Below, one piece after another: positions 1 to 64,000 of a DNA stretch of 64,000 nt. The notes beneath the pieces were generated by a model. The model did no database searches, was not told the DNA's origin, and worked only from the letters and a program-made list of their open reading frames with translations. Made by a program: the position numbers and the translations under genes. The DNA lies in assembly GCA_973895155.1 (NCBI GenBank), contig OZ316895.1, positions 19,022,508 to 19,086,507 on the forward strand, in the 5' to 3' direction. The number at the start of each line of letters is the position of its first letter. Position 1 is the first letter of the stretch. Source of the DNA: Marsupella aquatica (taxonomy: Eukaryota > Plantae > Marchantiophyta).

Positions 1-1954
1 GATAGTTATGATCGTAAATATGCGCACTAAAAGTAATCAAGTCTTTTGTGAGTCGTTTCATCACATCAAAACTTACCCAAGAACCTTCGAGACTTCCACC
101 AGGTTGCATTTGTCTCAAAAGATCGACGCCTGATCCATGGCCGATCGAAGTCATCTTGAATATGTGAGGACGGTCTTCTTGAGACCCTTGACCTGGTAGG
201 AGGTACCTTTGGAGGAAAGGTATGTTGACATTTCTTTGATACCGAACAAGAAAATCTAGTTCACCTCGACCTTTCTGGTCCTGTCTAACACTACGAAAGA
301 GGGACGCAAACTTCTGGGGTGTGGAAACTACCATGAGCGACTCAAATATCTCGGTTTCTTCAATATCTTGAATATCTTCCACACTTTCATACAAGGACTT
401 TACAAAAGACCCTGTTGCCACATTTTTTACACCAACAGGAGTGAAAATTGGATTTCCTTCCAATTTCTTTTTGATAACCTCCTCAACAATCTTCTCTGCG
501 CTCCAAGAAAACACCTTTCTTGAAGGATGGTTGTGCATCCCCATATGAATTGCCAAGCGGGACATGTGAGTACAGGTTTCTGAGTCAACTAGAAGCTAGG
601 GGTACATGTAAAATAACCTTGCTGGACAAGATTGGACACAAAACGGAACTTGATCACAAAATTGGCAAACAACTCCACCTTCGTCAAGGAAGGAGCCAAC
701 ACGATGTTGCCCGCCAAGTTTAGGGGTTCCACCCCAGGCCTTCTGGTTCCTCCTTTTCTTCCGTCGAAAATAGTCGCAAGTATTATTCCTACACTCAATG
801 GAACCAGTGCACATTACTTTACCAAATTCCCAATATTTCTTGGGATGAACATTAGCTGATGTAGGAAATATTCTGGTCCAGATGTAGCAATCCTTCGACC
901 GGTCCATGTCGCGTAGACGTGACCCCTTTGAAAGAGCTCCCGTAGGAGGCAACTCGAATACAATATTTCCATTGTATTTCTTTGGCAAACAACCGACTTG
1001 TTCATGGCAGAAGTCCCCAGCCGCGATGAACCTCGAGATTTCACTGGAACCAGTTGACTTGAGAATGGTATCCATTGCACTTCTCCGATACACAATGGAA
1101 TTTTTGGTAAAAACTGCTCTAACCTCCTGTTTAACAGGGGTAACCTCCTGTTTAACAACTGTGTGAGGGGGTTTATCACTAGACTCAGGCAAACTAGAAG
1201 GTCCATCATCGTCGCTATCTGAAAGCAAGACAACATCAACAAAGGGTTTGGATGAAGATGGGAGATCGGATTGCGGCGGCGTTGCTGATTGAGGGGTCTG
1301 CTTTTTGGGGGGCTGCTGTGGGAAGGGCATGGGTGCTCTCTTGATCGGTGTTATTTCCCTTCTTTGAGGGGGGGCTCTCCCTGGGGCTTTGATGCTCTCT
1401 TTTGTGCTTTTGGGCTCTCTTTGTGGCTCGCTAGTGTGCTATTGCTGTCCCTGTATTAAGGGCTGTTGTTCCCCCTATCCGTGGGGTCTTTCACGGTATT
1501 AAAATTTATAAAAAAAACCATTCCAAGGAAGATGGGAGATCGGATGCGACTGGTTTTCGAATGACAATAGAATACCGAATTCCTGCATTCAGGTGCCAAA
1601 AACGAATCCCGTCATCAACATCAAAAGAAGCAGTGAAATTAGAGGCTTCATCTCCGTTCCCCTCCTCCAAAATGTTTTCAATGTCATTCAAATCCAAACC
1701 AAAGCGCCCACAGAGATAATTCTCACTAACTTGCTTGTATACGTCATTGGCCGACAATGGAATGGATACAAGGTCACCCGTAGACGGACGCGTCAGAATG
1801 ATTGACCTCGACATTGTAAGATCATCCAACCCAAAAACACTCAGTTCACAATAATGAATGACGTCTTCGAATGCACACAATGGTATTCATAGTCAATAAT
1901 CCGTTTGTTAGAGCCGTTAGAATACGACAGAATCACTACCGGTCGAAACCACAT
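1..1954 (-). pseudogene. Mutator/MULE-like transposase, N-terminal part (WRKY/GCM-type zinc finger followed by start of a DDE-like domain); runs off the left edge
   Basis: ORF 596..1330 continues in frame past one TAG (596-598) to base 1: CTGSIECRNNTC...CQFC...CPARLFY...HMGMHNHP (WRKY-GCM1-type C/H finger), then IFKMTSIGHGSGVDLLRQMQPGGSLEGSWVSFDVMKRLTKDLITFSAHIYDHNY, where FD is the candidate first catalytic Asp. Upstream exon-like ORF at 1506..1880; candidate ATG at 1954. Confidence 0.6.
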
Positions 1955-2059
1955 CTGACACAATAAATGTTTTTTGTCGTTATGTCAACGACATTTACAC
2001 TAATGAGCCTAAGATGTCCATTTACGAAGACCATAATCATGTTTATTAAATCATCTTAA

Positions 2060-5000
2060 TTGAGTAGCGTCGGGCGCTACTCAAACATCATCACTCCAAC
2101 ATGGACCCAAAATGGTTCAATATATGTTTAGCGCCAGGCGCTACTCAAACCCACACCCTAAATTGTGGTATAAAACTGGAAAATTTTATCCAAAGTTTCA
2201 GAATAAATCCTAATGTTTGTAGCTATTTTCCAAATATTATCTAAAATTTTACCAAAATGTTCCCATTTAATATTAGCGTCGGGCGCTAATCTGAAACGGT
2301 AATCATGACATTCATTTAAGGCAAAATATTCAAAAATTGTATTCATTTTGTTTTTTATTTTATACTTTAGGGTCAATGTTGGCCTAACTTAGGGAAATTT
2401 TAGGGTTTGAATATTGATCGTTTTGGGTAGCGCCAGGCGCTACCATTGACCAATATCAGATTTGACCTAGGAATATAGATTAAAATAACCGAACTCTTCT
2501 TTAACGGTCATATTCAACGGTAACGTTAGGTCGCGTAACGTTGAAGATATGCCAACGGTATTCTAAACCACTAATCCAGAATTGACAAGTGGCGCTCAGG
2601 AGAATGTCGTAAATAGATATCAATGTAGCGAGTGGATAGTTTAGAGATGATACTCTCCCCACCTCCCTTGTCCGTTGTATTTAGGCTCCGTTTCGAAGGT
2701 TCTTTGTGCAAGAATTCTCTAGAAGAAGTACGGTACGAATGCGGTACTCAACACGATTGTGAAGCACTTCGTGTGTGGGCGAAACATGGACCCTCTCCCC
2801 ACCACCTCGCATGGGTATAGTGCTAACGGGCAGAGAGAGCAGATCCATTCCCAGACATCCGAGTGCTCGTTTTCTGGATCTATTTACAGTCGTCGTGTGA
2901 CACGGTCTACAGCATCCCAAGATCCTAAAACAATCACGGTAGTCACATTTCCGAAGAGCAGGAGAGCAAAGATGGACGATCTCGACACATACGCTGTGGA
3001 AGATCGAGGAGAACTGTCACTGACGATGTCCGACATTATCTCCAAGCACGTTATGGTGTTTGGCAAGGATTTTCGAGGGCACAACAAAGACCCCCCAAGG
3101 ATTCCAATGTGCCGCTTGGTTCACATGGAAGTTGTCCGCACCTTACAGAAGGGAAGTCCTTCAATTGAAAAGTTGAAGGACTCTTTTCGTAGCACAGGAT
3201 ACAACTCAAAAATTGGAATGTTGTTCTATGTCCAGCCGGCAGATTCGAATGGGAATGTCCAGACGTGTACTCCAGAAATTCGAGCGACCTAGGACCCTAT
3301 GTGGGTGGCCGAGAACGAGAAGTTTGAAGCTGAATGTGCGGCCGATCTAGACTTCATGGTGTTACAAGATAAGATGTTTTATGTTTTTGATGGTAACCAT
3401 CGACTTTACGCATGGTCGATCGTTTCGAAAGAAAATCCGAAAGATAGCAAGTATCACCCGCGTGTGCAATGTACTATCTTCAAGGGTGAAAAGGGATCTT
3501 TGATTGAAATTGAGGCAGCTATGCATACTGTGAACCAGTAAGTCTCTCTTTGAATTTCACCTATCCTTATCTTTTATAGTGTAGTTTTTACTAGCGCCTG
3601 GCGCTATTGACTGACAAATTCTTCTGTAGACTTGGACAGGCCGTGGTGGAACCTTCCTGGATACTTGATGCAGACCGAATTAAGATGATTTTGTCCAATG
3701 ATCTAGAATACTACAAATCAATCATCGATGGGGCAAACTTCAAGAAGTTTGGGCAGGTGATGCAGAAGACTCGAAAAGGATCGTGGTATTCCAAGAAAAT
3801 GCCTCAAGAAGCACTTCTATATATCTTATGCGAGAATAAGATTAAATCATATTCTCGACAATTCAAGATGGACATGGAGTCGGCTACCGCTCAGGGAAAT
3901 CCTTGGTCTCTGGAAGAGACATCCAAACGACATGCGGTCATGATGAAAGAAGCAACGAAGGATTGGGCGATCAAGGTCTCAAAGATCACTCCCTTGTTGA
4001 GTCCTGAGTTTGAAGACTTCATGACAACCTGTGCTAAGATGTATCCGATGACAGAGGTGAACAAACGCGAGAAGAAACCGGATGCGGTTGTTTGTACCAT
4101 GGATCGTGCCAGGTTATTTACAGCAGTCTCCGCCCTCGACCCCAAATTGAGGAGCACTTTGTTAGTAGCGCATTGCACGCCAGAGCTTAGGATCGGAAGC
4201 AGTTCTTTCATCCGCAAAGCGTTAGCAATGACCCTGTGAAGCAGTGGTGCCACACTTGGCAAACTTGGAATAGCGTGGAGGGAATTGCCATTGGTGCATG
4301 CAGATTGCCCTCCAGCAAATCAGTGAAATAATTCCTTCCAATCGATTGGAGGAATGGAAGTGTGAGTCTTATGATTCACTCGTTGAAATAGTGTGCAATG
4401 ATTTCAAAAAATTTGGGGATGCAGTGAAAGGTAAGTTTTTCAATACGATGTGGATGTCCAAGTACCCGGACAAGGAAGACTACACATTCAAGAATCAAAA
4501 GCGCGCGAAACGATATGTCTATCGTTTCTTCATGCACATGGAGATTGTGAAGCCTGACTATTTTTGGGCTTACCCAATTGCTTTCCAGAATTGGGTCATC
4601 TGCATAGATGGAGACATTTTGGCCGAACTGTATTCGATGTATCCCACTGAGGGTATACTTCCACCAAGGAAATTGTCCGAGTGGGAGAGAATTCACTGCC
4701 CTTGGTACCTTGACACCGACAGGTGGGATTCTCCTTTTAACGACACTGAGAAGGATGCTTTCCATAAACTGTCTAAATCCCAAGTTCCGAGACAATTTGT
4801 CTCCGACATGAAGCAAGGAATTGAGGGGGACGTCAACTCGTCGACGACTGAGTTGCAAAAAAAATGCAAAACCACAGTGGTTCATGTTGATCGAAGCCGT
4901 AAACCAAGAGCCAAAGCCAAGGCGGATGCCCCTGTGGCAAGTGCTAGTGCCAAGTCTGGGAAAAAACGTAAGCTACACCTCCTTCTTCCGACTTCCTTCT

Positions 5001-7871
5001 TTGTTAGCGCCTGGTGCTATCATGTGTCGTAAGTTTAATGTGTCTTATTTCCCAAAATTAATGTGGGTGTTTTGACAGCGCCTGGCACTAATACTCTTTC
5101 TGTGATTGACACCGTTTTTAGGTAGGTGGTCAAAAATCTGATGCCGCCACGGATGACACAAAAGTTGATGCAACACCAGAAGTCTCTGAGGCCAACACTG
5201 GTGCCAATCCAGACCCCATCACCCCCGTTGAGAAGGGAAAGGTTATAGTTCCTATGGATGCTACAAGCACAAAGAAGAAGAAGAAGAAAAGGACCATCGA
5301 TGTCTGGGAATCGTCGTGAGATAATGCTTCTGGGGCCGGTATCCAACGGGATGTGGGGACTTTCAAGACTAAACTCGGAAGACACTGTATGGTCAAATCA
5401 AGCTTGGCAGAATTCATTGATAGTGCATTTAGTAAGGAAGAGAAGCCAGATTGGGTCTCAGACGCTGAGAAGTGGGGTAAGGATTTGATCAAGTCGGGGT
5501 GTAGAGATAAAGGAATCATTTGAGGTGGGAAGGAACGATCATTTGGGGTGAATGCGGGTTTCATCTATCTCCCAACTGGTTTGAAACCCACAATTGTTGA
5601 CCGTCGGGTCCCGAAATGGAATGTCACAGACCACACAGCAGCCGAATCATTCTTTTGGGCGATGGACCCTTTCCTTTCCGATGACGGCATGCTCCATATC
5701 TTATACTCGGATGACCACGACCAGATTTCCCAGGTCATTTCTGCATGTTAGCAATCCAAGAAGTTCATGTGCATCAATACGCACAATGTTTTCATGTCTG
5801 TCCCAATGTACAGATCCAAGACAGATGTCCAGGTAAATGTTCTCTATACTAGTGCCCGGCGCTACTCTTTCTTTCTTAGTAGGTCTTCTCTCATGAATAA
5901 CAGATTTTTAAAATCCAGTTGGTTTGTCAACTTTTGCAGGTCTTCACTCTTAGACTGGATATATTTTGTCGGGTTTCTTTTAAAGGAAAGGTCCCAAAGG
6001 ATCCAAGATTCAAGCCGTTATCTAGCGCTGAAGATCCTTCAATCTCAAACCTTATTGGGCTACAATCTTTGAAGGAAGATCATTGTCCTGAACTCCATTT
6101 TACTGGGAATTCTCGACTACCGGTTGGTTTTATGCAAACTGTCCTTGAACTCTTTACGATACCTAAGGATATTGTAATTGATTGGACCGTCGGCTCAGGT
6201 AGTACGTTCATTGCTGGGGATTACTCAGGCTGTTTTGTCATCGGGTTAGAAAATCGTCGGGAGTTTGTTGAGACCGCTTCAAGGATTTTTTTGGATCTCA
6301 TTTCTCCCAAACCTTTGGAGACACAACCTCCCCCTCCTCAAATAACCGGACGGAAAAAGAAAGATAGACTTAGATCTGTCCTCAATTTTGATTCGGACGA
6401 AGATGATGGGACGCCAGAAGATGATGTTCCTGAGGATGTAAATGACGGCGGGAAAGAGGAAACCCGACATGATGGGTCAACGGAGGACAGCGAAGAGTCT
6501 TCCGAGTAATTTTTGTCTCTCGTAAGCTCCTTTATCCTTTCAATTGTTGGCTAACCATCAATTCCACCGGTTCTATCTGTTAAGTACTTACTTCCTCTTT
6601 CTCTTCCGATTCTCTTTTGAGCAGATCAGAATGGAACCAAAGAAAACGGTTTCAACTCCGGAGGAAAGTGGCTCAAAATGTAATCATCACTCCCGAGAAG
6701 CCGTTTGTGTTGCCATCATACGCTGAGAACGTTACGAGGAAGGTAGAGAAATTTAGAACGCTCTGCTGGGAAACAAAAGGACTTAGGCTTCTTAGGGGAG
6801 TAGACAGGAAGTTCATGAGGAACCCCTACATAGATGATGTTTCTAGAAGCAAGTATATTGATGATGAGGCAGAGTCGACCGACAGATCTCATAGCTCCCA
6901 GAATGAGAGCTCAGAATATGACACTGAAGGGTAGCAATTTTCTCCTCTATCAGGTCAAACTTCCTCCCAACTGTACAAGTATGCCCTTGGTTTTTGTTAG
7001 CGCCGGGCGCTATTGAATTTATTAAATATGAATTGAGTTTGATGGAGGTTGCCCCTTCCATTCAATGGTTAATGTGGTCTTTAGTAACGTCCTTTGTGTG
7101 GGTTCCTCTCCTTGTTTAACTAGCGCCCGACGCTCCCCAAAAAACACGTTTGAAGTTTCCGTTTGATATTTGTCGTTTCCGCCATAGTGTCATTTGGCTT
7201 TCAGTCGGCGACTGGTACCGTCAAGAGGACCAATAACAGGAAATCCAAGCCCCTTGTAAACATACTATTGTTTCTTTCAAAGTCCATTGCTCTCGTTCTT
7301 CTCCTTCTCGATTCCATGGAAGGCCAGTGTATCGACGGCCCACGAGAGCATATGTCAACTTCCGATTAGATGGTTTCCGCCATGATCCAGATCATCAGGA
7401 CGCTGGGATTGATGATGACTATCACTCTTTGAGCTAGGGCATTGTACGAGGAAGCACCCACCGGGAGTATTAGCGCCTGGCGCTAGTTACAATTGCACTG
7501 GAAACTTTAGTGCTCCTATGTAGCAATATTTGTACATCAAGGACAATATGTTTCACTTAAATAAAAAAGCTCGGGTTTCTTTTCTTTCAATTTCCCGTTA
7601 GAAGTTATGACTCAGATACCTTGGTTAAGTCCTACTTCTGTGCTTTGATATTGAACTTAGACTATTAATAATCTTTGGTTTCTACTTGGATCTCAGCCTG
7701 AACATCAATCCTATGTTCTCATGATTTTCTCCACAAAGCATTAGAAGCGGCCGGCTCTAGTATTCGGCATGTTTGGGCGATTAATGTTTCATTATTTTGG
7801 GTTCAAACACCCGGCGCTAGTATTCATTATGATGCGTTTGTGATTGTTTTGCCTGTAGACTCCCGGCGCTA
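2060..7871. repeat. Dispersed 15-bp palindrome TAGCGCCNGGCGCTA
   Basis: Full or near-full copies start at 2065, 2129, 2274, 2428, 3592, 5005, 5076, 5850, 6998, 7121, 7471; partial copies near 7747, 7808, 7860. Confidence 0.92.
2786..6934 (+). pseudogene. Multi-exon gene: N-terminal ParB/Sulfiredoxin-like domain plus C-terminal beta-class N6-adenine/N4-cytosine DNA methyltransferase-like domain; disrupted by stops and frameshifts
   Basis: ParB-like: IPMCRLVHMEVVR...IEKLKDSFRSTGY...FYVFDGNHRLYAW. MTase-like: GFIYLPTGL...FFWAMDPFLSDDGMLHILY and LPVGFMQTVLELFTIPKDIVIDWTVGSGSTFIAGDYSGCFVIGLE. Frame-preserving GT-AG introns at 3538-3629, 4968-5125, 5833-5939, 6506-6624. Confidence 0.7.
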
Positions 7872-8699
7872 GTATTTGGCATCGCATAATTATCAGTATT
7901 TTAGGAACGGGTTTTTTTAATTTTGCCACAATACCAGGAGAAATGTGCTCCCAAAATAGGAAATTTTGCTGTTACCAGTTCCTGTTATAGTTTTCTGTTT
8001 GTTGTTTACTGCCTTTTGTAAACACCTCTTGATGTGGAGGAGTCTCGTGGTTGGCATGTAGTTTTACCATAGCTCACCTAGAGTTTGAAGGATGGAGGGT
8101 ACTAAAATAGAGTTTAGTTTGGATGCACATGGGGCCTTTGAACAGCCGGCAGTAGACGTTGTACATCGGGGCCAGGGGACGAGGGAGTACATCCCCTTGA
8201 TAGTGAGACAGACTTATGAGGGAGAGGTTGAAGCTGACATGGACGAAGATGATGAGTAGTTGGATCTGTTTTGTTGTGAGTAGGTGACTCTTTGAAGTGC
8301 AATGAGTAGCAAATATGAGCAATAAATGGATGACTGGTTTGTGGAACTGCAATAACTTGGTGAGTAGGATGCCAGACAAAAATGGCATGTGTGAGTATGA
8401 GAAGCAGGTTATGAAACACCAAGCACGGGTTCAACAATGTGTTGCAGCCTATTGGGTGATGTGCAAGAGGCTATTTTGGATATGTAAGGGATTGTGCATA
8501 GTATGAGCTATATGTATATCTCGTTGTGTGCATATGTTCATTGTGTACTAGCTGCTTCTATAATGGACTATTACATCATAACTTGTTTTGAATTTCATGT
8601 TGGTGTTGCAGTAACAAAAGTATCCCAACATTGAAGAAGCGGAGTCATTGTAGACGAAAGACCTTTTGTAATCCTGACGGACCTAGGCATGTAGTGAGA

Positions 8700-11600
8700 G
8701 GTTGACTTCAAAGTCTCCTATTTCAATGGCTGAATCTCTTGATAAGAATGAGGTAGAGGATTGCATGCCTGATGTTGGTGATATAGAATACGATCATGAC
8801 CAAGATCCGAATGCAAGTGCTAGCACGTTAGAGGATGATGACATGCCAAATCCTATCCCTCCACCAAAGCCTACTTGCAATAAGGCAACTAGGGGGACTT
8901 CTATGAGATATTGGCTGACGCCCTCTGTATACTCAACCCAAGCCCCAAGCAACAACAATAATTGCAATAACCCGCAATTTACTGCGCACAACTATAACTG
9001 GCCGCAAGCACGACAGGGGGCAATAACTATGGCGGGTCTATGGGTGTAGGCCCTTTTGCCAGCTATATGGGTCTGAGTTGGCCAAGTAAGCAAGAACATT
9101 TTAATTTGTTTGATGTGGACAAGTGTATTTTGAGGTCAAATTGGTTGATCGCCTTCCTCAATAGAAGTGGGTTTGAGTGTCACAGTTTGCCATGTCTAAT
9201 GTGAATTGCAGATCCAATGTGGGGCCGTATGCAGCCCACAAATATGTATGAAGAGGGTCAATGGGGCCATCGGGGAAATTCATGGGAGGTCTTGTCCCAA
9301 TGGGACAAGATGGCAAGGTTATGGTGGGTACGGTGGGAACCCAATACCAGCACCAGCACCAGCACCTTCAATCCAACTAACAAAAAGTCTGCGGAGGGGA
9401 GGAGGTAGTTTCTACAACAGATCTAAGTAAAGTAATGAAATCAGGTAGTTGACATAGACCATACGATATTAATGGTGTTAATTGCGTTTCTCTTTACAGA
9501 TAACCCTATCACACCCCGCCAAGGCCATGGGGGAGGAAGTCCTGGATTTGCAACACCAAGTAGTGCATCAGGGAGCACTGGGAGAGGTGAGAGTGTGAAG
9601 TTGGGTACTGTTGAAGTTGATGATGAAGGCCGGATAACAACAATGAGTGCTGGAAGAACGGATGGCGACAACCTGCAAATGGAGTGTCTACGGTGGTTGG
9701 ACATTAGTTGTACTACTAACTTTAATTGTCAGCATCCTTCTGACTGGGAACTGGTTTGCAAATATATGCGAGACAAGTGGGAATATTTGGGGAATTCTGG
9801 GAAAGGGGTCAGTGTTGATTGTCTTGTAGAGTATGGACAAACTATTATGAAAATAAAGAGGCACCGATTGCACAAAGCATGGATTGCTGATGGGAGTAAA
9901 TCACATGCTAAAGCACCCCCAAGTGTTCATGTAGAACAACTACTAACTTTAATTGTCAGTGTCCTTCTGACTAGGAACTGGTTTGCAAATATATGCGAGA
10001 CAAGTGGGAATATTTGGGGAATTCTGGGAAAGTGGTCAGTGTTGATTGTCTTGTAGAGTACGGACAAACTATTATGAAAATAAAGAGGCACCGATTGCAC
10101 AAAGCATGGATTGCTGATGGGAGTAAACCACATGCTGAAGCACCCCCAAGTGTTCATGTAGAACAATGGGCTCCACCGAGAGGCACATTCCTGTCTAGGG
10201 CGGACAATAGAAGTCTACACAAATGATTGCTGCTAGAAGTGAAGTGAAGAATCCTACGCTTACAAGGAGGGGAGGACATGCACCAGTAGTAGCCAAATTG
10301 GTTGGGTTCCCATGCCATACATATCCGTATTTACATTTCAATATGGAGTTGATTGTATGTAGTTGTGCAGCATGGTACCTTTAGGCAAGATTGACATTGA
10401 TAAACATGTCTTGCAATGTTAATGTGCTCCAGAAAAAGCTCACTAGAGAAAAACCCACACAAGAGGAGGTTGTGGTAGAAATCAAAAGGGTAAAGTGTGA
10501 TGAAGGCAACATTGGATCTAAACAGGTAATTTAGGAGCATGTTTGACAATCTGTTATATAGTCTTTCTTCATATGTACAATATTGTTAGCCCTTATGCAA
10601 TTGTTAAATTGCTGAGCTGTTTGGTTGGTTTATGTGATATATAGCAGAGAGCAATGTCTACCCTTACAGAGATATCAGACCGGTTGAAGACCGTGGAGAA
10701 TACTTGGCCTGATGTAGAGATTGAGATCAAGAGTCAATTCAAGGACATAGCCAGTCTGCTTCAAAGCCAAGGATCAACCTTGTGAGTTGCGAGCAATGCA
10801 CACTGCTAGCAGGGTTGAGCACCCAATTGCACATCCTTATGAAGAGGCTGCAAATATTGTGGAAGTTGTGGCTACAAAGAAGAGTGGTACGTGTCATCTA
10901 AAATCATGTTTAGTGTACTACGACTTTACCTACAATTTGAGGAAGATTAGCAGGATGGTTCATATATAGAAGGTTCAGGTTTTGGATTTTCAAGGTTTGT
11001 TACATTGTGCATCAGGTGATCAGATTGCAGTGGCTGTAGTAGATCCAAAGATCGTAGAACCTGGTACAACTATCATTGAGAGTAAGTAAATGTTGGTTTT
11101 CAGAAGACTCTGTTTGGTTGGTTAATGTGGTTAACAATTGTATGCCATTTACGTTCAATTAGTGCACACTTGATGGTTTGTTTACAACTTTAGTGCCTAT
11201 ATGCTTACTTGTAAATGAAGGAATTTGTGGCTACTATTGAGGTATTGAGCCAGCACAGGAGGAGGTGCACATACCAAATCCAACAGGTAGGAAGAGGAGA
11301 CAAAATTTAGAGGCTACCAAATTTTCAGATTTGCAGGAGAAGCAGAGTGATGAGAATGATGTGGTTTTCATTGACTCTCAGCCTCCCCTAGGTATTGGAG
11401 ATGAGTTTTCTCAATCCCCACCACTGATGAACATGGAAAAGATGAGGACCAAAAACAATGGAAGGAGACTTTGCCTTACAAGGCACCAAAGAAGAACTTG
11501 AGGAATATTAATTCTCCAAAAGGGACAGCAGTGAATATTGTAGCATAGTCTTCTAAGCTCACGGCAACTGATAATTCTGGTGTTTGTGTTGGGCAAGGCA

Positions 11601-11800
11601 TATTGCAAATTGAAGCAAGTACTTTCCATGGAAAGAAGGTACTTGTTGATCATGTTGTGCTATTGTTGATTGCTGTCAGTAAGCCAAAATATCTTCTAGA
11701 TACCCTTTCCAAACAAGGGAGATGACCCTCCACACATCCATCTTGTGGATGGTGTGGAATCATTTGTGATGTGGCCAGAGAAATTTGTAGAGTGTTAGGT
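8700..11800 (+). pseudogene. Degenerate CACTA TnpA/Transposase_24-like gene remnant
   Basis: Fragmented ORFs (QMECLRWLDIS...DWELVCKYMRDKWEY...KIKRHRLHKAW...PPSVHVEQW...MIAARSEVKNPTLTRRGGHA) lie upstream of a CACTA terminus. Family call is by resemblance only. Confidence 0.4.
9713..10166. repeat. 227-bp tandem duplication (2 units)
   Basis: 9713-9939 is repeated near-identically at 9940-10166. Confidence 0.95.
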
Positions 11801-12059
11801 ATTGGCCAAGTACAATTTGAGACTCAAATGTTATGAATTGTTTCAATATATGGCTCCAATTTCGAGTATATGATCTTGTGTAATACTATATCTTGCTCAT
11901 ATTGTCCTTGATATCTTGCTCATATTGTGAGTATTGTTACCATGATTGTTAGTTGGATTTGTGCGCGCTTTTGTGACTAGCTTGGCATGAATGACTCTGG
12001 AAAATGAATGGCATCATTGTCTACGGAAACTATGGTTTGCGGTCAAATCAATGTTACCA

Positions 12060-12323
12060 ATCACTCATGGAAAACCCCATATGACTCGAACTAAGTCATT
12101 CTAAACACTTATGTTTGACAGATGTATGGTTCCAAATACTTGACCCTCTAGTCACTAAAATGACTAATGACACTAGTCGATAATATGACTAAGTCAATCC
12201 AAGTCACCACTTTTACGACTAATAGTTGCAAGAACAACGTCATTGATTTTCAGGAATAGATGACCGGTTTTAGTCATAGTCAGTCATTTTTAATGGTTAA
12301 AAATGGGGATATTTCTACTAGTG
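12060..12323. mobile_element. CACTA (En/Spm) right terminus with subterminal repeats
   Basis: ATTTCTACTAGTG at 12311-12323 is the reverse complement of CACTAGTAGAAAT; clustered ATGACT/AGTCA motifs precede it. No partner end found. Confidence 0.7.
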
Positions 12324-13075
12324 AATACATCCCAGATGCCTCCACATTCGTTGAAGTAGCCTACACACAAGAATTTTCTGACACAGTATCCACATGTCTA
12401 TCCAAAGACCTCTCAGATGAGGAAGTAATGTTCAACTTTGTAGACTATAAGTTAACCACGAAGTCAATGAGATGTTTGTCTGAAGGGATAACATCAACTA
12501 ACTAGCTACATTCAGATATCATCGATGCATACTATAAACTGGAAAAGTAAGTAGTAGAAATAGTTTAGGAAACTTTAACCAGAAGTTAGTGTAGTAGGGT
12601 ATTTAAGGATAGACAGGAGCGGTAAGCGGGCTTTTTTATGTCAATTGTTGAAAATGGCCAAAAGGCTGGTAGTAGAAAATGCGACTATTCTTGCTATATG
12701 GGAGAATAGGGTTTTGCTATGAGGGATGCGACATGAAACTAGAAGATGGTAGGAACTGTGCCTTAGGCGGGGCCTAGAGCGAGACAAAGGAGGCAGGTGA
12801 GGATGGAGCAAGCGAATCCCTTTGGTAGGAATCAAGACGTTCATACATGCAAACCAGTTGGAGAAGGGATACCCATGTTCATGTTCACCATTGGCATCAA
12901 GGGAGGAAATTGTTGGGTATGGAACAAAGCAGGGCAACAATTATTTGAGATGACTGGCAAAGCCTTCCAACACTGTTTCACCACTAAGGAAGCCGTCAAA
13001 GAGTTTTGTCAAGGAGTCATGTCAAGGAAGTGGAATTCGGTTTTAGGTCAAGAAAATGAATTGCGTGGCACTTAA
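12324..13075 (+). pseudogene. Ulp1-like (C48) protease N-terminal fragment followed by RPA70 C-terminal OB-fold-like fragment (transposon cargo relic)
   Basis: VMFNFVDYKLTTKSMRCLSEG...N*LHSDIIDAYY resembles the start of Ulp1; MFMFTIGIKGGNCWVWNKAGQQLFEMTGKAF resembles the RPA1 C-terminal domain. Confidence 0.35.
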
Positions 13076-13372
13076 TTGTTGTTGAACAAGTGATTGTTTT
13101 CTAAAACCAAGCAACAACAAAAGAACAAGAGGATATTCAACAGTTAGTTTTGGATGTGGCAAATCTAGCCTTGTGGAGCCCAAAAGTTTCTATTTCCATA
13201 GTATCAACCACATCAAACCGTTCATGGAGATGTGTAGTGCATGCGTTAACCGCAAAGTAACAGTTTAATTAGTAACCGCGATCAGTAGTGCAATAACCAT
13301 AGAGTAGCAGTCATGTTCATAGTAAGAGGCGGTTAAACAACTAGCACTTTGAGATACCAACAAAATAGTTAG

Positions 13373-13544
13373 TATTCAGGGACATAGACATCATGCGCCA
13401 ACAAACTCACTTCCTTCTATTACCTTTGGGAGTATGAGGGCTCCCCATATAGTACATAGCGTGGCGGTTATGTAAGTTCCATCTCTTGTCCCTATTCACT
13501 AGGGTAAGTCTAGTCTACCAGGGTTAGGCTTATCACTTGTAACA
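13373..13544 (-). repeat. Element A 3' LTR (172 bp, TG...TA), with PPT at 13545-13553
   Basis: Matches 47360-47528 except for a 3-bp indel and one substitution; adjacent CTCCCCCTT reads AAGGGGGAG on the minus strand. Confidence 0.95.
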
Positions 13545-14149
13545 CTCCCCCTTGGTTGGATGATAAGTGTTTTACAACCAACCACAGGATAGGGGAAGCT
13601 AACCCTATGGCGTTAATTCTGTGATCTGGCCCAACGTAGTATGGTCTCATTAAAACCATGCTTCAATCATGGAAAGAGTGCCACTACTATAGCATGAGTT
13701 TGGGTCCAGTTATTAAAGGTAAATCCTTATAGTATCTAAAGGATGCATGAAAAAAATGCTAAGGTGTAATATATATATATATCTATACTAATGTATATGT
13801 CCATGAATATGTTTGAGTACTCATGGTCTGTGTTTATACTTAAAGAGCTATCTACGCGCCTACCCTAATCCTGCGGGCCGCAGGTCAAACGCCTCCAGTC
13901 GTCGGTCTGTTCCATTGGTGGGCCGCTGACATCTTTTGAATCTTTGGTCATTCGGTGGTCGATGCGGCCGAGTCGGGAGGTCGTCGTTTGTGTATTGGGA
14001 GTGGGCGTTTGCATGTCATCGGTTCTGTGTGATTCTCGGTGGTTCTCGGTGGCAGGTTGGGCAGCACATTATGTTGGGGCTCCTGTCAGGTCAGTTGATC
14101 AGCAGCAATGGGCGTGCCATGCGGGTAAGCTCCTTAGGAGCGGTCATCA

Positions 14150-15583
14150 TTCTTTTCCTTGTAAAAGTAATGCCATACTTTGCAGTCCTATTCCATAAGC
14201 ATGTTTGCGGTGTAGGGATGGTGGGAGCAGTTTGGTGAACAAGTCCGCGCGATTACCTTTACTTGGAATCCATTGTACTTGGACCTGTTTGCCATGCTGT
14301 TCGTGAGTGAAAAAGAATTTGGGTGCTATGTGTTTGATTTTGTCCCCTTTAATAAATCCCTGAACTATCTGCTCAACGCAGGGTCGATTGTCTTCGTATA
14401 TAGTTGTCGGTTTCTTGAGCTGAGCTCTGCCTGTGTGTGTGTATGTGATCTATCAGGTTTCTCAACCAGATACATTCCCTAGTGGCTTCACAGAGTGCTA
14501 TTATCTCGACGTGATTTGAGGAGGTCGCTGTGAGTTATTGTTTGCTGCTTTTCCAAGAGATTGTCGTGCCACCTTGTAAGAAGACGTATCCTGTTTGGGA
14601 TTTTGCATCGTCTGGGTCTAAGAGGTAGCCCGCGTCCGCATAGCCGGTCAGTATGTTTTCTGAGTTCTTGGGGAAGAATAGCCCCATGTCCATTGTATTG
14701 CGTAGGTATTGGAACACCCGTTTGACTCCATTCCAGTGTCGGATCGTGGGGTTGGAGCTATGGCGAGCGAGGAGGTTGACGGCAAAAGCGATGTCGGGGT
14801 GCAACTGGGTTGCCAGGTACATCAAGGCCCCAATGCCGAGAGGTATGGTTTCTTAGGGCCAAGAATCTCCTCGGTCTCTACTCGTTTCTTGAAGGTGTCC
14901 CTCGTGGGGTCTGAAGATCTCAGGTCCATGGGAGTGCTGACCAGGTGGGTGGATGCCATGTTAAATTTCCACAGCGCCTTCTCAGTATATGTTGATTGGT
15001 TGATGATGATTCCCTTCTGCAAGTAGTTAAATTGTAAGCCCAAACAGTATTTGGGCTTTCCAATGTCCCTCATCTCAAATGTCTTCTTCAGAATTTCAAT
15101 CGTCTTGTGCGTTATCGTTGTTGTACCAAAGATGTTAATGTCATCTACATAAATTGCAATGATAACAAATTCATCTGCCTCCTGTTTGAGAAATAAACAA
15201 GGGGCAATATTGTCAGTATTGAAGTTCAATGCAAGCATTTTAGCTTTAAACCGTTTGTACCAAGTTTGTCCGCTCTGTTTTAATTCGTACATTGAACGGA
15301 GGACTTGGACTGCAAGTTCTCTTTTAACTCATTTCGCCTATGTAGCAGCCGTAATTGGTGGAGGAAGCATTTGTTTCCTCAGGTTGGATGTGGGAAGCAC
15401 ATCTAGTGGCATCGGTTCTGCAGGTCCAAGCTCGCTCGTCGTTTCATCCAAATTGCCTATAGGGCCGGTTTGTGGTAGGCCCGGTTGTAGACCGCGGTCT
15501 ATGGTACCAATTTTCTCTCCCTCGATCTGGAACGCTATTCTTTTAATCAGTTCTGGGGGTGCCTTCATGTATATTGTGGTATC
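14150..15583 (-). pseudogene. pol: Element A pol: RT C-terminal part and RNase H
   Basis: MYELKQSGQTWY, IAIYVDDINIFG, LTGYADAGYL, IYEDN, ADLFTK; stops and frameshifts present. Confidence 0.9.
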
Positions 15584-15842
15584 TGTTGAGCATAGACGAC
15601 GATCGCAACGGCAAGCCCATGAACCATCCAACGCACAATAGTCGACACAAGAGATACGTGGTTCACCTCCTTGAGGCTACGTCCACGGGAACACACAAGA
15701 GAGCTTTACTGAACTCTAAGCCCGTCGGCTATACCGAGTCTCCACAGTGTACGCTCTCCCTATCTCTCAAGTTGCTCCATAACAATGAGCCTTGGTTCTA
15801 CTTCTCCAAGCACACATGCCTCTTATGATATAGTGTGCAACT

Positions 15843-15967
15843 TAGTTGTACCTAACCACATAGTTGTACCTAATCACGTAGTTGTACCTAACCACATAGT
15901 TGTACCTAATCACGTAGTTTTACCTAACCACATAGTTGTACCAACCCACGTTGTTGTACCAACCACG
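15843..15967. repeat. 18-bp tandem array (7 units, TAGTTGTACCTAAYCACR) in U3 of B-family LTRs
   Basis: 7 units in the LTRs at 15584, 21007 and 21516; 5 units in the LTR at 31310. Confidence 0.9.
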
Positions 15968-16194
15968 TCATACCTAACCTAGACGTAAGAGTAAATACCC
16001 AACAATCTTCCCCTTGACTCTGGTCTAGGGGAGAGTAATACTGCCAATGTATATGATCCCTCAGCGGGAAGTTCTGGACAGAAACCAAACCGGTTTCCCT
16101 CTCTAACTAGAGCAAACCAGAACTAAGCCGTAGCCTAATACATAGGAATGAGGAAGAGCATATATCAGTAATTACAATGAATGTTAAGAAAACT

Positions 16195-19100
16195 CTACTT
16201 GTGATGCAATTGCAAAACCTGCAATACGTCACGGTGTCTAGAGAAACTCTCCAAAGGAATCACTTTGGTAAATGCGTCAGCCGGGTTAAGTTTACCATCA
16301 ATCTTGACTAGCTCAAACAAATTATCAGACACAGCCTGCCTGATAAAATGGTACCTGACATCAATGTGCTTCACTCTGCTGTCCATCACCTGGTTCACAG
16401 CAAGGTGGAGCGCACTTTGACTATCACAATGGAGCTTCACATTCCCCTGTGGCAATCCCATTTCAGTGATAAGTCTATCCAACCAAATCGCTTCCTTTGC
16501 TGCTTCCGCAGCTGCAACATACTCCGCTTCTATAGTAGACTGAGCAATACACTTCTGCAAAGTAGACCTCCAACTTATGCATCCACCGCCAAGTGTGAAC
16601 ACGTATCCTATTGTTGATCTCCTTCGGTCCAAATCTTGTCCATAGTCAGAATCTACATAGCCAATCAATGATCTAGCATTCTTTGCATTTGCATCAAATA
16701 AAAGACCATGATCCACGGTACCCTTCAAGTACCTGATAATCCACTTCACTGCTTCCCAGTGTACCTTCCCTGGATTCGACATGTACCTGCTCACCTTGCC
16801 CATAGCCATGGCAAGATCAGGTCTAGTGCAAGTCATCAAATACATGAGACTCCCCACTGCCTTGTCATATGGAACCTTTGACATCAACCCCTTCTCTGTG
16901 TCATCCGTAGGACAGAACGCTGATGATAACTTGAAGTGTGGAGCCAACGGGGTACTTACTGGCTTGCTATTCTCCATGTTGAACCTTGCAATTACCTTCC
17001 TCGCATAACTGCTCTGCGTCAACCATAGCTTGCCAGCCTCCAAGTCCCTAGTGATCTCCATACCCAAAATCCTCTTAGCTGGCCCTAAGTCCTTCATCTT
17101 AAACTCTGCACTAAGCAGTGCCTTGAGCTTAACAATCTCAGACCTATCCTTGGCTGCAATTAGCATGTCATCCACATAAAGTACTAAAACAATGAACCCA
17201 AAGACAACATTCTTCACCGGTTTCAAATACACACAAGGGTCAAATACACTTCTGTGAAAACCTTGTGACCGAATCCAATCGTCAAACCGCTTGTTCCACT
17301 GTCTTGGTGACTGCTTCAACCCATACAAGGATTTCAGCAATCTGCAAACCAATTCCTCCTGTCCTCTCTTCACAAAACCTAGCGGTTGTCTCATGAAGAT
17401 CACCTCTTCCAATGTGCCATAGAGGAAAGCTGTGACAACATCCATCTGATCTAGGAGCAGACCAAACATTACAACAAGTACACACAATAGTCGTATTGTA
17501 GAGTACTTAGCAACTGGTGAGAAGACCTCATTGTAATCCACACCTTTCTCTTGTGTGAATCCCTTTGCTACCAATCTAGCCTTGTAGACCTTCGATCCAC
17601 CTCCTATGGAATTATCCTTCAGCTTGTAAATCCACTTGCTGTCCACCACTTGCTGACCCTTAGGCAGCTTAACAAGCTCCCAAGTTTTGTTGTCCTTTAG
17701 TGACTGCATCTCCGTTTGCATTGCTGCAATCCACTTCTGCTTCTCCTTTGAAGCACTTGCCTCATGAAATGAAGAAGGTTCTCCTTCTTCCAAAATTAAC
17801 GCATCACCCTCATCATCAGCTGTAAAATCATCCTCTTGCAGTTGAGATGAATCAACCCACTGTCCATACCTTGATGGAGCGCGTACAGTGCGACCAGATG
17901 TTCTTCTAGCCGATGACTCCGGTTGATCTGCGTGTGCTGGTACAATTTGAAGCTCAACAGCATCCACTTGCTGCTCACCAGCATCAACAAACTCCTCTGG
18001 TTCCTCTGGCATAGGAACCAGCTCCATAATTGGAGCAACTCCTTCTCTCCGGTCATGCACCTCATAACCAATCTCCCCCTCAACGAGATCCAGGATAGGA
18101 GATTTTCCTTTGTCAGTACGGGAGACCTGAGTATTCTCCCCCTCCTTCAATAATCTGGATTCATTGAAGGAAACATCCCTACTGACAACGAGCTTACAGG
18201 CAATAGGATCCCATAGCCTATAGGCTTTCACACCACTCTAGTACCCAAGAAAAACACATTTCCTGGAGGTAGGATCCAACTTGGTCCTATTCTGCTTTGG
18301 TGTTAGAGCATATGCATCACTTCCAAAAATTACCAAGCCATGATAGTCTGCTTGCCGCTTATAGCGCATCTCAAATGGCGTTTTGAAATTGATAGCACTA
18401 GAAGGAGAAAGATTTACCAAATAAGCTGCGGTATTGACAGCTTCTGCCCAAAATTCTTGTGGTAAACCTGATTGGCTCAACATACTCCGTGACCGCTCCA
18501 ACAATGTCCGATTGAGCCTCTCAGCGACACCATTCTGCTGCGGAGTATAAACTGTGGTGAGATGGCGAGTTATCCCCTGTTCTGAACAGTACTCTTCAAA
18601 TTCCATTGAAGTGTACTCCCCGCCGTTGTCTGACCTCAGACTCTTCACCCTTGTATCCAAACACTTGATCGTGTTTCCAGTCTGATTCTCCACCTGGGCC
18701 TTCCACTTCTTAAAAATGGACAAGACATCAGACTTATGCGTCATGAAATAAATCCACACAAATCTTGAGTAATCATCAATAAATGATACATAGTACAACT
18801 TTCCAGAGTGTGAGGGAGTCGGGGATGGACCCCACACGTCACTATGTATGTACTCAAGAACCGCTTTGGAACGATGAGTTCCAACACCAAAAGCACGACG
18901 ATGCTGCTTTCCAAGAATGCAATGCTCACAAAACTCTAATTTACAAGATTGCAAATCAGAAATGAGTCCATTCTTCCGTAAGATAGCCAAACCCTTCTCA
19001 CTCATGTGGCCTAGCCGTGAATGCCACAGTTGAGTCATCTCCTCGTGAGACTTGGTTACATTGGCCTCTCCATATACAGTATTGCCCTGTAACACATACA

Positions 19101-20475
19101 AATTCTTTTGTCTACTCCCCTTCAAAATCACTATCTCTCCCGACCTGACTTGAAGTTCACCATCAATAACGCTCCATTGATGACCATTTGAATCCAACAC
19201 ACCGAGTGAAATCAGATTCTTACGCATGCCAGGTACATACCTGACTCCGGATACTGTGCGCACAGGGCCATCAAACATTTGAATCTTCACAGACCCAATT
19301 CCCTCAATTTGACAGGAGTGATCATTTCCCATCAGAACTGAACCGTTTGAAACAGAGTAAGAACTGAAAAACTCACGAATGTAACAAATATGAAAAGAGC
19401 AAGCACAATCAAGAATCCACACATCATCTGCTCTCCTAGATGACGTGCACAGGGCATACCCCCGGCTTCATAAAACATACTCATCATTGAGTAAATCAAC
19501 TTCTCCATCAGCCCTAGCCACATTTGCCGATGAAGTTTCCGCTGCCTTTCCCTTACAGTCTTGCTTGAAGTGTCCAACTTGGTTGCACTTCCAACATGTC
19601 ACCTGCCTCCTCTGAGGGGATTTACCCTTGGACTTAGATCTGGATTTAGATCTAAACTGGGTTCTACGGTCCCCAGTTGGTCACTGCATACTCCTCCCAC
19701 GGTTAACATTGAGGGCAGCACCAGATGATGAAGGCTGTGACGTGATGTGCATCTTCTGCTGAAGATCATCACTAAGCAGAGAACTTACCACGTCATTGTA
19801 TGAAATGGTATCCCTATCACGATGCAACAACACTCGTGATAGGGACTGGTAAGATGGAGGCAATGAACTAAGAAGTTGCAGAGCCTTCGTCTCATCATTC
19901 AAAGTCTTCTCAAGGTTTTCCAAGTCAACAACCATGTCGTTGAAAGCATCCACATGGTCTTGCAACTTCGTACCAGATTCCTTCATCCTGAAACTCATCA
20001 GTTTGTAGGAAGTGTAGAGCCGGTTCGACAACTCCTTGCGGTGATACTTGCTCTACAATTCCGCAAACAAGGACATGCAATCCTTATGTGCACCCAACTG
20101 CTTGATGATGGGAGGCATGAGATAGAGTGTAACACACCACACTCCCTGCTCCTGCATGCGGTCCCATTGTTTCTCATCAACATCGTCTTCACGAGGGCTC
20201 AGCAGTTGGCCCATCCCTGACGCATAAAGCACTCCCTTCACCTGCTTCTCCCATAGCAAGTAGTCAGAGCGCCCATCATACTTTGTCACTTCATACTTGG
20301 GTCCCCCAAGCTTGAAAGTCCCCATCTTCTTCTTTACCGTGAGCTCCGGTAGTAGTACTGCTTCCTCCACCACACGCCGCACCGGTGATGGTATCGGTGT
20401 CACGTGCTCTTCCTCCTACTCCTCTCTCTGCCCCTGAAACCTCCGCGGTGATCCTCGTGCTTCAAGTTCCACGTC
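16195..20475 (-). pseudogene. gag-pol: B1 gag-pol (Gag, zinc knuckle, protease, integrase, RT, RNase H) with premature stops and deleted start
   Basis: ORFs 20053..20403, 19681..20031, 18238..19422 (HSRLGH, CEHC, HSDVWGP, RSDNGGEY, GVAERLNRT) and 16195..18231 (KARLVAKG, YVDDM, YVDSD, ADAFTK). Confidence 0.95.
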
Positions 20476-21427
20476 TTGGGAACCTCCCCCGTTTTGACCA
20501 CCTCAAGGAATAACCGAAATACCAAGTACAACCCGTTGTCGGAATTGCAATGTGATTGGTGCGCTGCATTGCCAACTTCAATGGCTTGTCAACAACGAAT
20601 GTTGATCAATTGCACTTGGTGCCGTCACCAAGTCCAACAAGGTAATTGATTTTGCTTAGCCTTCCTCTTTGCATCAAAGAGCCAATCCCGGACTCAAAAA
20701 CAATCGTCTTGCCTCAATCTCTCCGTTGAGTCAAAACACTTGACGCTTCTCCCTCCGAGTCGATTGCCAACTTTCTTCACAAAATCCAGAAGGACAAAAA
20801 CTTAGATCTCTCTGCACCACGAGCTCCGTTCAACGATTTCTTCACACCATTAGAAAGCTCTTGCCCTGATCTATCCGTTGAGCCCATAAACTCCAAGTTC
20901 CATGCGATGGAACTCTGGAAAATCCACCAACACTCAACGCTGGAAAAACCGTCATGAAATCCCGTCACGAACACACGTCACCTCCCAAGCATGCTCTGAT
21001 ACCAATTGTTGAGCATAGACGACGATCGCAACGGCAAGCCCATGAACCATCCAACGCACAATAGTCGACACAAGAGATACGTGGTTCACCTCCTTGAGGC
21101 TACGTCCACGGGAACACACAAGAGAGCTTTACTGAACTCTAAGCCCGTCGGCTATACCGAGTCTCCACAGTGTACGCTCTCCCTATCTCTCAAGTGGCTC
21201 CATAACAATGAGCCTTGGTTCTACTTCTCCAAGCACACATGCCTCTTATGATATAGTGTGCAACTTAGTTGTACCTAACCACATAGTTGTACCTAATCAC
21301 GTAGTTGTACCTAACCACATAGTTGTACCTAATCACGTAGTTGTACCTAACCACGTAGTTGTACCAACCCACGTTGTTGTACCAACCACGTCATACCTAA
21401 CCTAGACGTAAGAGTAAATACCCAACA

Positions 21428-21515
21428 GTATCTAGGATACCATACAGATAGGTTGTGATCACATCTAGTGTGTGCATGACGAGCTTATGCAAGAGGGTAA
21501 ATGCAATGAGGTACC
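21428..21515 (-). pseudogene. pol: Element A RT segment stranded between B1 and B2
   Basis: Translates YLIAFTLLHKLVMHTLDVITTYLYGILDT (DVxTAYLYG motif), joining YSPVMDSITYR at ~31700 to TIYMKAP at ~15580. Confidence 0.92.
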
Positions 21516-22126
21516 TGTTGAGCATAGACGACGATCGCAACGGCAAGCCCATGAACCATCCAACGCACAATAGTCGACACAAGAGATACGTGGTTCACCT
21601 CCTTGAGGCTACGTTCACGGGAACACACAAAAGAGCTTTACTGAACTCTAAGCCCGTCGGCTATACCGAGTCTCCACAGTGTAAGCTCTCCCTATCTCTC
21701 AAGTGGCTCCATAACAATGAGCCTTGGTTCTACCTCTCCAAGCACACATGCCTCTTATGATATAGTGTGCAACTTAGTTGTACCTAACCACATAGTTATA
21801 CCTAATCACGTAGTTGAACCTAACCACATAGTTGTACCTAATCACGTAGTTGTACCTAACCACGTAGTTATACCAACCCACGTTGTTGTACCAACCACGT
21901 CATATCTAACCTAGACGTAAGAGTAAATACCCAACAATCTTCCCCTTGACTCTGGTCTAGGGGAGAGTAATACTGCCAATGTATATGATCCCTCAGCGGG
22001 AAGTTCTGGACAAAAACCAAACCGGTTTCCCTCTCTAACTAGAGCAAACCAGAACTAAGCCGTAGCCTAATACATAGGAATGAGGAAGAGCATATATCAA
22101 TAATTACAATGAATGTTAAGAAAACT

Positions 22127-25100
22127 CTACTTGTGATGCAATTGCAAAACTTGCAATATGTCACGGTGTCTAGAGAAACTCTCCAAAGGAATCACTTTGG
22201 TAAATGCGTCAGCCGGGTTGAGTTTACCATCAATCTTGACTAGCTCAAACAAATTATCAGACACAGCCTGCCTGATAAAATGGTACCTGACGTCAATGTG
22301 CTTCACTTTGCTATCCATCACCTGGTTCACAGCAAGGTGGAGCGCACTTTGACTATCACAATGGAGCTTCACATTCCCCTGTGGTAATCCCATTTCAGTG
22401 ATAAGTCTATCCAACCAAATCGCTTCCTTTGCTGCTTCCGCAGCTGCAACATACTCCGCTTCTGTAGTAGACTGAGCAATACACTTCTGCAAAGTAGACC
22501 TCCAACTTATGCATCCACCGCCAAGTGTGAACACGTATCCTATTGTTGATCTCCTTCGGTCCAAATCTTGTCCATAGTCAGAATCTACATAGCCAATCAA
22601 TGATCTAGCATTCTTTGCATTTGCATCAAATAAAAGACCATGATCCACGGTACCCTTCAAGTACCTGATAATCCACTTCACTGCTTCCCAGTGTACCTTC
22701 CCTGGATTCGACATGTACCTGCTCACCTTGCCCATAGCCATGGCAAGATCAGGTCTAGTGCAAGTCATCAAATACATGAGACTCCCCACTGCCTTGTCAT
22801 ATGGAACCTTTGACATCAACCCCTTCTCTGTGTCATCTGTAGGACAGAACGCTGATGATAACTTGAAGTGTGGAGCCAACGGGGTACTTACTGGCTTGCT
22901 ATTCCCCATGTTGAACCTTGCAATTACCTTCCTCGCATAACTGCTCTGCGTCAACCATAGCTTGCCAGCCTCCAAGTCCCTAGTGATCTCCATACCCAAA
23001 ATCCTCTTAGCTGGCCCTAAATCCTTCATCTTAAACTCTGCACTAAGCAGTGCCTTGAGCTTAACAATCTCAGACCTATCCTTGGCTGCAATTAGCATAT
23101 CATCCACATAAAGTACTAAAACAATGAACCCAAAGACAACATTCTTTACCGGTTTCAAATACACACAAGGGTCAAATACACTTATGTGAAAACCTTGTGA
23201 CCGAATCCAATCGTCAAACCGCTTGTTCCATTGTCTTGGTGACTGCTTCAACCCATACAAGGATTTCAGCAATCTGCAAACCAATTCCTCCTGTCCTCTC
23301 TTCACAAAACCTAGCGGTTGTCTCATGAAGATCACCTCTTCCAATGTGCCAAAGAGGAAAGCTGTGACAACATCCATCTGATCTAGCAGCAGACCAAACA
23401 TTACAACAAATACACACAATAGTCGTATTGTAGAGTACTTAGCAACTGGTGAGAAGACCTCATTGTAATCCACACCTTTCTCTTGTGTGAATCCCTTTGC
23501 TACCAACCTAGCCTTGTAAACCTTCGATCCACCTCCTATAGAATTATCCTTCAGCTTGTAAATCCACTTGCTGTCCACCACTTGCTGACCCTTAGGCAGC
23601 TTAACAAGCTCCCAAGTTTTGTTGTCCTTTAGTGACTGCATCTCCGTTTGCATTGCTGTAGTCCACTTCTGCTTCTCCTTTGAAGCACTTGCCTCATGAA
23701 ATGAAGAAAGTTCCCCTTCTTCCAAAATTAACGCATCACCCTCATCATCAGCTGTAAAATCATCCTCTTGCAGTTGAGATGAATCAACGCACTGTCCATA
23801 CCTTGGTGGAGCGCGTACAGTGCGACCAGATGTTCTTCTAGCCGATGACTCCGGTTGATCTGCGTGTGCTGGTATAATTTGAAGCTCAACAACATCCACT
23901 TGCTGCTCACCAGCATCAACAAACTCCTCTGGTTCCTCTGGCACAGGAACCAGCTCCATAATTGGAGCAACTCCTCTCCGATCATGCACCTCATAACCAA
24001 TCTCCCCCTCAACAAGATTCGGGGTATAAACTGTGGTGAGATGGCGAGTTATCCCCTGTTCTGAATAGTACTCTTCAAATTCCATTGAAGTGTACTCCCC
24101 GCCGTTGTCTGATCTCAGACTCTTCACCCTTGTATCCAAACACTTGATCGTGTTCCCAGTCTGATTCTCCACTTGGGCCTTCCACTTCTTAAAAATGGAC
24201 AAGACATCAGACTTATGCGTCATGAAATAAATCCACACAAATCTTGAGTAATCATCAATAAATGATACATAGTACAACTTTCCAGAGTGTGAGAGAGTCG
24301 GGGATGGACCTCACACGTCACTATGTATGTACTCAAGAACCGCTTTGGAACGATGAGTTCCAACACCAAAAGCACAATGATGCTGCTTTCCAAGAATGCA
24401 ATGCTCACAAAACTCTAATTTACAAGATTGCAAATCAGAAATGAGTCCATTCTTCCGTAAGATAGCCAAACCCTTCTCACTCATGTGGCCTAGCCGTGAA
24501 TGCCATAGTTGAGTCATCTTCTCGTGAGACTTGGTTACATTGGCCTCTCCACATACACTATTGCCCTGTAACACATACAAATTCTTTTGTCTACTTCCCT
24601 TCAAAATCACTGTCTCTCCCAACCTGACTTGAAGTTCACCATCAATAACGCTCCATTGATGACCATTTGAATCCAACACACCGAGTGAAATCAGATTCTT
24701 ACGCATGCCAGGTACATACCTGACTCCGGACACTATGCATACAGCGCCATCAAACATTTGAATCTTCACAGACCCAATTCTCTCAATTTGACAGGAGTGA
24801 TCATTTCCCATCAGAACTGAACCGTTTGAAACAGAGTAAGAACTGAAAAACTCACGAATGTAACAAATATGAAAAGAGCAAGCACAATCAAGAATCCACA
24901 CATCATCTGCTCTCCTAGATGACCTGCACATGGCATACCCCCGACTTCATAAAATATACTCATCATTGAGTAAATCAGCTTCTCCATCAGCCCTAGCCAC
25001 ATTTGCCGATGAAGTTTCCGCTGCCTTTCCCTTACAGTCTCGCTTGAAGTGTCCAACTTGGTTGCACTTCCAACATGTCACCTGCCTCCTCTGAGGGGAT

Positions 25101-25404
25101 TTACCCTTGGACTTAGATCTGGATTTAGATCTAAACTGGGTTCTACGGTCCCCAGTTGGTCGCTGCATACTCCTCCCACGGTTAACATTGAGGGCAGCAC
25201 CAGATGATGAAGGCTGTGACGTGATGTGCATCTTCTGCTGAAGATCATCACTAAGCAGAGAACTTACCACATCATTGTATGAAATGGTATCCCTATCACG
25301 ATGCAACAACACTCGTGATAGGGACTGGTAAGATGGAGGCAATGAACTAAGAAGCTGCAGAGCCTTTGTCTCATCATTCAAAGTCTCCCCAAGGATTTCC
25401 AAGT
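22127..25404 (-). pseudogene. gag-pol: B2 gag (3' part) and pol, with ~450-bp deletion in the integrase C-terminal region
   Basis: ORFs 24947..25402, 24311..24931 and 22127..24277; the junction TTVYTP|NLVEGE at ~24020 lacks B1 18090-18540. Confidence 0.93.
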
Positions 25405-28400
25405 TGTGATGCCTAGACAGGAATCACTCGGCCGGTTAAGTGGGTAAAGCAGGAAGGCACCCTAGGAACACCTTAGTATAGTGACAAAACAAGGAAAATA
25501 TAAACAATTAGGGGCAACCATGGAACCCGGGCAGAGGCCGGAGGTAAGGCTGAGGGTGAAAACCCGATTAGGGTTAGGGCGCGTTAAGCGTCGGCGGCTA
25601 GGAAGGATCAACGGGAAGAAGGACCGGCAGAGGAGAGGGGTAAGGAGCGCTTGCAGGAGATGGTGGCTCATTTGCGAGCACGAACTAGGCAGACGACTAC
25701 GGGAGGCCAACTACTGTCAGCTGCTTAGGCAAGCACTCGGGGAGAGAGTAGATACCGACGATCAACCTAAGGAGGGTATGAGCAACGTCAATCAAGCGGC
25801 ACATTTTTGGGGATGCCTGTTCGAACGGGCAACTGAGTACATCAAGACTTACGAGGACGAGGAGTCAGAAAGGGCAGCTCGAGAACGGCAGGAGCTCGCT
25901 CGATTGTGGGAGCTGCAGAAGATGGCTTTCTTAGGAGGCGAACTCATCAAGGACGAGTTCCTGTGGACGCCTACTTCCAATCAACTCGACGATCTTCTGT
26001 TTTGCAAAGACAGCGTCGTCGGCATCCGAGAGGCCATCAAGAACTGCAACGACATACACTAGGAATTAAAGGGTAGCACGGAAAGGTGGACCCAGGCAAC
26101 GGTGCTAGGAGAAACCTCCACGGCAGTAGAGATGAAGAGGAAGGGAGCCGTCAACGATGAAGCCACCCCGGCAAAAAGAACGAGGTCGGCGGCACCAAAG
26201 AAGCCAGCCGAGCAGCAGAGCAGGAGGCAGGGAGAAGCCGAAGAGGAGGAGGTCGATCCCATCAAGGCCATTCCAACCAGGGATGACACCTGGAAGGGCT
26301 GGGCGGCAACCCTACCGGTGGAGGTGCAACTACATTTTGCACGGGAGGAGGATGCATGCTTTACGGCCATGCAGACCAAGAAGTACCAAGGCTTCATGGC
26401 CGGATCCGGCTTGGAGGCCTTTGTAAGATTACCATGGCTGAAGCCGGAGGTACCGGAGTCAGACCTATTAGAATTCGTGGGGTCATGGGAACCCGAGACC
26501 AATTGCACGAGGATATATGGGAAGGATTTCTATCTTACTCCCAAGGTGATTGCCGAAGTGTTTGGCCTGCCGATGGGCAATAAGACCAAAGTTGATACCA
26601 GGAAGACCTTGCCTGACAAGGAGTTCCGGTCGTTCCCCGGGCCATCAACGAAGAATGGCTTCTTCCGGAACACCTGCACCAACCCGCACATAGGAGAGAT
26701 GATCGACTTCTTGCGGGTGACCATGCATTGTAACTTGCCGAGGGCAGAGATCGGCAAGGCACAGGTCTATCTGGCAGAAAGGCCAGACCCAAGCCGGGAC
26801 TACAACGGGTACCTCCTCAACCAATTGAAGAAGATCTTAAAGGAGGAGCAGCAGGTAATCGGCATGGGGAGCGTGTCGCGGCTTGGCTATCACATGCCGC
26901 TGTTGTGCCGGTATGCCAGAGGTCAGACTTTTGCCCCGGTACTTCCCCTGCAGGTAAGGGCACCCGAGGAAGCTCCAACGCCGAGGCCGTTGGCTGAGAA
27001 GCCTCAACCACCTGTTAGTCCTACGATCGAGCAGGTGTTTAGGCCCAGGAAGGAAGACTTGCCGATGCAGCAACCAGGCATGCAGAGTCTGCTGAAATTT
27101 GCAGGAATTTCAGGAGCGAATCAAGCAGGAGGAAGAGGCCGCCCTGGCTAAGGAAAAGGATTTACCAGGAGGAGATTGGCCGGAGGACATCAGGCGGCTA
27201 GCCGAAAAAGGAAGCAAACCTCTAGCCACGATTGAAGAGATCCGCAGGACGGCTTGGGAGCAGAGGCCACGATGGGCGATGCCGATCACTTCTACTTACT
27301 CCACCTACGCTAAGAATAGAGCCATGGAGTATGGTGAGATGTGTGGGGAACTTGCGCTCGGCATCTTTGGAGAGGAGTTGGAGGTAGGACCCTTTTTCCA
27401 TAGGGAGCAGTTGGAGAAGCACCAATTAGAAGAAGCGGTGGCTTTAGAGAGAAGCAAGAAGGACGAGGTCATTCGGCGGCTTAGGAGGATGGGAGCCGAG
27501 ATTGAAGATCTAAGGGCGGCCAAGAAAGCCCAAGATGAACTGCGGATTAAACGACATGAGCTGAACATCATGCAGGGGCAGTTGGACGCCGCGCAGGCTG
27601 ATAATCAGAATATCAAGGATAAACTGACTCAGACGCAGGAAGAGTTGGCCGACACAATCAAAGAAAGGGAAAAGTGGAAGCAAGAGCTGAAGAATACAGA
27701 GGAGGCCCACATAACAGCCAACAGCCGGGCCATGGCGGAGACCCAAAGAAAGGAATGGGCGTTGAAAGGGGAGCTCGAGAAAATCCGCGGAGCCCTTGAG
27801 CAGAAGGAAGTCGAGTTAGGGAAATCCTATCAAGGGATTATGGCGCTGCAGCAGGAGCTTGCGTCCCTGACGGCCAGCTTCAAGGCCGACCTAAGGGAGA
27901 AGGACGAGATGCTCGAACAGACTTACGCCAAGATGAACCAGATGGAGTCTGTCATCATTGCAGAGCTCGACAAGGAGCTAAGAGCAACCCAGGAGGAGAA
28001 GGCTACCTTGAAGAAGGAATTGGAGGAAGCCCACAGGGAGCAGGAGGAGGCCAAAAACGAGCTGGAGGGGGCACGTAAGGACCTGGATGAAACCCAAGAG
28101 GAGTTGGAGGAAATCACGAGGAAGATGGAGAACCTACAGCGGCGGGCCGACAACCAAACAGAGCGGCTGAAGAAACAAGCCGCAGTATTTAAATGCTTAG
28201 CTGCAGCAGGTCCATCTCCTGTTGGGACAAACCAGTTACCAGGGGTGGTAATTGCCGAAGGACAAGCCGCCCCACCTGCACCAGTGCCGGAGGTAAGTGG
28301 GAAGGGGAAGGGACCAGCTGCCGAGCCACCAACGAAGAAGAAGCGGAAACCTTCAGGGTCAAGGAGTAATACGACTTCACAGGCCGTGGTGATCAAGGAG

Positions 28401-29603
28401 GTAGACCCAGCACCGACCCCAGACAGGGTCACGGCTAAGGATCCAACTACCCTAGGGGAAGGGGAAGCCGAAGCCGTGGGGTTGGCTGAGGCCGAAGCCG
28501 TGGGGGTGGCTGAAGCCGAAGCCGTGGGAGTTGTCGAGGCTGAAGCCGAAGGTGGACCCAGTCAGGCCGATGGAGAGTTGACTCGGTCAAGGGCAGGTAA
28601 TCTGTCAGTAGGCGGGCCAACGGCAGTGGCTGAGGAGGAAGTGTTGGGGGCGTCCATTGAGGATCCACCACCGGTGTCGTGACGGTGCAAGGGCGCCGTT
28701 CCTTTTAGGGAGGGCGGACGTGGAGGGAGGAGGCGTGAGTGGGCAGGGCGGGCACGGATCTCCACGTTTAGGATTAGGATCAGAACCAGGAGCGGCCCTG
28801 ACACTTAGCTTAGTGGGATTGCGGTCCCACTGGTAGGAGCAACACTTGTGCTCCTGCCTTGCTGTACATAGGTAGATTCGGGCAAGTAGATTACTGTTAA
28901 GTAGATTAGGCTTACGATGCAAAGAATGGCGGATCCACTACCAGGATAAGTACCTGGGCAGCGGGGAGCTCAGGGCCTCTTCTTTAGCAAGTTTTTAGTT
29001 TGCACCAGCCGGGCTGGGATCAAGTAGTACGAGAAGCTCTCGGTTAGTCATACAGTGACCCTTGTGTATATTCATGTTTCCTCATGCCTAAGAGCTGAAT
29101 AGAGTTGGCCTCACGGCTTAGTTCGCAGAACTTGTGTATGAGATGTACTGTTTGTATGGCAAGTGCATGGTATGACTCAGTCAGAATGAGTCATTTTGCT
29201 ATTTGTGTGTCGCATTAACTTGTGTGAAGAGTGCCCACATCAACAGAAGGAAGGAAAGTAAGCAGGGGAGTGAGAGTTGGATGTGTCGAGCTAAGAGAGG
29301 TCTTAGCGGCTTAACCAAGCCTATTGGGGATCATTCCGGCGGCGGAATCCAAACATACCTAACAAGACGGAGGGGAAGACAGGGGAAGACAGGGGAAGGC
29401 CTATATTAGGCCGGCTACGTATCTCATGACCCGATGAAGGATCTGTCCAGTATATGTGTGTAAAATGTTAATAGTAGTAGTAGAAGGTTAGCAGCGTCCC
29501 ATGCCGCTAAGCCGCGGAAACGGCCTCGCCAAGCACGAAACCTGCGGGAATCGGCTTGAGCTGGGGGGTTTCTTGGGTTTAGGGAGCCATGGGACGCACC
29601 ACA
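25405..29603 (+). mobile_element. Element Y1 (4199 bp): TG...CA element without terminal direct repeats, inserted in B2 gag
   Basis: Ends TGTGATGC...GCACCACA; TSD CAAGT (25400-25404, 29604-29608); B2 gag resumes across it. Confidence 0.93.
25520..28682 (+). pseudogene. Y1 large ORF (plant transposon accessory domain-like region, long coiled coil, low-complexity tail); one stop and one frameshifting deletion
   Basis: ORFs 25481..26062, 26102..27151 and 27099..28682 are collinear with the 977-aa Y3 ORF. Confidence 0.8.
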
Positions 29604-30190
29604 CAAGTCAACGACCATGTCGTTGAAAGCATCCACATGGTCTTGAAACTTCGTACCGGATTCCTTCATCCTAAAACTCATCAGCTTGTAGGAATGTAGA
29701 GCCGGTTCGACAACTCCTTGCGGTGATACTTGCTCTGCAATTCCGCAAATAAGGACATGCAATCCTTATGTGCACCCAACTGCTTGATTATAGGAGGCAT
29801 GAGATAGAGTGTAACACATCACACTCCCTGCTCCTGCATGCGGTCCCATTGTTTCTCATCAACATCATCTTCACGAGGGCTCAGCAGTTGGCCCATCCCT
29901 GACGCATAAAGCACTCCCTTCACCTGCTTCTCCCATAGCAAGTAGTCAGAGCGCCCATCATACTTTGTCACTTCATACTTGGGTCCCCCAAGCTTGAAAG
30001 TCCCCATCTTCTTCTTTGGCACTACCTTGAGCTCCGGTAGTAGTACTGCTTTCTCCACCACACGCCGCACCGGTGATGGTATCGGTGTCACGTGCTCTTC
30101 CTCCTGCTCCTCTCTCTGCCCCTGAAACCTCCGCGGTGATCCTCGTGCTTCAAGTTCCACGTCTTCAAAAAACTCCTCCAAATCACTCAT
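29604..30190 (-). pseudogene. gag: B2 gag 5' part
   Basis: MSDLEEFFED...KYEVTKYDGRSDYLLWEKQVKGVL (Copia Gag N-terminal motif). Confidence 0.9.
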
Positions 30191-31694
30191 ATGAGAAAAT
30201 CACAAAAAATGTTTTTTTTCACAACTTCTCAAAAAACTCGAAACTCAACACCGCCGCGTAGCCCACAAAGCTAGGAGTCCAATACTGAAAACCGAAATCA
30301 AAATTGAAATTTGATAGAAAAGTTATTCAAATTTTGGTCGAGGTGGGTAAAACCTTGGGAAACTCCCCCGTTTTGACCACCTCAGGGAATAATCGAAATA
30401 CCAAGTACAACCCGTTGTCGGAATTGCGATGTGATTGGTGCGCCACGTTGCCAACTTCAATGGCTACGACCTCGCCGAAAAATAACCAAAAAATTTACCG
30501 TTCGACGGATGAAATCTTTGTCGGACGGTAAAAAATAGCTCTCTGGTTTTTTGGAATTTTGGAAGAACAATCGAGGGGCTGACACATGTCCTCGAACCCC
30601 CAAAACCCCCTACCACCCTTCGTCGTCGAAATCTGGTCGCGTGCGCAGAAAATACACACGGTAGAATATACCCCTCGACACCAAACGCAAGATATCTCAC
30701 TCGGGTTTTGACGAAATCAAGATCTGATTTCAGATTTGGAAACTAGACTCCGAGGCGGTGAAGATCGATATAAGAAGCACCCAAAACGAGGAAAGAACAA
30801 GGGAGAAAAAAATTGGTAAAGATGACAGATTTCTCTCAATTGCCATAGCCAATTTCGAATCAGTTTTTCAAAGAGAAAAAAATGGTACTTTGTCAACAAG
30901 GAATGTTGATCAATTGCACTTGGTGCCGTCACCAAGTCCAACAAGGTAATTGATTTTGCTTAGCCTTCCTCTTTGCATCAAAGAGCCAATCCCGAACTCA
31001 AAACAATCATCTTGTCTCAATCTCTTCGTTGAGTCAAAACACTTGACGCTTCTCCCTCCGAGTCGATTGCCAACTTTCTTCACAAAATCTAAAATGATGA
31101 AAACTTAGATCTCTCTGCACCACGAGTTCCGTTCAGCGATTTCTTCACACCGTTAGAAAGCTCTTGCCCTGATCTATCCGTTGAGCCCATAAACTCCAAG
31201 TTCCATGCGACGGAACTCTGGGAAATCCACCGACACTCAACGCTGGAAAAACCGTCATGAAATCCCGTCACGAACACACGTCACCTCCCAAGCATGCTCT
31301 GATACCAATTGTTGAGCATAGACGACGATCGTAACGGCAAGCCCATGAACCATCCAACGCACAATAGTCGACACAAGAGATACGTGGTTCACCTCCTTGA
31401 GGCTACGTCCACGGGAACACACAAGAGAACTTTATTGAACTCTAAGCCCGTCGGCTATACCGAGTCTCCACAGTGTAAACTCTCCCTATCTCTCAAGTGG
31501 CTCCATAACAATGAGCCTTGGTTCTACCTCTCCAAACACACATGCCTCTTATGATATAGTGTGCAACTTAGTTGTACCTAACCACATAGTTGTACCTAAT
31601 CATGTAGTTGTACCTAACCACGTTGTTGTACCAACCCACGTTGTTGTACCAACCACGTCATACCTAACCTAGACATAAGAGTAAATACCCAACA

Positions 31695-33667
31695 GTACCG
31701 GTATGTTATGGAATCCATCACCGGGGAGTATGTTTGATCAAAGTCTCGGCCGAGGATTTGGGTGTAGCCCTTTGCTACCAAATGAGCTTTGTACCTGATT
31801 ACCTCTCCTTTTGCATTTTGTTTCCTCACAAAAGTGAACTTATAGCCCGTAAGGTGGGTCCCTGCAGGTGCAAGGATTACAGCTCCAAAAACTTTTTGTT
31901 TTATAAGGCCCAGGGGTTGGCCCCGTTTTGCCTTTGGTGTAGTTTCAGTTGCCTGTGCAGCTGTTTGGGAGATTCTTGCGGGTATGTTCGCTGCCGCCGT
32001 GTGTGAACGTGTGACCGTAGCTACATCGTTGAAAGAGTCTGGTAATTTCATGAGCATCTGTTGTAAATGGAGAACCCTTTGCACTCCTTGGTCTGCTTCT
32101 CTGGTCCGGTGGTCATCAGTAAATGGTTTTGTGGGTAGCCATTGTAGGTCTAGTGCTTTGATATGTCCGCTTCTAGCTGGGTCTTCGGTGAGTGTTGGGA
32201 ATTCATCTTCAAAAAATTGACAGTCTTGGAACCTTGCTTTAAAGACGTCTGCTATCGTGGGTTCCAAGTACCTGATGATAGAACGTGAGTCTAGTCCCAC
32301 GTAGATACCTCGTTGTTGCTGAGGTCCCATTTTAGTCCGTTTGGGACCTAGTATTGGGACTAGGACCAGGCATCCGAATGTGCGGAGATGGGTAATGTCT
32401 GGTGGCAGTCTGTATGCCAAGAAGTGGGGGGTTGGGTATTGAAGGAGGATGGCCTTATTCTTAGAAGGGCGGCTGCATGGCCCCAGGCTGAGGCTGGTAA
32501 GTTGGATTGCATTAGTAGGGGTCTGGCCACCATTTGTATGCGTTTTATCACTGATTTGGCAATACCATTCTGAAAATGGACGTGTGGGACCGGGTATTCG
32601 GTGTCTATCCTTGCAGTCTCACAGAAGTCATCAAATGTTTTTGAGGTAAACTCCCCCGCATTATCAACTCTTATGGTTTTGATTGGGTTCTCTAGGAATT
32701 GGTGTTTAAGTTTCAGTATGTGAGATAAGATTCTGGGGAAGACTAAGTTTCGTGTGGAGAGCAAGGAGACCTGTGACCATTTGGTGGAGGCGTCTATAAT
32801 GACCATGAAGTATCGGAATGGGCCGGAGGGTGGGTCAATTGGTCCGCAGAAATTTGCTTGTATCCTCTCTAAAAATTGTGGGATCTGTTGTATGGTTTTT
32901 GATGGTGCAGGCCAAGTCATTATCTTTCCCTGTGAACAAGCAATGCAGAGTCTGCCTGAGGCTAAGGGGTGGACTCCGTGAGGTATGCCCACCGTGGTCT
33001 TCAAAATATTGTGGTACATATTGGTGCCGGGGTGGCCCAGGCGATTATGCCAAATTTGAGTTAAGGTGAGGGTGGGTCGCTCTGTATGGTAAGAGTGTAT
33101 CCACGTGATGTATAAACCAAGAGGATAAATTGGTAAAATCTCTCAAACTCCTCCCCCTGGTTTAGTGTTGTCTAGTATCTGCAGGACTTCCCGGTTGTTG
33201 TAGATGTCTGTATGGATGTGTAGCTTATTTGCACAGATGTTGTTGAAGCTGATTAGGTTCCTTGGGGCCTGGGTGCATAAATTGTCGAGTCGATATAGAT
33301 TGTAGTCCCGTTTGGGAATTTGACTCTGGCCGGGCCATAGCCCTCCTCTATATGGTTAGGTCCTGTTATGGTTGTCATGGATCTGTTGGATGGAGTGATT
33401 CAAAGAAAGTAGTGTCTGTCTCGTAATATTGAGTGAGATGTTCCGTTGTCCACAATGCAATTGCTGTGGTCATTTGGTAGTGATGAGGTAGAGCCTAATT
33501 GGGCGGTGTGGACCTCGGGTACGGCTGGGTCTATTCTATAGCCCTCACTGTCATCTAGGGCCTCCATGTAGTTGCCCTGTGCTCCGTTGGTGGGCTGTTC
33601 CCGGCTTTGCTTATAAAGTGTGACCAGGTGTGCAGGTGTCCGACAGTCTCTTTGTAAGTGTCCCTTG
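31695..33667 (-). pseudogene. pol: Element A: end of zinc knuckle, protease, integrase, RT N-terminus
   Basis: KGHLQRDC, CIVDNGTSHSIL, CIACSQGK, IRVDNAGEFTS, RYKAHLVAKGYTQ, TYSPVMD. Confidence 0.92.
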
Positions 33668-34104
33668 TGTCGCGCCCCTAACCCGGGCCTTAAATCCAGT
33701 TTAGTTCCATGGGGCAACCTCGACCACCAGTAGGGGTGAGGGTTCGGGCAAGGAGGTGTGTAGTGGCCTCAATTAGCCCTAAGTCGGGCTAAGTCAATCT
33801 ACTTACCGGTATAATACTTACGCAACTCATATTGGTCATAGGTATATTTGTTTTCCACCGTTGGAATATTCCCATAGTTAGTGACTCGGACTAACTCCCG
33901 GCTTGGGGCTTTCAAGCCATCAACGCGACAGAACCTTGTAGTATGCAATGGGTGGCAATCCCTACCATTAGTCCACACCCAGTACGTCCCTTGAAATGGC
34001 GCCTTTGCCCATACAAAACACACACAACACCAGCTACACGCGATAGAATCAGAGGGAAAAGACTACATTTACTCAGCAAAGAATCACTTTACATAGTTGA
34101 CTTG

Positions 34105-37100
34105 TGTGATGCCTAACCAGGAATCACTAGGCCGGTTAAGTGGGAAAATGGAAGTATACCCTAGAAACACCTTAGTATAGTTACAAGAATGAGGAAAATA
34201 TAAACAATTAAGGGTGACTATGGAACCCGGGCCGAGGCCGGAAGTAAGGACACCGGGGGAGAGAATACGATTAGGGTTAGGGCGCACTAAGTGTCGGCGG
34301 CTAGGGGTAACCAATGGTAGGAAAGACCAGAGGAGGAGAGGGATAAGGACAGCTCACGAGGAATGGTGGCTCATTTGCAAGCACGAACTGGGCAGACGAC
34401 TACGGGAGGCCAACTACTGTCAGCTGCTTAGACAAACACTCTGGGCGGGAGCAGATACCAACAAATGACTCAACGAGGGTATGAGCAACGTCAATCAAGT
34501 GGCACATTTTTGGGGATGCCTGTTCGAACGGGCAACTGAGTACATTGGGACTTACGAGGATGAAGAATCGGAGAGAGCAGCTCAAGAACAACAAGAGCTA
34601 GCTCGATTGTGGGAGCTGCAGAAATCTGCCTTCTTAGGAGGAGAATTCATCAAGGCCAAGTTCTTGTGGACTCCTAATGCCAATCAGCTTGACGACCTTC
34701 TGTTTTGCGAAAACAGGATCGTCGGCATTCGGGAAGCCATCAACCGCTGCAACGACATACAGTGGGAGTTGAAGGGTAGCATGGAGGGGTGGACAAAGGC
34801 AACCGTGCTAGGAGAAACATCCACGGCAACCGAGATGAAGAGGAAAGGAAACAACAACGAAGAGGCCACCCCGGCAAAAAGAACAAGGTCGGCGGCACCA
34901 AGGAAGCCACCAGAGCAGGGAAGTAGGAGGCAGGCGGAACCCAAAGAGGAGGAGGTCGATCCCATCAATGCCATTCCAACAAAGGATGACACCTGGAAAG
35001 GCTGGGCGGCGACCCTACCAGAAGAGGTGCAACTGCATTTTGCACGGGAGGAGGATGCATGCTTTACAGCCATGCAGACCAAGAAGTATCAGGGCTTCAT
35101 GGCCGGATCCGGCTTGGAAGCCTTCGTAAAATTACCATGGCTGAAGCCGGAGGTGCCGGATTCAAACTTATTAGAATTCGTGGGATCATGGGAGCCCGAG
35201 ACCAATTCCACAAGGGTGTATGGGAAGGATTTCTATCTCACTCCCCGGGTGATTGCCGAAGTGTTTGGCTTGCCGATGGGCAATAAGACCAAGGTAGAGA
35301 CCAGGAAGACCTTGCTAGACAAGGAGTTTCGGTCGTTTCCAAGGCCATCAACAAAGAATGGCTTCTTCCGGAACACCTGCACCAACCCGCACATCGGAGA
35401 TGATGGATTTCTTGCGGGTGACCATGCATTGCAACTTGCCGAGGGCAGAGATCGGCAAGGCACAAGTCTACCTAGCAAAGAGGCCAGACCCAAGCCGGGA
35501 CTACAACGGGTACCTCCTCAACCAACTGAAGAAGATCTTGAAGGAGGAACAGCTGGTGATCGGCATGGGAAGTGTGTCCCGGCTCGGTTATCACATGCTG
35601 CTGTTGTGCCGGTATGCCCAAAGCCAGATATTTGCCTCGGTACTGCCCCTGCAGGGAAGGGCACCAGAGGAAGTTCCGGAACCAAGGCCGGCAACAGAGA
35701 AATTGACCAAGCCCGACAGTCCTACAATCGAGCAGGTGTTTAGGCCGAGGAAGGAGGACTTGCCGATGCAGCAACCAGGCATGCAGAATCTGCTAAAATT
35801 GCTAGAGAAGGAAAGAAGAATGGCAACGGCAACGGGGCCAGCACAGAATACTGCTTCCAAAGTCGGCCTTAGCCAACTTACCAGGGAAAACCCCTTTACC
35901 GGGGCCAAGGAGAGAAGGAGGTCGGAACACAAGCTGGGAGTCCGAATGTATGTAGGAGCTTCAAGTCCCAAAGCCCAGGAGAAGCAGCCCGAGGCCCTTG
36001 GTCACAACAGGGAGAAAATGATATCAACGTGGAAGTCGAAGGATCAAGAACCCGTGATCTGTGGGGTTGTGTTCACGGTAGGGGCAGGAGAACAGAGGGG
36101 GAAGTCGGGAGTCCAAGTAGTGGAGGAGGCGGTGGAGGACTACAGCAATGATAACTCCGGCTATGGGTCGAATCATCATTTTCCAGGAATAAGGACCTGT
36201 GGCAGGTTCATCCCCACTCTTCCAAGAGTAATTCGAGGGGACCCCACCCAACAGAGCAACCTCGAGTCCCCCCCACCAGATGTCGCTCCCCCGAGTTTTG
36301 ATGGCATAAGACAGACGGCACAGGAGTTTCAAGAGCAACTCAGAGAGGAAGAGAAGGCAGCCCTGGATAGGGAGAAAGATTTACCAAGAGGAGATTGGCC
36401 GAAGGACATCAGGTGGCTTGCCAAAAAAAGAAGCAACCCTCTTGCCACCATAGAAGAAATCCGCAAAGCGGCTTGGGAACAGAGGCCGAGGTGGTTGATG
36501 CCGATGACTTCTTCTTACTCCACCTATGCTAAAGATAGAGCCATGGAGTACGGGGAGATGTGTGGGGAACTTGTGCTCAGCATCTTTGGGGAGGAGTTGG
36601 AGGAAAGCACGCTGAAGATGGAGAACTTACAACGGCGGGCCGACAACCAAACGGAGCGGCTGAAGAAACAGGCCACAGTATTTAAGTGCTTGGCTTCCTC
36701 GGGACCAACTCCAATTGGGGCAACCAAGTTACCTGGTGTAGTACTGGCCGAAGGAGAAGCCGAGACACTCGCACCGGTGCCGGAGGTAAGTGGCAAGGAG
36801 AAGGGGCCAGCTGCCAAACCAAAGAAGAAGAAGAAGCGGAAACCTTCTGGGTCAGGGAGTACTACGGCTCCTCAAGCCGTCGTGACCAAGGAGGTAAACC
36901 CAACACCAACCTCCGGCATGGTCACGACAATGGATCCACCTGTCAAGGAAGGTGGGGATGGCAAGGCCGAGGCCAGGACAACTATTGATGAAGCCGTGGA
37001 AGCAAACCCACCACTAGAGCCAGCTGAGGAAACCATAGTCGGGGAGGCCGTGGCCGATACTGATGCTGAAGCCAAAGGTGGACCCAATCAGGCCGATGAA

Positions 37101-38128
37101 GAGTTGACTCGGTCCGGGGAAGGTAATCTGTCAGACGAAGGACCGACGGCAGTGGCTGCGGGGGAAGCGTTGGGGGCATCCATTGAGGATCCACCACCGG
37201 TGTCATGACGGTGCAAGGGCGCCGTTCCTTTTAGGAAGGGCGGACGTGGAGGTAGGAGGCGTGAGTGGGCAGGGCGGGCTCGGATCTCCAAGTTTAGGCT
37301 GAGGATCAGGACCAGGAGATGGCCCTAACACTTAGATTAGTGGGATTGCGGACCCACTGGTAGGAGCAACACTTGTACTCTTGCCTCGCTTTACATAGGT
37401 AGATTGCAGTTAGGTAGATTACAAATAGGATAGATTAAGCTTACGCTGCTAAGAATTGGCGGATCCACTACCAGGATAAGTACCTGGGCAGCGGGGAGTC
37501 CAGGGCCTCTTCTTTAGCAAGTTTTTAGTTGCGCCAGCAGGGCTGGGATCAAGTAGTAAGAGAAGCTCTCGGTTAGTTATACAGTGACCCTTGTGTATAT
37601 TCATGTTTCCTCATGCCTAAGAGCTGAATATAGTTGGCCTCACGGCTTAGTTCGCAGAACTTGTGTATGAGATGTACTGTTTGTATGGCAAGTGCATGGT
37701 ATAACTCAGTCAGAAGGAGTCATTTTGCTATTTGTGTGTCGCATTAACTTGTGTGAAGAGTGCCCACATCAACTAATAGATGAAGGGAAGTAAGCAAAGG
37801 AGTGAGAGTTGGATGTGTCGAGCTGAGAGAGGTCTTAGCGGCTTAACCAAGCCAATTGGGGATCATTCCGGCGGCAGAATCCAAATATACCTAAACAAAA
37901 GGAGGGGAATACAAGGGAAGGCCTAGATTAGGCCGGCTACGTATCTCATGACCCGATGAAAAATCTGTCCAGTATATGTGTGTAAAATGTTAATAGTAGT
38001 AGTAGAAGGAAGTTAGCAGCGTCCCATGCCGCTAAGCCGCAGAAATGGCCTCGCCGAGGACAAAACCTACGGGAATCGGCCTGCGTAGGGGGGTTTCTTG
38101 GGTTTGGGGAGCCATGGGACGCACCACA
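34105..38128 (+). mobile_element. Element Y2 (4024 bp), inserted in X
   Basis: Same ends as Y1; TSD ACTTG (34100-34104, 38129-38133). Confidence 0.93.
34220..37208 (+). pseudogene. Y2 large ORF, frameshifted, coiled coil deleted
   Basis: ORFs 34214..34468, 34481..35743 and 35358..37208. Confidence 0.8.
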
Positions 38129-38699
38129 ACTTGACTTCTAAGGGGGTCAACAGGCCCAACGACAGTCGATGCCCAGTTTCTACGAGGCCCCACCCCGCGC
38201 TTGCCCAGCAAGCTCGACTCTGGCTCTCACTCCTTAGTGCACTCTGACCCTGCTCAAGCCGGGACTTCCCGTGCCTCACCTTTTCTTGCGTTGAGATAAC
38301 TAAGCCTTCCCCCCCTCCCACAGCGGAAGGGGAAGCCTAAATACTACGGTTGTGAAAAGGAATAGGAAGATACTACCTTCCGGGGTAATGCCTATTGACT
38401 AACTACCTTCTGACTAACCGGCCGCACTCCTCTGACCGGTTGACCGTCGGCGGCAAGGGCGCTGACCGGGGCGACAGCACCTAAGTCTACTGACCAAAAT
38501 CTAGTTTGTTGATGGACTCTATCCTATGTTGGCTGATCCTAACTGATCCTGTCCTAATTCCTCCTACTGTGCCGCTAATCGGCGCCTAATGATAGCCCTT
38601 CTGTCGTTAAGCCTAATAAAAAAGATGCTGTTGACTCAACTGCCCCGCGCGGCGCCTGCTTAGACCCTCTGGTAACCACCCCTTATGCGCGTGCTATGG

Positions 38700-40646
38700 T
38701 TGGGCCACGGTTTGTCCCTTGTCAGGGTGAGACCTCGAGCCACCTTGATCAGAGGTGGGCCCAGGTCTTGCCCGCTGGAGGACGAGTAGAGTAACGTGGT
38801 CTTGCAAGGCCTTGTTATCTCGTACCGCCTCCTCTACCTCGTTTGCCGCCTCATCGGCCTTTGCTTGGAGCCGTGCTACCTCCAGGTTGAGCTGGTTAAT
38901 GGAGTCACGATGGGCTCGGTTGAAAGTATGCCGAGACTTGTTGTCCGATGTACGTCGCCAGCTCCCCTAACAGAGTCTGACTAAACTTTTGGACCAAGTC
39001 GTAGGCCATGGTCCCCAGGGCTACTTGGTAGTCCTCCATCCTCTCGGGTACTAGCGGTTCCTCGGGCGGGGCGGCGAGCTCCTCCGTAGTCTGCAATGGG
39101 GAGGGGAAGGTTTCTTCACGTGGTGGAGGGATTGGAGGTGGTTGTACCGGGGGTAGCGGAGGCTCGACGGAAGGGGCCGGAGGAATTTCAACTTGGGGAG
39201 GTGATGGAGTATTAGTCGGGCCTCCGGTTCGGGGTTTGCCCGAGGCGCAGTAGTCCGCTCGCTCGGGGTAGTCTCCTCCATAGCGGGGGTGACATTAATC
39301 GGGGCTGAGGTGGCCATATTCTTTCCCCTGGCCTCCCGCCATGCCTTGTACCAAGCGAGGATGATGGCGATATGACTTCCCAGGTAAGTCTTCCCCCCGA
39401 TAGCCATATCTCCCTGAGCCCGCTTAAGCTCCCCCGAGAACCTTCGGTAAAAGAATTGGGCCCTGTTCCACCGTTTGTACTGTTCCACCTGTACGATCGT
39501 ACAGAGGGAGATCTCGGATCATGGCTCAATCATGTGTAGGGTAGTCCGTATGAAGTTAAGCCGTTCCATACAGATTAAGTTGGTGCACGACCCCTGCTTG
39601 TCTCCGTTGTCTGTCTTACCCTCAGGTTTGAAGTGTCGAGGTGTATACTCCTTATCCCAAATTTGGAGTTCAACCGACATTGGCCCGGTTGGCAGGCAGA
39701 AGATCTGGGCTAGCCGATGCTCCGTGAGTGATAAGGTCTGTCCTGAAACCTTGGTGGTCAATGCGTCAGTGTCAAAATTGGAGATAAACTCACAAATCTC
39801 CTTTGGTCCGGCAACGCACTGTGTCCATAGCAAGTGAGCGAACTGCTCCAACTTATGCTCCTTGAGATAGTCCGCATGCTCGAGTTTCTTGATCGCGATC
39901 CAGACTACCTCGGGGACACGGATTACCTGTAATAAGTTAGACTTTGGATTATCCGCGGGCCGTCGGGTCTGGTTGGTCAGGGGGTTTTTCGGGGCAGGTG
40001 CAGGGGTGGCGTTGGTTTGCGTTATTGGTTTGGGGGCCGACGTCGTCCTTGATCGCCTCCGAGAATGCTGCTCAAGCTACGGACTAACATGCTCAGAACC
40101 CGAGGAACACTCGGTGTTGTTCATGGGACAAACTTGGGACCGGTTTGGTGGCACGTCGGTGGTCATCGGCTGAGGGGCTGGGGGTGGTGTCAGGGTAGCC
40201 ATATCCCAGTTGAAGGCGTTGGAGCTTTCCCCGAGGAACGTAAGGTTACGCGCCGCTTCCCATTGTCTGCTGATGTCTTCTTCACGCTTCTCGGCTGCAA
40301 TCTGCTGGTCGATGTATCCCGAAATCTTGTCGAACTCCATTGGAGTCAGTCGCTAGCTGCCCCTCAGCCTAAAGAACTTTGCGGGAACTTCAAGAATTGC
40401 CTCTGCCATCGATCTGAACCCTTCCTCGCTGATATATAGCTCGGTGATGTAATCCCGTAGCTCATTGTAATTAGAATCCTTGGTGATGGCCGTCTTCTCA
40501 CAGTTAACCTGTGCTACTTTGGCCACCAGCTTTGCGTATCTTCGTTCGTAAGTGGCTTTATCGGGGCAAGAGTACCAGTAAGTCTTGAAGAACTTAGCAC
40601 CAACCTCGCCAAACAAGGTCCAAAATCCCAAGGCTGGAAGGGTCAT
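38700..40646 (-). pseudogene. X ORF, fragmented, distantly homologous to the Y ORF
   Basis: EQFAHLLWTQCVAGPKEICEFISNFD...SLTEHRLAQIFCLPTG aligns by eye to Y LEAFVRLPWLKPEVPESDLLEFVGSWE...YLTPKVIAEVFGLPMG; KTYLGSHIAIIL aligns to VSRLGYHMPLL. Confidence 0.7.
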
Positions 40647-41187
40647 ACTAACCTTTGTAGTCTGGTTTGTCGAGTCCGCATTCCCGCCCGGCCGGTCCGC
40701 TTGCTGGTGGAGGCCTTACTCGCCCAAATCTCGCCACAATCCGCTCTTATCCCTCGATAATCTCATAAAGGTCAACTTGATTAGCAAAAGGTGAGAGTGA
40801 ATGGCAGCGTCTGCAAATTCCAAAAGGTAGGAATGAGCAAATGGCCCACAACGCCATCGACTCCGGTCTTATGGAGGTGCTAGGGTAAGCTCGAGCGTGA
40901 GACGGCAAGGCCGTTTTGGTCATTGATAATGAGCTGAAGTCGGCGTCTCGGTCCAAGTGTGATCTCCCAATGGATTTTTACTCCGCCGCCGCCACCGTAC
41001 CTCGGTCGAGCGTAATAATCCTCTTCCTTAATTTGTAATCATTTGGTCAACTAACCTACTCCTAATCTATTTATAATGGCAAAGACGGTTATTCATGCTA
41101 TTCTACGCTACGGCTACGGTCCTAATGACTGTATAAATCCTAATCTATGACCTGTGTTTGGTTAAGTGACACGTTTCTCGTGTCACA

Positions 41188-41244
41188 CTTTGGTTCCGCA
41201 CCTGAAGCATTTGGTGGGCTTGTTATTCTCTCGGTTCCAATTGT
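41188..41244 (-). pseudogene. gag: Element A Gag segment between X and Y3
   Basis: Translates NWNRENNKPTKCFRCGTK (first half of the CCHC knuckle). Confidence 0.88.
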
Positions 41245-44200
41245 TGTGGTGCATCCCATGGCTCCCTGAACCCAAGAAACCCCCCTGCACAAGCCGATTC
41301 CCGCAGGTTTCGCGGCTTAGCGGCATGGGACGCTGCTAACTTTGACTAACATTTTACACACATATACTAGACAGATCCTTCATCGGGTCATGAGATGTGA
41401 AGCCGGCCTCTTCTATGCCTTCCATTGTCCTCCTCTCCTGGTCTCCCTTTAGGTATGTTTGGATTCCGCCGCCGGAATGATCCCCAACTGGCTTGGGTAA
41501 GCCGCTAAGACCTCTCTCAGCTTGACACATCCAACTCTTACTACCTTGCTTACTCCCTTCTTGGTTGATGTGGGCAATCTTCAAACAAGTTAATGCGACA
41601 CACAAATAGCAAAATGACTCCTTCTGACTGAGTTATACCATGCACTTGCCATACAAACAGTACTTCTCATACACAAGATCTGCGAACTAAGCCGTGAGGC
41701 CAACTCTATTCATCTCTTAGGTATGAGGAAACATGAATATACACACGGGTCACAGCATAACTAACCGAGAGCTTCTTTAACTACTTGATCCCAGCCCTGC
41801 TGGTGCACTAAAAACTTGCTAAGGAAGAAGGCCCTGAACCCCCCCGCTGCCCAGGTACTTATCCTGGGAGTGGATCCGCCCAATTCCTTGCAGCATAAGC
41901 CTAATCTAACCTGACCGTAATCTACCTATGTACAGCGAGGTAGGAGCACAAGTGTTACTCTTACCAGTGGATCCGCAATCCCACTAAGCTAAGTGTCAGG
42001 GCCGCCTCCTGGTCCTGATCCTAATTCTAAACTTGGAGATCTGAGCCCGCCCTGCCCACTCACGCCTCCTCCCTCGAAGTCCGCCCTCCTTAAAAGGAGC
42101 AGCCCTCCACCACCGTCATGGTAGTGGTGGCTGATCCTCAATGGACGCCCCCAACACTTCCTCTATAGCCACTGCCGTAGGTCCATCCTCTGACAAATTA
42201 CCTGCTCCGGACCGAGTCAACTCTCCATTGGCTTGACTGGGTCCAACCTCAGCTTTGGCCTCAGCATCGGCCATGGCCTTCGATATGGTTACGACTTCCC
42301 CGACCTGTTCTAGTGGTGGATTCGGTACACCGGCTTCATCACTAAGCATTCCGGCTTTGCCCTTGCCATCTCCGCCTTGTAGGACAGTTGGATCCTCTAT
42401 CGTGACCCTGCCTGAGGTTGGTGTCGGGTTTACCTCCTTGGTCACGATGGCTTGAGAAGCCATGTTACTCCCCATCCCAAAAGGTTTTCGCTTTTTCTTC
42501 TTCCTTATTTTGGCAGCTGGCCCCTTCCCCTTGCCACTTATCTTCGGCACCGGTGCGAGTGTCTCGGCTTGTCCTTCGGCCAGTACTACTCCTGGAAACT
42601 TGGTTGCCCCTATTGGAGGTGGACTTGAGGAAGCCAAGCACTTAAATACTGCGGCCTATTTTTTCAGCCGCTCCGTTTGGTTGTCGGCTCGCCGTTGTAA
42701 GTTCTCCATCTTCCTCGTGCTTTCCTTCAACTCCTCCTGCAATTCGTCCAGGTCCTTGCGCGCCTCCTCCTGCTCCTTCTGGGCTAGCTTCCTCCAACTC
42801 TCTCTGGGCTTCCTCAAGGTTCTTTTTTAAGGTAGCCCTCTCTTCTTGGGTTGCTCTTAGCTCCTTGTCGAGCTCCGTTACGACCTCAAACTCCATTTTA
42901 TTCATCTTGGCATAAGTCTGGTCGAGCTGGTCGTCTTTCTCACGGTGGTCGGCCTTGAAGCTGGCCGTCATGGATGCGAGCTCCTGTCGTAGCACAATGA
43001 TCGCCTGATAGGATTTTCCTAACTCGGCCTCCTTTTGCTCAAGGGCTCCGCGGATATCCTCGAGCTCCCCCTGCAACGCCCTCTCCCTTCTCTGGGTCTC
43101 CGCCATGGCCCGGTTGTTGGCTGCTATGTGGGCCTCCTCTGCATCTCTCAGCTCTCGCTTCCACTTCTCCTTCTCCTTGATCGCATTGGCCAACTCTCCT
43201 TGGGTCCGAGTCAGTTTATCCTTGATAATCTGATTATCAGACTGCGTGGTATCCAATTGCCCTTGCATGATGTTTAGCTCATGCCGCTTAATCCGCAGCT
43301 CATCTTGGGCTTTCTTGGCCGCCTTCAGGTCTTCTACCTTGGCTTCCCTTGCCCTAAGCCAATGGATGACCTCGTCCTTCTTGCTTCTCTCCAAAGCCAC
43401 CGCTTCTTCTAATCGGCGCTTCTCCAACATCTCCCTCTGGAAAAAGGGTCCCTGCTCCAACTCCTCTCCAAAGATGCTGAGCGCAAGTTCCCCACACATC
43501 TCCCCGTACTCCATGGCTCTTTCTTTAGCATAGGCGGAGTGAGTAGAAGTCATCGGCATCACCCATTGCGGCCTTTGTTCCCAAGCCGCCTTGCGGATTT
43601 CTTCTATCGTGGCTGGAGGGCTGCTTCGTTTTTCTGCAAGCCACCTGATGTGCTCTAGCCATTCTCCCCCTGGTAAATCTTTCTCCCTAGCCAGGGCTGC
43701 CTTCTCTTCCTCCCTGAGTCGCTCCTGAAACTCTTGTGCCATCTGTTTTATGCCGTCAAAGCTCGGGGGAGTGATATCTGGTGGGGGAGACTCGGGGCTG
43801 CTCTGCTGGGTGGAGTCCCCTCGAACTACTCTTGGAAGAGTGGGGATGAACCTGCCACAGGTCCTTACTCCTGGAACATGATGGTCCAACCCGTAGCCGG
43901 AGTCATCATGTTCGTAGCCTTCTACCACCTCCTCTACGGCTTGGACTACCTGCTCCCCCCGTTGCTCTCTTGGTTTTGCCGTGAACACGGCCTCACAGAT
44001 CACGGGTCCTGGTCCCTCTGGCTTCCACGTTGATCTCTTCTTCTCTCTGTCGCGACCAGGCTCTTCAGGCTGCTTTTCCTCGGCTTCGGGACTTGAGGCT
44101 CCTACATACATTCGGACTCCTGGCTCGTGCTCCGGCCTCCTTCTCTCCTTGATCCTGGTAAAGGGGTTTTCCCTGCTAAGTTGGCTTAGACCAACTTTGG

Positions 44201-45951
44201 GAGCAGTATTCTGTACCGGTCCCGTTGCCGTTGTCGTTCTCCTTTCCTTCTCCAGCAATTTCAGCAGATTCTGCATGCCTAGTTGCTGCATCGGCAAGTG
44301 CTCCTTCCTTGACCTAAACACCTGCTCAATTGTAGGGCTGTCGGGCTGGGTTGGTTTCTCTGTTGCCGGCCTCGGTTCCGGAACCTCCTCTGGTGCTCTT
44401 GCCTGCAGGGGAAGTACCGGGGCAAATATCTGACTTTGGGCATATTGGCACAACAGCGGCATATGATAGCCAATTCGGGACACGCTTCCCTTGCCGATTA
44501 CCTGCTGTTCCTCCTTCAAGATTTTCTTCAATTGGGTGAGGAGGTATCCGTTGTAGTCCCGGCTGGGTTCTGGCCTCTCCGCCAGGTAAACTTGTGCCTT
44601 GCCGATCTTTGGCCTCGGCAAGTTGCAGTGCATGGTTACCCACAAGAAATCGATTATCTCTCCTATGTGCGGGTTGGTGCAGGTGGTCCGAAAGAAGCCA
44701 TTCTTCGTTGATGGCCCAGGGAACGATTGGAACTCCTTGTCTGGCAAGGTCTTCCGGGTATCTACTTTGGTCTTATTGCCCGTCGGCAAGCCAAACACTT
44801 CGGCAATCACTCGGGGAGTGAGATAGAATTCTTTCCCATACACCCTTGTGGAATTGGTCTCGGGCTCCCAAGATCCCACGAATTCTAATAAGTCTGAATC
44901 CGGCACCTCCGGCTTCAGCCATGGTAACTTTACAAAGGCTTCCAAGCCAGATCCGGCCATGAAGCCCTGGTACTTCCGAGTTTGCATAGCTGTAAAGCAT
45001 GCATCCTCTTTGCGTGCAAAGTGTAATTGCTTTTCCTCGGGGAGGGTCGCCGCCCAACCTTTCCAGGTGTCATCCCTTGTTGGAACGACATTGATGGGGT
45101 CGACCTCCTCTTCTTCGGCTTCTTCCTGCCTCCTGCTCCCTTGCTTGGCTGGCTTCCTTGGTGCCGCCGACCTCGTTCTCTTCGCAGGGGTGGTCTCTTC
45201 ATTGATGTTCCCTTTCCTCTTCATAGCGGCTGCCGTGGATGTTTCTCCTAGCACGGTTGCCTTCGTCCACCCCTCTGTGCTACCCTTCAACTCCCAATGT
45301 ATGTCGTTGTAGCGGTTCATGGCCTCCCGGATGCCGACTATTCTGTTCTCACAAAACAGATCGTCGAGTTCGTCGACAGTAGGCGTCCACAAGAATTCAA
45401 CCGTAATGAGTTCTCCTCCTAAGAAGGCAGACTTCTGTAGCTCCCACAGTCGAGCGAGCTCCTGCCGTTCTCGAACGGCTCTCTTCGATTCTTCGTCCTC
45501 GTAGGTCCCAATGTACTTAGTTGCCCGTTCTAACAGGCATCCCCAAAAATGAGCAGCTTGATTGACATTGCTCATACCCTTCTTGCGTTGATTGTCGGTA
45601 TGTGCTTCCAGCCCGAGTGCTTGCCTGAGCAGCGAACAGTAGTTGGCCTCCCGTAGTCGTCTGCTTAGTTCGTGCTTGCAAATGAGCCGCCATTCCTTGC
45701 GTTCGATCCTTACCCCTCCCTGACTGGTCTTCCTTCCCGTTAGTTACCTATAGCCGCTGGCACTTAGCGCGCCCTAACCCTAATTGTGTTCCCTCCCCTG
45801 GCATTTTTACTTCCGGCCTCGGCTCGGGTTTCATAGCCACCCTTAATTGTTTATATTTTCCATATTTTTGCTACTACACTAATGTGTTTCTAGGGTTTAC
45901 TCCTTATTTTATCATTTAAACTGGCCTAGTGATTCCTGGCTAGGCATCACA
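41245..45951 (-). mobile_element. Element Y3 (4707 bp, most complete copy), inserted in A gag
   Basis: Ends TGTGGTGC...GCATCACA; TSD ATTGT (41240-41244, 45952-45956). Confidence 0.93.
42116..45575 (-). CDS. Y3 large ORF (977 aa open; frameshift near 42790 separates the C-terminal ~200 aa); possible upstream start at 45834
   Basis: ORFs 42642..45575 and 42116..42637; no RT, integrase, protease or Gag motifs seen. Confidence 0.8.
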
Positions 45952-46793
45952 ATTGTAATATCCCCTGGCGCGGCGTCCCCCGCGGCCTCATCCTCTGAAT
46001 CCGCCTCCTCTTCCTCTGTATCCACCTCCTTTGTTAATATTGCCGAATGTTTGGCCTTCTCTATCGGGTTGGCCGTTGCCTCTACCGCCTTGTTGATTTC
46101 TGCCCCTACTAGGGGTTCTGCCTCTTCTCCCCCTGAAGTTTTCATTGCCTCTCCCTCTGGGTCTGTCAATCTAGCGGTTGAATTTGGCTTCTGGTCTCGG
46201 CGGGGGTGCAGCGGCCCCTGGTGGGCAAGATTTGGCATTCTCCAGGAGGAGTAATTGGTGCTTTTTGGCGAGGAGCATATATGCAATCAGTTCGGAATAT
46301 TTAGTGAAGCCCATGTATTTTTGTACTATGATGCTAGGAGTAGGTTGCCTGCGTTGAATGTTGAAAGGGTGCACTCGATCATTTTGTCGTCGCTGATGGG
46401 GTGGCCACAGACTGCCAGTTGTGAGGTGATCCGGAAGAGTTCGCCGTTGTAGCTCGCGATTGAGGTGTGGTCTTGGACCCTCAGGTTGATCCAGTCATGG
46501 CGGGCCGCTGGCAAGGAGACGAGCCGCATGTGGTTGAACCGTAACTTCAAATCTTCCCAGAGTATTCTAGGATTATATTGGTTGAGATATTGGGTCTTGA
46601 GTGGCTCGGCCAAGTGATGTCGTATGAAAATTAGCGCTTTGGCCTTCTATTGTAGGGTGAGGCCTGCATCAGTTAGGATTGCGTCTTGCAAATCTTTGGA
46701 TGTAGGATACGCCTCAATGTCAAGTGACCATGTTAAGTAGTTGGCATTGTCTATGGCTAGTGCCTTGAGTTGCAGTTTTTCAATCGCATTCAT
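45952..46793 (-). pseudogene. gag: Element A gag 5' part
   Basis: MNAIEKLQLKALAIDNANYLTWSLDIE...LWEDLKLRFNH...WINLRVQD...RG-rich linker. Confidence 0.9.
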
Positions 46794-47345
46794 GTTTGTA
46801 TTAGTGTATGTGTTCCGCCGGAGTGGCTTTATCTGTAATGTGATTAGGCCGAGGAGTTCTTTCGGTGATCGGAAGTATCTCAATAAATGGAAATTGTTTA
46901 AGTCTTCATCGGTGTATCTTGTTCAAAATTGTGCAATCTTGGAAGATAAGGTGGGAACTTCTCTGATATTAGTCCGTGTGCGACCATTCTTGATGTTCCG
47001 TTTGCCTTGTGTCGACCTTCCTCGTGCCTGCTCTGGTATTTTACTCAGATGGATTCTTTGCGGGCCGTCATCTCCAGATTTTAAGTAATCTGGTAGATAG
47101 ATTTGGTCTTCCTTAGGTATTGAGTTCTGTTCGGGGAGAAGGGATCGATGTAAGGGTGAAGCTTGAATGGGGAAAAGAAAAAAAAGGTCTGATGATGGAT
47201 GGCCAAGTGAGAAGAGCGATGAAATCCCCCAAAAAATTGAACTTTTGGGTGTATGCGTCTTCCCTTAACTAAGGTGAATTTTTCATCTGCCAAACAAAAT
47301 TTGCTCGAGCTAATAAGGAGAAAAAAAGTTCGCTCAGATCAAGAG

Positions 47346-47359
47346 TCGTGCTGATAACG
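47346..47359 (-). promoter_or_regulatory. Element A primer-binding site for a 5'-half tRNA-Ile
   Basis: Plus strand TCGTGCTGATAACG abuts the LTR and matches the anticodon arm of plant cytosolic tRNA-Ile(AAU) as I recall it (TCGTGCTAATAACG), with A34 read as G. Confidence 0.8.
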
Positions 47360-47528
47360 TATTCAGGGACATAGACATCATGCGCCAACAAACTCACTTC
47401 CTTCTATTACCTTTGGGAGTATGAGGGCTCCCCATATAGTACATAGCGTGGCGGTTATGTAACCATCTCTTGTCCCTATTCACTAGGGTAAGTCTAGTCT
47501 ACCAGGGTTAGGCTTATCACTTGTAATA
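47360..47528 (-). repeat. Element A 5' LTR (169 bp, TA...TA)
   Basis: Near-identical to 13373-13544; followed by TSD GTTAG. Confidence 0.95.
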
Positions 47529-47690
47529 GTTAGGTTTTGGTTAATTTTTGGTGGTAGGCTTTAAGTATTTAGCAAGGAATGAGCGAGAGGCTAAGTGTCA
47601 CTTTTTGCATAGGAAATCTGGCTGAGCCATACTCTCTTTAAGACTGCCAGTAGTTTTGTAGAAGTGTTCCCTACTCGACCTTGAGTAGTC

Positions 47691-48000
47691 TTTCTTTTTT
47701 TTATATGAAATTTTCATTTATTCCACATGAACGCCACGGATGGGGAGACAAGCAGGCCAGACGTATCAGCCAAAAGGCAAAGAGGGGGAGTGGTCTGGGT
47801 TAGGGTAAAGAATCAGCCACTGAAACCTTTGCCTCTAAACAGTTAGTAACCAAATCCGCTTCCAAAAATAACACAACCTGGAGCCATCACACTATTTGGA
47901 ACAAATCAAAGTAAAGGAAAAACCAATCAAACTAGTGTGTTTGCTACAGCCAGATCCTGTCGTGATGTCTAACTATCTGAGGAGAGTATGGTGCACTTGA
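47691..48000 (-). mobile_element. Short LINE 3'-end fragment
   Basis: T-run followed by TTTATTCC...CGCCACGGATGGGG, matching the 3' end of the LINE at 50741. Confidence 0.45.
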
Positions 48001-48389
48001 AGTTATTCTCAGATTGATTCTAATCACCTAACACTACTTTGGATGATCACAACTTGTTGGAAACAAACCAAATGCTAGATCATGAGTAGTTTTTGATTCA
48101 GGAAGTAAAGGAATTATTGTTTATGCAACACTAGTACAACGAGCAAGACCTTGTATGTATTTGAGGAGTGAGTGATTTGAGGAGTGAGTGAAAACCATAG
48201 ACATTGAATGATAATGAAATTGAATGTAAGAACAAAGAATGAAAAATTGAGCAATGAGATTGAGAATTCTATGATAGAAAGGAAAGATTGAGCAATGAGA
48301 TTGAGAATTATGTGATAGAAAGGAAAGATTGAGTGAGACAATTTGATATAAATGCAAGGCATGGGAAGAGAATTCCTGGGAAAATATTT

Positions 48390-50740
48390 AAAAAAAAAAA
48401 AAGGAAATGGGACCACAAAAACCCCACGGCCGGGGGGAAGCAAGCACCACCAAAAAATACGTCAAGACAACTCCTTTGGGAGGCCAGAAGAAAAGAGAAC
48501 TAAGTCAATAACCCTAAAAATCCCAACTAAGACACACTTAACAATATAGGAGTGTCATAGGACCAGTGCCAATCTCAGCCTGTAAACCTATACAATCCTT
48601 ATGTCACAGACAAACCAGCCAACCTCTTCCTACACCTAGCGCTCCTAGCAACACAGCCATAGAGGTGACTCTGCCAGTACTCCTTGCAAACCAGTGTCTA
48701 CATTCTGAAGCAATGATATCCCTAGCCTTAGCCAAACTGATGCGGCACCCTCCAATGGGGAGACTCCAACCCGTCGCATGCAGGTGAGTCTCGGCTTCAG
48801 AGAGGACCATTCCAAAATTGAACACTTTGATCAACTTTTTCTCAAAAATCTGCTCGTTCCTTCCCATCCATAGAGCCCACAACATTTGATAAAGCAAGAA
48901 AAGGCAAGTAGAGTGAGAACGTGTCCGCTACCAGCAGCAACAATGATTTCCAAGCACCCCCATCCCCTGCCAAACAATTGCCCAAGGAACTAGACTCCCC
49001 AATACCCCAATAGAGCCTAGCGTGATCGCATCCAAAGAAGAGATGCGGGATACTTTCAATCCTCCTAGGGCAAACATGACATACGGCCAACACCAATCCT
49101 AACTGCCCACGAGCCCATGAAAAGACCCCAACAATCAAGCGCCATATGAATGTTTTTGCCTTGGAAGTCAAGTCCGATCTCCAGATTCTAGTCCATACTT
49201 TATGCCATTCTGCCTTTGATCTCTGACTTGCATCCCCAAATTTTGTTCCAACTCTCAAAATCAGTCCTTTTGTCCCTAAGAAGTTCATACACTCGTTGGA
49301 TATCAATTTGAAAGGACTTACATATAGCACAGTTAGAGTCCACCCAGCACCAATGCCTAGCACCCGGTTCCAAATCCATCCAGGGGTACACAACATCATC
49401 AATTATCAGTGGCTGATAACTGATATCAGTTATCTCAAAATTTTTAGAATCTCAGTTGAGGAGTTGAGATGGGGCCTTCAAACTTCCGCGCATCTCAGCT
49501 GGGCAGCCGAGGTTGACTCAATCTCGGCTTACCTCGCCGAGATGGGCGTACGGACCGAAAAAAATCCAAAAAAACAAAATTTGAAAAAAAAATTCAGAAA
49601 TTTTTTCCCCATCTCAGCTTGCCTCGCCGAGATGGGGTGTACGGACCAAAAAAAATGGGAAAAAAAACCAAAAATTTTCCCCCCAAAAAAAATTGAAAAA
49701 CCAAATTTCAGAATTTTTTTTCCCATCTCGGCTGGGCTCGCCGAGATAGGTGTCCGTACAGTACGGACGCCTCATGGCGAAAATAATTTTGAAAACAAAA
49801 AGTTTTCCTTCAAATTTTAAGGAAAATTTTAAGAATTTGTTTTTCTTCATTTTTTCTTTTTTGCATCGTAACTTGGCGGCCTCTCTGAGATGAGGTGGCA
49901 GCTGATATCAAGTACACTGATGAAAGTGACTGATAATTGATGAGATTACCTATCTCATCCATCCAGCAAGATCTCCCACAATAAATGGAGTCCAGCTCAA
50001 GTGCACCACTTGGACTTACACTCATCAGAGACACCTCTCAAATAATGCTAGTGACAAGAAAGGTCAATCCATACTCCTGACCCTTTAGACCAACAGTCAA
50101 CTATATTCCTAATTCCTAATCATTCTCCCTAAAGTCCTTGTTACCTCCCCCTCCGGCCAGGAATGAGACCTGGAGAGACATCTAATTGAGTCAAGAATGC
50201 TCCATCTGCCTAGGATCCTGTCCGCACCGGGCACAAAAGAGCGGCCGCGTCTCAAAGCCCCCCTTGCTATCCATAGTCACCAAGTGTAAGGCATTCCCCC
50301 TCTAGCCCTTGGCGAGCACATCAATAAATTAGAATGTGTAATTGTTCCAATGTATCACCTTGTAAAGCCTCCATCCCATGAGATCAAGGTTAGCCTTCAA
50401 TAGGAGTGACCATTTAGCAGTGGGGCAATCCAGAGCCTTCATGAACCATTGAGTGAGTAGAGCCTCAGAATGAGGGCAAAAGTTTGTGAAGCCAAGTCCA
50501 CCTTCAGTTTTAGGCTGTGCCATCTTTGTCCAGGCCACCAGGGGTTTTCTTGTTCCCCACATGATTATAGCCCCACAAAATGTCCTCGCAGAGCGCCACC
50601 AATTTCTTGGCCAGCCCAACAGATGACCTCATGTGCATAACATGGTAGATATGGATCGCCAATAGAACCTATTTAACCAACAGAGTCCTGCCCATAAATG
50701 AGATCAATTTATTAGCCCAAGTAGCCAATCTCTTAGCAAT
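48390..50740 (-). mobile_element. Older L1-type LINE, 3' portion (zf-RVT and post-RT region), interrupted by a MITE-like insert
   Basis: WTRIWRSDLTSKAKTFIWRL...CHVCPRRIESIPHLFFGC (48842..49402); PLVAWTKMAQPKTEGGLG (50329..50619). Confidence 0.75.
49396..49943. mobile_element. MITE-like non-coding insertion
   Basis: 15-bp perfect inverted repeat TCATCAATTATCAGT (49396-49410 / 49929-49943); three internal ATCTCRGC-N7-GCCGAGAT hairpin units; TSD not clean. Confidence 0.55.
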
Positions 50741-51045
50741 TTTTTTAATTTTTTTAATTTTTAATTATGTTTTATTCCGCGTGAACCCCACGGATGGGGG
50801 GACCCCGCAAGCCAAAAGGCAAAAGAGCCACAGAGGGCGAGAGAACAAAGAGGTCAATAAGGACCAAGGAAGAATCTAACACACAACCAGGGGTTCACCA
50901 TTATCCCACCAAGCCCACAGCAATTGGCAGTATAGTAGAGAATAGTGTCTTCACCCAAAACCAGCATAGGGGAGAGCAGCCCCCATAAAAGCAGACCCAC
51001 AATAGCACTAAAAAGGGATAGAAGTCCATCTGGGACCATACAAGA

Positions 51046-54000
51046 CTAAGTCAAGGCATTACCGCCAAGGGACTCAACACAAATTATCCTATTCCTTATA
51101 ATCCTATTTCGTTCAATGAGCAGTAACTCCGTAGCACCTGAAAGCCGAAGCAGTCTGTTTGAAGGGCCGGTAGCTTCAGCAACCGCAGTGAGATGGTCTA
51201 GTATCTCAGAAATAACCAGCACTTGGTTAAAGATCCTCTTTCTTGACAGATCAAAGGTCTGCAGATTTCGTGACAGCCAAAGATTCCACAGCACTTGATA
51301 GAGCACAAAGAAGCAAAGGTAAACAATGGTGATTTCATCTTAGAAGTCAATATCAGTCCAACTAAGTCCGGCACCTTGTCGCAGAGCAGACCATTCATCC
51401 ACCCATGTATAAGTGGCCAGCACCTGGTCGCGTGCCTACAGACAACAAAAATATGGGGAATGGTTTCTAAGATTCCGGGACAAAGGGTGCAGCAGCCAGA
51501 AGATTTCCCAATTCTCAGGGCTCTGGAGCCAGAGAAGAGTCCTTGAGCCAGAATACGCCACATAAAGACCTTTGCACGAGTTGAGAGGTCAGATGACCAT
51601 AAGTTTTTCCATAGATCGTTCCAATCTGCCTCAGAGTAAGTCTTATCCCAGATTCAGTTCAGCCTATCAAAATCAGATCCCTTCTGGCGGATCATCTCAT
51701 AGACCCAAAGATTGGGAGCTCTGAAGTGTTTCAGCCTCAAGTTCTGGTCTGTCCATCTCCATTGTGCAGCCCGAGTCTCCAAAGTGTAGCCATTTTAAAC
51801 CGAGTTATTGATAGCACTTATGAACGACAGGCAGGTGATACGTCCTTCCATCAAAACGCTCCTAAGGCGCTCAAACCTGTCAGTCAGGTGAATCCAATCC
51901 GCATCAGGGACAGACCAGAAGTCGCAGATCTGCCGAATCCCCAAGCAACCGAAAGTCTTGGTCACCTCCGATAATAGCCGGGCAGGCAGGCAGGGGAAGT
52001 CCCGCATGCAGCAAAGAGTGTCAGCTACACTCCAACGCCCAGGAATGAAACTCGCACCAGGGCAGAAAATCAGATTCTCTCGTACAATTCCCCAAGTCTT
52101 CCAGAGCTAGTTGTCCGATGTAAGTGAGCTTGCCAAAGGTCCGGGGAGAACATAGTAACAATTTGTCTGTCATCGAGTAAGCATACCTTCTCACCGTCTT
52201 GTAGTTGATCCATCTGGTAAGCCCCAAATTAGCCGTAAAGATCCTGGCCCATTCAGACTCAGGACAGTCAAGAGCACCAGTGAACCACTTACTCAAAAGA
52301 GCATCAGAGTGGCTCTAGAAGTCCTTAATACCAAGTCCACCTTCAAGCTTAGGTCGAGCCAACTTCTCCCAAGCAACCAATGGGATCCTCCTCCCACCAA
52401 GCGGATTGGAACCCCACAGAAAAACACCATTCAAAACTATCAATTTTTTTGTCAGTACAAGGGGGGATCTCAGAAACATCATATGATACACTGGAATAGC
52501 CTGTAGCACGTGCTTGACCAACAGTACACGGCCAGTGAAAGAAAGAAGACGTGTGGACCAGGAAGCCAAATGGGAACCGATACGGTCAAGGCAGAAGGAA
52601 TCATGTAGTTGCGTCTCAGAAAGGCCAGTACTAAAGGGAGCCCCCAAGTATCTCTGTACCACTCCGGGAGCACCAATGTTGCAACTAGTGCCCAGAAGCC
52701 ATGCAGGAATCTCATCAAGGGCAATCGGGATCACAGTAGATTTCTCAAGGTTCAACTTAGGACCTGTAGCATCTTCATGATAGCAATTGATAGTGCTTCG
52801 AGCCTGGTTAAAAGCTTCTTCGGTAGCCGGGATAAAAAAACCGAGGTCGTCCGCAAAAAATCTAAGGCAGACAGTTAGCACGACGGACAGTTTGATCCCC
52901 TGTAATCTACCAGCCACAATCTCCGCATGGCAGAAATCCATCAGGGGCTAGGTTGACAACGCAAAAAGCAGAGGGGATAATGGGCATCCCCGTCGAACCC
53001 CACGGGACATGTTAATTTCCGGCGTCCAAAGGCCATTGACTAGAACCATTGAGCAGGCACCGCTAAGGAGTGCACGAACTAGAAAAATAAAGTGAGAGCT
53101 CAGCCCAAGGAGATTCATCGTTTCCCAGATGTAGGAATGATCGACCCTATCAAAAGCCTTCTCAAAGTCGAGCATCAAAAAAAGAGCTGGAGTTCTAGTG
53201 GATTGAAGCCAATCATTCATCAGCCATGCAATTGAAATATTCTCAAGAATGTGACGTCCAGGAATAAATCCGGTCTGCTGAGGGCTGATCATACGGGGTA
53301 GCAAGACCTTAAGTCTACAGGCAAGTAACTTTGCAGTTAATTTGTAAGTGATAGACAGCATGGTAAGGGGTCTCCAGTCTCTCAGGCGTCTCTTATCCGT
53401 CTTCTTAGGAATAAAGCGAATCACTCCATCTTTGAGACCAAAGGAAAAAAGGCCAGTTCGCCAAAAGTCATAGATCATAGCATAGAGATCGCCTTTCAGG
53501 AAAACCCAGCAGGCTCTCAAAACCTTTGCAATTATTCCATCCATACTAGGAGCCTTATCACAAGGCAACAACAACAAAGTGTCATGTAGTTCTTTTAGAG
53601 AAGGAAGCGCTTCCAATGCCTGATTCTCAGCCGCAAAAGGGGAGAAGTGTGTATTTGCATAGAGTCTCTTTCGAGCCTCTCTCATCTTAAGGCAAGCTGC
53701 CGCATTTTGCTCCGCGGGTGCATACAATTCTTTACAAAATCGTTGAACTTCAGTGACGATAAGATCCTCCTCCCAGATCTCACTGTTGTCTTCAGTTAAC
53801 AGATACTCCATTCTTTCCCTTAATCGTTTTGCCTTCACAATGGAAAAGTAGAACTTGGAGGGCTCATCTCCCTGTCCCAGCCACTTGATTTGAGATAGCC
53901 TTTGATTATGTCGAGCCTCTTCCAGCTCCAGCACCCTGACACAATTGTCGGTGCAAGAAAAATCTTGGATACATTCATCAGAATCATCATCCAAGATTGC

Positions 54001-54990
54001 AATTTTTAAAAGACGTAGTTTGTTTTTCATAAGGGCCAGCTCCTCTTCTCTAGGCATAGGCAGTGATTGAATCTGCATGTAGCATTGTCAAAATCTCTAG
54101 AAGGCAGCCGCAAATCTTCTATGAGGATCTGTGAGGATTGCCTCAGCAGAACCATTCCAGGCCGCAGCTAGACGTTCCAAATTTTCAGATTTTTGGAGGA
54201 CTGCAGGATTGGCCTTAAAGTAAGTCGTACGTTTCAGAGAGGACATAGATGTGAGATCTGAATTAAGGTGAAAGGACATCTGCACAGGATCATGGTCTGA
54301 GAGCGCAGAGGTGCCATCATGTTTTAGCTCAGTGATCTCCTCCAGCCATCGTCCTTTACTACTAAGATAAAAGCGATCTAGACTTGATTGGATCATCCTG
54401 CCATTTTGGATTCTTCGCCAAGTAAAAAGAGCACCAGAAACTTGCCCCAAGATGGTGATAGCATCAAGGAGATCAAAATGAGTTTTGATAAAGCACCAAA
54501 ATTCTAATTCTCTGCCACAAATTAGAGGTGACAGTCCAGTCGAATCACAACGGCTCTCAGTCATATTGAAATCGCCGTAGAAGATCCATCTCCCTTGTGG
54601 TAACAGGTTTAACAGATCATCCCAAAGAATTAATCATTCCCCCGTGGTATTCGGGGCATACAAGCAAAGGAGGCCAAACTTCTCCTCACAGAGTTCCATC
54701 TGAACCCAAATAGCTCTCCCCTTATCCAAAGAGCCAGACGCAGTCACCTTAATGGCAGGACTCACCAAAATAGCGGAGCCACCTCTACCTTCATCAGGAG
54801 GTGAGTAAAAGTATTGAAAAGAAGGCAAGATAGTACAAAGAGCATTATCAAGTCGAAAACCGTCCGCCTTGATTTCCTAGAGAGCCAGTTGATCAAGGGA
54901 AGGACGCAGAGAAGACACCCATTTTAGTAGTACTTTCTTTCTGTCAGGATTACAAAGGCCACATACATTCCAAGATGCCAAATTGAGTAT
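51046..54990 (-). pseudogene. LINE ORF2 (AP endonuclease, RT, zf-RVT), disrupted
   Basis: LYAPN, LDRFY, SDHDPV, WRPLTML, LDFEKAFDRV, GCPLSPLLF, FFADD, CTLC...ETIPHIFVVC. Confidence 0.93.
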
Positions 54991-55059
54991 CCCCATGAGT
55001 CAAGTCCCAAGCACCCAGCCACGTGGGCATCAGCAATGAGACCCCTCAAACGTGCCACC

Positions 55060-57113
55060 TCATCCGGTGGGCAGTGGGGAGCCAATAGCTGCAAGAGCAG
55101 CAGCAACAGGACCCATTAGCGGGCTCTCAATAGGCAAGGGAGACTGAAGAGTCAAAGCAAACAAGTGTTTAGTATTTTCCACAGGTGGGTCCCCAGTTTT
55201 CTTCTTGTACTCTCGAGAATGCCGCCTCTCTGGCGTCGTCCAACCATCCGCGTCCTGCAATTGATCACCAGAGGTAAAATGTAAGGAACGTTGGTTTCTG
55301 GCCTTCTTTTTTAGCTTTTCTTTTTTCTTGTCCTCAATGGGAGAATGCTTAGCCAGCTTCCCAGCATGGTTCTTCTTCAAAGCAGTACGAGAGACGATGC
55401 CCTCGTATTTTGACAACTCCATATCCGATGGTAGATCAGAGGCAGATCTTTCCTCATTAGCCTCCGCCATTTCCTCAGATTCACTAGCTCCAGCAATCTG
55501 TGGAAGTGTCTCGGGCAATTCCACAGTAGTATCAGTGAGGATTTTCAGATCCGGGGAGATAGATGAGGTATTGAGAGGAATCAAGAGTGGAGGGACCCCT
55601 TGCAATTCTTGGATAACAATGGGAATAAGATCTCTGTTAGAGAGCACCAGCTCTATGGCATCCTGCACGTCAACGTCGAAGATTGAACCTCCAAAATCCC
55701 TCGTCGTCACCACCATGTCAGCACTGGTTGTATTCTGAGAGCATCCAAAGAGTAATTTGTCTCTACTTGCATCAGGCAGAGCAGGAATCGATGGTGCAGT
55801 AGGTTTAGGTGTGTGAGTCACAAAAGTTGGCAATTCAACCCCAGCTATAGGCGAGGTAAGGGGTGGTGGTGCAAGAACTGGTGAGGGCTGAACGGATTCA
55901 GGGGCAGTCAGAACCGTTGCAGTATCAGTATAAGAAGATGTTGGGGCAGCCTCCGCCAGAGGTGTATCAACATCTTTTGTATTCCCTTCAAAATCCTGAC
56001 AATCACGTGCCAAATGCCCTTTCTTGCCACAACGGAAGTAGTGGAAGGGGATATTTTTGAAGATCAGAGGTTGCCAAATCGAAAGACCCGCCTTAATCAA
56101 AACTTCAACACTCATAGGTACTTCCCGTTGTGTATCCCACAGCACGCAAGCTCTATCATGCGGATAGGAGCTTAATTCATCTCCCTGGATATAGTGAAGA
56201 ATGTCACCCAGAGAAGCAGCCAGCTTCCTCCTGCAAGGTTCAAGTACCAGTGCACGGAAGGGTATTTCAATCCAGACAGGGAGCAACGTATAGGACTCAC
56301 TCCGAATATCAAACGAAGGGTCCCACGGAAACGTGAAAATGAATTTCCGTTCAAGGAGCCAGGGGGCGCCAACCAAGGCAAAATCTTGATGCTTTGGGTT
56401 TCTAAATGATACCAGATAGAAATTTTTACCTACAAATTTCACTTGGGTGACCGGCCAATGCATCTCCTCAACAAAGGTTCTATTGACCCAGAATTCTGTG
56501 AGTGAAATAGCACATCATTGTGCAGTTGAAGAGTTTAGTGACAGTATCAGCAACCTCTTCCAGAGACCATTCAATTGTCGTATGTAGCTTAGAAGGCCAG
56601 TCTTGGACTGAAAGATCTGCAATTCGACGTAGAAGCGGGATGCAAGCTTCAGCCTTGGCTAAACGGTTCAATTCCGCAATCCTCTCATCGGATTCAGATA
56701 GGGAGTGGATTCCAGCCGAAGTCTCATCAGCCGGTAAGGCGGGGGCAGCACCATTCGGGCAATCCAACATTGTTGTATCAGCTACACTGCGCTCACCAAT
56801 ATCATCATGAAAAATGCTCATTGAAGGGGACCGGATTCCTATTCTCCAGAGCATCCATCGTAAGGTTCTCATGATGCTTGTCCACATCCCATCGGGAGAA
56901 TCCATCCACATTGTCTTTGGAGGGTCTCAGTCCAAACCAACTCTGCATGTTAGTAGCGAAGTTGACACACTCAGGCGCTGTGTTAGCAGGCGCTACCAGA
57001 GATCTCACTGGAAATTCAGGGTCGGCCCGGGCGTCCTGTCCCTTGAAGCAACCAGAAGTCCCAGTCCCAGAAGTGCTAGTTGATGCTCCATCAATCCTCG
57101 CAGCTAGGGGCAT
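55060..57113 (-). pseudogene. LINE ORF1 (DUF4283-like region plus degenerate zinc knuckle)
   Basis: VKFVGKNFYLVSF...GAPWLL...PVWIEIP...FRCGKKGHLARDC. Confidence 0.85.
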
Positions 57114-57776
57114 CCCTCAATCGAGAGGATGGAGGTTTCGCCCAGTGTCCAGCACCCCCCTCAGCGTCCCGCAAGGGAGCATCAAAATGGTGGTTAGCGT
57201 GGCTTCGAAAAGCGCCCCGGCCACGATTCATGGCGGCCATAATCAGTGTGTAAGTAGAATAGTGAGATTTAAGCAGACGACACAGAGAATTAACTCACCG
57301 GGCAGCCTTGGAAGACAGCAAGAAAGAAATCACAAAATCACTCCTTCACCAACAGTGCGAACTGCATAATAGTTAAGTTCCCGAGTGGAATTCTGAAATG
57401 GCCCTAGTGTCACCCGGAGCACGGCCACAGAGTGTCAAGATCAGTAATTTAGCAGTGATGTAGCGGACATAGGGTAAAAAGGGGTAAAAGCACAGTACTC
57501 TGTCTCGTTCACAATTGTCCAAACGGCGGTAGTCCAGGAGAAAGAGAGATGCCACTAGCCCTAATTCTGATCAGGAACACCTAACTCACTACTTAGACGA
57601 GGAAAACTAACACCACAAAGCTTAATCAACTCAGAGACATCTTCCGCAGCGGAAGCAGCCCAATAGTCAACAGTTCCAATCAACCTTCGCACCCAACAAA
57701 TGAAATAGCGGCAAAACAATAAGCATGATACACCCTCCGTCAACGCTCCTCAGCTCTCGCAGCTCCACCAGTGTAC

Positions 57777-58250
57777 ATCTCTTAGCAATCTTGTCGAGAC
57801 AAAATTTGTGAATTTGATTTGTCCCAAGCTCCAATCCAAATGGCACCCCTAGATAATTCTACAACTCTCTTGCTTTACTGATCCTACATTGAGTCTTACT
57901 TAGCCACTCCGAGATGCACTCTAGCGCAAAGGGTATAATTATGGATTTTTGGAGATTCAGTCTAGCGCCAGACATGCTCTCATAGCAGGCCAGTGCTGCT
58001 TTAGCCTCCGAGAATGCAACCTCACACGTAGGAATAAACATCCCGAAGTCATCCACAAAGAGTCTGAAGTAGATAGTAGTGTTCATTAATTTTGATTCCC
58101 TGCAATCTTCCTTCTTTAATCTCTACATGTTAGGGGTTGGGTGGACAGTACAAAGAGCAAGGGTGAAAGAGGGCAACCCTGCCCCACCCCCCATTGCAGC
58201 AGAATTGCCTCTTAGATTAATCCATTCACTCCCACTCTCAAAGAAGCCAC
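57777..58250 (-). mobile_element. Older LINE, RT segment (continues 50740)
   Basis: RLFVDDFGMFIP...YESMSGARLNLQKS; joins across the TSD to WANKLISFMGRTLLVK. Confidence 0.8.
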
Positions 58251-59666
58251 AGTGAGCAACGCTTATTGTCACATGTTGAGAAGACATGGTAAGAGAATTG
58301 TGATTGTTGAGAAGACATGGGAAGCTCAGAATTTTGACTGTTGAGATCGCAATTTCTACAAGAAATTGAATGAGAAATGATATGTTAAGTCAATTAATCA
58401 TCGACTGCAAGGATGAATGAAGATTAACTCATTTTGAGTGAGAACTTTGAGGCATAACACTTTAAGAATCTATTGAATAGAAGACTCATGAGTAGCGGAG
58501 TTTGGTTGGAGGTTGTGTGCTTTGAAGGTGACACTCTAGTCATCGTACACCTCCATCATAATGGGATAATTGTCGGACTAGGATTTCTATTGCACCATTT
58601 CTGAATTACCCCTGGACCACATACATAATTGATTAATTACTAGAAGAGTAGATCAATCATACAGTTGGATCTAGCAAGGTCACAGTTACTGAAAGAATGA
58701 ATGCTAACAACAAGAACGACAAGTAATCAGGCTCTGACCTATCCAACTGTGGATTTGTACAATCGGATCACATCTGATTACTCATTGATTGACAGAAGAA
58801 AACATTCTGATTTGCATTTTTAATTAGGGGAGGATGCGTGCGGGTACAGTTGCTGCTGACCATCAATCAACCAATATTGGACAATCGCGATTAATTAAAG
58901 GCGAGCATTTTGGGGGCGGTCTTATGCAATACAATTACTCAGGAGCCTTACACTCCCAAAAGAAATTAAACATGCTATAAGGGCCCTAAAATGCATTTCT
59001 TGGCACTGTTTCACTTTGTTTCTTGGCCCGGTAACTTGCATACACTTAAAGAACCGCCACTGACTCAAGAATTCCAACATCAGAAAATGCCCACCTCCCT
59101 TTTGCAATGAAGAAACATCACAATCCTGTCACCGTCATACACTCAACCACTGCACATCAATTTCTTGGATTGCTTTGCCACAACTCCTGTGCCACATGTG
59201 ATCTTTGGCTTAAAATGTTGGGCGGCATGGCTCCAAGCTCTTTCTGAACCTCACTTTTCAAAAGTTTTAACTTGCTGCAATTGTTGTGCTGAAAACTTGA
59301 ATGTCCGCTGCCTCTCTTTACTCCATAGCTTTCACAATTCAAGAAAGCTACAAATCCTCCGTGTGAAGTCATCGCTTGTCTAGTTTGCACAATCTGCCCA
59401 GCAGAATGACAAGCTCTCTTCCGCCTACAGCCACACACTACTCACAAGTCTCCACTGCAAACGCAATGCTCACCGCATTTGATAAATGACCAATCAAGAA
59501 CCGTCAAAAAACTGTCAAATCAAGAAACCATCTCTCAATTTCTTAGCACTTAGACCTCCTGAAAGCTCCCGCTTGAATGTCCACACAACAAGACCACCAG
59601 AAGACTCAAATGTGTTAGTCACCGCCTTGCTAGATCGCTTCTCCAAATCGTCACTGCCCAATTATA

Positions 59667-59880
59667 GCTGTGATACCAATTGTTGGGAAAACCGCCACAA
59701 AACAACCACGAGAACAATTAACAAGCGTGCACACATTGACACGAAGACATACATGGTTCACCTTTGTCAAGGCTATGCCCACGGGAACATACAAGAGCAT
59801 TACAAAGCTTTGGCCACCATGGCCACACAAAGTCTCCTTCTCCAAGAAAAAGCTCTCCCTAGCCCCTCTATATGCTAGGT
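59667..59880 (-). mobile_element. Relic Copia PBS and LTR edge, related to the B family
   Basis: GCTGTGATACCA-AT-TGTTGGG; TGGTTCACCT...AGGCTA...CCACGGGAACA resembles the B LTR; no partner LTR found. Confidence 0.55.
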
Positions 59881-61399
59881 AAAAGAGTTGAAGCTAATAT
59901 AATTGTCATTAACACCCTAATGGTGGTTTAGCCTAAGTATCAAGAAACTAACCCAAGACTAGAGTTAACCCTAACACGAGGAAGGGGTGTAGAAGTTGAT
60001 GCAAACAACCCTCGGGCACCAGCAAAAAATGTGTCTAGCCATAGGTCACTAGAGACCAAAGGAGGAGGGGGCCTATGGGGCAGCTATTCTTTCACAAATA
60101 AACCCAAAATTAATAAAAAATATGATGGCAATAAGTGGCAACTTGTGTTTCCTCTACTAATTAGTTGGGCAAAAAGGTAGTGAGCAAACCTCATCAGTTG
60201 AGTGTCCCAGTAAATCACCCTGGTGTCACACATTATTCTCAATATGCTCAATGGTCTCGCAAGCTTGGCAAAACCACCATTCCCTTACATCCTACACACC
60301 AACATGGAAGCCGAGAGGAGGAGGAGGATGTTGAGGCCTAGCAGGCCATTTATGTTCCGTAACTTTGAAAGTTTGTGGTGAAAAAGATAAGTATATATAT
60401 AAGAATATATATATGTTTGGGGGCCCACCTGGTTCTGTAGTTTTTAATGAAATTTTGAACATGGTAACGAGCTAGTTGTTGAAGAGGTCATTTCAGGTAC
60501 ACAATCAAAGACGGTCAGCAGCAAGGGGATCCACCACTTGCAAAAGTTAAATATGATCTGATTAATTTTTGGCCAAATCTTCTATGTGGATTGAATTTTG
60601 CAATTTGCATATGACAGTTGCCTCTCTTATATACTCAAATTATGCTACTTCTCACTTCTTTAATCATCTTCACATGGACGTAACAACAACATTGTCTGAA
60701 ACTTCAACAACTCTGCATTAACAAGATGGATTTACAAAAGCACTTATAAAAGGATAGCGATTCTGACTTAACAACGCTGTGAAACAGACGGGCATTGGGG
60801 TAGGGATATAACAATCATTGAAGCGAAGCTGAAGCTCTTTGTTGCTATATAGTGCAGACCCAAGATGAATATGGTACATTTATTCATTTTATGGTAAGTG
60901 GTTTTTGTTTATAAGAAGCCTGGATGGACCTTATTATTTCACAGATAGACTTTCACAACTGGATGGACCACATTGAAACATTCACACAAGCTCGGATAGT
61001 ACATTTCACACCAGGAATGCAGAAGGACCAATGACCTTCTATGTTGTCCAGACTGCTGAGTCAATAGAATGTTGGTGTCAATACTTTGAAACGGGAAAAA
61101 ACATGGAAAGGTGGAATCAGCAGAAATAAATCAAAAGGATACTTTACAATCAAACACTACCTGCCAGAGATGAAAGTCATCCTATAGAAATGAGAATTCT
61201 GGATCAAAAATAGATGATTCGGTGATGGCTTTAGACAGGCAATAATTTTGTATGTCTTTTGTGGAGAGAGGAAAAAAAAGGTGACAGGGAAACTGTGGAG
61301 TGTGAGCAGGAAAAGAGCCACTCGGATGAAGGGAATTAGTACAATGGAAGAACCTAGGGGAGATGGCCAGGTGAAACAAACTGTCCAGATCAAACTTTA

Positions 61400-61535
61400 T
61401 TCATTTTGCATCATAAATAACAAGAGATAGTTCATTTTGCATCATAAATAACAAGAGATAGTCCATTTTGCATCATAACTAACAAGAGATAGTCCATTTT
61501 GCATCATAACTAACAAGAGATAGTCCATTTTGCAT
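61400..61535. repeat. 31-bp minisatellite, ~4.4 units
   Basis: TYCATTTTGCATCATAAMTAACAAGAGATAG in tandem, with no spacers. Confidence 0.92.
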
Positions 61536-64000
61536 GGAGACAAGGGGACTAACAGTGAATAGTTATCCTCTCTCAAATCATAAGATATAAGATATACAAT
61601 AATTTCCTACATAATAAAACCTATTTCGGAAGTCATTTTGAGAAACTCAACCTATACTGTACCTACAGCAATCATAGAAAAGATAACTTTTCTTTGCTTA
61701 ATAGGTGCCTTCCGAGTATTAGCTAAACAGCCAAAAATACTGTTCAGAAGCACTGTCCAACGTCACCTCGGCGCGGCTGCTTGAAAGTGATCGCTAGCAT
61801 AGGTGCAAACTCTTACTGGAAGAAGAAACTCGTACGGTCTACTGTTCTAGTCAGAGTCTGACAGGGCGACCATACAATTTACAATCACTATTAAGGGAAT
61901 TTATAAGAAGTAGATCGTAAGTCCCTACGTTTTGTTTGCGAGGAAAAAGAAAAGACCGAACAATTTTAGTGGTCGTCGTAAATTGAAACTCACAACGGGC
62001 AGCGTACGGTAAAATAGATGGGGCAGTCGTATGCGTACCTTGTATACGGTTAAGGTTAGTCTGACCGTACCTCTTTTGCTTCTTCCGTATAGAATATCGT
62101 GGACCTAGAAAGAGCAAAATAATGGGGACGGTTCCTCATAAAAAGAGATTCTGCTACCGGCAGGGGCCGGTTGTCCGTCGATCGTTCTGACTGACGCACT
62201 GATGCGTCCTTTCGACTCTTGTTGGCTCCACTTCCCTGAGGAAGATTCCGGCCAACGTTTGCCGTACTTAGGTCCCGGTCGTCCGTGTTGTACGTCTAGG
62301 GATATGTCCCGGACGTCTGTCGGCAGCGGGCGAGAAAGCGCCAAATCGATTCCTGTAGGGAGCTCGGAGTCCATCATCTGTAAGGATCAACGGTCGTCCA
62401 TAGGCGAGCTTTGCAGAGTAGGAGTTTAATCAATCCAATGTCTGCGGTCGCTTTTAAATAAATTGGATAGAGACCGGGCTAAATAGGGTTTACAGCAACA
62501 ACTAGAATTAGAAAATTTGCTAAGAGACTATCAATAAACAATGACAAAGGAAAATTTACGAAGTGAGTTTTTAAAAGCTTACTGCACAAGGGACATTATA
62601 TTGAATAAAATTGAGTTGTTTAAATTTAGGGGAAAAGGGAAGTTTTTCAAAGCAGAAAAACTTGCATTCACCCAAAGAGCTGGCCCCTAATGCCAACTTC
62701 AAGTGATTTGATTGCAAGGTTTATTTAAGACATAAAAATCTATAATAGACCCTTCGCCACTATATAGTCTTGCTTTGTGTTTTTGCTACCAGTCATTTTA
62801 AGGAACAATGTTTGCGAGTTGGATCCACTGGGTTATGACTTTTTGTAATTCATAGGACAGCCTCGACACTGTTTTATTCTTTTGTCATTCATGACTTTTG
62901 TGACTTTAGTTTAAACCACCGCTGGTCACATCTAAGGGGAATTGTCCAAAGGTTCCCTCTTTTTTCTACATTCCACTCCTTCACTTCCTCTACCGTGCCA
63001 GTTTCCAGCAAGTCAGGAAAGAAAATACCATTAATGGGAAACTCCCAGGTTTGTTAATGGACAATGGCAATTTATGCAAACCAAAGGCCCTGGCGCCTCA
63101 TTCTACAGCGACAAACTAATTGAAATAACCGTGGTGCCAACCAAGCTCAAACTCGATAAGTACTTGTCATATTCCTCAATTAGACTTCCAATGCGATCTT
63201 CAATTCCATTTCCATTTCCATTTCGTTCGAAAAAGCCAAACAAAAGCTTGTCGCAGTAGGTCGCATGTAACGACTGTAGACAAGGAGGCAGACTACCGTA
63301 GTGACTAGTGAGAATGTTGTTGGGGCATTCGCGCCGGTAGACGAGAGGCAGTCGTTGAGTGCTGTCCGCTGGTATGTAGCGCAGCCAGGCGACGGTGCGC
63401 GGGAGAAGCACCGTACAGCACGTCATGTGAGACCTTGGTCCTTAGTACGCCAACCACAGTCGATCTACAAGATCGACGATTCGAAGGAGGTATATCTCTT
63501 TCGCAATGCAGCAGGCAAATGAAAGAGTAATGTACCGTCCACAATGGACTCCTGCCTGCCGCGAGTACCGTCACTGATGTTGAAAAATCCCTGAAACGGC
63601 CTGAGGATGCCGGGAACGGAACAGCGTAGGGGCAGCATGCCAGGTGGTCAATGAGGAAAGAGCCGAATAAATCGTACTGTGACTTACGACAGGTCGCGGC
63701 CCGGTCCGGTGCGGTCCGCGTGCTTACTCTGAAGATCTTCAGTCGCTCCTCTCGTACTGCACTCGACCGGGAATTGCGTTATTCTGACCGACAACCGTTT
63801 CCCTCAGCACGGTAAAATTTGGACGGGAAGCAACTTCAAGCAAAGCCACCAACCCGTGGCTGCCCGGCATCTGTACGGGATTGAGAGTGGAGAGACCTTT
63901 ACATAAATATTCCATCCGAGTTCTGCGCTTTTACTTATTACCTTTAGCGCACCCTTGAGTTTATGTGTTAGCTCGAATGACCCAGACCAATAGAATGTGG

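What the first reader, a model, noticed from the sequence alone, without database searches (positions are those of the whole stretch)
2786..6934. Transposon-borne, intron-containing ParB-like + N6A/N4C methyltransferase-like fusion gene
Seen: after removing four frame-preserving GT-AG introns, one protein joins a ParB/Srx-type N-terminus (DGNHR motif) to a domain with beta-class amino-MTase motif order (catalytic region first; DIVIDWTVGSGS SAM loop and IGLE last). It sits head-to-head with a MULE-like transposase. Known: ParB-MTase fusions are typical of phages and prokaryotic mobile elements; bacterial-type N4C MTases were co-opted in bdelloid rotifers (N4CMT) and Marchantia (DN4MT1); Arabidopsis VANDAL MULEs carry a second, anti-silencing gene (VANC). 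Inference: a plant DNA transposon carrying its own DNA-binding/epigenetic module of prokaryotic ancestry. This copy is a pseudogene.
Basis: partly seen in the sequence, partly recalled or inferred. Interest (0 to 1): 0.87.

Follow-up and report, generated by a model that had tools for sequence, protein, structure and literature searches.

The report
Plant transposon's ParB-methylase helper gene
This is a broken copy of a five-exon gene that rides, beside a transposase, on a repeated cut-and-paste transposon of a likely non-flowering plant; relatives join a bacterial-type ParB-like domain to a DNA-methylase-like domain, and the protein likely binds a 15-letter palindrome scattered through the element's own non-coding DNA to mark or shield it, an arrangement already reported in algae but untested.

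Summary
Real, with corrections. The gene has four GT-AG introns, but this copy also has two frameshifts and four stops. Read through, it aligns end to end with an uninterrupted 1,207-aa Riccia sorocarpa protein (27%, E 1e-84). The family is large (226 relatives; named ones from liverworts and ferns) and dispersed in Riccia. The N-terminus has a ParB/Srx fold (weak but concordant matches); the C-terminus is a beta-class amino-methyltransferase domain (PF01555). It lies head-to-head with a MULE-type transposase inside one repeated unit ending near 8028. Against a working enzyme: 21 of 22 catalytic motifs lack the usual aromatic residue. The class is in print: a ParB-methyltransferase fusion opposite the transposase in Ectocarpus Sola1-1_Ec32, and ParB and methylase genes on red-algal transposons. 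I found no land-plant report; this scan noted similar elements in two other genomes. Best reading: a self-recognition, likely anti-silencing module; binding and catalysis are untested.

The parts
1..1814 (-). MULE-type DDE transposase, 5' half (Cys/His-rich N-terminal region and first catalytic Asp); broken by a frameshift near 1487 and a stop near 596; runs off the window's left end
   Evidence: 13 relatives, 25-70% identical; ATG 1814 and frame change by tblastn; 2-nt deletion at 1487 in other copies
1815..2785 (.). Shared upstream region of the two divergent genes, with four palindrome copies (2065, 2129, 2274, 2428)
2786..3537 (+). Exon 1: disordered N-terminus and ParB/Srx-fold domain (about 3101-3537; DGNHR 3389-3403); stop at 3290 where 47 of 51 aligned sequences have Trp
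3538..3629 (+). Intron 1 (GT-AG), position conserved across the family; holds a perfect palindrome at 3592-3606
3630..4967 (+). Exon 2: conserved all-helical middle region of unknown function and start of a Lys-rich linker; two frameshifts (near 4190 and 4294-4298)
4968..5125 (+). Intron 2 (GT-AG); two palindrome copies (5005, 5076)
5126..5832 (+). Exon 3: linker and catalytic half of the beta-class methyltransferase; motif IV position reads YLPT (5566-5577); stops at 5317, 5521, 5749
5833..5939 (+). Intron 3 (GT-AG); one palindrome copy (5850)
5940..6505 (+). Exon 4: SAM-binding half of the methyltransferase (motif I 6168-6203, acidic motif 6240-6251) and acidic tail
   Evidence: PF01555 E 6.5e-7; DpnA/MboIIA/CcrM chains best in PDB; PHROG methyltransferases
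6506..6624 (+). Intron 4 (GT-AG); no palindrome
6625..6934 (+). Exon 5: C-terminal tail, with a short block shared with Riccia relatives
2065..7819 (.). Dispersed 15-bp palindrome TAGCGCCNGGCGCTA: 11 copies at up to 2 mismatches, 13 at up to 3, all in non-coding parts of the element; candidate binding site
6935..8028 (.). Right non-coding end of the element, with three palindrome copies (6998, 7121, 7471), degenerate repeats at 7745-7877 and a likely terminus at 8028

Best explanation
The gene is a decayed accessory gene of a repeated, likely MULE-type DNA transposon, and its intact product likely recognises the element's own DNA: the ParB-like half is predicted to load at the 15-bp palindromes and likely spreads along the element, carrying the methyltransferase-like domain, which would mark or occupy the element so that it likely resists host cytosine-methylation silencing. 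Shown: gene structure, fusion, family conservation, multi-copy state, adjacency to the transposase, the palindrome and its non-coding placement. Predicted by models: the ParB fold. Inferred by analogy (ParB-parS, KorB, VANC, red-algal PAG3): binding to the palindrome, CTP-clamp spreading, anti-silencing. Open: whether methyl transfer still occurs (about 0.4) and whether the mark is 6mA or 4mC; the Asp-led motif leans to 6mA.
For: Collinear match to uninterrupted R1sor_027256 over about 1,100 columns, E 1e-84. 226 relatives at E<=0.001; 26 methyltransferase-part proteins in R. sorocarpa on 8 contigs of distinct length, with halves under neighbouring locus tags in three cases (001605/001606, 020454/020455, 024500/024501). 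Fold: model of a Riccia relative, mean pLDDT 75; top three VIA rows KorB-CTP Z 8.0 (136 aligned, rmsd 4.5), PadC Z 7.4 (99, 3.1), pNOB8 ParB-N Z 6.5 (102, 3.5); top Foldseek rows ParB-CTPgS in PDB (E 0.17) and phage ParB proteins (E 1.3e-3). G, R of GNHR and the distal Asn are kept in 46, 44 and 48 of 51 aligned sequences; ParB binds CTP through GERRxRA and needs N112 (PMC7333895 passages); the match of these residues to ParB's is my alignment by recall. Methyltransferase: PF01555; profile match to a phage methylase across both halves in beta order, with D[LM]P[TS] opposite DLPY (prob. 83%, E 9e-6). Nearest named Atlas clusters are phage N6_N4_Mtase proteins, several with ParB_N (scores 0.82-0.83, a lead only). 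Palindrome: 11 copies against 0.06 expected, none outside 2065-7485 in 64 kb; 13 of 13 non-coding where 31% of positions are. Locus L001 has two copies of a different inverted repeat in the same intron. Unit: cover in all 30 bins of 1-8000 in 4 of 4 runs, 127-1,813 contigs of mixed likeness; an X2 contig leaves the window at 8028 and the neighbouring repeat has another left context in X2, X4, X6.
Against: No binding, expression or modification data. 21 of 22 motif IV sequences (all Riccia) lack the aromatic residue that stacks on the target base; only the fern protein P0150 has DVPF (role of the Tyr: PMC10406627 passages). ParB fold scores are individually weak (no Foldseek row at E<=0.001; best Z at the level that unrelated models reach), Pfam gave no ParB family for any of 51 members, and the GxxR motif has one Arg, not ParB's arginine patch, as in non-clamp members such as sulfiredoxin. 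No helix-turn-helix was demonstrated. No listed contig spans both genes; summed contig depth is no copy number. Linkage to a transposase was not testable in Riccia or ferns. The palindrome could be bound by the transposase instead. L003 shows no such palindrome in intron 1, and intron 4 has none.
Confidence: 0.5

Rival explanations
1. Same self-recognition, but the methyltransferase domain is a dead enzyme in liverworts: it binds SAM or flipped or methylated bases and works as a reader or shield, as proposed for the inactive methylase domains of DIRS1 elements.
For: 21 of 22 motifs read D[LM][PS][TS] with no aromatic residue; the target-recognition stretch between the two halves is short. Inactive transposon-borne methylase domains are described (PMC4738411 passages).
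Against: The Asp, the downstream Trp, the SAM loop and the acidic residue after it are kept in most Riccia copies; a fern copy has DVPF; phage enzymes use DLPY, one change away.
Confidence: 0.25
2. The mark is repressive: the element methylates itself to limit its own activity or copy number, as bdelloid N4CMT marks silent transposons with 4mC.
For: 4mC lies preferentially over transposons in Adineta (PMC8885841 passages). The palindrome's core is CCNGG, close to CCSGG named there as a target of N4CMT's nearest bacterial relatives.
Against: The motif begins with Asp, not the Ser of SPPY/TSPPY 4mC enzymes; a selfish element gains less from self-silencing; motif placement in introns and between genes matches the anti-silencing VANC sites (PMC5735166 passages).
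Confidence: 0.1
3. The palindromes are transposase binding or subterminal repeats, and the fusion protein acts in transposition (end pairing, DNA bridging) or on host targets rather than on these sites.
For: The transposase has its own Cys/His-rich putative DNA-binding region; MULE ends carry palindromic and tandem motifs (PMC5499845 passages); degenerate copies cluster near the right end.
Against: Copies lie deep inside the element, in three of the four introns of this gene and between the two genes, up to 6 kb from the end seen; a relative keeps its own palindrome in the same intron.
Confidence: 0.12
4. A captured host gene that rides along without a role (Pack-MULE-like).
For: This copy is a pseudogene; many Riccia models are fragments.
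Against: Sequence and intron 1 are conserved across liverworts, ferns and many unnamed relatives at 30-50% identity; dispersed divergent copies; same architecture on algal transposons; no single-copy host parent was seen among 30 proteins looked up.
Confidence: 0.03

Closest known systems
Accessory gene of Ectocarpus Sola1-1_Ec32 (PMC12477816; passages, reference list passages and supplement rows seen)
   Same: One protein of similar size (1,104 aa there) with a ParB-like domain and an N4C/N6A methyltransferase domain, on the strand opposite the transposase of a DNA transposon; proposed to bind and modify its own element; untested.
   Different: Brown alga and Sola-1 transposase (4-bp TSD, 21.5 kb) there; here a land-plant-type genome, a transposase with MULE/hAT-type motifs, dispersed intronic palindromes and a non-canonical motif IV. 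Sequence relationship to the Ectocarpus protein was not tested.
Plavaka accessory genes PAG2 and PAG3 of red algae (bioRxiv 10.1101/2025.02.11.637652; section 8 and passages seen)
   Same: PF01555 methylase and ParB-like domain (their best HHpred hit 7BNR, also my best Foldseek PDB row) on DNA transposons, moving between transposon superfamilies including Mutator; inverted repeats proposed as the ParB site.
   Different: ParB and methylase are in separate genes there (ParB with a 2OG oxygenase, methylase with SET), and the inverted repeats form tandem arrays beside PAG3; here they are fused and the palindromes are single and dispersed.
VANC anti-silencing proteins of Arabidopsis VANDAL MULEs (PMC5735166; passages seen)
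   Same: Second gene on a MULE; family-specific short motifs in introns, intergenic and terminal non-coding DNA.
   Different: VANC motifs are 8-9 nt, non-palindromic and tandem; no ParB or methyltransferase domain is reported in the passages seen; VANC removes methylation, shown by experiment.
Phage ParB_N + N6_N4_Mtase fusion proteins
   Same: Same two domains in the same order; nearest named Atlas clusters; best sequence matches of the methyltransferase are phage methylases.
   Different: About 400-500 aa, no introns, no long helical middle region; the ParB profile did not match the one phage protein tested.
Domesticated beta-class N4C methyltransferases: Marchantia DN4MT1 and bdelloid N4CMT (10.1101/2021.02.12.428880, PMC8885841, PMC10406627; passages seen)
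   Same: Beta-class motif order in a eukaryotic, intron-bearing gene.
   Different: They are host genes with (T)SPPY and proven 4mC activity; this is transposon-borne, ParB-fused and has D[LM]P[TS].

Membership tests
Beta-class amino-methyltransferase (PF01555) | Catalytic motif IV N-terminal to SAM-binding motif I | tested here: met
   Profile of 21 Riccia sequences aligns to a phage methylase over both halves in that order; window aligns to the same positions.
Beta-class amino-methyltransferase (PF01555) | SAM-binding loop and following acidic residue | tested here: met
   PF01555 30 bits, cut-off 26.7; motif census.
Beta-class amino-methyltransferase (PF01555) | (D/N/S)-x-P-(Y/F/W) catalytic motif | tested here: not met
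   Window YLPT; 21 of 22 relatives lack the aromatic residue; 1 of 22 (fern) has DVPF.
Beta-class amino-methyltransferase (PF01555) | Rossmann-like fold in a predicted model | tested here: inconclusive
   Model failed, mean pLDDT 35; not searched.
Beta-class amino-methyltransferase (PF01555) | Methyl transfer to N6-A or N4-C | not testable with these tools
   Needs an enzyme assay or modification-aware reads.
ParB/Srx superfamily | ParB N-terminal nucleotide-binding fold | tested here: met
   Three searches put ParB-family chains first; each score is weak (best Z 8.0; best E 1.3e-3); model is of relative P0032, 33-36% identical to the closest exon-1 relatives.
ParB/Srx superfamily | GxxR motif and distal Asn | tested here: met
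   G 46, R 44, N 48 of 51; correspondence to ParB residues recalled.
ParB-type CTPase clamps (ParB, KorB, Noc) | Full GERRxRA arginine patch | tested here: not met
   Family reads [DE]GNHR with one Arg.
ParB-type CTPase clamps (ParB, KorB, Noc) | Helix-turn-helix DNA-binding domain after the N-terminal domain | tested here: inconclusive
   Helical region follows; the KorB match spans model 173-443 but the helical part was not folded alone.
ParB-type CTPase clamps (ParB, KorB, Noc) | CTP binding, dimer clamp, binding to an inverted repeat | not testable with these tools
   A candidate inverted repeat is present; the complex predictor was not available.
MULE (Mutator) superfamily | D...D with (C/D)xxH 15-45 aa after the second D | tested here: met
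   7 of the 8 relatives that reach the second D have it at +26 or +29 (rule from PMC5499845). Shared with hAT; this part lies outside the window.
MULE (Mutator) superfamily | Match to a curated MULE model | tested here: inconclusive
   No Pfam, NCBIfam or PDB transposase match.
MULE (Mutator) superfamily | Terminal inverted repeats and 8-10 bp target duplication | not testable with these tools
   Left end is outside the window and no genome is held; only a likely right end at 8028.
Sola superfamily | DDD transposase with 4-bp target duplication | tested here: inconclusive
   No Sola sequence was available for comparison; the (C/D)xxH motif points to MULE/hAT; target duplication not readable.
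Transposon-borne ParB-methyltransferase accessory genes (Sola1-1_Ec32 type) | Both domains in one gene, opposite strand to the transposase, inside a repeated DNA element | tested here: met
Transposon-borne ParB-methyltransferase accessory genes (Sola1-1_Ec32 type) | Sequence homology to the algal proteins | not tested
   The Ectocarpus protein was not fetched; none of the 30 proteins looked up carried an algal name.

The most novel reading that the evidence does not exclude
Liverwort and fern transposons carry a working, prokaryote-style ParB-parS system: a CTP-driven sliding clamp that loads on family-specific palindromes in the element's introns and writes 6mA (or 4mC) along the element through a non-canonical DxP(T/S) active site, giving each transposon family a private epigenetic mark that counters host 5mC silencing and co-evolves with its site.
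Probability: 0.2. Interest if true: 0.88.

Novelty: new variant of a known kind. Interest (0 to 1): 0.6.

Why it matters
Transposon-borne ParB-methyltransferase genes have been proposed, from sequence alone, as a class that binds and modifies its own element, in algae. This finding extends the class to land plants and to a MULE-type carrier, and supplies what a test needs: an uninterrupted gene model in a sequenced liverwort, many divergent copies, and a sharp candidate site that differs between families. If the clamp-and-mark model holds it would be a second, unrelated anti-silencing mechanism beside VANC, a ParB clamp acting on eukaryotic chromatin, a source of locus-specific 6mA or 4mC in plants, and a possible tool for targeted spreading of a DNA mark. 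If the enzyme is dead, it is still a conserved pseudo-enzyme module worth explaining.

Tried and rejected
Word-based search with exon 1 among longer proteins found nothing among 4,677 candidates, a sensitivity miss: the full scan found 226. An extra intron at 4362-4424 or 4431-4588 was rejected: neither restores the frame and homologues run through it. Pfam gave no ParB family (DndB and DUF1015 for 2 of 51 members each at E>=0.07); PHROG ParB-like for 3 of 51, best E 0.003; the exon-1 profile found nothing in PDB sequences. The methyltransferase model failed. Viral contigs: 95 pattern matches, none a relative; L004 (65% GC, weak) was not confirmed by tblastn and was dropped. The four metagenome loci are too short to test linkage to a transposase. 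No RNA holder listed. A 5029-5121 GT..AG joint in one diverged contig was not taken as splicing. Whether other copies have the Asp at motif IV could not be read: the difference tables were cut. Transposase superfamily searches gave nothing; the Atlas could not read the transposase relative. The complex predictor was not available: no verdict on dimerisation. A quick tree of 84 ParB-domain sequences (midpoint root, no support test) was not used for origin claims. Literature: nine searches, read as listings, showed no land-plant report; Iyer et al. 2011, cited for green-algal cases, was not held, and bioRxiv supplements (Bostrychia Table S6) were not seen; either could mention land plants.

Full report
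1. What is in the sequence. From ATG 2786 the plus strand carries five coding blocks separated by GT-AG introns at 3538-3629, 4968-5125, 5833-5939 and 6506-6624, ending at TAG 6934. The four introns alone do not give one frame. Exon 2 shifts twice: homologous proteins match frames 1, 3 and 2 in turn, and high-depth contigs of runs X2 and X3 lack 5 nt at 4190 and have a net +1 at 4294-4298. Four in-frame stops remain (3290, 5317, 5521, 5749); the first replaces a Trp kept in 47 of 51 aligned sequences. This copy is a pseudogene. No genome is held and no RNA holder was listed, so splicing is inferred from signals and homology.

2. It is one conserved gene. A scan of 1.84 billion representatives with exon 1 plus part of exon 2 gave 226 relatives at E<=0.001; the best 150 were listed and used. 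Of 30 proteins looked up (28 from this family, 2 of the first 20 and 2 of the last 10 being transposases aside), those with a species name come from Riccia sorocarpa, Calypogeia fissa and two Adiantum ferns; the rest are unnamed assembly products. The read-through window protein (1,223 positions, X at breaks) aligns collinearly with R1sor_027256, an uninterrupted 1,207-aa model, at 27% over 1,099 columns, E 1e-84. Of 120 relatives that reach the end of exon 1, 50 end within three residues of the junction, as open frames ending at an unspliced intron do, and loci L001-L003 show the donor at the same codon. The methyltransferase part has 26 hits, all from R. sorocarpa, on eight contigs of different length. 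The host is likely a bryophyte; I did not try to name it.

3. Domains. N-terminus: no Pfam ParB match. A model of relative P0032 from a 72-sequence alignment is confident outside its disordered start (mean pLDDT 75). Three fold searches rank ParB-family proteins first: ParB-CTPgS 7bnr in PDB (E 0.17); KorB-CTP Z 8.0, PadC Z 7.4, pNOB8 ParB-N Z 6.5, with sulfiredoxin at Z 6.0; phage ParB proteins, E 1.3e-3. Each score alone is in the range of chance; their agreement, with the conserved GNHR and distal Asn, makes the fold assignment likely. The family has about 45 extra residues before GNHR and one Arg instead of ParB's GERRxRA patch (PMC7333895 passages), so a CTP clamp is a hypothesis. A conserved helical region of about 350 residues follows, function unknown. 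C-terminus: PF01555 above cut-off, beta-class chains first in PDB, and a profile match across both halves of a phage methylase in beta order. Motif IV is the weak point: DLPS 9, DLPT 4, DMPT 4, DMPS 2, DMSS 1, DLSS 1, DVPF 1 of 22; the window copy reads YLPT. The missing aromatic residue stacks on the target base in N4CMT by modelling (PMC10406627 passages). The fold model of this domain failed.

4. The carrier. A transposase starts at 1814 on the minus strand, 970 bases from the gene's ATG, and runs off the window. Seven of eight relatives that reach the second catalytic Asp have (C/D)xxH at +26 or +29, the MULE/hAT mark; curated models gave no match, so MULE is likely, not proven. In four runs the whole of 1-8000 is covered by 127 to 1,813 contigs of 80-100% likeness: a repeat family, though no listed contig spans both genes and depth is no copy number. 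At 8028 an X2 contig leaves the window's sequence and goes on for 1.2 kb, and the repeat that begins at 8031 has a different left neighbour in X2, X4 and X6, with about tenfold higher depth in X6. I read this as the element's right end, inserted into another repeat.

5. The palindrome. TAGCGCCNGGCGCTA occurs 11 times at up to two mismatches (0.06 expected) and 13 times at up to three (0.96 expected), all between 2065 and 7819: four between the two genes, one in intron 1, two in intron 2, one in intron 3, the rest downstream. All 13 are non-coding, where 31% of positions are. L001, about 37% identical in exon 1, has in the same intron two copies of a different inverted repeat (8-bp arms, 7-bp spacer; 883-905 perfect, 978-1000 with one mismatch); L002 shares an 11-base half of it; L003 has none. 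So 2 of 3 loci fit family-specific sites: a hint, not a test.

6. How it most likely works. The parts fit a self-recognition module. ParB proteins load on inverted repeats and slide; VANC proteins bind family-specific motifs in introns, intergenic and terminal DNA of their own MULE and lift silencing (PMC5735166 passages). I infer that the protein binds the palindromes, likely spreads, and uses the methyltransferase domain to mark or occupy the element against host 5mC. I give this 0.5 overall, with about 0.4 that catalysis survives; the main rival is a dead enzyme acting as reader or shield (0.25). The sites are rich in CG and CHG, and several variant copies carry C-to-T or G-to-A changes at CG, as expected of methylated DNA (sequence).

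7. What is known. The class is in print. The Ectocarpus element Sola1-1_Ec32 carries a 1,104-aa ParB-like plus N4C/N6A methyltransferase gene on the strand opposite its transposase, and the authors propose a class of accessory proteins that bind and modify their own element (PMC12477816 passages; supplement rows). Red-algal Plavaka, Mutator and Zisupton elements carry a PF01555 gene and a ParB gene with adjacent inverted-repeat arrays (10.1101/2025.02.11.637652 section 8). Iyer et al. describe ParB-HTH-fused methylases in chlorophytes and chytrids and say land plants have few N6A methyltransferases (PMC4738411 passages). This scan has unreviewed notes on similar elements in two other genomes, seen after I had reached this reading; one names a Sola carrier, which would fit a cassette that moves between transposon superfamilies.

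8. Verdict. A real transposon accessory gene, a land-plant variant of a described but untested kind. New here: the plant lineage and MULE-type carrier, the dispersed intronic palindrome as a candidate site, and the loss of the catalytic aromatic residue in liverwort copies. Interest 0.6.

Noticed in passing
window 8031-12420: A second, separate repeat with decayed coding blocks on the plus strand (for example 9439-10230) and a private 227-230 bp tandem duplication (9712-10165); high depth in all four runs; no Pfam match for the frames tested. Possibly another DNA transposon into which the ParB-methylase element inserted.
   Followed up: partly
window 5028-5122: One diverged contig in runs X1 and X2 skips 93 bases with GT..AG ends; could be a copy with a different intron or an alignment gap.
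   Followed up: no
window 14100-25423, 31614-33142: Several Copia-type retrotransposon pieces on the minus strand, nested, with an 18-bp tandem repeat at 15822-15979.
   Followed up: no
window 25466-28682, 34469-37208, 42116-45743: Three related long frames with coiled-coil and Ala/Glu-rich parts, two on plus and one on minus; likely accessory frames of an LTR retrotransposon family.
   Followed up: no
window 48842-56514: LINE-type retrotransposon frames (endonuclease, reverse transcriptase, ORF1-like) on the minus strand, by eye.
   Followed up: no
L001 839-1063; L002 698-802: Intron 1 of two distant relatives holds an inverted repeat unlike the window's; a lead for site and protein co-evolution.
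   Followed up: partly
window 2065-7485: The palindrome's centre is CCNGG, a common cytosine-methyltransferase target type; relevance unknown.
   Followed up: no

Follow-up and report, generated by a model that had tools for sequence, protein, structure and literature searches.

The Sola-1 element Sola1-1_Ec32 of the brown alga Ectocarpus encodes an accessory protein of ∼1100 aa with ParB-like and N4C/N6A methyltransferase domains, which its authors propose binds and modifies its own element (PMC12477816); the available text of that paper names no site and lacks the string "palindrom". In the Plavaka transposons of the red alga Bostrychia, with accessory genes PAG2/PAG3, inverted repeats beside a ParB-like accessory gene are proposed as its binding sites, and the accessory genes are also reported on Mutator elements of Chondrus (10.1101/2025.02.11.637652). 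Both 2025 algal papers propose, without test, that ParB-type accessory proteins bind and modify the transposons that carry them (PMC12477816, 10.1101/2025.02.11.637652). In Arabidopsis, the VANC proteins of VANDAL elements bind motifs that are specific to each family and lie in introns and intergenic DNA (PMC5735166). Peaks of the AtMu1c transposase and of TnpA are at the termini (10.64898/2026.08.24.746577). The bacterial anti-silencer VirB loads at its site and then slides (PMC12704722, PMC10770331).

For algae, both ParB–methylase genes on transposons and the idea of self-binding are already published. Green-algal versions, and possibly more, are reportedly covered by Iyer, Abhiman and Aravind in 2011. 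New here are a land-plant, likely MULE-type case, the placement of sites in introns, and named candidate sites. Relatives of the element are found in liverworts and ferns, with named homologs in Riccia sorocarpa and Adiantum, and we found no report of the TAGCGCCNGGCGCTA palindrome or of ParB-MTase MULEs in either group in the literature searched.

The window (the whole 64-kb stretch of DNA analysed) opens within a transposase-like gene that lies head-to-head, on opposite strands, with a five-exon ParB-fold/amino-MTase-like gene (Table 1). The transposase is 46% identical to protein P0177 over 368 aa, its N-terminus matching P0177 residues 1–83. P0177 continues with the pattern xSFD..FMAD..DAFH, spotted by eye, which resembles the MULE-type DDE pattern with its C/D-x-x-H signature. 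Pfam assigned the transposase pieces to no MULE or other family, and viral contigs contained no relative of this transposase. The family is multi-copy. The right end of the element is likely at about 7.9–8.0 kb, judged by a fall of the CpG o/e from 0.75 to 0.32 and by a depth jump in organism B; no inverted repeat of 12 bases joins 7850–8150 or 12450–12750 to a matching end. The host element is a decayed member of this family, likely of MULE type; the window copy is dead and could be served in trans only. Its CpG o/e of 0.75 is equalled by other window segments (0.70–0.80), and so shows no shielding from methylation. The ParB-fold gene has as neighbors in the window the transposase-like gene and relics of other transposons.

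Table 1. Features of the element and of its two genes, in window positions
Feature	Coordinates	Strand	Remarks
MULE-like transposase gene, 5′ part	1–1814	−	runs off the left edge of the window; in-frame stop at 596–598
Palindrome copy 1, 10-bp arms	2060–2084		core 2065–2079, one C>T
Palindrome copy 2	2129–2143		exact; right flank common to copy 1 (local duplication)
Palindrome copy 3	2274–2288		one C>T; perfect form in many sister contigs (row 2279)
Palindrome copy 4	2428–2442		exact
Exon 1, ParB/sulfiredoxin-fold domain (predicted), DGNHR (GxxR) motif	2786–3537	+	stop at 3290
Intron 1, GT-AG	3538–3629	+	same position in L001–L004
Palindrome copy 5	3592–3606		exact; intron 1
Exon 2, helical, candidate region for DNA binding	3630–4967	+	tblastn with Riccia proteins; P0021 model
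Intron 2	4968–5125	+	tandem acceptors 5121, 5125; second preserves frame
Palindrome copy 6	5005–5019		intron 2
Palindrome copy 7	5076–5090		intron 2
Exon 3, linker, then first half of beta-class amino-MTase-like domain	5126–5832	+
Intron 3	5833–5939	+
Palindrome copy 8	5850–5864		intron 3
Exon 4, SAM-binding half of MTase-like domain	5940–6505	+	Pfam N6_N4_Mtase
Intron 4	6506–6624	+	no TAGCGCCNGGCGCTA copy
Exon 5, probable	about 6625–6934	+	weak tblastn match to P0163 C-terminus (E=0.001); GT-AG ends
Palindrome copy 9	6998–7012		exact
Palindrome copy 10	7121–7135		two mismatches
Palindrome copy 11	7471–7485		exact
Three degenerate half copies, right arm and common flank	7745–7871		at 7745, 7805 and 7857–7871; near likely right end of element

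The ParB-MTase gene was modeled by tblastn with Riccia proteins, homologs of 1191–1244 aa, together with GT-AG ends; no homolog-bearing sequence record is recorded as RNA, so the introns are predicted. Beyond the stop in exon 1, decay is seen in exon 2 (stop at 4237, frame break near 4240–4280) and exon 3 (stops at 5317, 5521 and 5749). Pfam gave no family for exon 1, a word-based search with it among longer proteins yielded no homolog in 527 candidates, and relatives of the ParB domain were found neither in viral contigs nor in genome contigs. PDB sequence searches gave no meaningful match, and PHROGs a weak one to ParB (E=0.06). The predicted structure has pLDDT >90 over most of residues 101–270. 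The best fold matches of the N-terminal domain (Foldseek, VIA) were ParB, KorB, PadC, Noc and Srx, at middling scores (Foldseek E no better than 0.09, VIA Z of 7.6); on this model the domain has the ParB/sulfiredoxin fold. Of 52 aligned homologs, 43 have GxxR (Box II) and 51 the Asn at the exon end; the DGNHR form of Box II is presumably of Srx/DndB-like type. The helical region that follows aligns in part, and weakly, to KorB residues 52–193 (Z 6.8, rmsd 3.5, 137 aligned), and Pfam gave no HTH match. For ParB-type proteins, sequence does not predict which nucleotide is preferred (PMC12704722).

The best fold matches of the MTase-like domain were the beta-class enzymes CcrM, M1.HpyAVI and MboIIA, and exon 4 matched Pfam N6_N4_Mtase over the curated cut-off (E=7e-7). 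SAM-binding motif I lies within this match and reads DWTVGSG in the window copy; the Riccia counterpart is DFAGGWG. Motif IV lacks the canonical (D/N/S)PP(Y/F/W) form of active amino-MTases. Of the 13 homologs where it was found, 12 have D[LM]P[TS] (DMPT 4, DMPS 3, DLPT 3, DLPS 2) and one, from a fern, has DVPF; the window copy reads GFIYLPTG, without the Asp.

The word TAGCGCCNGGCGCTA is 15 bases long, with two 7-bp arms around one central base. Scanning the 64 kb at ≤2 mismatches gave 11 matches, all within 2065–7485 and five of them exact; shuffled sequence gave a mean of 0.06 and a maximum of 2. All 11 are non-coding, against a non-coding share of 0.31 (p ∼2e-6). Four lie between the start codons at 1814 (minus strand) and 2786 (plus strand), and three lie downstream of the ParB-MTase gene. 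The intragenic copies are all four in introns, which make up 11% of that gene (p ∼2e-4). This is the arrangement that the initial annotation had reported, with four intergenic copies, four in introns 1–3, three downstream, and no full copy in the supported exons or elsewhere in the window; the gene model and the scan bear it out. At 2060–2084, where it had noted a 25-bp hairpin, the palindrome extends to 10-bp arms around a 5-nt center. The central base across the 11 copies is G, A, G, A, T, T, T, C, G, C and T; that it is free fits a dimer contacting the two arms. Copies 1 and 2 have common flanks; most copies have unrelated ones. The degenerate half copies are probably subterminal. Translated motif peptides were absent from 177 collected proteins.

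Deviations from the word were said to be almost all C>T or G>A. The bias is present, at six of eight deviating bases, but is ordinary in degree, since ∼60% of the types of change in this transposon family are transitions anyway. All six fall in CG or CHG context, the pattern of host 5mC decay, and we rejected the bias as a trace of the element's own methylase.

In unrelated DNA the word is rare: 85 stretches in IMG/VR contain an exact copy, six of these have a second copy at ≤2 mismatches (two of the six are one contig), and none has three. Conservation was followed in sister contigs of organisms A, B and C over 416 bp that include 60 motif bases. Among the 38 variable places listed, one falls in motif bases versus 5.5 expected, and that change restores the palindrome; the p of 0.016 applies to the listed rows, would be at least 0.07 given three or more motif cases among the nine further of 49 rows, and treats as independent events contigs that are not. 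For the organism C contig all 16 differences are listed, and copy 3 is perfect there. Several partial matches of relatives end at motif edges (2084, 2143 and 2442), and relatives show a 53-bp tandem gain at copy 2.

A different palindrome, ATCTCGGC-N7-GCCGAGAT, occurs twice in intron 1 of the related locus L002, and L003 has a 15/18 match to it at a near-identical offset. The L002 and L003 proteins form one clade (support 100/100) apart from the window protein, whose own clade with L001 is weakly supported (93/79). Upstream in L001, whose protein is closest to that of the window, lies an 8-base half site (chance ∼0.01). Co-variation of motif with protein subfamily, as sampled in two subfamilies and four contigs of 1.2–1.8 kb, was found in part: the other subfamily has another palindrome in the same intron, but intron 1 of L004 has none. 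The second word also clusters in the window, with three full copies in a MITE-like insert (49521–49747) that has no ParB gene; in IMG/VR it gave three single matches, in GC-rich contigs.

We lean toward reading the TAGCGCCNGGCGCTA palindromes as family-specific candidate sites of the element's ParB-fold protein, serving self-recognition and probably anti-silencing. The protein would bind the palindromes as a dimer and probably shield its own family from host silencing. Its helical region, following the ParB domain, may read the two 7-bp arms. Nucleotide binding at GxxR could allow the dimer to be loaded onto the palindromes and, perhaps, to extend over the element in the manner of VirB, KorB and Noc in bacteria. 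With the shared divergent promoter and the introns occupied, expression of the transposase and helper genes would be maintained in the face of host 5mC. With its non-canonical motif IV, the MTase-like domain more likely aids binding than writes a mark at the sites. The initial annotation had proposed cognate sites of an element-encoded protein, and this core of its proposal is supported indirectly, by the rarity of the word, exon avoidance, conservation in sister copies, the subfamily swap and the ParB/Srx fold. Two of its specific forms fared poorly, parS proper because no ParA-like ORF was seen in the window (the left end of the element lies beyond it) and the helix-turn-helix match is weak, and the methylase target for the reasons below. 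More speculatively, and to our minds possible but doubtful, land-plant transposons might use a bacterial-type ParB protein as a nucleotide-gated sliding clamp for family-specific anti-silencing. It would load at a palindrome that differs by subfamily, spread, and be exploited by small non-autonomous elements that have the sites alone, so that loading and sliding of parS type would take place in eukaryotic chromatin.

The palindromes could instead be bound by the MULE-like transposase, subterminally and internally, for end pairing or self-activation, with the ParB gene a mere neighbor. A plant Mu transposase by itself does bind cognate motifs and activate its copies (10.64898/2026.08.24.746577), the half copies lie close to the likely right end, and the MITE-like insert retains its three copies of the second word without a ParB gene. 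Eight of the 11 TAGCGCCNGGCGCTA copies, however, are internal, between genes or in introns of the helper gene, unlike the terminal peaks of AtMu1c transposase and TnpA (10.64898/2026.08.24.746577). The shift of word type with ParB subfamily in the same intron also counts against transposase sites, though it separates the two readings in part only; this is the main rival, which we judge unlikely. It is more doubtful still that the word is the recognition site of the amino-MTase domain, writing a 4mC or 6mA self mark, despite the Pfam and fold matches, the DVPF of the fern homolog, and the CCNGG in the TAGCGCCNGGCGCTA core, which recalls the CCSGG targeted by bacterial relatives of rotifer N4CMT (PMC8885841). 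CCNGG by itself is no commoner in the element than in the rest of the window. The idea is weak because motif IV departs from the SPPY/DPPY of active enzymes and lacks its Asp in the window copy, and because the C>T changes resemble ordinary host 5mC decay. It would also require a 14-base target, unusually long for a beta-class amino-MTase.

Improbable too, and slightly more so, is a role at the RNA level or none at all, the word being an intron hairpin, a splicing signal, or a local-duplication repeat tolerated in non-coding DNA. Duplication is evident in the flanks of copies 1 and 2 and in the tandem gains of relatives, and paired copies within one intron (intron 2; L002 intron 1) could base-pair. 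Yet seven copies are outside introns, most have unrelated flanks, motif bases are less variable than flanks at the listed places in sister copies, and 7-bp arms with a one-base center should form a poor hairpin. Promoter and intron placement would also suit a host transcription factor or insulator-like factor whose word the element has accumulated; we give this very little credence, as TAGCGCCNGGCGCTA is missing from the other 56 kb of the window and the sister subfamily has an unrelated word at the same place.

Our preferred reading, of sites for the element's own ParB-fold protein, has precedents that each differ from this locus. Bacterial ParB/parS, KorB, Noc and VirB share the ParB/Srx fold, the GxxR Box II and clusters of palindromic sites (PMC12704722, PMC10770331), whereas here there is no ParA-like ORF in the window, no partition role, a DGNHR Box II, and a setting of eukaryotic chromatin. 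Marchantia MpDN4MT1 and rotifer N4CMT likewise bring a bacterial-origin beta-class amino-MTase domain into a eukaryote, but are host genes with an intact SPPY and no ParB domain described (10.1101/2021.02.12.428880, PMC8885841); in the window family motif IV reads D[LM]P[TS] and the gene is carried by a transposon. Ectocarpus Sola1-1_Ec32 likewise has a ParB and amino-MTase fusion on the strand opposite the transposase, but that is a brown-algal Sola-1 element, while ours has land-plant relatives, is likely MULE-type and offers a defined candidate site. Bostrychia PAG2/PAG3 resemble our locus in pairing a ParB-like accessory gene with nearby inverted repeats proposed as sites; in that alga the ParB domain is joined to a 2OG-oxygenase, a separate gene encodes the methylase, and tandem arrays by the gene make up the repeats, in contrast to the ParB and MTase fusion and the single palindromes across promoter, introns and 3′ region seen here.

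VANDAL/VANC is alike in joining a Mu-like element, an accessory protein, and family-specific motifs in intron, intergenic and terminal non-coding DNA; its related families have different motifs, and an unrelated element also has motifs (PMC5735166). VANC motifs are 8–9 bases long and in tandem arrays, unlike the 15-base palindrome and ParB-fold protein here, and VANC binding and demethylation were shown experimentally (PMC5735166), whereas our sites are candidates from sequence. Pfam found no VANC-type family in our ParB/MTase-fold accessory protein. The self-binding idea becomes directly testable at this locus, with its candidate sites and, as a natural swap control, the different palindromes that two subfamilies have in the same intron. 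If the reading is true, a possible tool for sequence-directed anti-silencing is at hand, and plant transposons would have a second, independently evolved VANC-like evasion of methylation, this one derived from a bacterial DNA clamp.

A scan of the whole 64-kb window for the parS-like palindrome TAGCGCCNGGCGCTA returned 11 matches at up to two mismatches, five of them exact, all within 2065–7485 and none outside, against 0.06 in shuffled sequence. The initial annotation had likewise counted 11 full or near-full copies and none elsewhere, and the hairpin it described is also present. The exact word occurs in 85 IMG/VR stretches; six have a second near copy and none carries three, placing the 11-copy cluster above background. 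One GC-rich viral contig, IMGVR_UViG_3300044977_000237 (L062, L063), has two exact copies 1311 bp apart with similar flanks, which are probably unrelated to the transposon word.

Placement is as had been claimed. Four copies lie between the start codons of the two facing genes, four in introns 1, 2, 2 and 3 of the ParB-MTase gene (intron 4 has none), and three downstream; all 11 are non-coding (p about 2e-6), and the four intragenic copies are all intronic (p about 2e-4), with introns predicted from homology and no window-matching contig recorded as RNA. The central base of the palindrome is free to vary. Deviations were said to be almost all C>T or G>A, and that direction holds, at the lower level of six of eight bases (all six in CG or CHG context). 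A special meaning is not supported: transitions make up ~60% of change types across the transposon family, so we infer ordinary decay of methylated plant DNA.

Features of the window
Feature	Position	Strand	Basis or remarks
Transposase-like gene, front part	1–1814	minus	46% identity to protein P0177
Extended palindrome	2060–2084		arms of 10 bp
ParB-MTase gene, five exons	2786–6934	plus	tblastn with Riccia proteins; GT-AG ends
Three right-half copies of TAGCGCCNGGCGCTA	7745, 7805, 7857–7871		sequence match
Second repeat family	about 7950–12600		strongly CpG-depleted (o/e 0.32); far deeper in organism B than A
227-bp tandem duplication	9712–10165		inside the CpG-depleted family
TAGTG	near 12587		where contig depth falls
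Nested copia-type elements	14150–47300		repeated LTRs
At least three related retroelement-like units	25.5–29.4, 34.1–38.1, 41.2–45.9 kb		about 84–88% alike, one inverted; long non-canonical ORFs
MITE-like insert, about 540 bp	49395–49935		in LINE relic; 15-bp inverted ends, AT-rich spacers

Retroelement relics abound in the window, which is eukaryotic. Past its window-matching part, P0177 continues with what we take to be a MULE-type DDE transposase pattern; neither it nor the transposase pieces matched Pfam. The ParB-MTase gene keeps its exon 3 frame through a second acceptor at 5125. Judged by its stops (3290, 4237, 5317, 5521 and 5749) and frame break, this copy is dead. Over 1–12600, contigs from four public runs reach tens of times the depth of exact-matching contigs; depth does not equal copy number, but the excess shows that the element belongs to a multi-copy family. 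At about 7.9 kb CpG o/e drops from 0.75 to 0.32 and contig depth in organism B (one of three coded sources, A–C) jumps, from which we infer that 8.0–12.6 kb is a separate family and that the half copies are subterminal. Broken ORFs in that family, which by eye look like a CACTA TnpA-like gene and a Ulp1-like piece, had no Pfam match.

Conservation across copies, a check proposed for the motif, was assessed over 2045–2460 in contigs from organisms A–C (differences at 20% share). Among the 40 of 49 difference rows listed there are 38 variable places, of which one (2279) falls in a motif, where it restores a perfect palindrome, versus 5.5 expected (p=0.016; at least 0.07 if three or more of the remaining nine rows lie in motifs, sister contigs not being independent events). 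The single organism C contig, listed in full, shows 16 differences, and its copy 3 is perfect. Several partial matches stop at motif edges, one loose end bears an additional near copy, and relatives show a tandem gain of 53 bp that takes in copy 2. Taken together, these patterns mark the word as a conserved core within a variable region. In run X4, a loose end at 2447 carries sequence matching the copia-type LTR at window 15585, inserted directly after copy 4 in another element copy.

Co-variation with protein subfamily was partly borne out. A metagenome scan reduced 42 pattern matches to four related ParB-gene loci (L001–L004, 1.2–1.8 kb each) with identical intron 1 position. Intron 1 of L002 holds ATCTCGGC-N7-GCCGAGAT twice, a palindrome unlike the window's; a near copy of it (15 of 18) lies at almost the same offset in L003, and intron 1 of L004 has no palindrome. 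L001, whose ParB gene is nearest to that of the window and whose intron 1 is cut off, carries the right half of TAGCGCCNGGCGCTA (8 bases, at 119–135, shuffle chance about 0.01) upstream of that gene; none of the four has a full copy at up to three mismatches. A tree of 56 ParB domains (alignment rows of up to 120 residues left out) places L002 and L003 in a 100/100 clade and gives weak support (93/79) for grouping the window protein with L001. Across these two subfamilies, palindrome type appears to change with the protein, as cognate sites should. The window's MITE-like insert holds three full and one partial ATCTCGGC-N7-GCCGAGAT at 49492–49747; no target duplication was recognised around it.

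For exon 1, 193 relatives reach E 0.001 or better; of ten checked, the five with species names belong to Riccia sorocarpa or to one of two Adiantum species, and all 24 full-length matches are from R. sorocarpa. At least 24 ParB-MTase-like proteins of R. sorocarpa are annotated hypothetical, and several are mislabelled 'Trimethylguanosine synthase' in UniRef. The exon 1 model, confident across most of residues 101–270, best matches ParB, KorB, Srx, PadC and Noc; the scores of these matches are moderate (Foldseek E 0.09 or worse; VIA Z 7.6, rmsd 2.6, 92 aligned). Of 52 homologues, 43 retain GxxR and 51 have an Asn where the exon ends. In the model of a Riccia protein (P0021, mean pLDDT 58.6), the ParB domain is followed by a helical region aligning partially with KorB residues 52–193 (Z 6.8), and the C-terminal domain matches beta-class amino-MTases.

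We modestly favor a reading in which a dimer of the ParB-fold protein would recognise the palindrome, load at the shared promoter and introns, possibly spread in a nucleotide-dependent manner like VirB (described in the available part of PMC10770331), and so maintain its own family's activity against host methylation. The main rival, that these are transposase binding sites, is a good deal less probable: one plant Mu transposase is able on its own to bind its copies and activate them, but its peaks are reported at termini (10.64898/2026.08.24.746577), and here eight of 11 palindromes are internal. Either reading accommodates the MITE-like cluster and the subterminal half copies.

That the palindrome is the methylase target is unlikely: 12 of 13 homologues carry D[LM]P[TS] as motif IV and the other, a fern protein, carries DVPF, in contrast to SPPY in active eukaryotic 4mC enzymes (10.1101/2021.02.12.428880, PMC8885841, as far as available), and the window copy lacks the Asp. 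An RNA-level or neutral repeat is slightly less likely still, and binding by a host factor least of all. The repeat is real and conserved, and probably functional; the ParB-fold protein is a candidate partner.

We judge the locus not to be a parS partition site. In their available parts, PMC12477816 describes a 1104-aa Ectocarpus ParB-MTase gene opposite a Sola-1 transposase, with self-binding proposed; 10.1101/2025.02.11.637652 describes Bostrychia inverted-repeat arrays adjoining a ParB accessory gene; Iyer 2016 mentions ParB-HTH methylase fusions for chlorophytes and chytrids only; and PMC12704722 defines ParB motifs, nucleotide preference not being predictable from sequence. The literature searched held no report of the TAGCGCCNGGCGCTA word or of ParB-MTase MULEs in liverworts or ferns. 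VANC, the tested precedent, has family-specific motifs in non-coding transposon DNA (PMC5735166, part available); this locus would resemble it and VirB in design. The locus is best classed among the ParB-accessory transposons described in algae, as their land-plant variant, and it makes the published self-binding guess open to a direct swap experiment.

What the first reader, a model, noticed from the sequence alone, without database searches (positions are those of the whole stretch)
25405..45951. Y family: 4.7-kb TG...CA elements with 5-bp TSDs, no LTR pair, no gag/pol, but one ~1150-1240-codon ORF
Seen: three independent insertions (25405-29603, 34105-38128, 41245-45951) with matching ends (8-bp imperfect inverted repeat TGTGRTGC), each with its own perfect TSD. 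I found no terminal direct repeats, PBS or PPT. About 75-80% of the element is a single ORF (accessory-domain-like region, long coiled coil, basic NLS-like stretch), followed by ~0.9 kb non-coding. Known: TG...CA with a 5-bp TSD is the retroviral-type integrase signature; ORFs inside LTRs are rare (MMTV sag). Inference: either giant solo-LTRs of a Ty3/Gypsy whose U3 encodes a large protein, so each solo-LTR leaves a complete gene cassette, or an LTR-less element class mobilised by an integrase in trans.
Basis: partly seen in the sequence, partly recalled or inferred. Interest (0 to 1): 0.82.

Follow-up and report, generated by a model that had tools for sequence, protein, structure and literature searches.

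The report
Giant gene-carrying LTR-like plant repeats
Three copies of a 4.0-4.7-kb plant jumping-gene family, and one copy of a second family nested with them, have retrotransposon-type ends but no replication genes and instead carry one large conserved gene whose predicted shape resembles a known transposon anti-silencing protein; they are likely the lone, unusually long end-repeats of a retrotransposon, which would mean such an end-repeat can carry a whole gene.

Summary
Y1-Y3 are real, independent TG...CA insertions with exact 5-bp TSDs; empty sites exist for Y1 and Y3. They have no LTR pair, PBS, PPT, gag, pol or DDE fold. Only Y3 is 4.7 kb and no copy has an unbroken ORF, but the shared reading frame (about 1,153 codons) is under purifying selection (dN/dS 0.23-0.30; core 0.11-0.13). 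A fourth insertion, Z (3.5 kb, unrelated DNA), has the same layout and a homologous protein. The protein family is unnamed: 49 distant relatives, named ones only from the liverwort Calypogeia fissa, no Pfam match. Its core domain folds confidently and matches only VANC21, the anti-silencing factor of VANDAL transposons (Z 8.1, next 2.1). Best reading (0.6): solo LTRs of Ty3/Gypsy-type elements whose giant LTR holds an accessory gene with its own promoter. The deciding test, paired copies around an internal domain, could not be run (no genome); junction contigs from public runs are mostly unrelated flanks, with a hint of a shared minority. An LTR-less element class stays open (about 0.25).

The parts
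25405..29603 (+). Y1, 4199 bp, TG...CA, TSD CAAGT (25400-25404 / 29604-29608), inserted in the gag of a copia element
   Evidence: empty site in sister copia at 19921-19925
34105..38128 (+). Y2, 4024 bp, TG...CA, TSD ACTTG, inserted in the 3' non-coding tail of element Z
41245..45951 (-). Y3, 4707 bp, longest copy, TSD ATTGT, inserted in the gag of the outer copia element
   Evidence: empty-site joint in runs X1, X3, X4
33668..41187 (-). Element Z (3491 bp once nested Y2 is discounted): second family, TG...CA, TSD CAAAG/CAAGG, one decayed ORF homologous to the Y ORF, no DNA similarity to Y
   Evidence: (host gag zinc knuckle continues across it)
45844..45861 (-). Conserved TATA-box block at +89-108 of Y3 (Y1 25493-25510, Y2 34193-34210); predicted promoter of the ORF
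   Evidence: motif only, start site untested
42116..45575 (-). Y3 gene, about 1,153 codons from first Met to final stop, broken by one frame change near 42783
45291..45575 (-). N-terminal helical domain (about 95 aa), shared with Z and four database relatives
   Evidence: dN/dS 0.17-0.19
44409..45071 (-). Core domain, 221 aa, VANC21-like predicted fold (Y1 26285-26947; Y2 34988-35648; Z 39336-39953)
   Evidence: dN/dS 0.11-0.13
42789..43448 (-). Long predicted coiled coil (about 220 aa); deleted in Y2
   Evidence: dN/dS 0.24
42485..42505 (-). Basic stretch RKKKKRK, NLS-like
   Evidence: function inferred
41245..42115 (-). 3' non-coding tail of Y3, 871 bp, far more conserved than synonymous sites (0.08-0.12 against dS 0.35-0.54; one block 0.02-0.06)
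25699..25731 (+). Leader arm that can pair with the tail arm across the whole ORF (Y2 near 34405, Y3 near 45641-45651)
29085..29118 (+). Tail arm complementary to the leader arm (Y2 near 37632, Y3 near 41696-41705)
29494..29600 (+). 3'-terminal stem-loop closing just before the final CA (outer stem kept in all three copies; significant only in Y1)
   Evidence: z -4.9 (Y1), -1.9 (Y2), -1.4 (Y3)
41068..41075 (-). TATA box of Z at +113
   Evidence: motif only
38694..40646 (-). Decayed Z gene (about 650 codons; several stops and frame changes): N-terminal domain, core domain, short coiled coil

Best explanation
Y and Z are TG...CA insertions with 5-bp target duplications that carry one conserved gene and no replication genes, and they are likely solo LTRs left by recombination between the two very long LTRs of Ty3/Gypsy-type retrotransposons, with the gene predicted to encode a VANC/PMD-fold DNA-binding protein that would help its own family escape silencing. 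Shown: ends, TSDs, empty sites, selection on the gene, conserved non-coding tail, a second family of the same layout. Inferred: (1) a parent LTR-PBS-internal-PPT-LTR is copied by RT and integrase (its own or borrowed; the internal part may be short and non-coding); (2) an accessory gene of the kind that Athila, Ogre and Retand elements carry internally came to lie inside the LTR, most simply by a shift of the PPT upstream of a sense 3' accessory gene and its promoter, which puts it in U3; a position downstream of the LTR start site is nearly as likely; (3) long LTRs recombine fast, so most genomic copies are solos, each a promoter-gene-tail cassette; (4) the protein (helical N-domain, VANC-like core, coiled coil, basic stretch) is nuclear, oligomerises, and binds non-coding DNA of its own family.
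For: TG...CA with 5-bp TSD in 4 of 4 insertions. Z ends in a 10-mer that matches the Retrosat2/RIRE8 LTR end at 9 of 10 bases and has GGG at -8 to -10 as in Del U5 att type A. No long TIRs and no RNase H-type fold anywhere in a 929-aa model. Non-coding tail constrained and a 3'-terminal stem, as expected of R/U5 signals (own knowledge). Protein points to retrotransposon accessory genes: VIA-align finds only VANC21 at Z 8.1, rmsd 4.4, 200 of 221 aligned among 48,161 chains, next Z 2.1; VANC is structurally related to MAIN/PMD (PMC13547354) and PMD-A clades are Gypsy-encoded (PMC5418596); Atlas lead to Transposase_32 and ATHILA ORF1. LTRs of about 5 kb exist in plants (PMC6317226); solos outnumber complete copies 2.6:1 for the 3.2-kb-LTR Retrosat2, solo ratios rise with LTR length and solos can form soon after insertion (PMC7497039). 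Short-LTR copia elements in the same nest kept both LTRs. A cross-run coincidence in the junction contigs is compatible with about 10% sharing one continuation.
Against: No paired copy or internal domain was seen: 4 of 4 insertions are single units although all lie inside a copia whose LTRs differ at 2 of 171 bases (nested copia 12 of 385 and 3 of 421), so every one must have lost its internal part quickly. Loose ends at the Y 3' end in four runs (39, 16, 20, 15 contigs) agree only 0.36-0.44, close to unrelated flanks (0.34-0.39 simulated), and show no recognisable PBS. Y's own last 10 bases match the Retrosat2 end at only 5 of 10 and lack the Del GGG. No Gypsy pol remnant was found in 56 further ORFs of the window. 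The VANC match is middling: Foldseek E 1.6, TM 0.41, Z 8.1 is near the level that common arrangements reach, and no Pfam or PDB sequence match supports it. A shared fold shows no function, and Y has no tandem-repeat array like VANC targets, only three copies of one 7-mer.
Confidence: 0.6

Rival explanations
1. Y and Z are the complete mobile units: LTR-less elements with att-like TG...CA ends that are cut and pasted (or copied) by an integrase-type enzyme supplied in trans, carrying only an anti-silencing-like gene.
For: 4 of 4 insertions are single units in a young nest; junction contigs at the 3' end are mostly unrelated flanks with no PBS; one run shows a Y end joined directly to the interior of another Y (table 5c); two families share the layout; integrase-type DNA transposons with TG...CA ends exist (PMC2836005, PMC6839031).
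Against: Ginger and GingerRoot have 40-270-bp TIRs and mostly 4- or 6-bp TSDs; Y has an 8-bp imperfect one and a 5-bp TSD. The two ends are asymmetric, with a promoter block at one and a conserved structured tail at the other. An RNA copy of a single unit could not rebuild the sequence upstream of its start site (own knowledge). High solo ratios explain 4 of 4 without a new class (0.72^4 = 0.27 at the Retrosat2 ratio). Contigs collapse many identical internal junctions into few records, so cannot show absence.
Confidence: 0.22
2. Y is a non-autonomous deletion derivative of an element with short LTRs, in which the LTR pair has diverged or been trimmed and only the accessory gene was kept.
For: Accessory ORFs normally lie in the internal region (PMC7264820, PMC6317226); the copies do carry large internal deletions.
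Against: No direct repeat between the two ends is shared by the copies, though LTRs are identical at insertion and the insertions are young; no internal PBS of the iMet type; the same end-to-end layout recurs in three lineages 14-17% apart and in Z.
Confidence: 0.08
3. Solo-LTR origin is right but the protein has another job (particle assembly, RNA chaperone or chromatin tethering of the integration complex) and the VANC likeness is only a shared fold.
For: Fold match is middling; MAIN/MAIL PMD proteins silence rather than activate; functions of Athila, TRP28 and ORF0 proteins are unknown; no tandem target array.
Against: The only solved structure matched is a sequence-specific DNA-bound anti-silencing factor; basic NLS-like stretch and coiled coil parallel VANC's predicted coiled-coil oligomerisation.
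Confidence: 0.1

Closest known systems
Solo LTRs of long-LTR Ty3/Gypsy elements (rice Retrosat2/RIRE3/RIRE8, Tekay/Del; PMC3485330, passages read)
   Same: TG...CA, TSD kept, multi-kb length, solos outnumber complete copies; Z's 3' end matches the Retrosat2/RIRE8 end at 9 of 10 bases; these elements also carry an extra ORF.
   Different: Their extra ORF0 is described upstream of gag-pol, not as filling the LTR; here about three quarters of the unit is one gene under purifying selection, and no parent was seen.
Extra ORFs of plant Ty3/Gypsy elements: Ogre PMD, Retand TRP28, Athila ORF1 (PMC6317226, PMC11963269 passages; PMC7264820 first third)
   Same: Large accessory gene with a PMD-like globular domain and coiled coil; Atlas lead to Transposase_32 and ATHILA ORF1 clusters.
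   Different: All are described in the internal region; no Pfam match for any of 53 family members; an additional N-terminal helical domain; relatives named only from a liverwort.
VANC21 anti-silencing protein of VANDAL (Mutator-like) transposons (PDB 9lnk/9lnj; PMC10398659 abstract; PMC13547354 passages)
   Same: Predicted fold of the core domain (Z 8.1, 200-208 of 221 residues aligned), predicted coiled coil, transposon-borne accessory gene.
   Different: 9-10% identity; VANC is described as dicot-specific and MuDR-encoded; Y has integrase-type ends and no transposase; binding and activity untested; no tandem target array.
Ginger1/Ginger2/TDD and GingerRoot DNA transposons (PMC2836005, PMC6839031; passages)
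   Same: TG...CA ends (TGTNR pattern fits TGTGA), no LTRs, 2.6-7 kb.
   Different: Y lacks long TIRs and any integrase-like transposase; TSD is 5 bp (shared only with TDD-4/5).
LARD and TRIM non-autonomous LTR elements (PMC7215508, passages)
   Same: No gag/pol; would need enzymes in trans; a LARD-like parent with two giant LTRs is possible.
   Different: Defined as non-coding and with two LTRs; Y is a single coding unit.

Membership tests
Solo LTR of a Ty3/Gypsy retrotransposon | TG...CA termini | tested here: met
   (Y1-Y3, Z)
Solo LTR of a Ty3/Gypsy retrotransposon | 4-6-bp TSD directly flanking one unit | tested here: met
   three exact 5-mers, one with a mismatch (Z); empty sites for Y1 and Y3
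Solo LTR of a Ty3/Gypsy retrotransposon | No PBS, PPT or internal sequence adjacent | tested here: met
   flanks are host copia or Z sequence
Solo LTR of a Ty3/Gypsy retrotransposon | The same sequence occurs elsewhere as a direct-repeat pair around PBS-internal domain-PPT | tested here: inconclusive
   no genome; junction contigs mostly unrelated, weak shared minority; no loci in collections
Solo LTR of a Ty3/Gypsy retrotransposon | U3-R-U5 layout with start site and poly(A) site | tested here: inconclusive
   conserved TATA at +95 (Y) and +113 (Z), no AATAAA in the tail, terminal stem; no RNA data
Solo LTR of a Ty3/Gypsy retrotransposon | Parent pol places it in Ty3/Gypsy rather than Ty1/Copia | not testable with these tools
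   no parent sequence; assignment rests on end motifs and the accessory protein
Ginger / GingerRoot DNA transposon | TIRs of 40-270 bp | tested here: not met
   only an 8-bp imperfect inverted end (definition)
Ginger / GingerRoot DNA transposon | Integrase-like DDE transposase | tested here: not met
   no Pfam hit; predicted 929-aa model is helical N-domain, core, disorder and coiled coil; the last 170 codons were not modelled but are low-complexity
Ginger / GingerRoot DNA transposon | TSD of 4 or 6 bp (5 bp in TDD-4/5) | tested here: inconclusive
   5 bp here; fits only TDD
LARD / TRIM | Two LTRs with PBS and PPT | tested here: not met
   not in these copies; a parent of this form is untested
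LARD / TRIM | No protein-coding capacity | tested here: not met
   dN/dS 0.23-0.30 over 716-954 codons
VANC / PMD protein family | VANC/MAIN-type fold | tested here: met
   Z 8.1, rmsd 4.4, 200 of 221 aligned, next row 2.1; middling, Foldseek not significant
VANC / PMD protein family | Sequence profile match (PF10536, PF04195, PF20167, PF03078) | tested here: not met
   none among the families shown for 53 members at E up to 10 (first 25 of 82 listed) or 52 hits at E 0.01; Atlas lead only, 0.83-0.84
VANC / PMD protein family | Sequence-specific binding to own element and loss of silent marks | not testable with these tools
   needs experiment
Tcn1-like self-priming chromovirus | PBS complementary to the 5' LTR transcript start | tested here: inconclusive
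   no complement of the shared loose-end 7-mer inside Y; parent not seen

The most novel reading that the evidence does not exclude
Y and Z are the whole mobile unit: a new class of LTR-less, integrase-ended elements in liverworts that carry nothing but a VANC-like anti-silencing gene and are moved by an enzyme from elsewhere.
Probability: 0.22. Interest if true: 0.88.

Novelty: new variant of a known kind. Interest (0 to 1): 0.7.

Why it matters
If the solo-LTR reading holds, these LTRs are mostly protein-coding: every recombination that normally disarms a retrotransposon would leave a complete promoter-gene cassette behind, in very many copies, able in principle to act on the family in trans. 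The protein gives a testable handle on a long-open question, what the accessory ORFs of plant LTR elements do: its only structural match is a sequence-specific anti-silencing factor so far described from dicot DNA transposons, which would push that fold, and perhaps that strategy, to retrotransposon-type elements of a bryophyte lineage. Standard LTR finders would miss or mis-annotate such units (the named relatives are annotated as 'unnamed protein product' genes). If no parent exists, it is a new element class.

Tried and rejected
No whole genome is held, so the genome-wide pair search could not be done. Word-based protein search with the 1033-aa frame found nothing; with alignment A3 it found none of 1379-3935 aa (weak evidence against fusion to a polyprotein) and 2 of 7996 candidates at ordinary length. 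Three of the 52 HMMER hits (P0002, P0039, P0041: repeated short stretches, unrelated Pfam domains) were dropped as spurious before aligning. DNA context for relatives was not obtained: end pattern absent from metagenome and viral contigs; P0058 or A4 gave no confirmed locus in metagenome, viral or genome contigs. No RNA holder listed: no evidence on expression. Rfam: 0 matches in 25300-46100. PDB sequence search and BFVD fold search: nothing significant; whole-model Foldseek gave only coiled-coil noise and VANC21 at E 5.4; the N-terminal domain was not folded alone, so its fold is untested. I considered reading the cross-run coincidence in loose ends (a 7-mer at offsets 9-15 in X1 and X2) as an iMet-type PBS (motif recalled): 4 of 3000 independent-flank simulations reach it, but the runs are of two organism labels that may share insertion loci, a similar coincidence appears in another row pair, and a PBS starting with TGG is not seen; not claimed. 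The leader-tail duplex does not hold for Z (328 of 500 shuffles reach it) and is weak in Y3 (27 of 500). My note that the ORF cannot be in U3 was too strong: a second promoter in the conserved tail is not excluded. Depth sums were not used as copy numbers.
Full report
Observation. They are true insertions: the sister copy of Y1's host copia shows the site once, and contigs joining Y3's two flanks exist in runs X1 (3 contigs), X3 (4) and X4 (1), not X2. No direct repeat between the two ends is shared by the copies and the flanks hold no PBS or PPT. Lengths are 4199, 4024 and 4707 bp; Y1 and Y2 lack 518 and 730 bp inside the gene, and each copy has at least one frame change or stop. Pairwise identity is 83-86%.

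Setting. The window is a plant repeat nest. All Y copies lie inside an outer copia (13372-47526) whose LTRs differ at 2 of 171 bases; two nested copia elements differ at 3 of 421 and 12 of 385. The insertions are therefore young relative to the 14-17% that separates them, so they came from separate source lineages (inference; LTR dating on short LTRs is rough). The family is very abundant and diverse in four public runs of two studies: 7,639-23,633 contigs laid on Y3 per run at 80% likeness (not a copy number).

A second family. Between Y2's left flank and Y3 lies element Z (33668-41187, minus strand, 3491 bp without the nested Y2), again TG...CA, with a 5-bp duplication carrying one mismatch; the host gag zinc knuckle continues across it. 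Z has no DNA similarity to Y but the same layout: TATA box near +110, ATG at +542, one decayed gene, about 1 kb of tail. Its protein is homologous to Y's in the core (21-23% identity, E 2e-14 pairwise; 172 bits against a profile built from database relatives alone) and in the N-terminal domain (Z 43.6 bits, Y 12.5-17.4, best of 1000 shuffles 7.1).

The gene is real. From the Met at element position 377 to the stop at 3836 (about 1,153 codons, 73% of Y3), dN/dS is 0.26, 0.23 and 0.30 in the three pairs (716, 954, 903 codons; 95% intervals 0.19-0.38), and 0.11-0.13 in the core; shifted and antisense frames give 0.89-1.38, and the 56 open codons before the Met give 1.6-2.3. The 871-bp tail diverges only 0.08-0.12 against dS 0.35-0.54, so it is constrained as nucleic acid. 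A TATA block at +89-108 is invariant. A leader segment can pair with a tail segment across the whole gene (1 and 0 of 500 shuffles reach it in Y1 and Y2, 27 of 500 in Y3, not in Z), and a stem closes just before the final CA (z -4.9, -1.9, -1.4). Expression is untested.

The protein. No Pfam family matches. HMMER over 1.84 billion representatives returned 52 hits, 49 kept. Of 20 clusters looked up, 7 have members named as Calypogeia fissa proteins, one has 'hypothetical protein' members from metagenomes, the rest are unnamed; the host is thus likely a liverwort (inference). Long relatives repeat the layout of N-domain, core, linker and coiled coil. The core folds at pLDDT 91.6. Against 48,161 PDB representatives only VANC21 bound to DNA passes Z 5 (Z 8.1, rmsd 4.4, 200 aligned, 10% identity; next 2.1; repeated on the sister entry); Foldseek ranks that entry second with TM 0.41 but E 1.6. 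The Atlas, queried with a relative, gives unnamed clusters first and Transposase_32 and ATHILA ORF1 clusters at 0.84 and 0.83, a lead only. A 929-aa model shows a helical N-domain, the core, disorder and a long coiled coil, with no RNase H-type fold. VANC and MAIN (PMD) are structurally related and VANC is predicted to oligomerise by a coiled coil (PMC13547354, passages); PMD-A clades are Gypsy-encoded (PMC5418596, passages); VANCs bind non-coding tandem repeats of their own element and remove silent marks (PMC10398659, abstract). So it likely works like a transposon-borne chromatin regulator; membership of the VANC or PMD family by sequence is not met.

Solo LTR or whole element? No genome is held. 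I laid public contigs on Y1's 3' end: loose ends behind the last base number 39, 16, 20 and 15 contigs, with further rows one or two bases on (60 rows not shown), and agree 0.36-0.44. Simulation gives 0.34-0.39 for unrelated flanks, 0.36-0.40 if a tenth share one continuation and 0.41-0.44 for a fifth. Most junctions are thus solo-type ends; a small shared class is suggested by a cross-run coincidence but may reflect shared loci, and contigs collapse identical internal junctions, so the test is inconclusive. Indirect evidence favours LTR identity: integrase-type ends without long TIRs, Z's end matching Retrosat2/RIRE8 at 9 of 10 bases (PMC3485330, passages) and the Del U5 att GGG (PMC4029996, passages), asymmetric promoter and tail, a protein of the retrotransposon-accessory kind, known LTRs of about 5 kb (PMC6317226, passages), and high, fast solo formation for long LTRs (PMC7497039, passages). 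Against: 4 of 4 copies in a young nest lack an internal part, Y's own end fits the Del motif poorly, and no parent was seen. Ginger and GingerRoot fail on TIRs and transposase (PMC2836005, PMC6839031, passages); LARD and TRIM fail on coding capacity (PMC7215508, passages).

Mechanism committed to (0.6): a Ty3/Gypsy-type parent with two giant LTRs; an accessory gene with its own promoter was taken into the LTR, most simply by an upstream shift of the PPT; LTR-LTR recombination leaves solos that keep the cassette; the protein binds its own family's non-coding DNA and opposes silencing. Only the anatomy, the selection and the predicted fold are shown.

Novelty. Reviews place extra ORFs in the internal region (PMC7264820, first of three parts read; PMC6317226 and PMC11963269, passages). 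Six full-text searches for ORFs inside plant LTRs, or for such elements in liverworts, listed no description (listings only, apart from the papers named). PMC2864245, PMC12885004 and PMC11728184 were read in passages and added nothing on this point. Not held or not seen: the VANC21 structure paper, Sasaki 2022, Steinbauerova 2011, Kalendar 2004, and all supplements; the element tables of PMC6317226 could bear on LTR lengths in non-seed plants. MMTV sag and HIV nef as LTR-overlapping genes are recalled, not checked. Three earlier unchecked notes of this scan describe smaller gene-bearing solo-LTR-like units, two tied to mosses; they suggest a wider bryophyte pattern but are not evidence. Verdict: new variant of a known kind, interest 0.70; LTR-less class possible at about 0.22.

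Noticed in passing
window 33668-41187 (minus): Element Z: second TG...CA family with a homologous gene; hosts Y2. Treated as part of the finding.
   Followed up: yes
window 45575-45580 (Y3), 25773-25783 (Y1), 40646-40652 (Z): A GT splice-donor-like motif overlaps or directly precedes the start codon in both Y and Z; could allow the gene to be spliced out of a longer RNA. Motif recalled, untested.
   Followed up: no
window 25405-25428, 45928-45951, 41167-41187: Both families begin with a short hairpin that repeats the terminal motif in inverted form about 20 bases in.
   Followed up: partly
Y leader, element +258-330 (window 25662-25734): Nearly invariant block upstream of the ATG with a conserved upstream ATG (22-codon uORF in Y1 and Y2); it contains the arm that pairs with the tail.
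   Followed up: partly
Y tail: One 7-mer (CGGCTTA) occurs three times in each copy against 0.09 expected, and CTAA/TTAG is enriched in the non-coding parts of both Y and Z; candidate binding motif, not corrected for multiple testing.
   Followed up: partly
run X1, joint 43807 to 41245 (table 5c): A Y 3' end joined to the interior of another Y gene: Y inserted into Y elsewhere in that genome.
   Followed up: no
window 13372-47526 (minus): Outer copia with 171-bp LTRs that do not end in the usual CA and a non-TGG primer site; hosts the whole nest. Resembles Bianca-type elements (recalled).
   Followed up: no
window 15584-21427 and 21516-31694 (minus): Two adjacent copies of one copia family with 421-bp LTRs and an iMet-type PBS, each with its own 5-bp TSD; the second has a deletion in the integrase region and hosts Y1.
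   Followed up: partly
window 1-6509: Divergent decayed ORFs without Pfam match except a DNA-methylase-like stretch at 5901-6506 (PF01555, E 7e-7); possibly a DNA transposon carrying a methyltransferase-like gene.
   Followed up: no
window 48600-56514 (minus): Decayed L1-type LINE (DUF4283, zinc knuckle, RT, zf-RVT), with a second 3' fragment near 48842-49402.
   Followed up: no
window 9712-10166: Tandem duplication of 228 bp at 97% identity.
   Followed up: no
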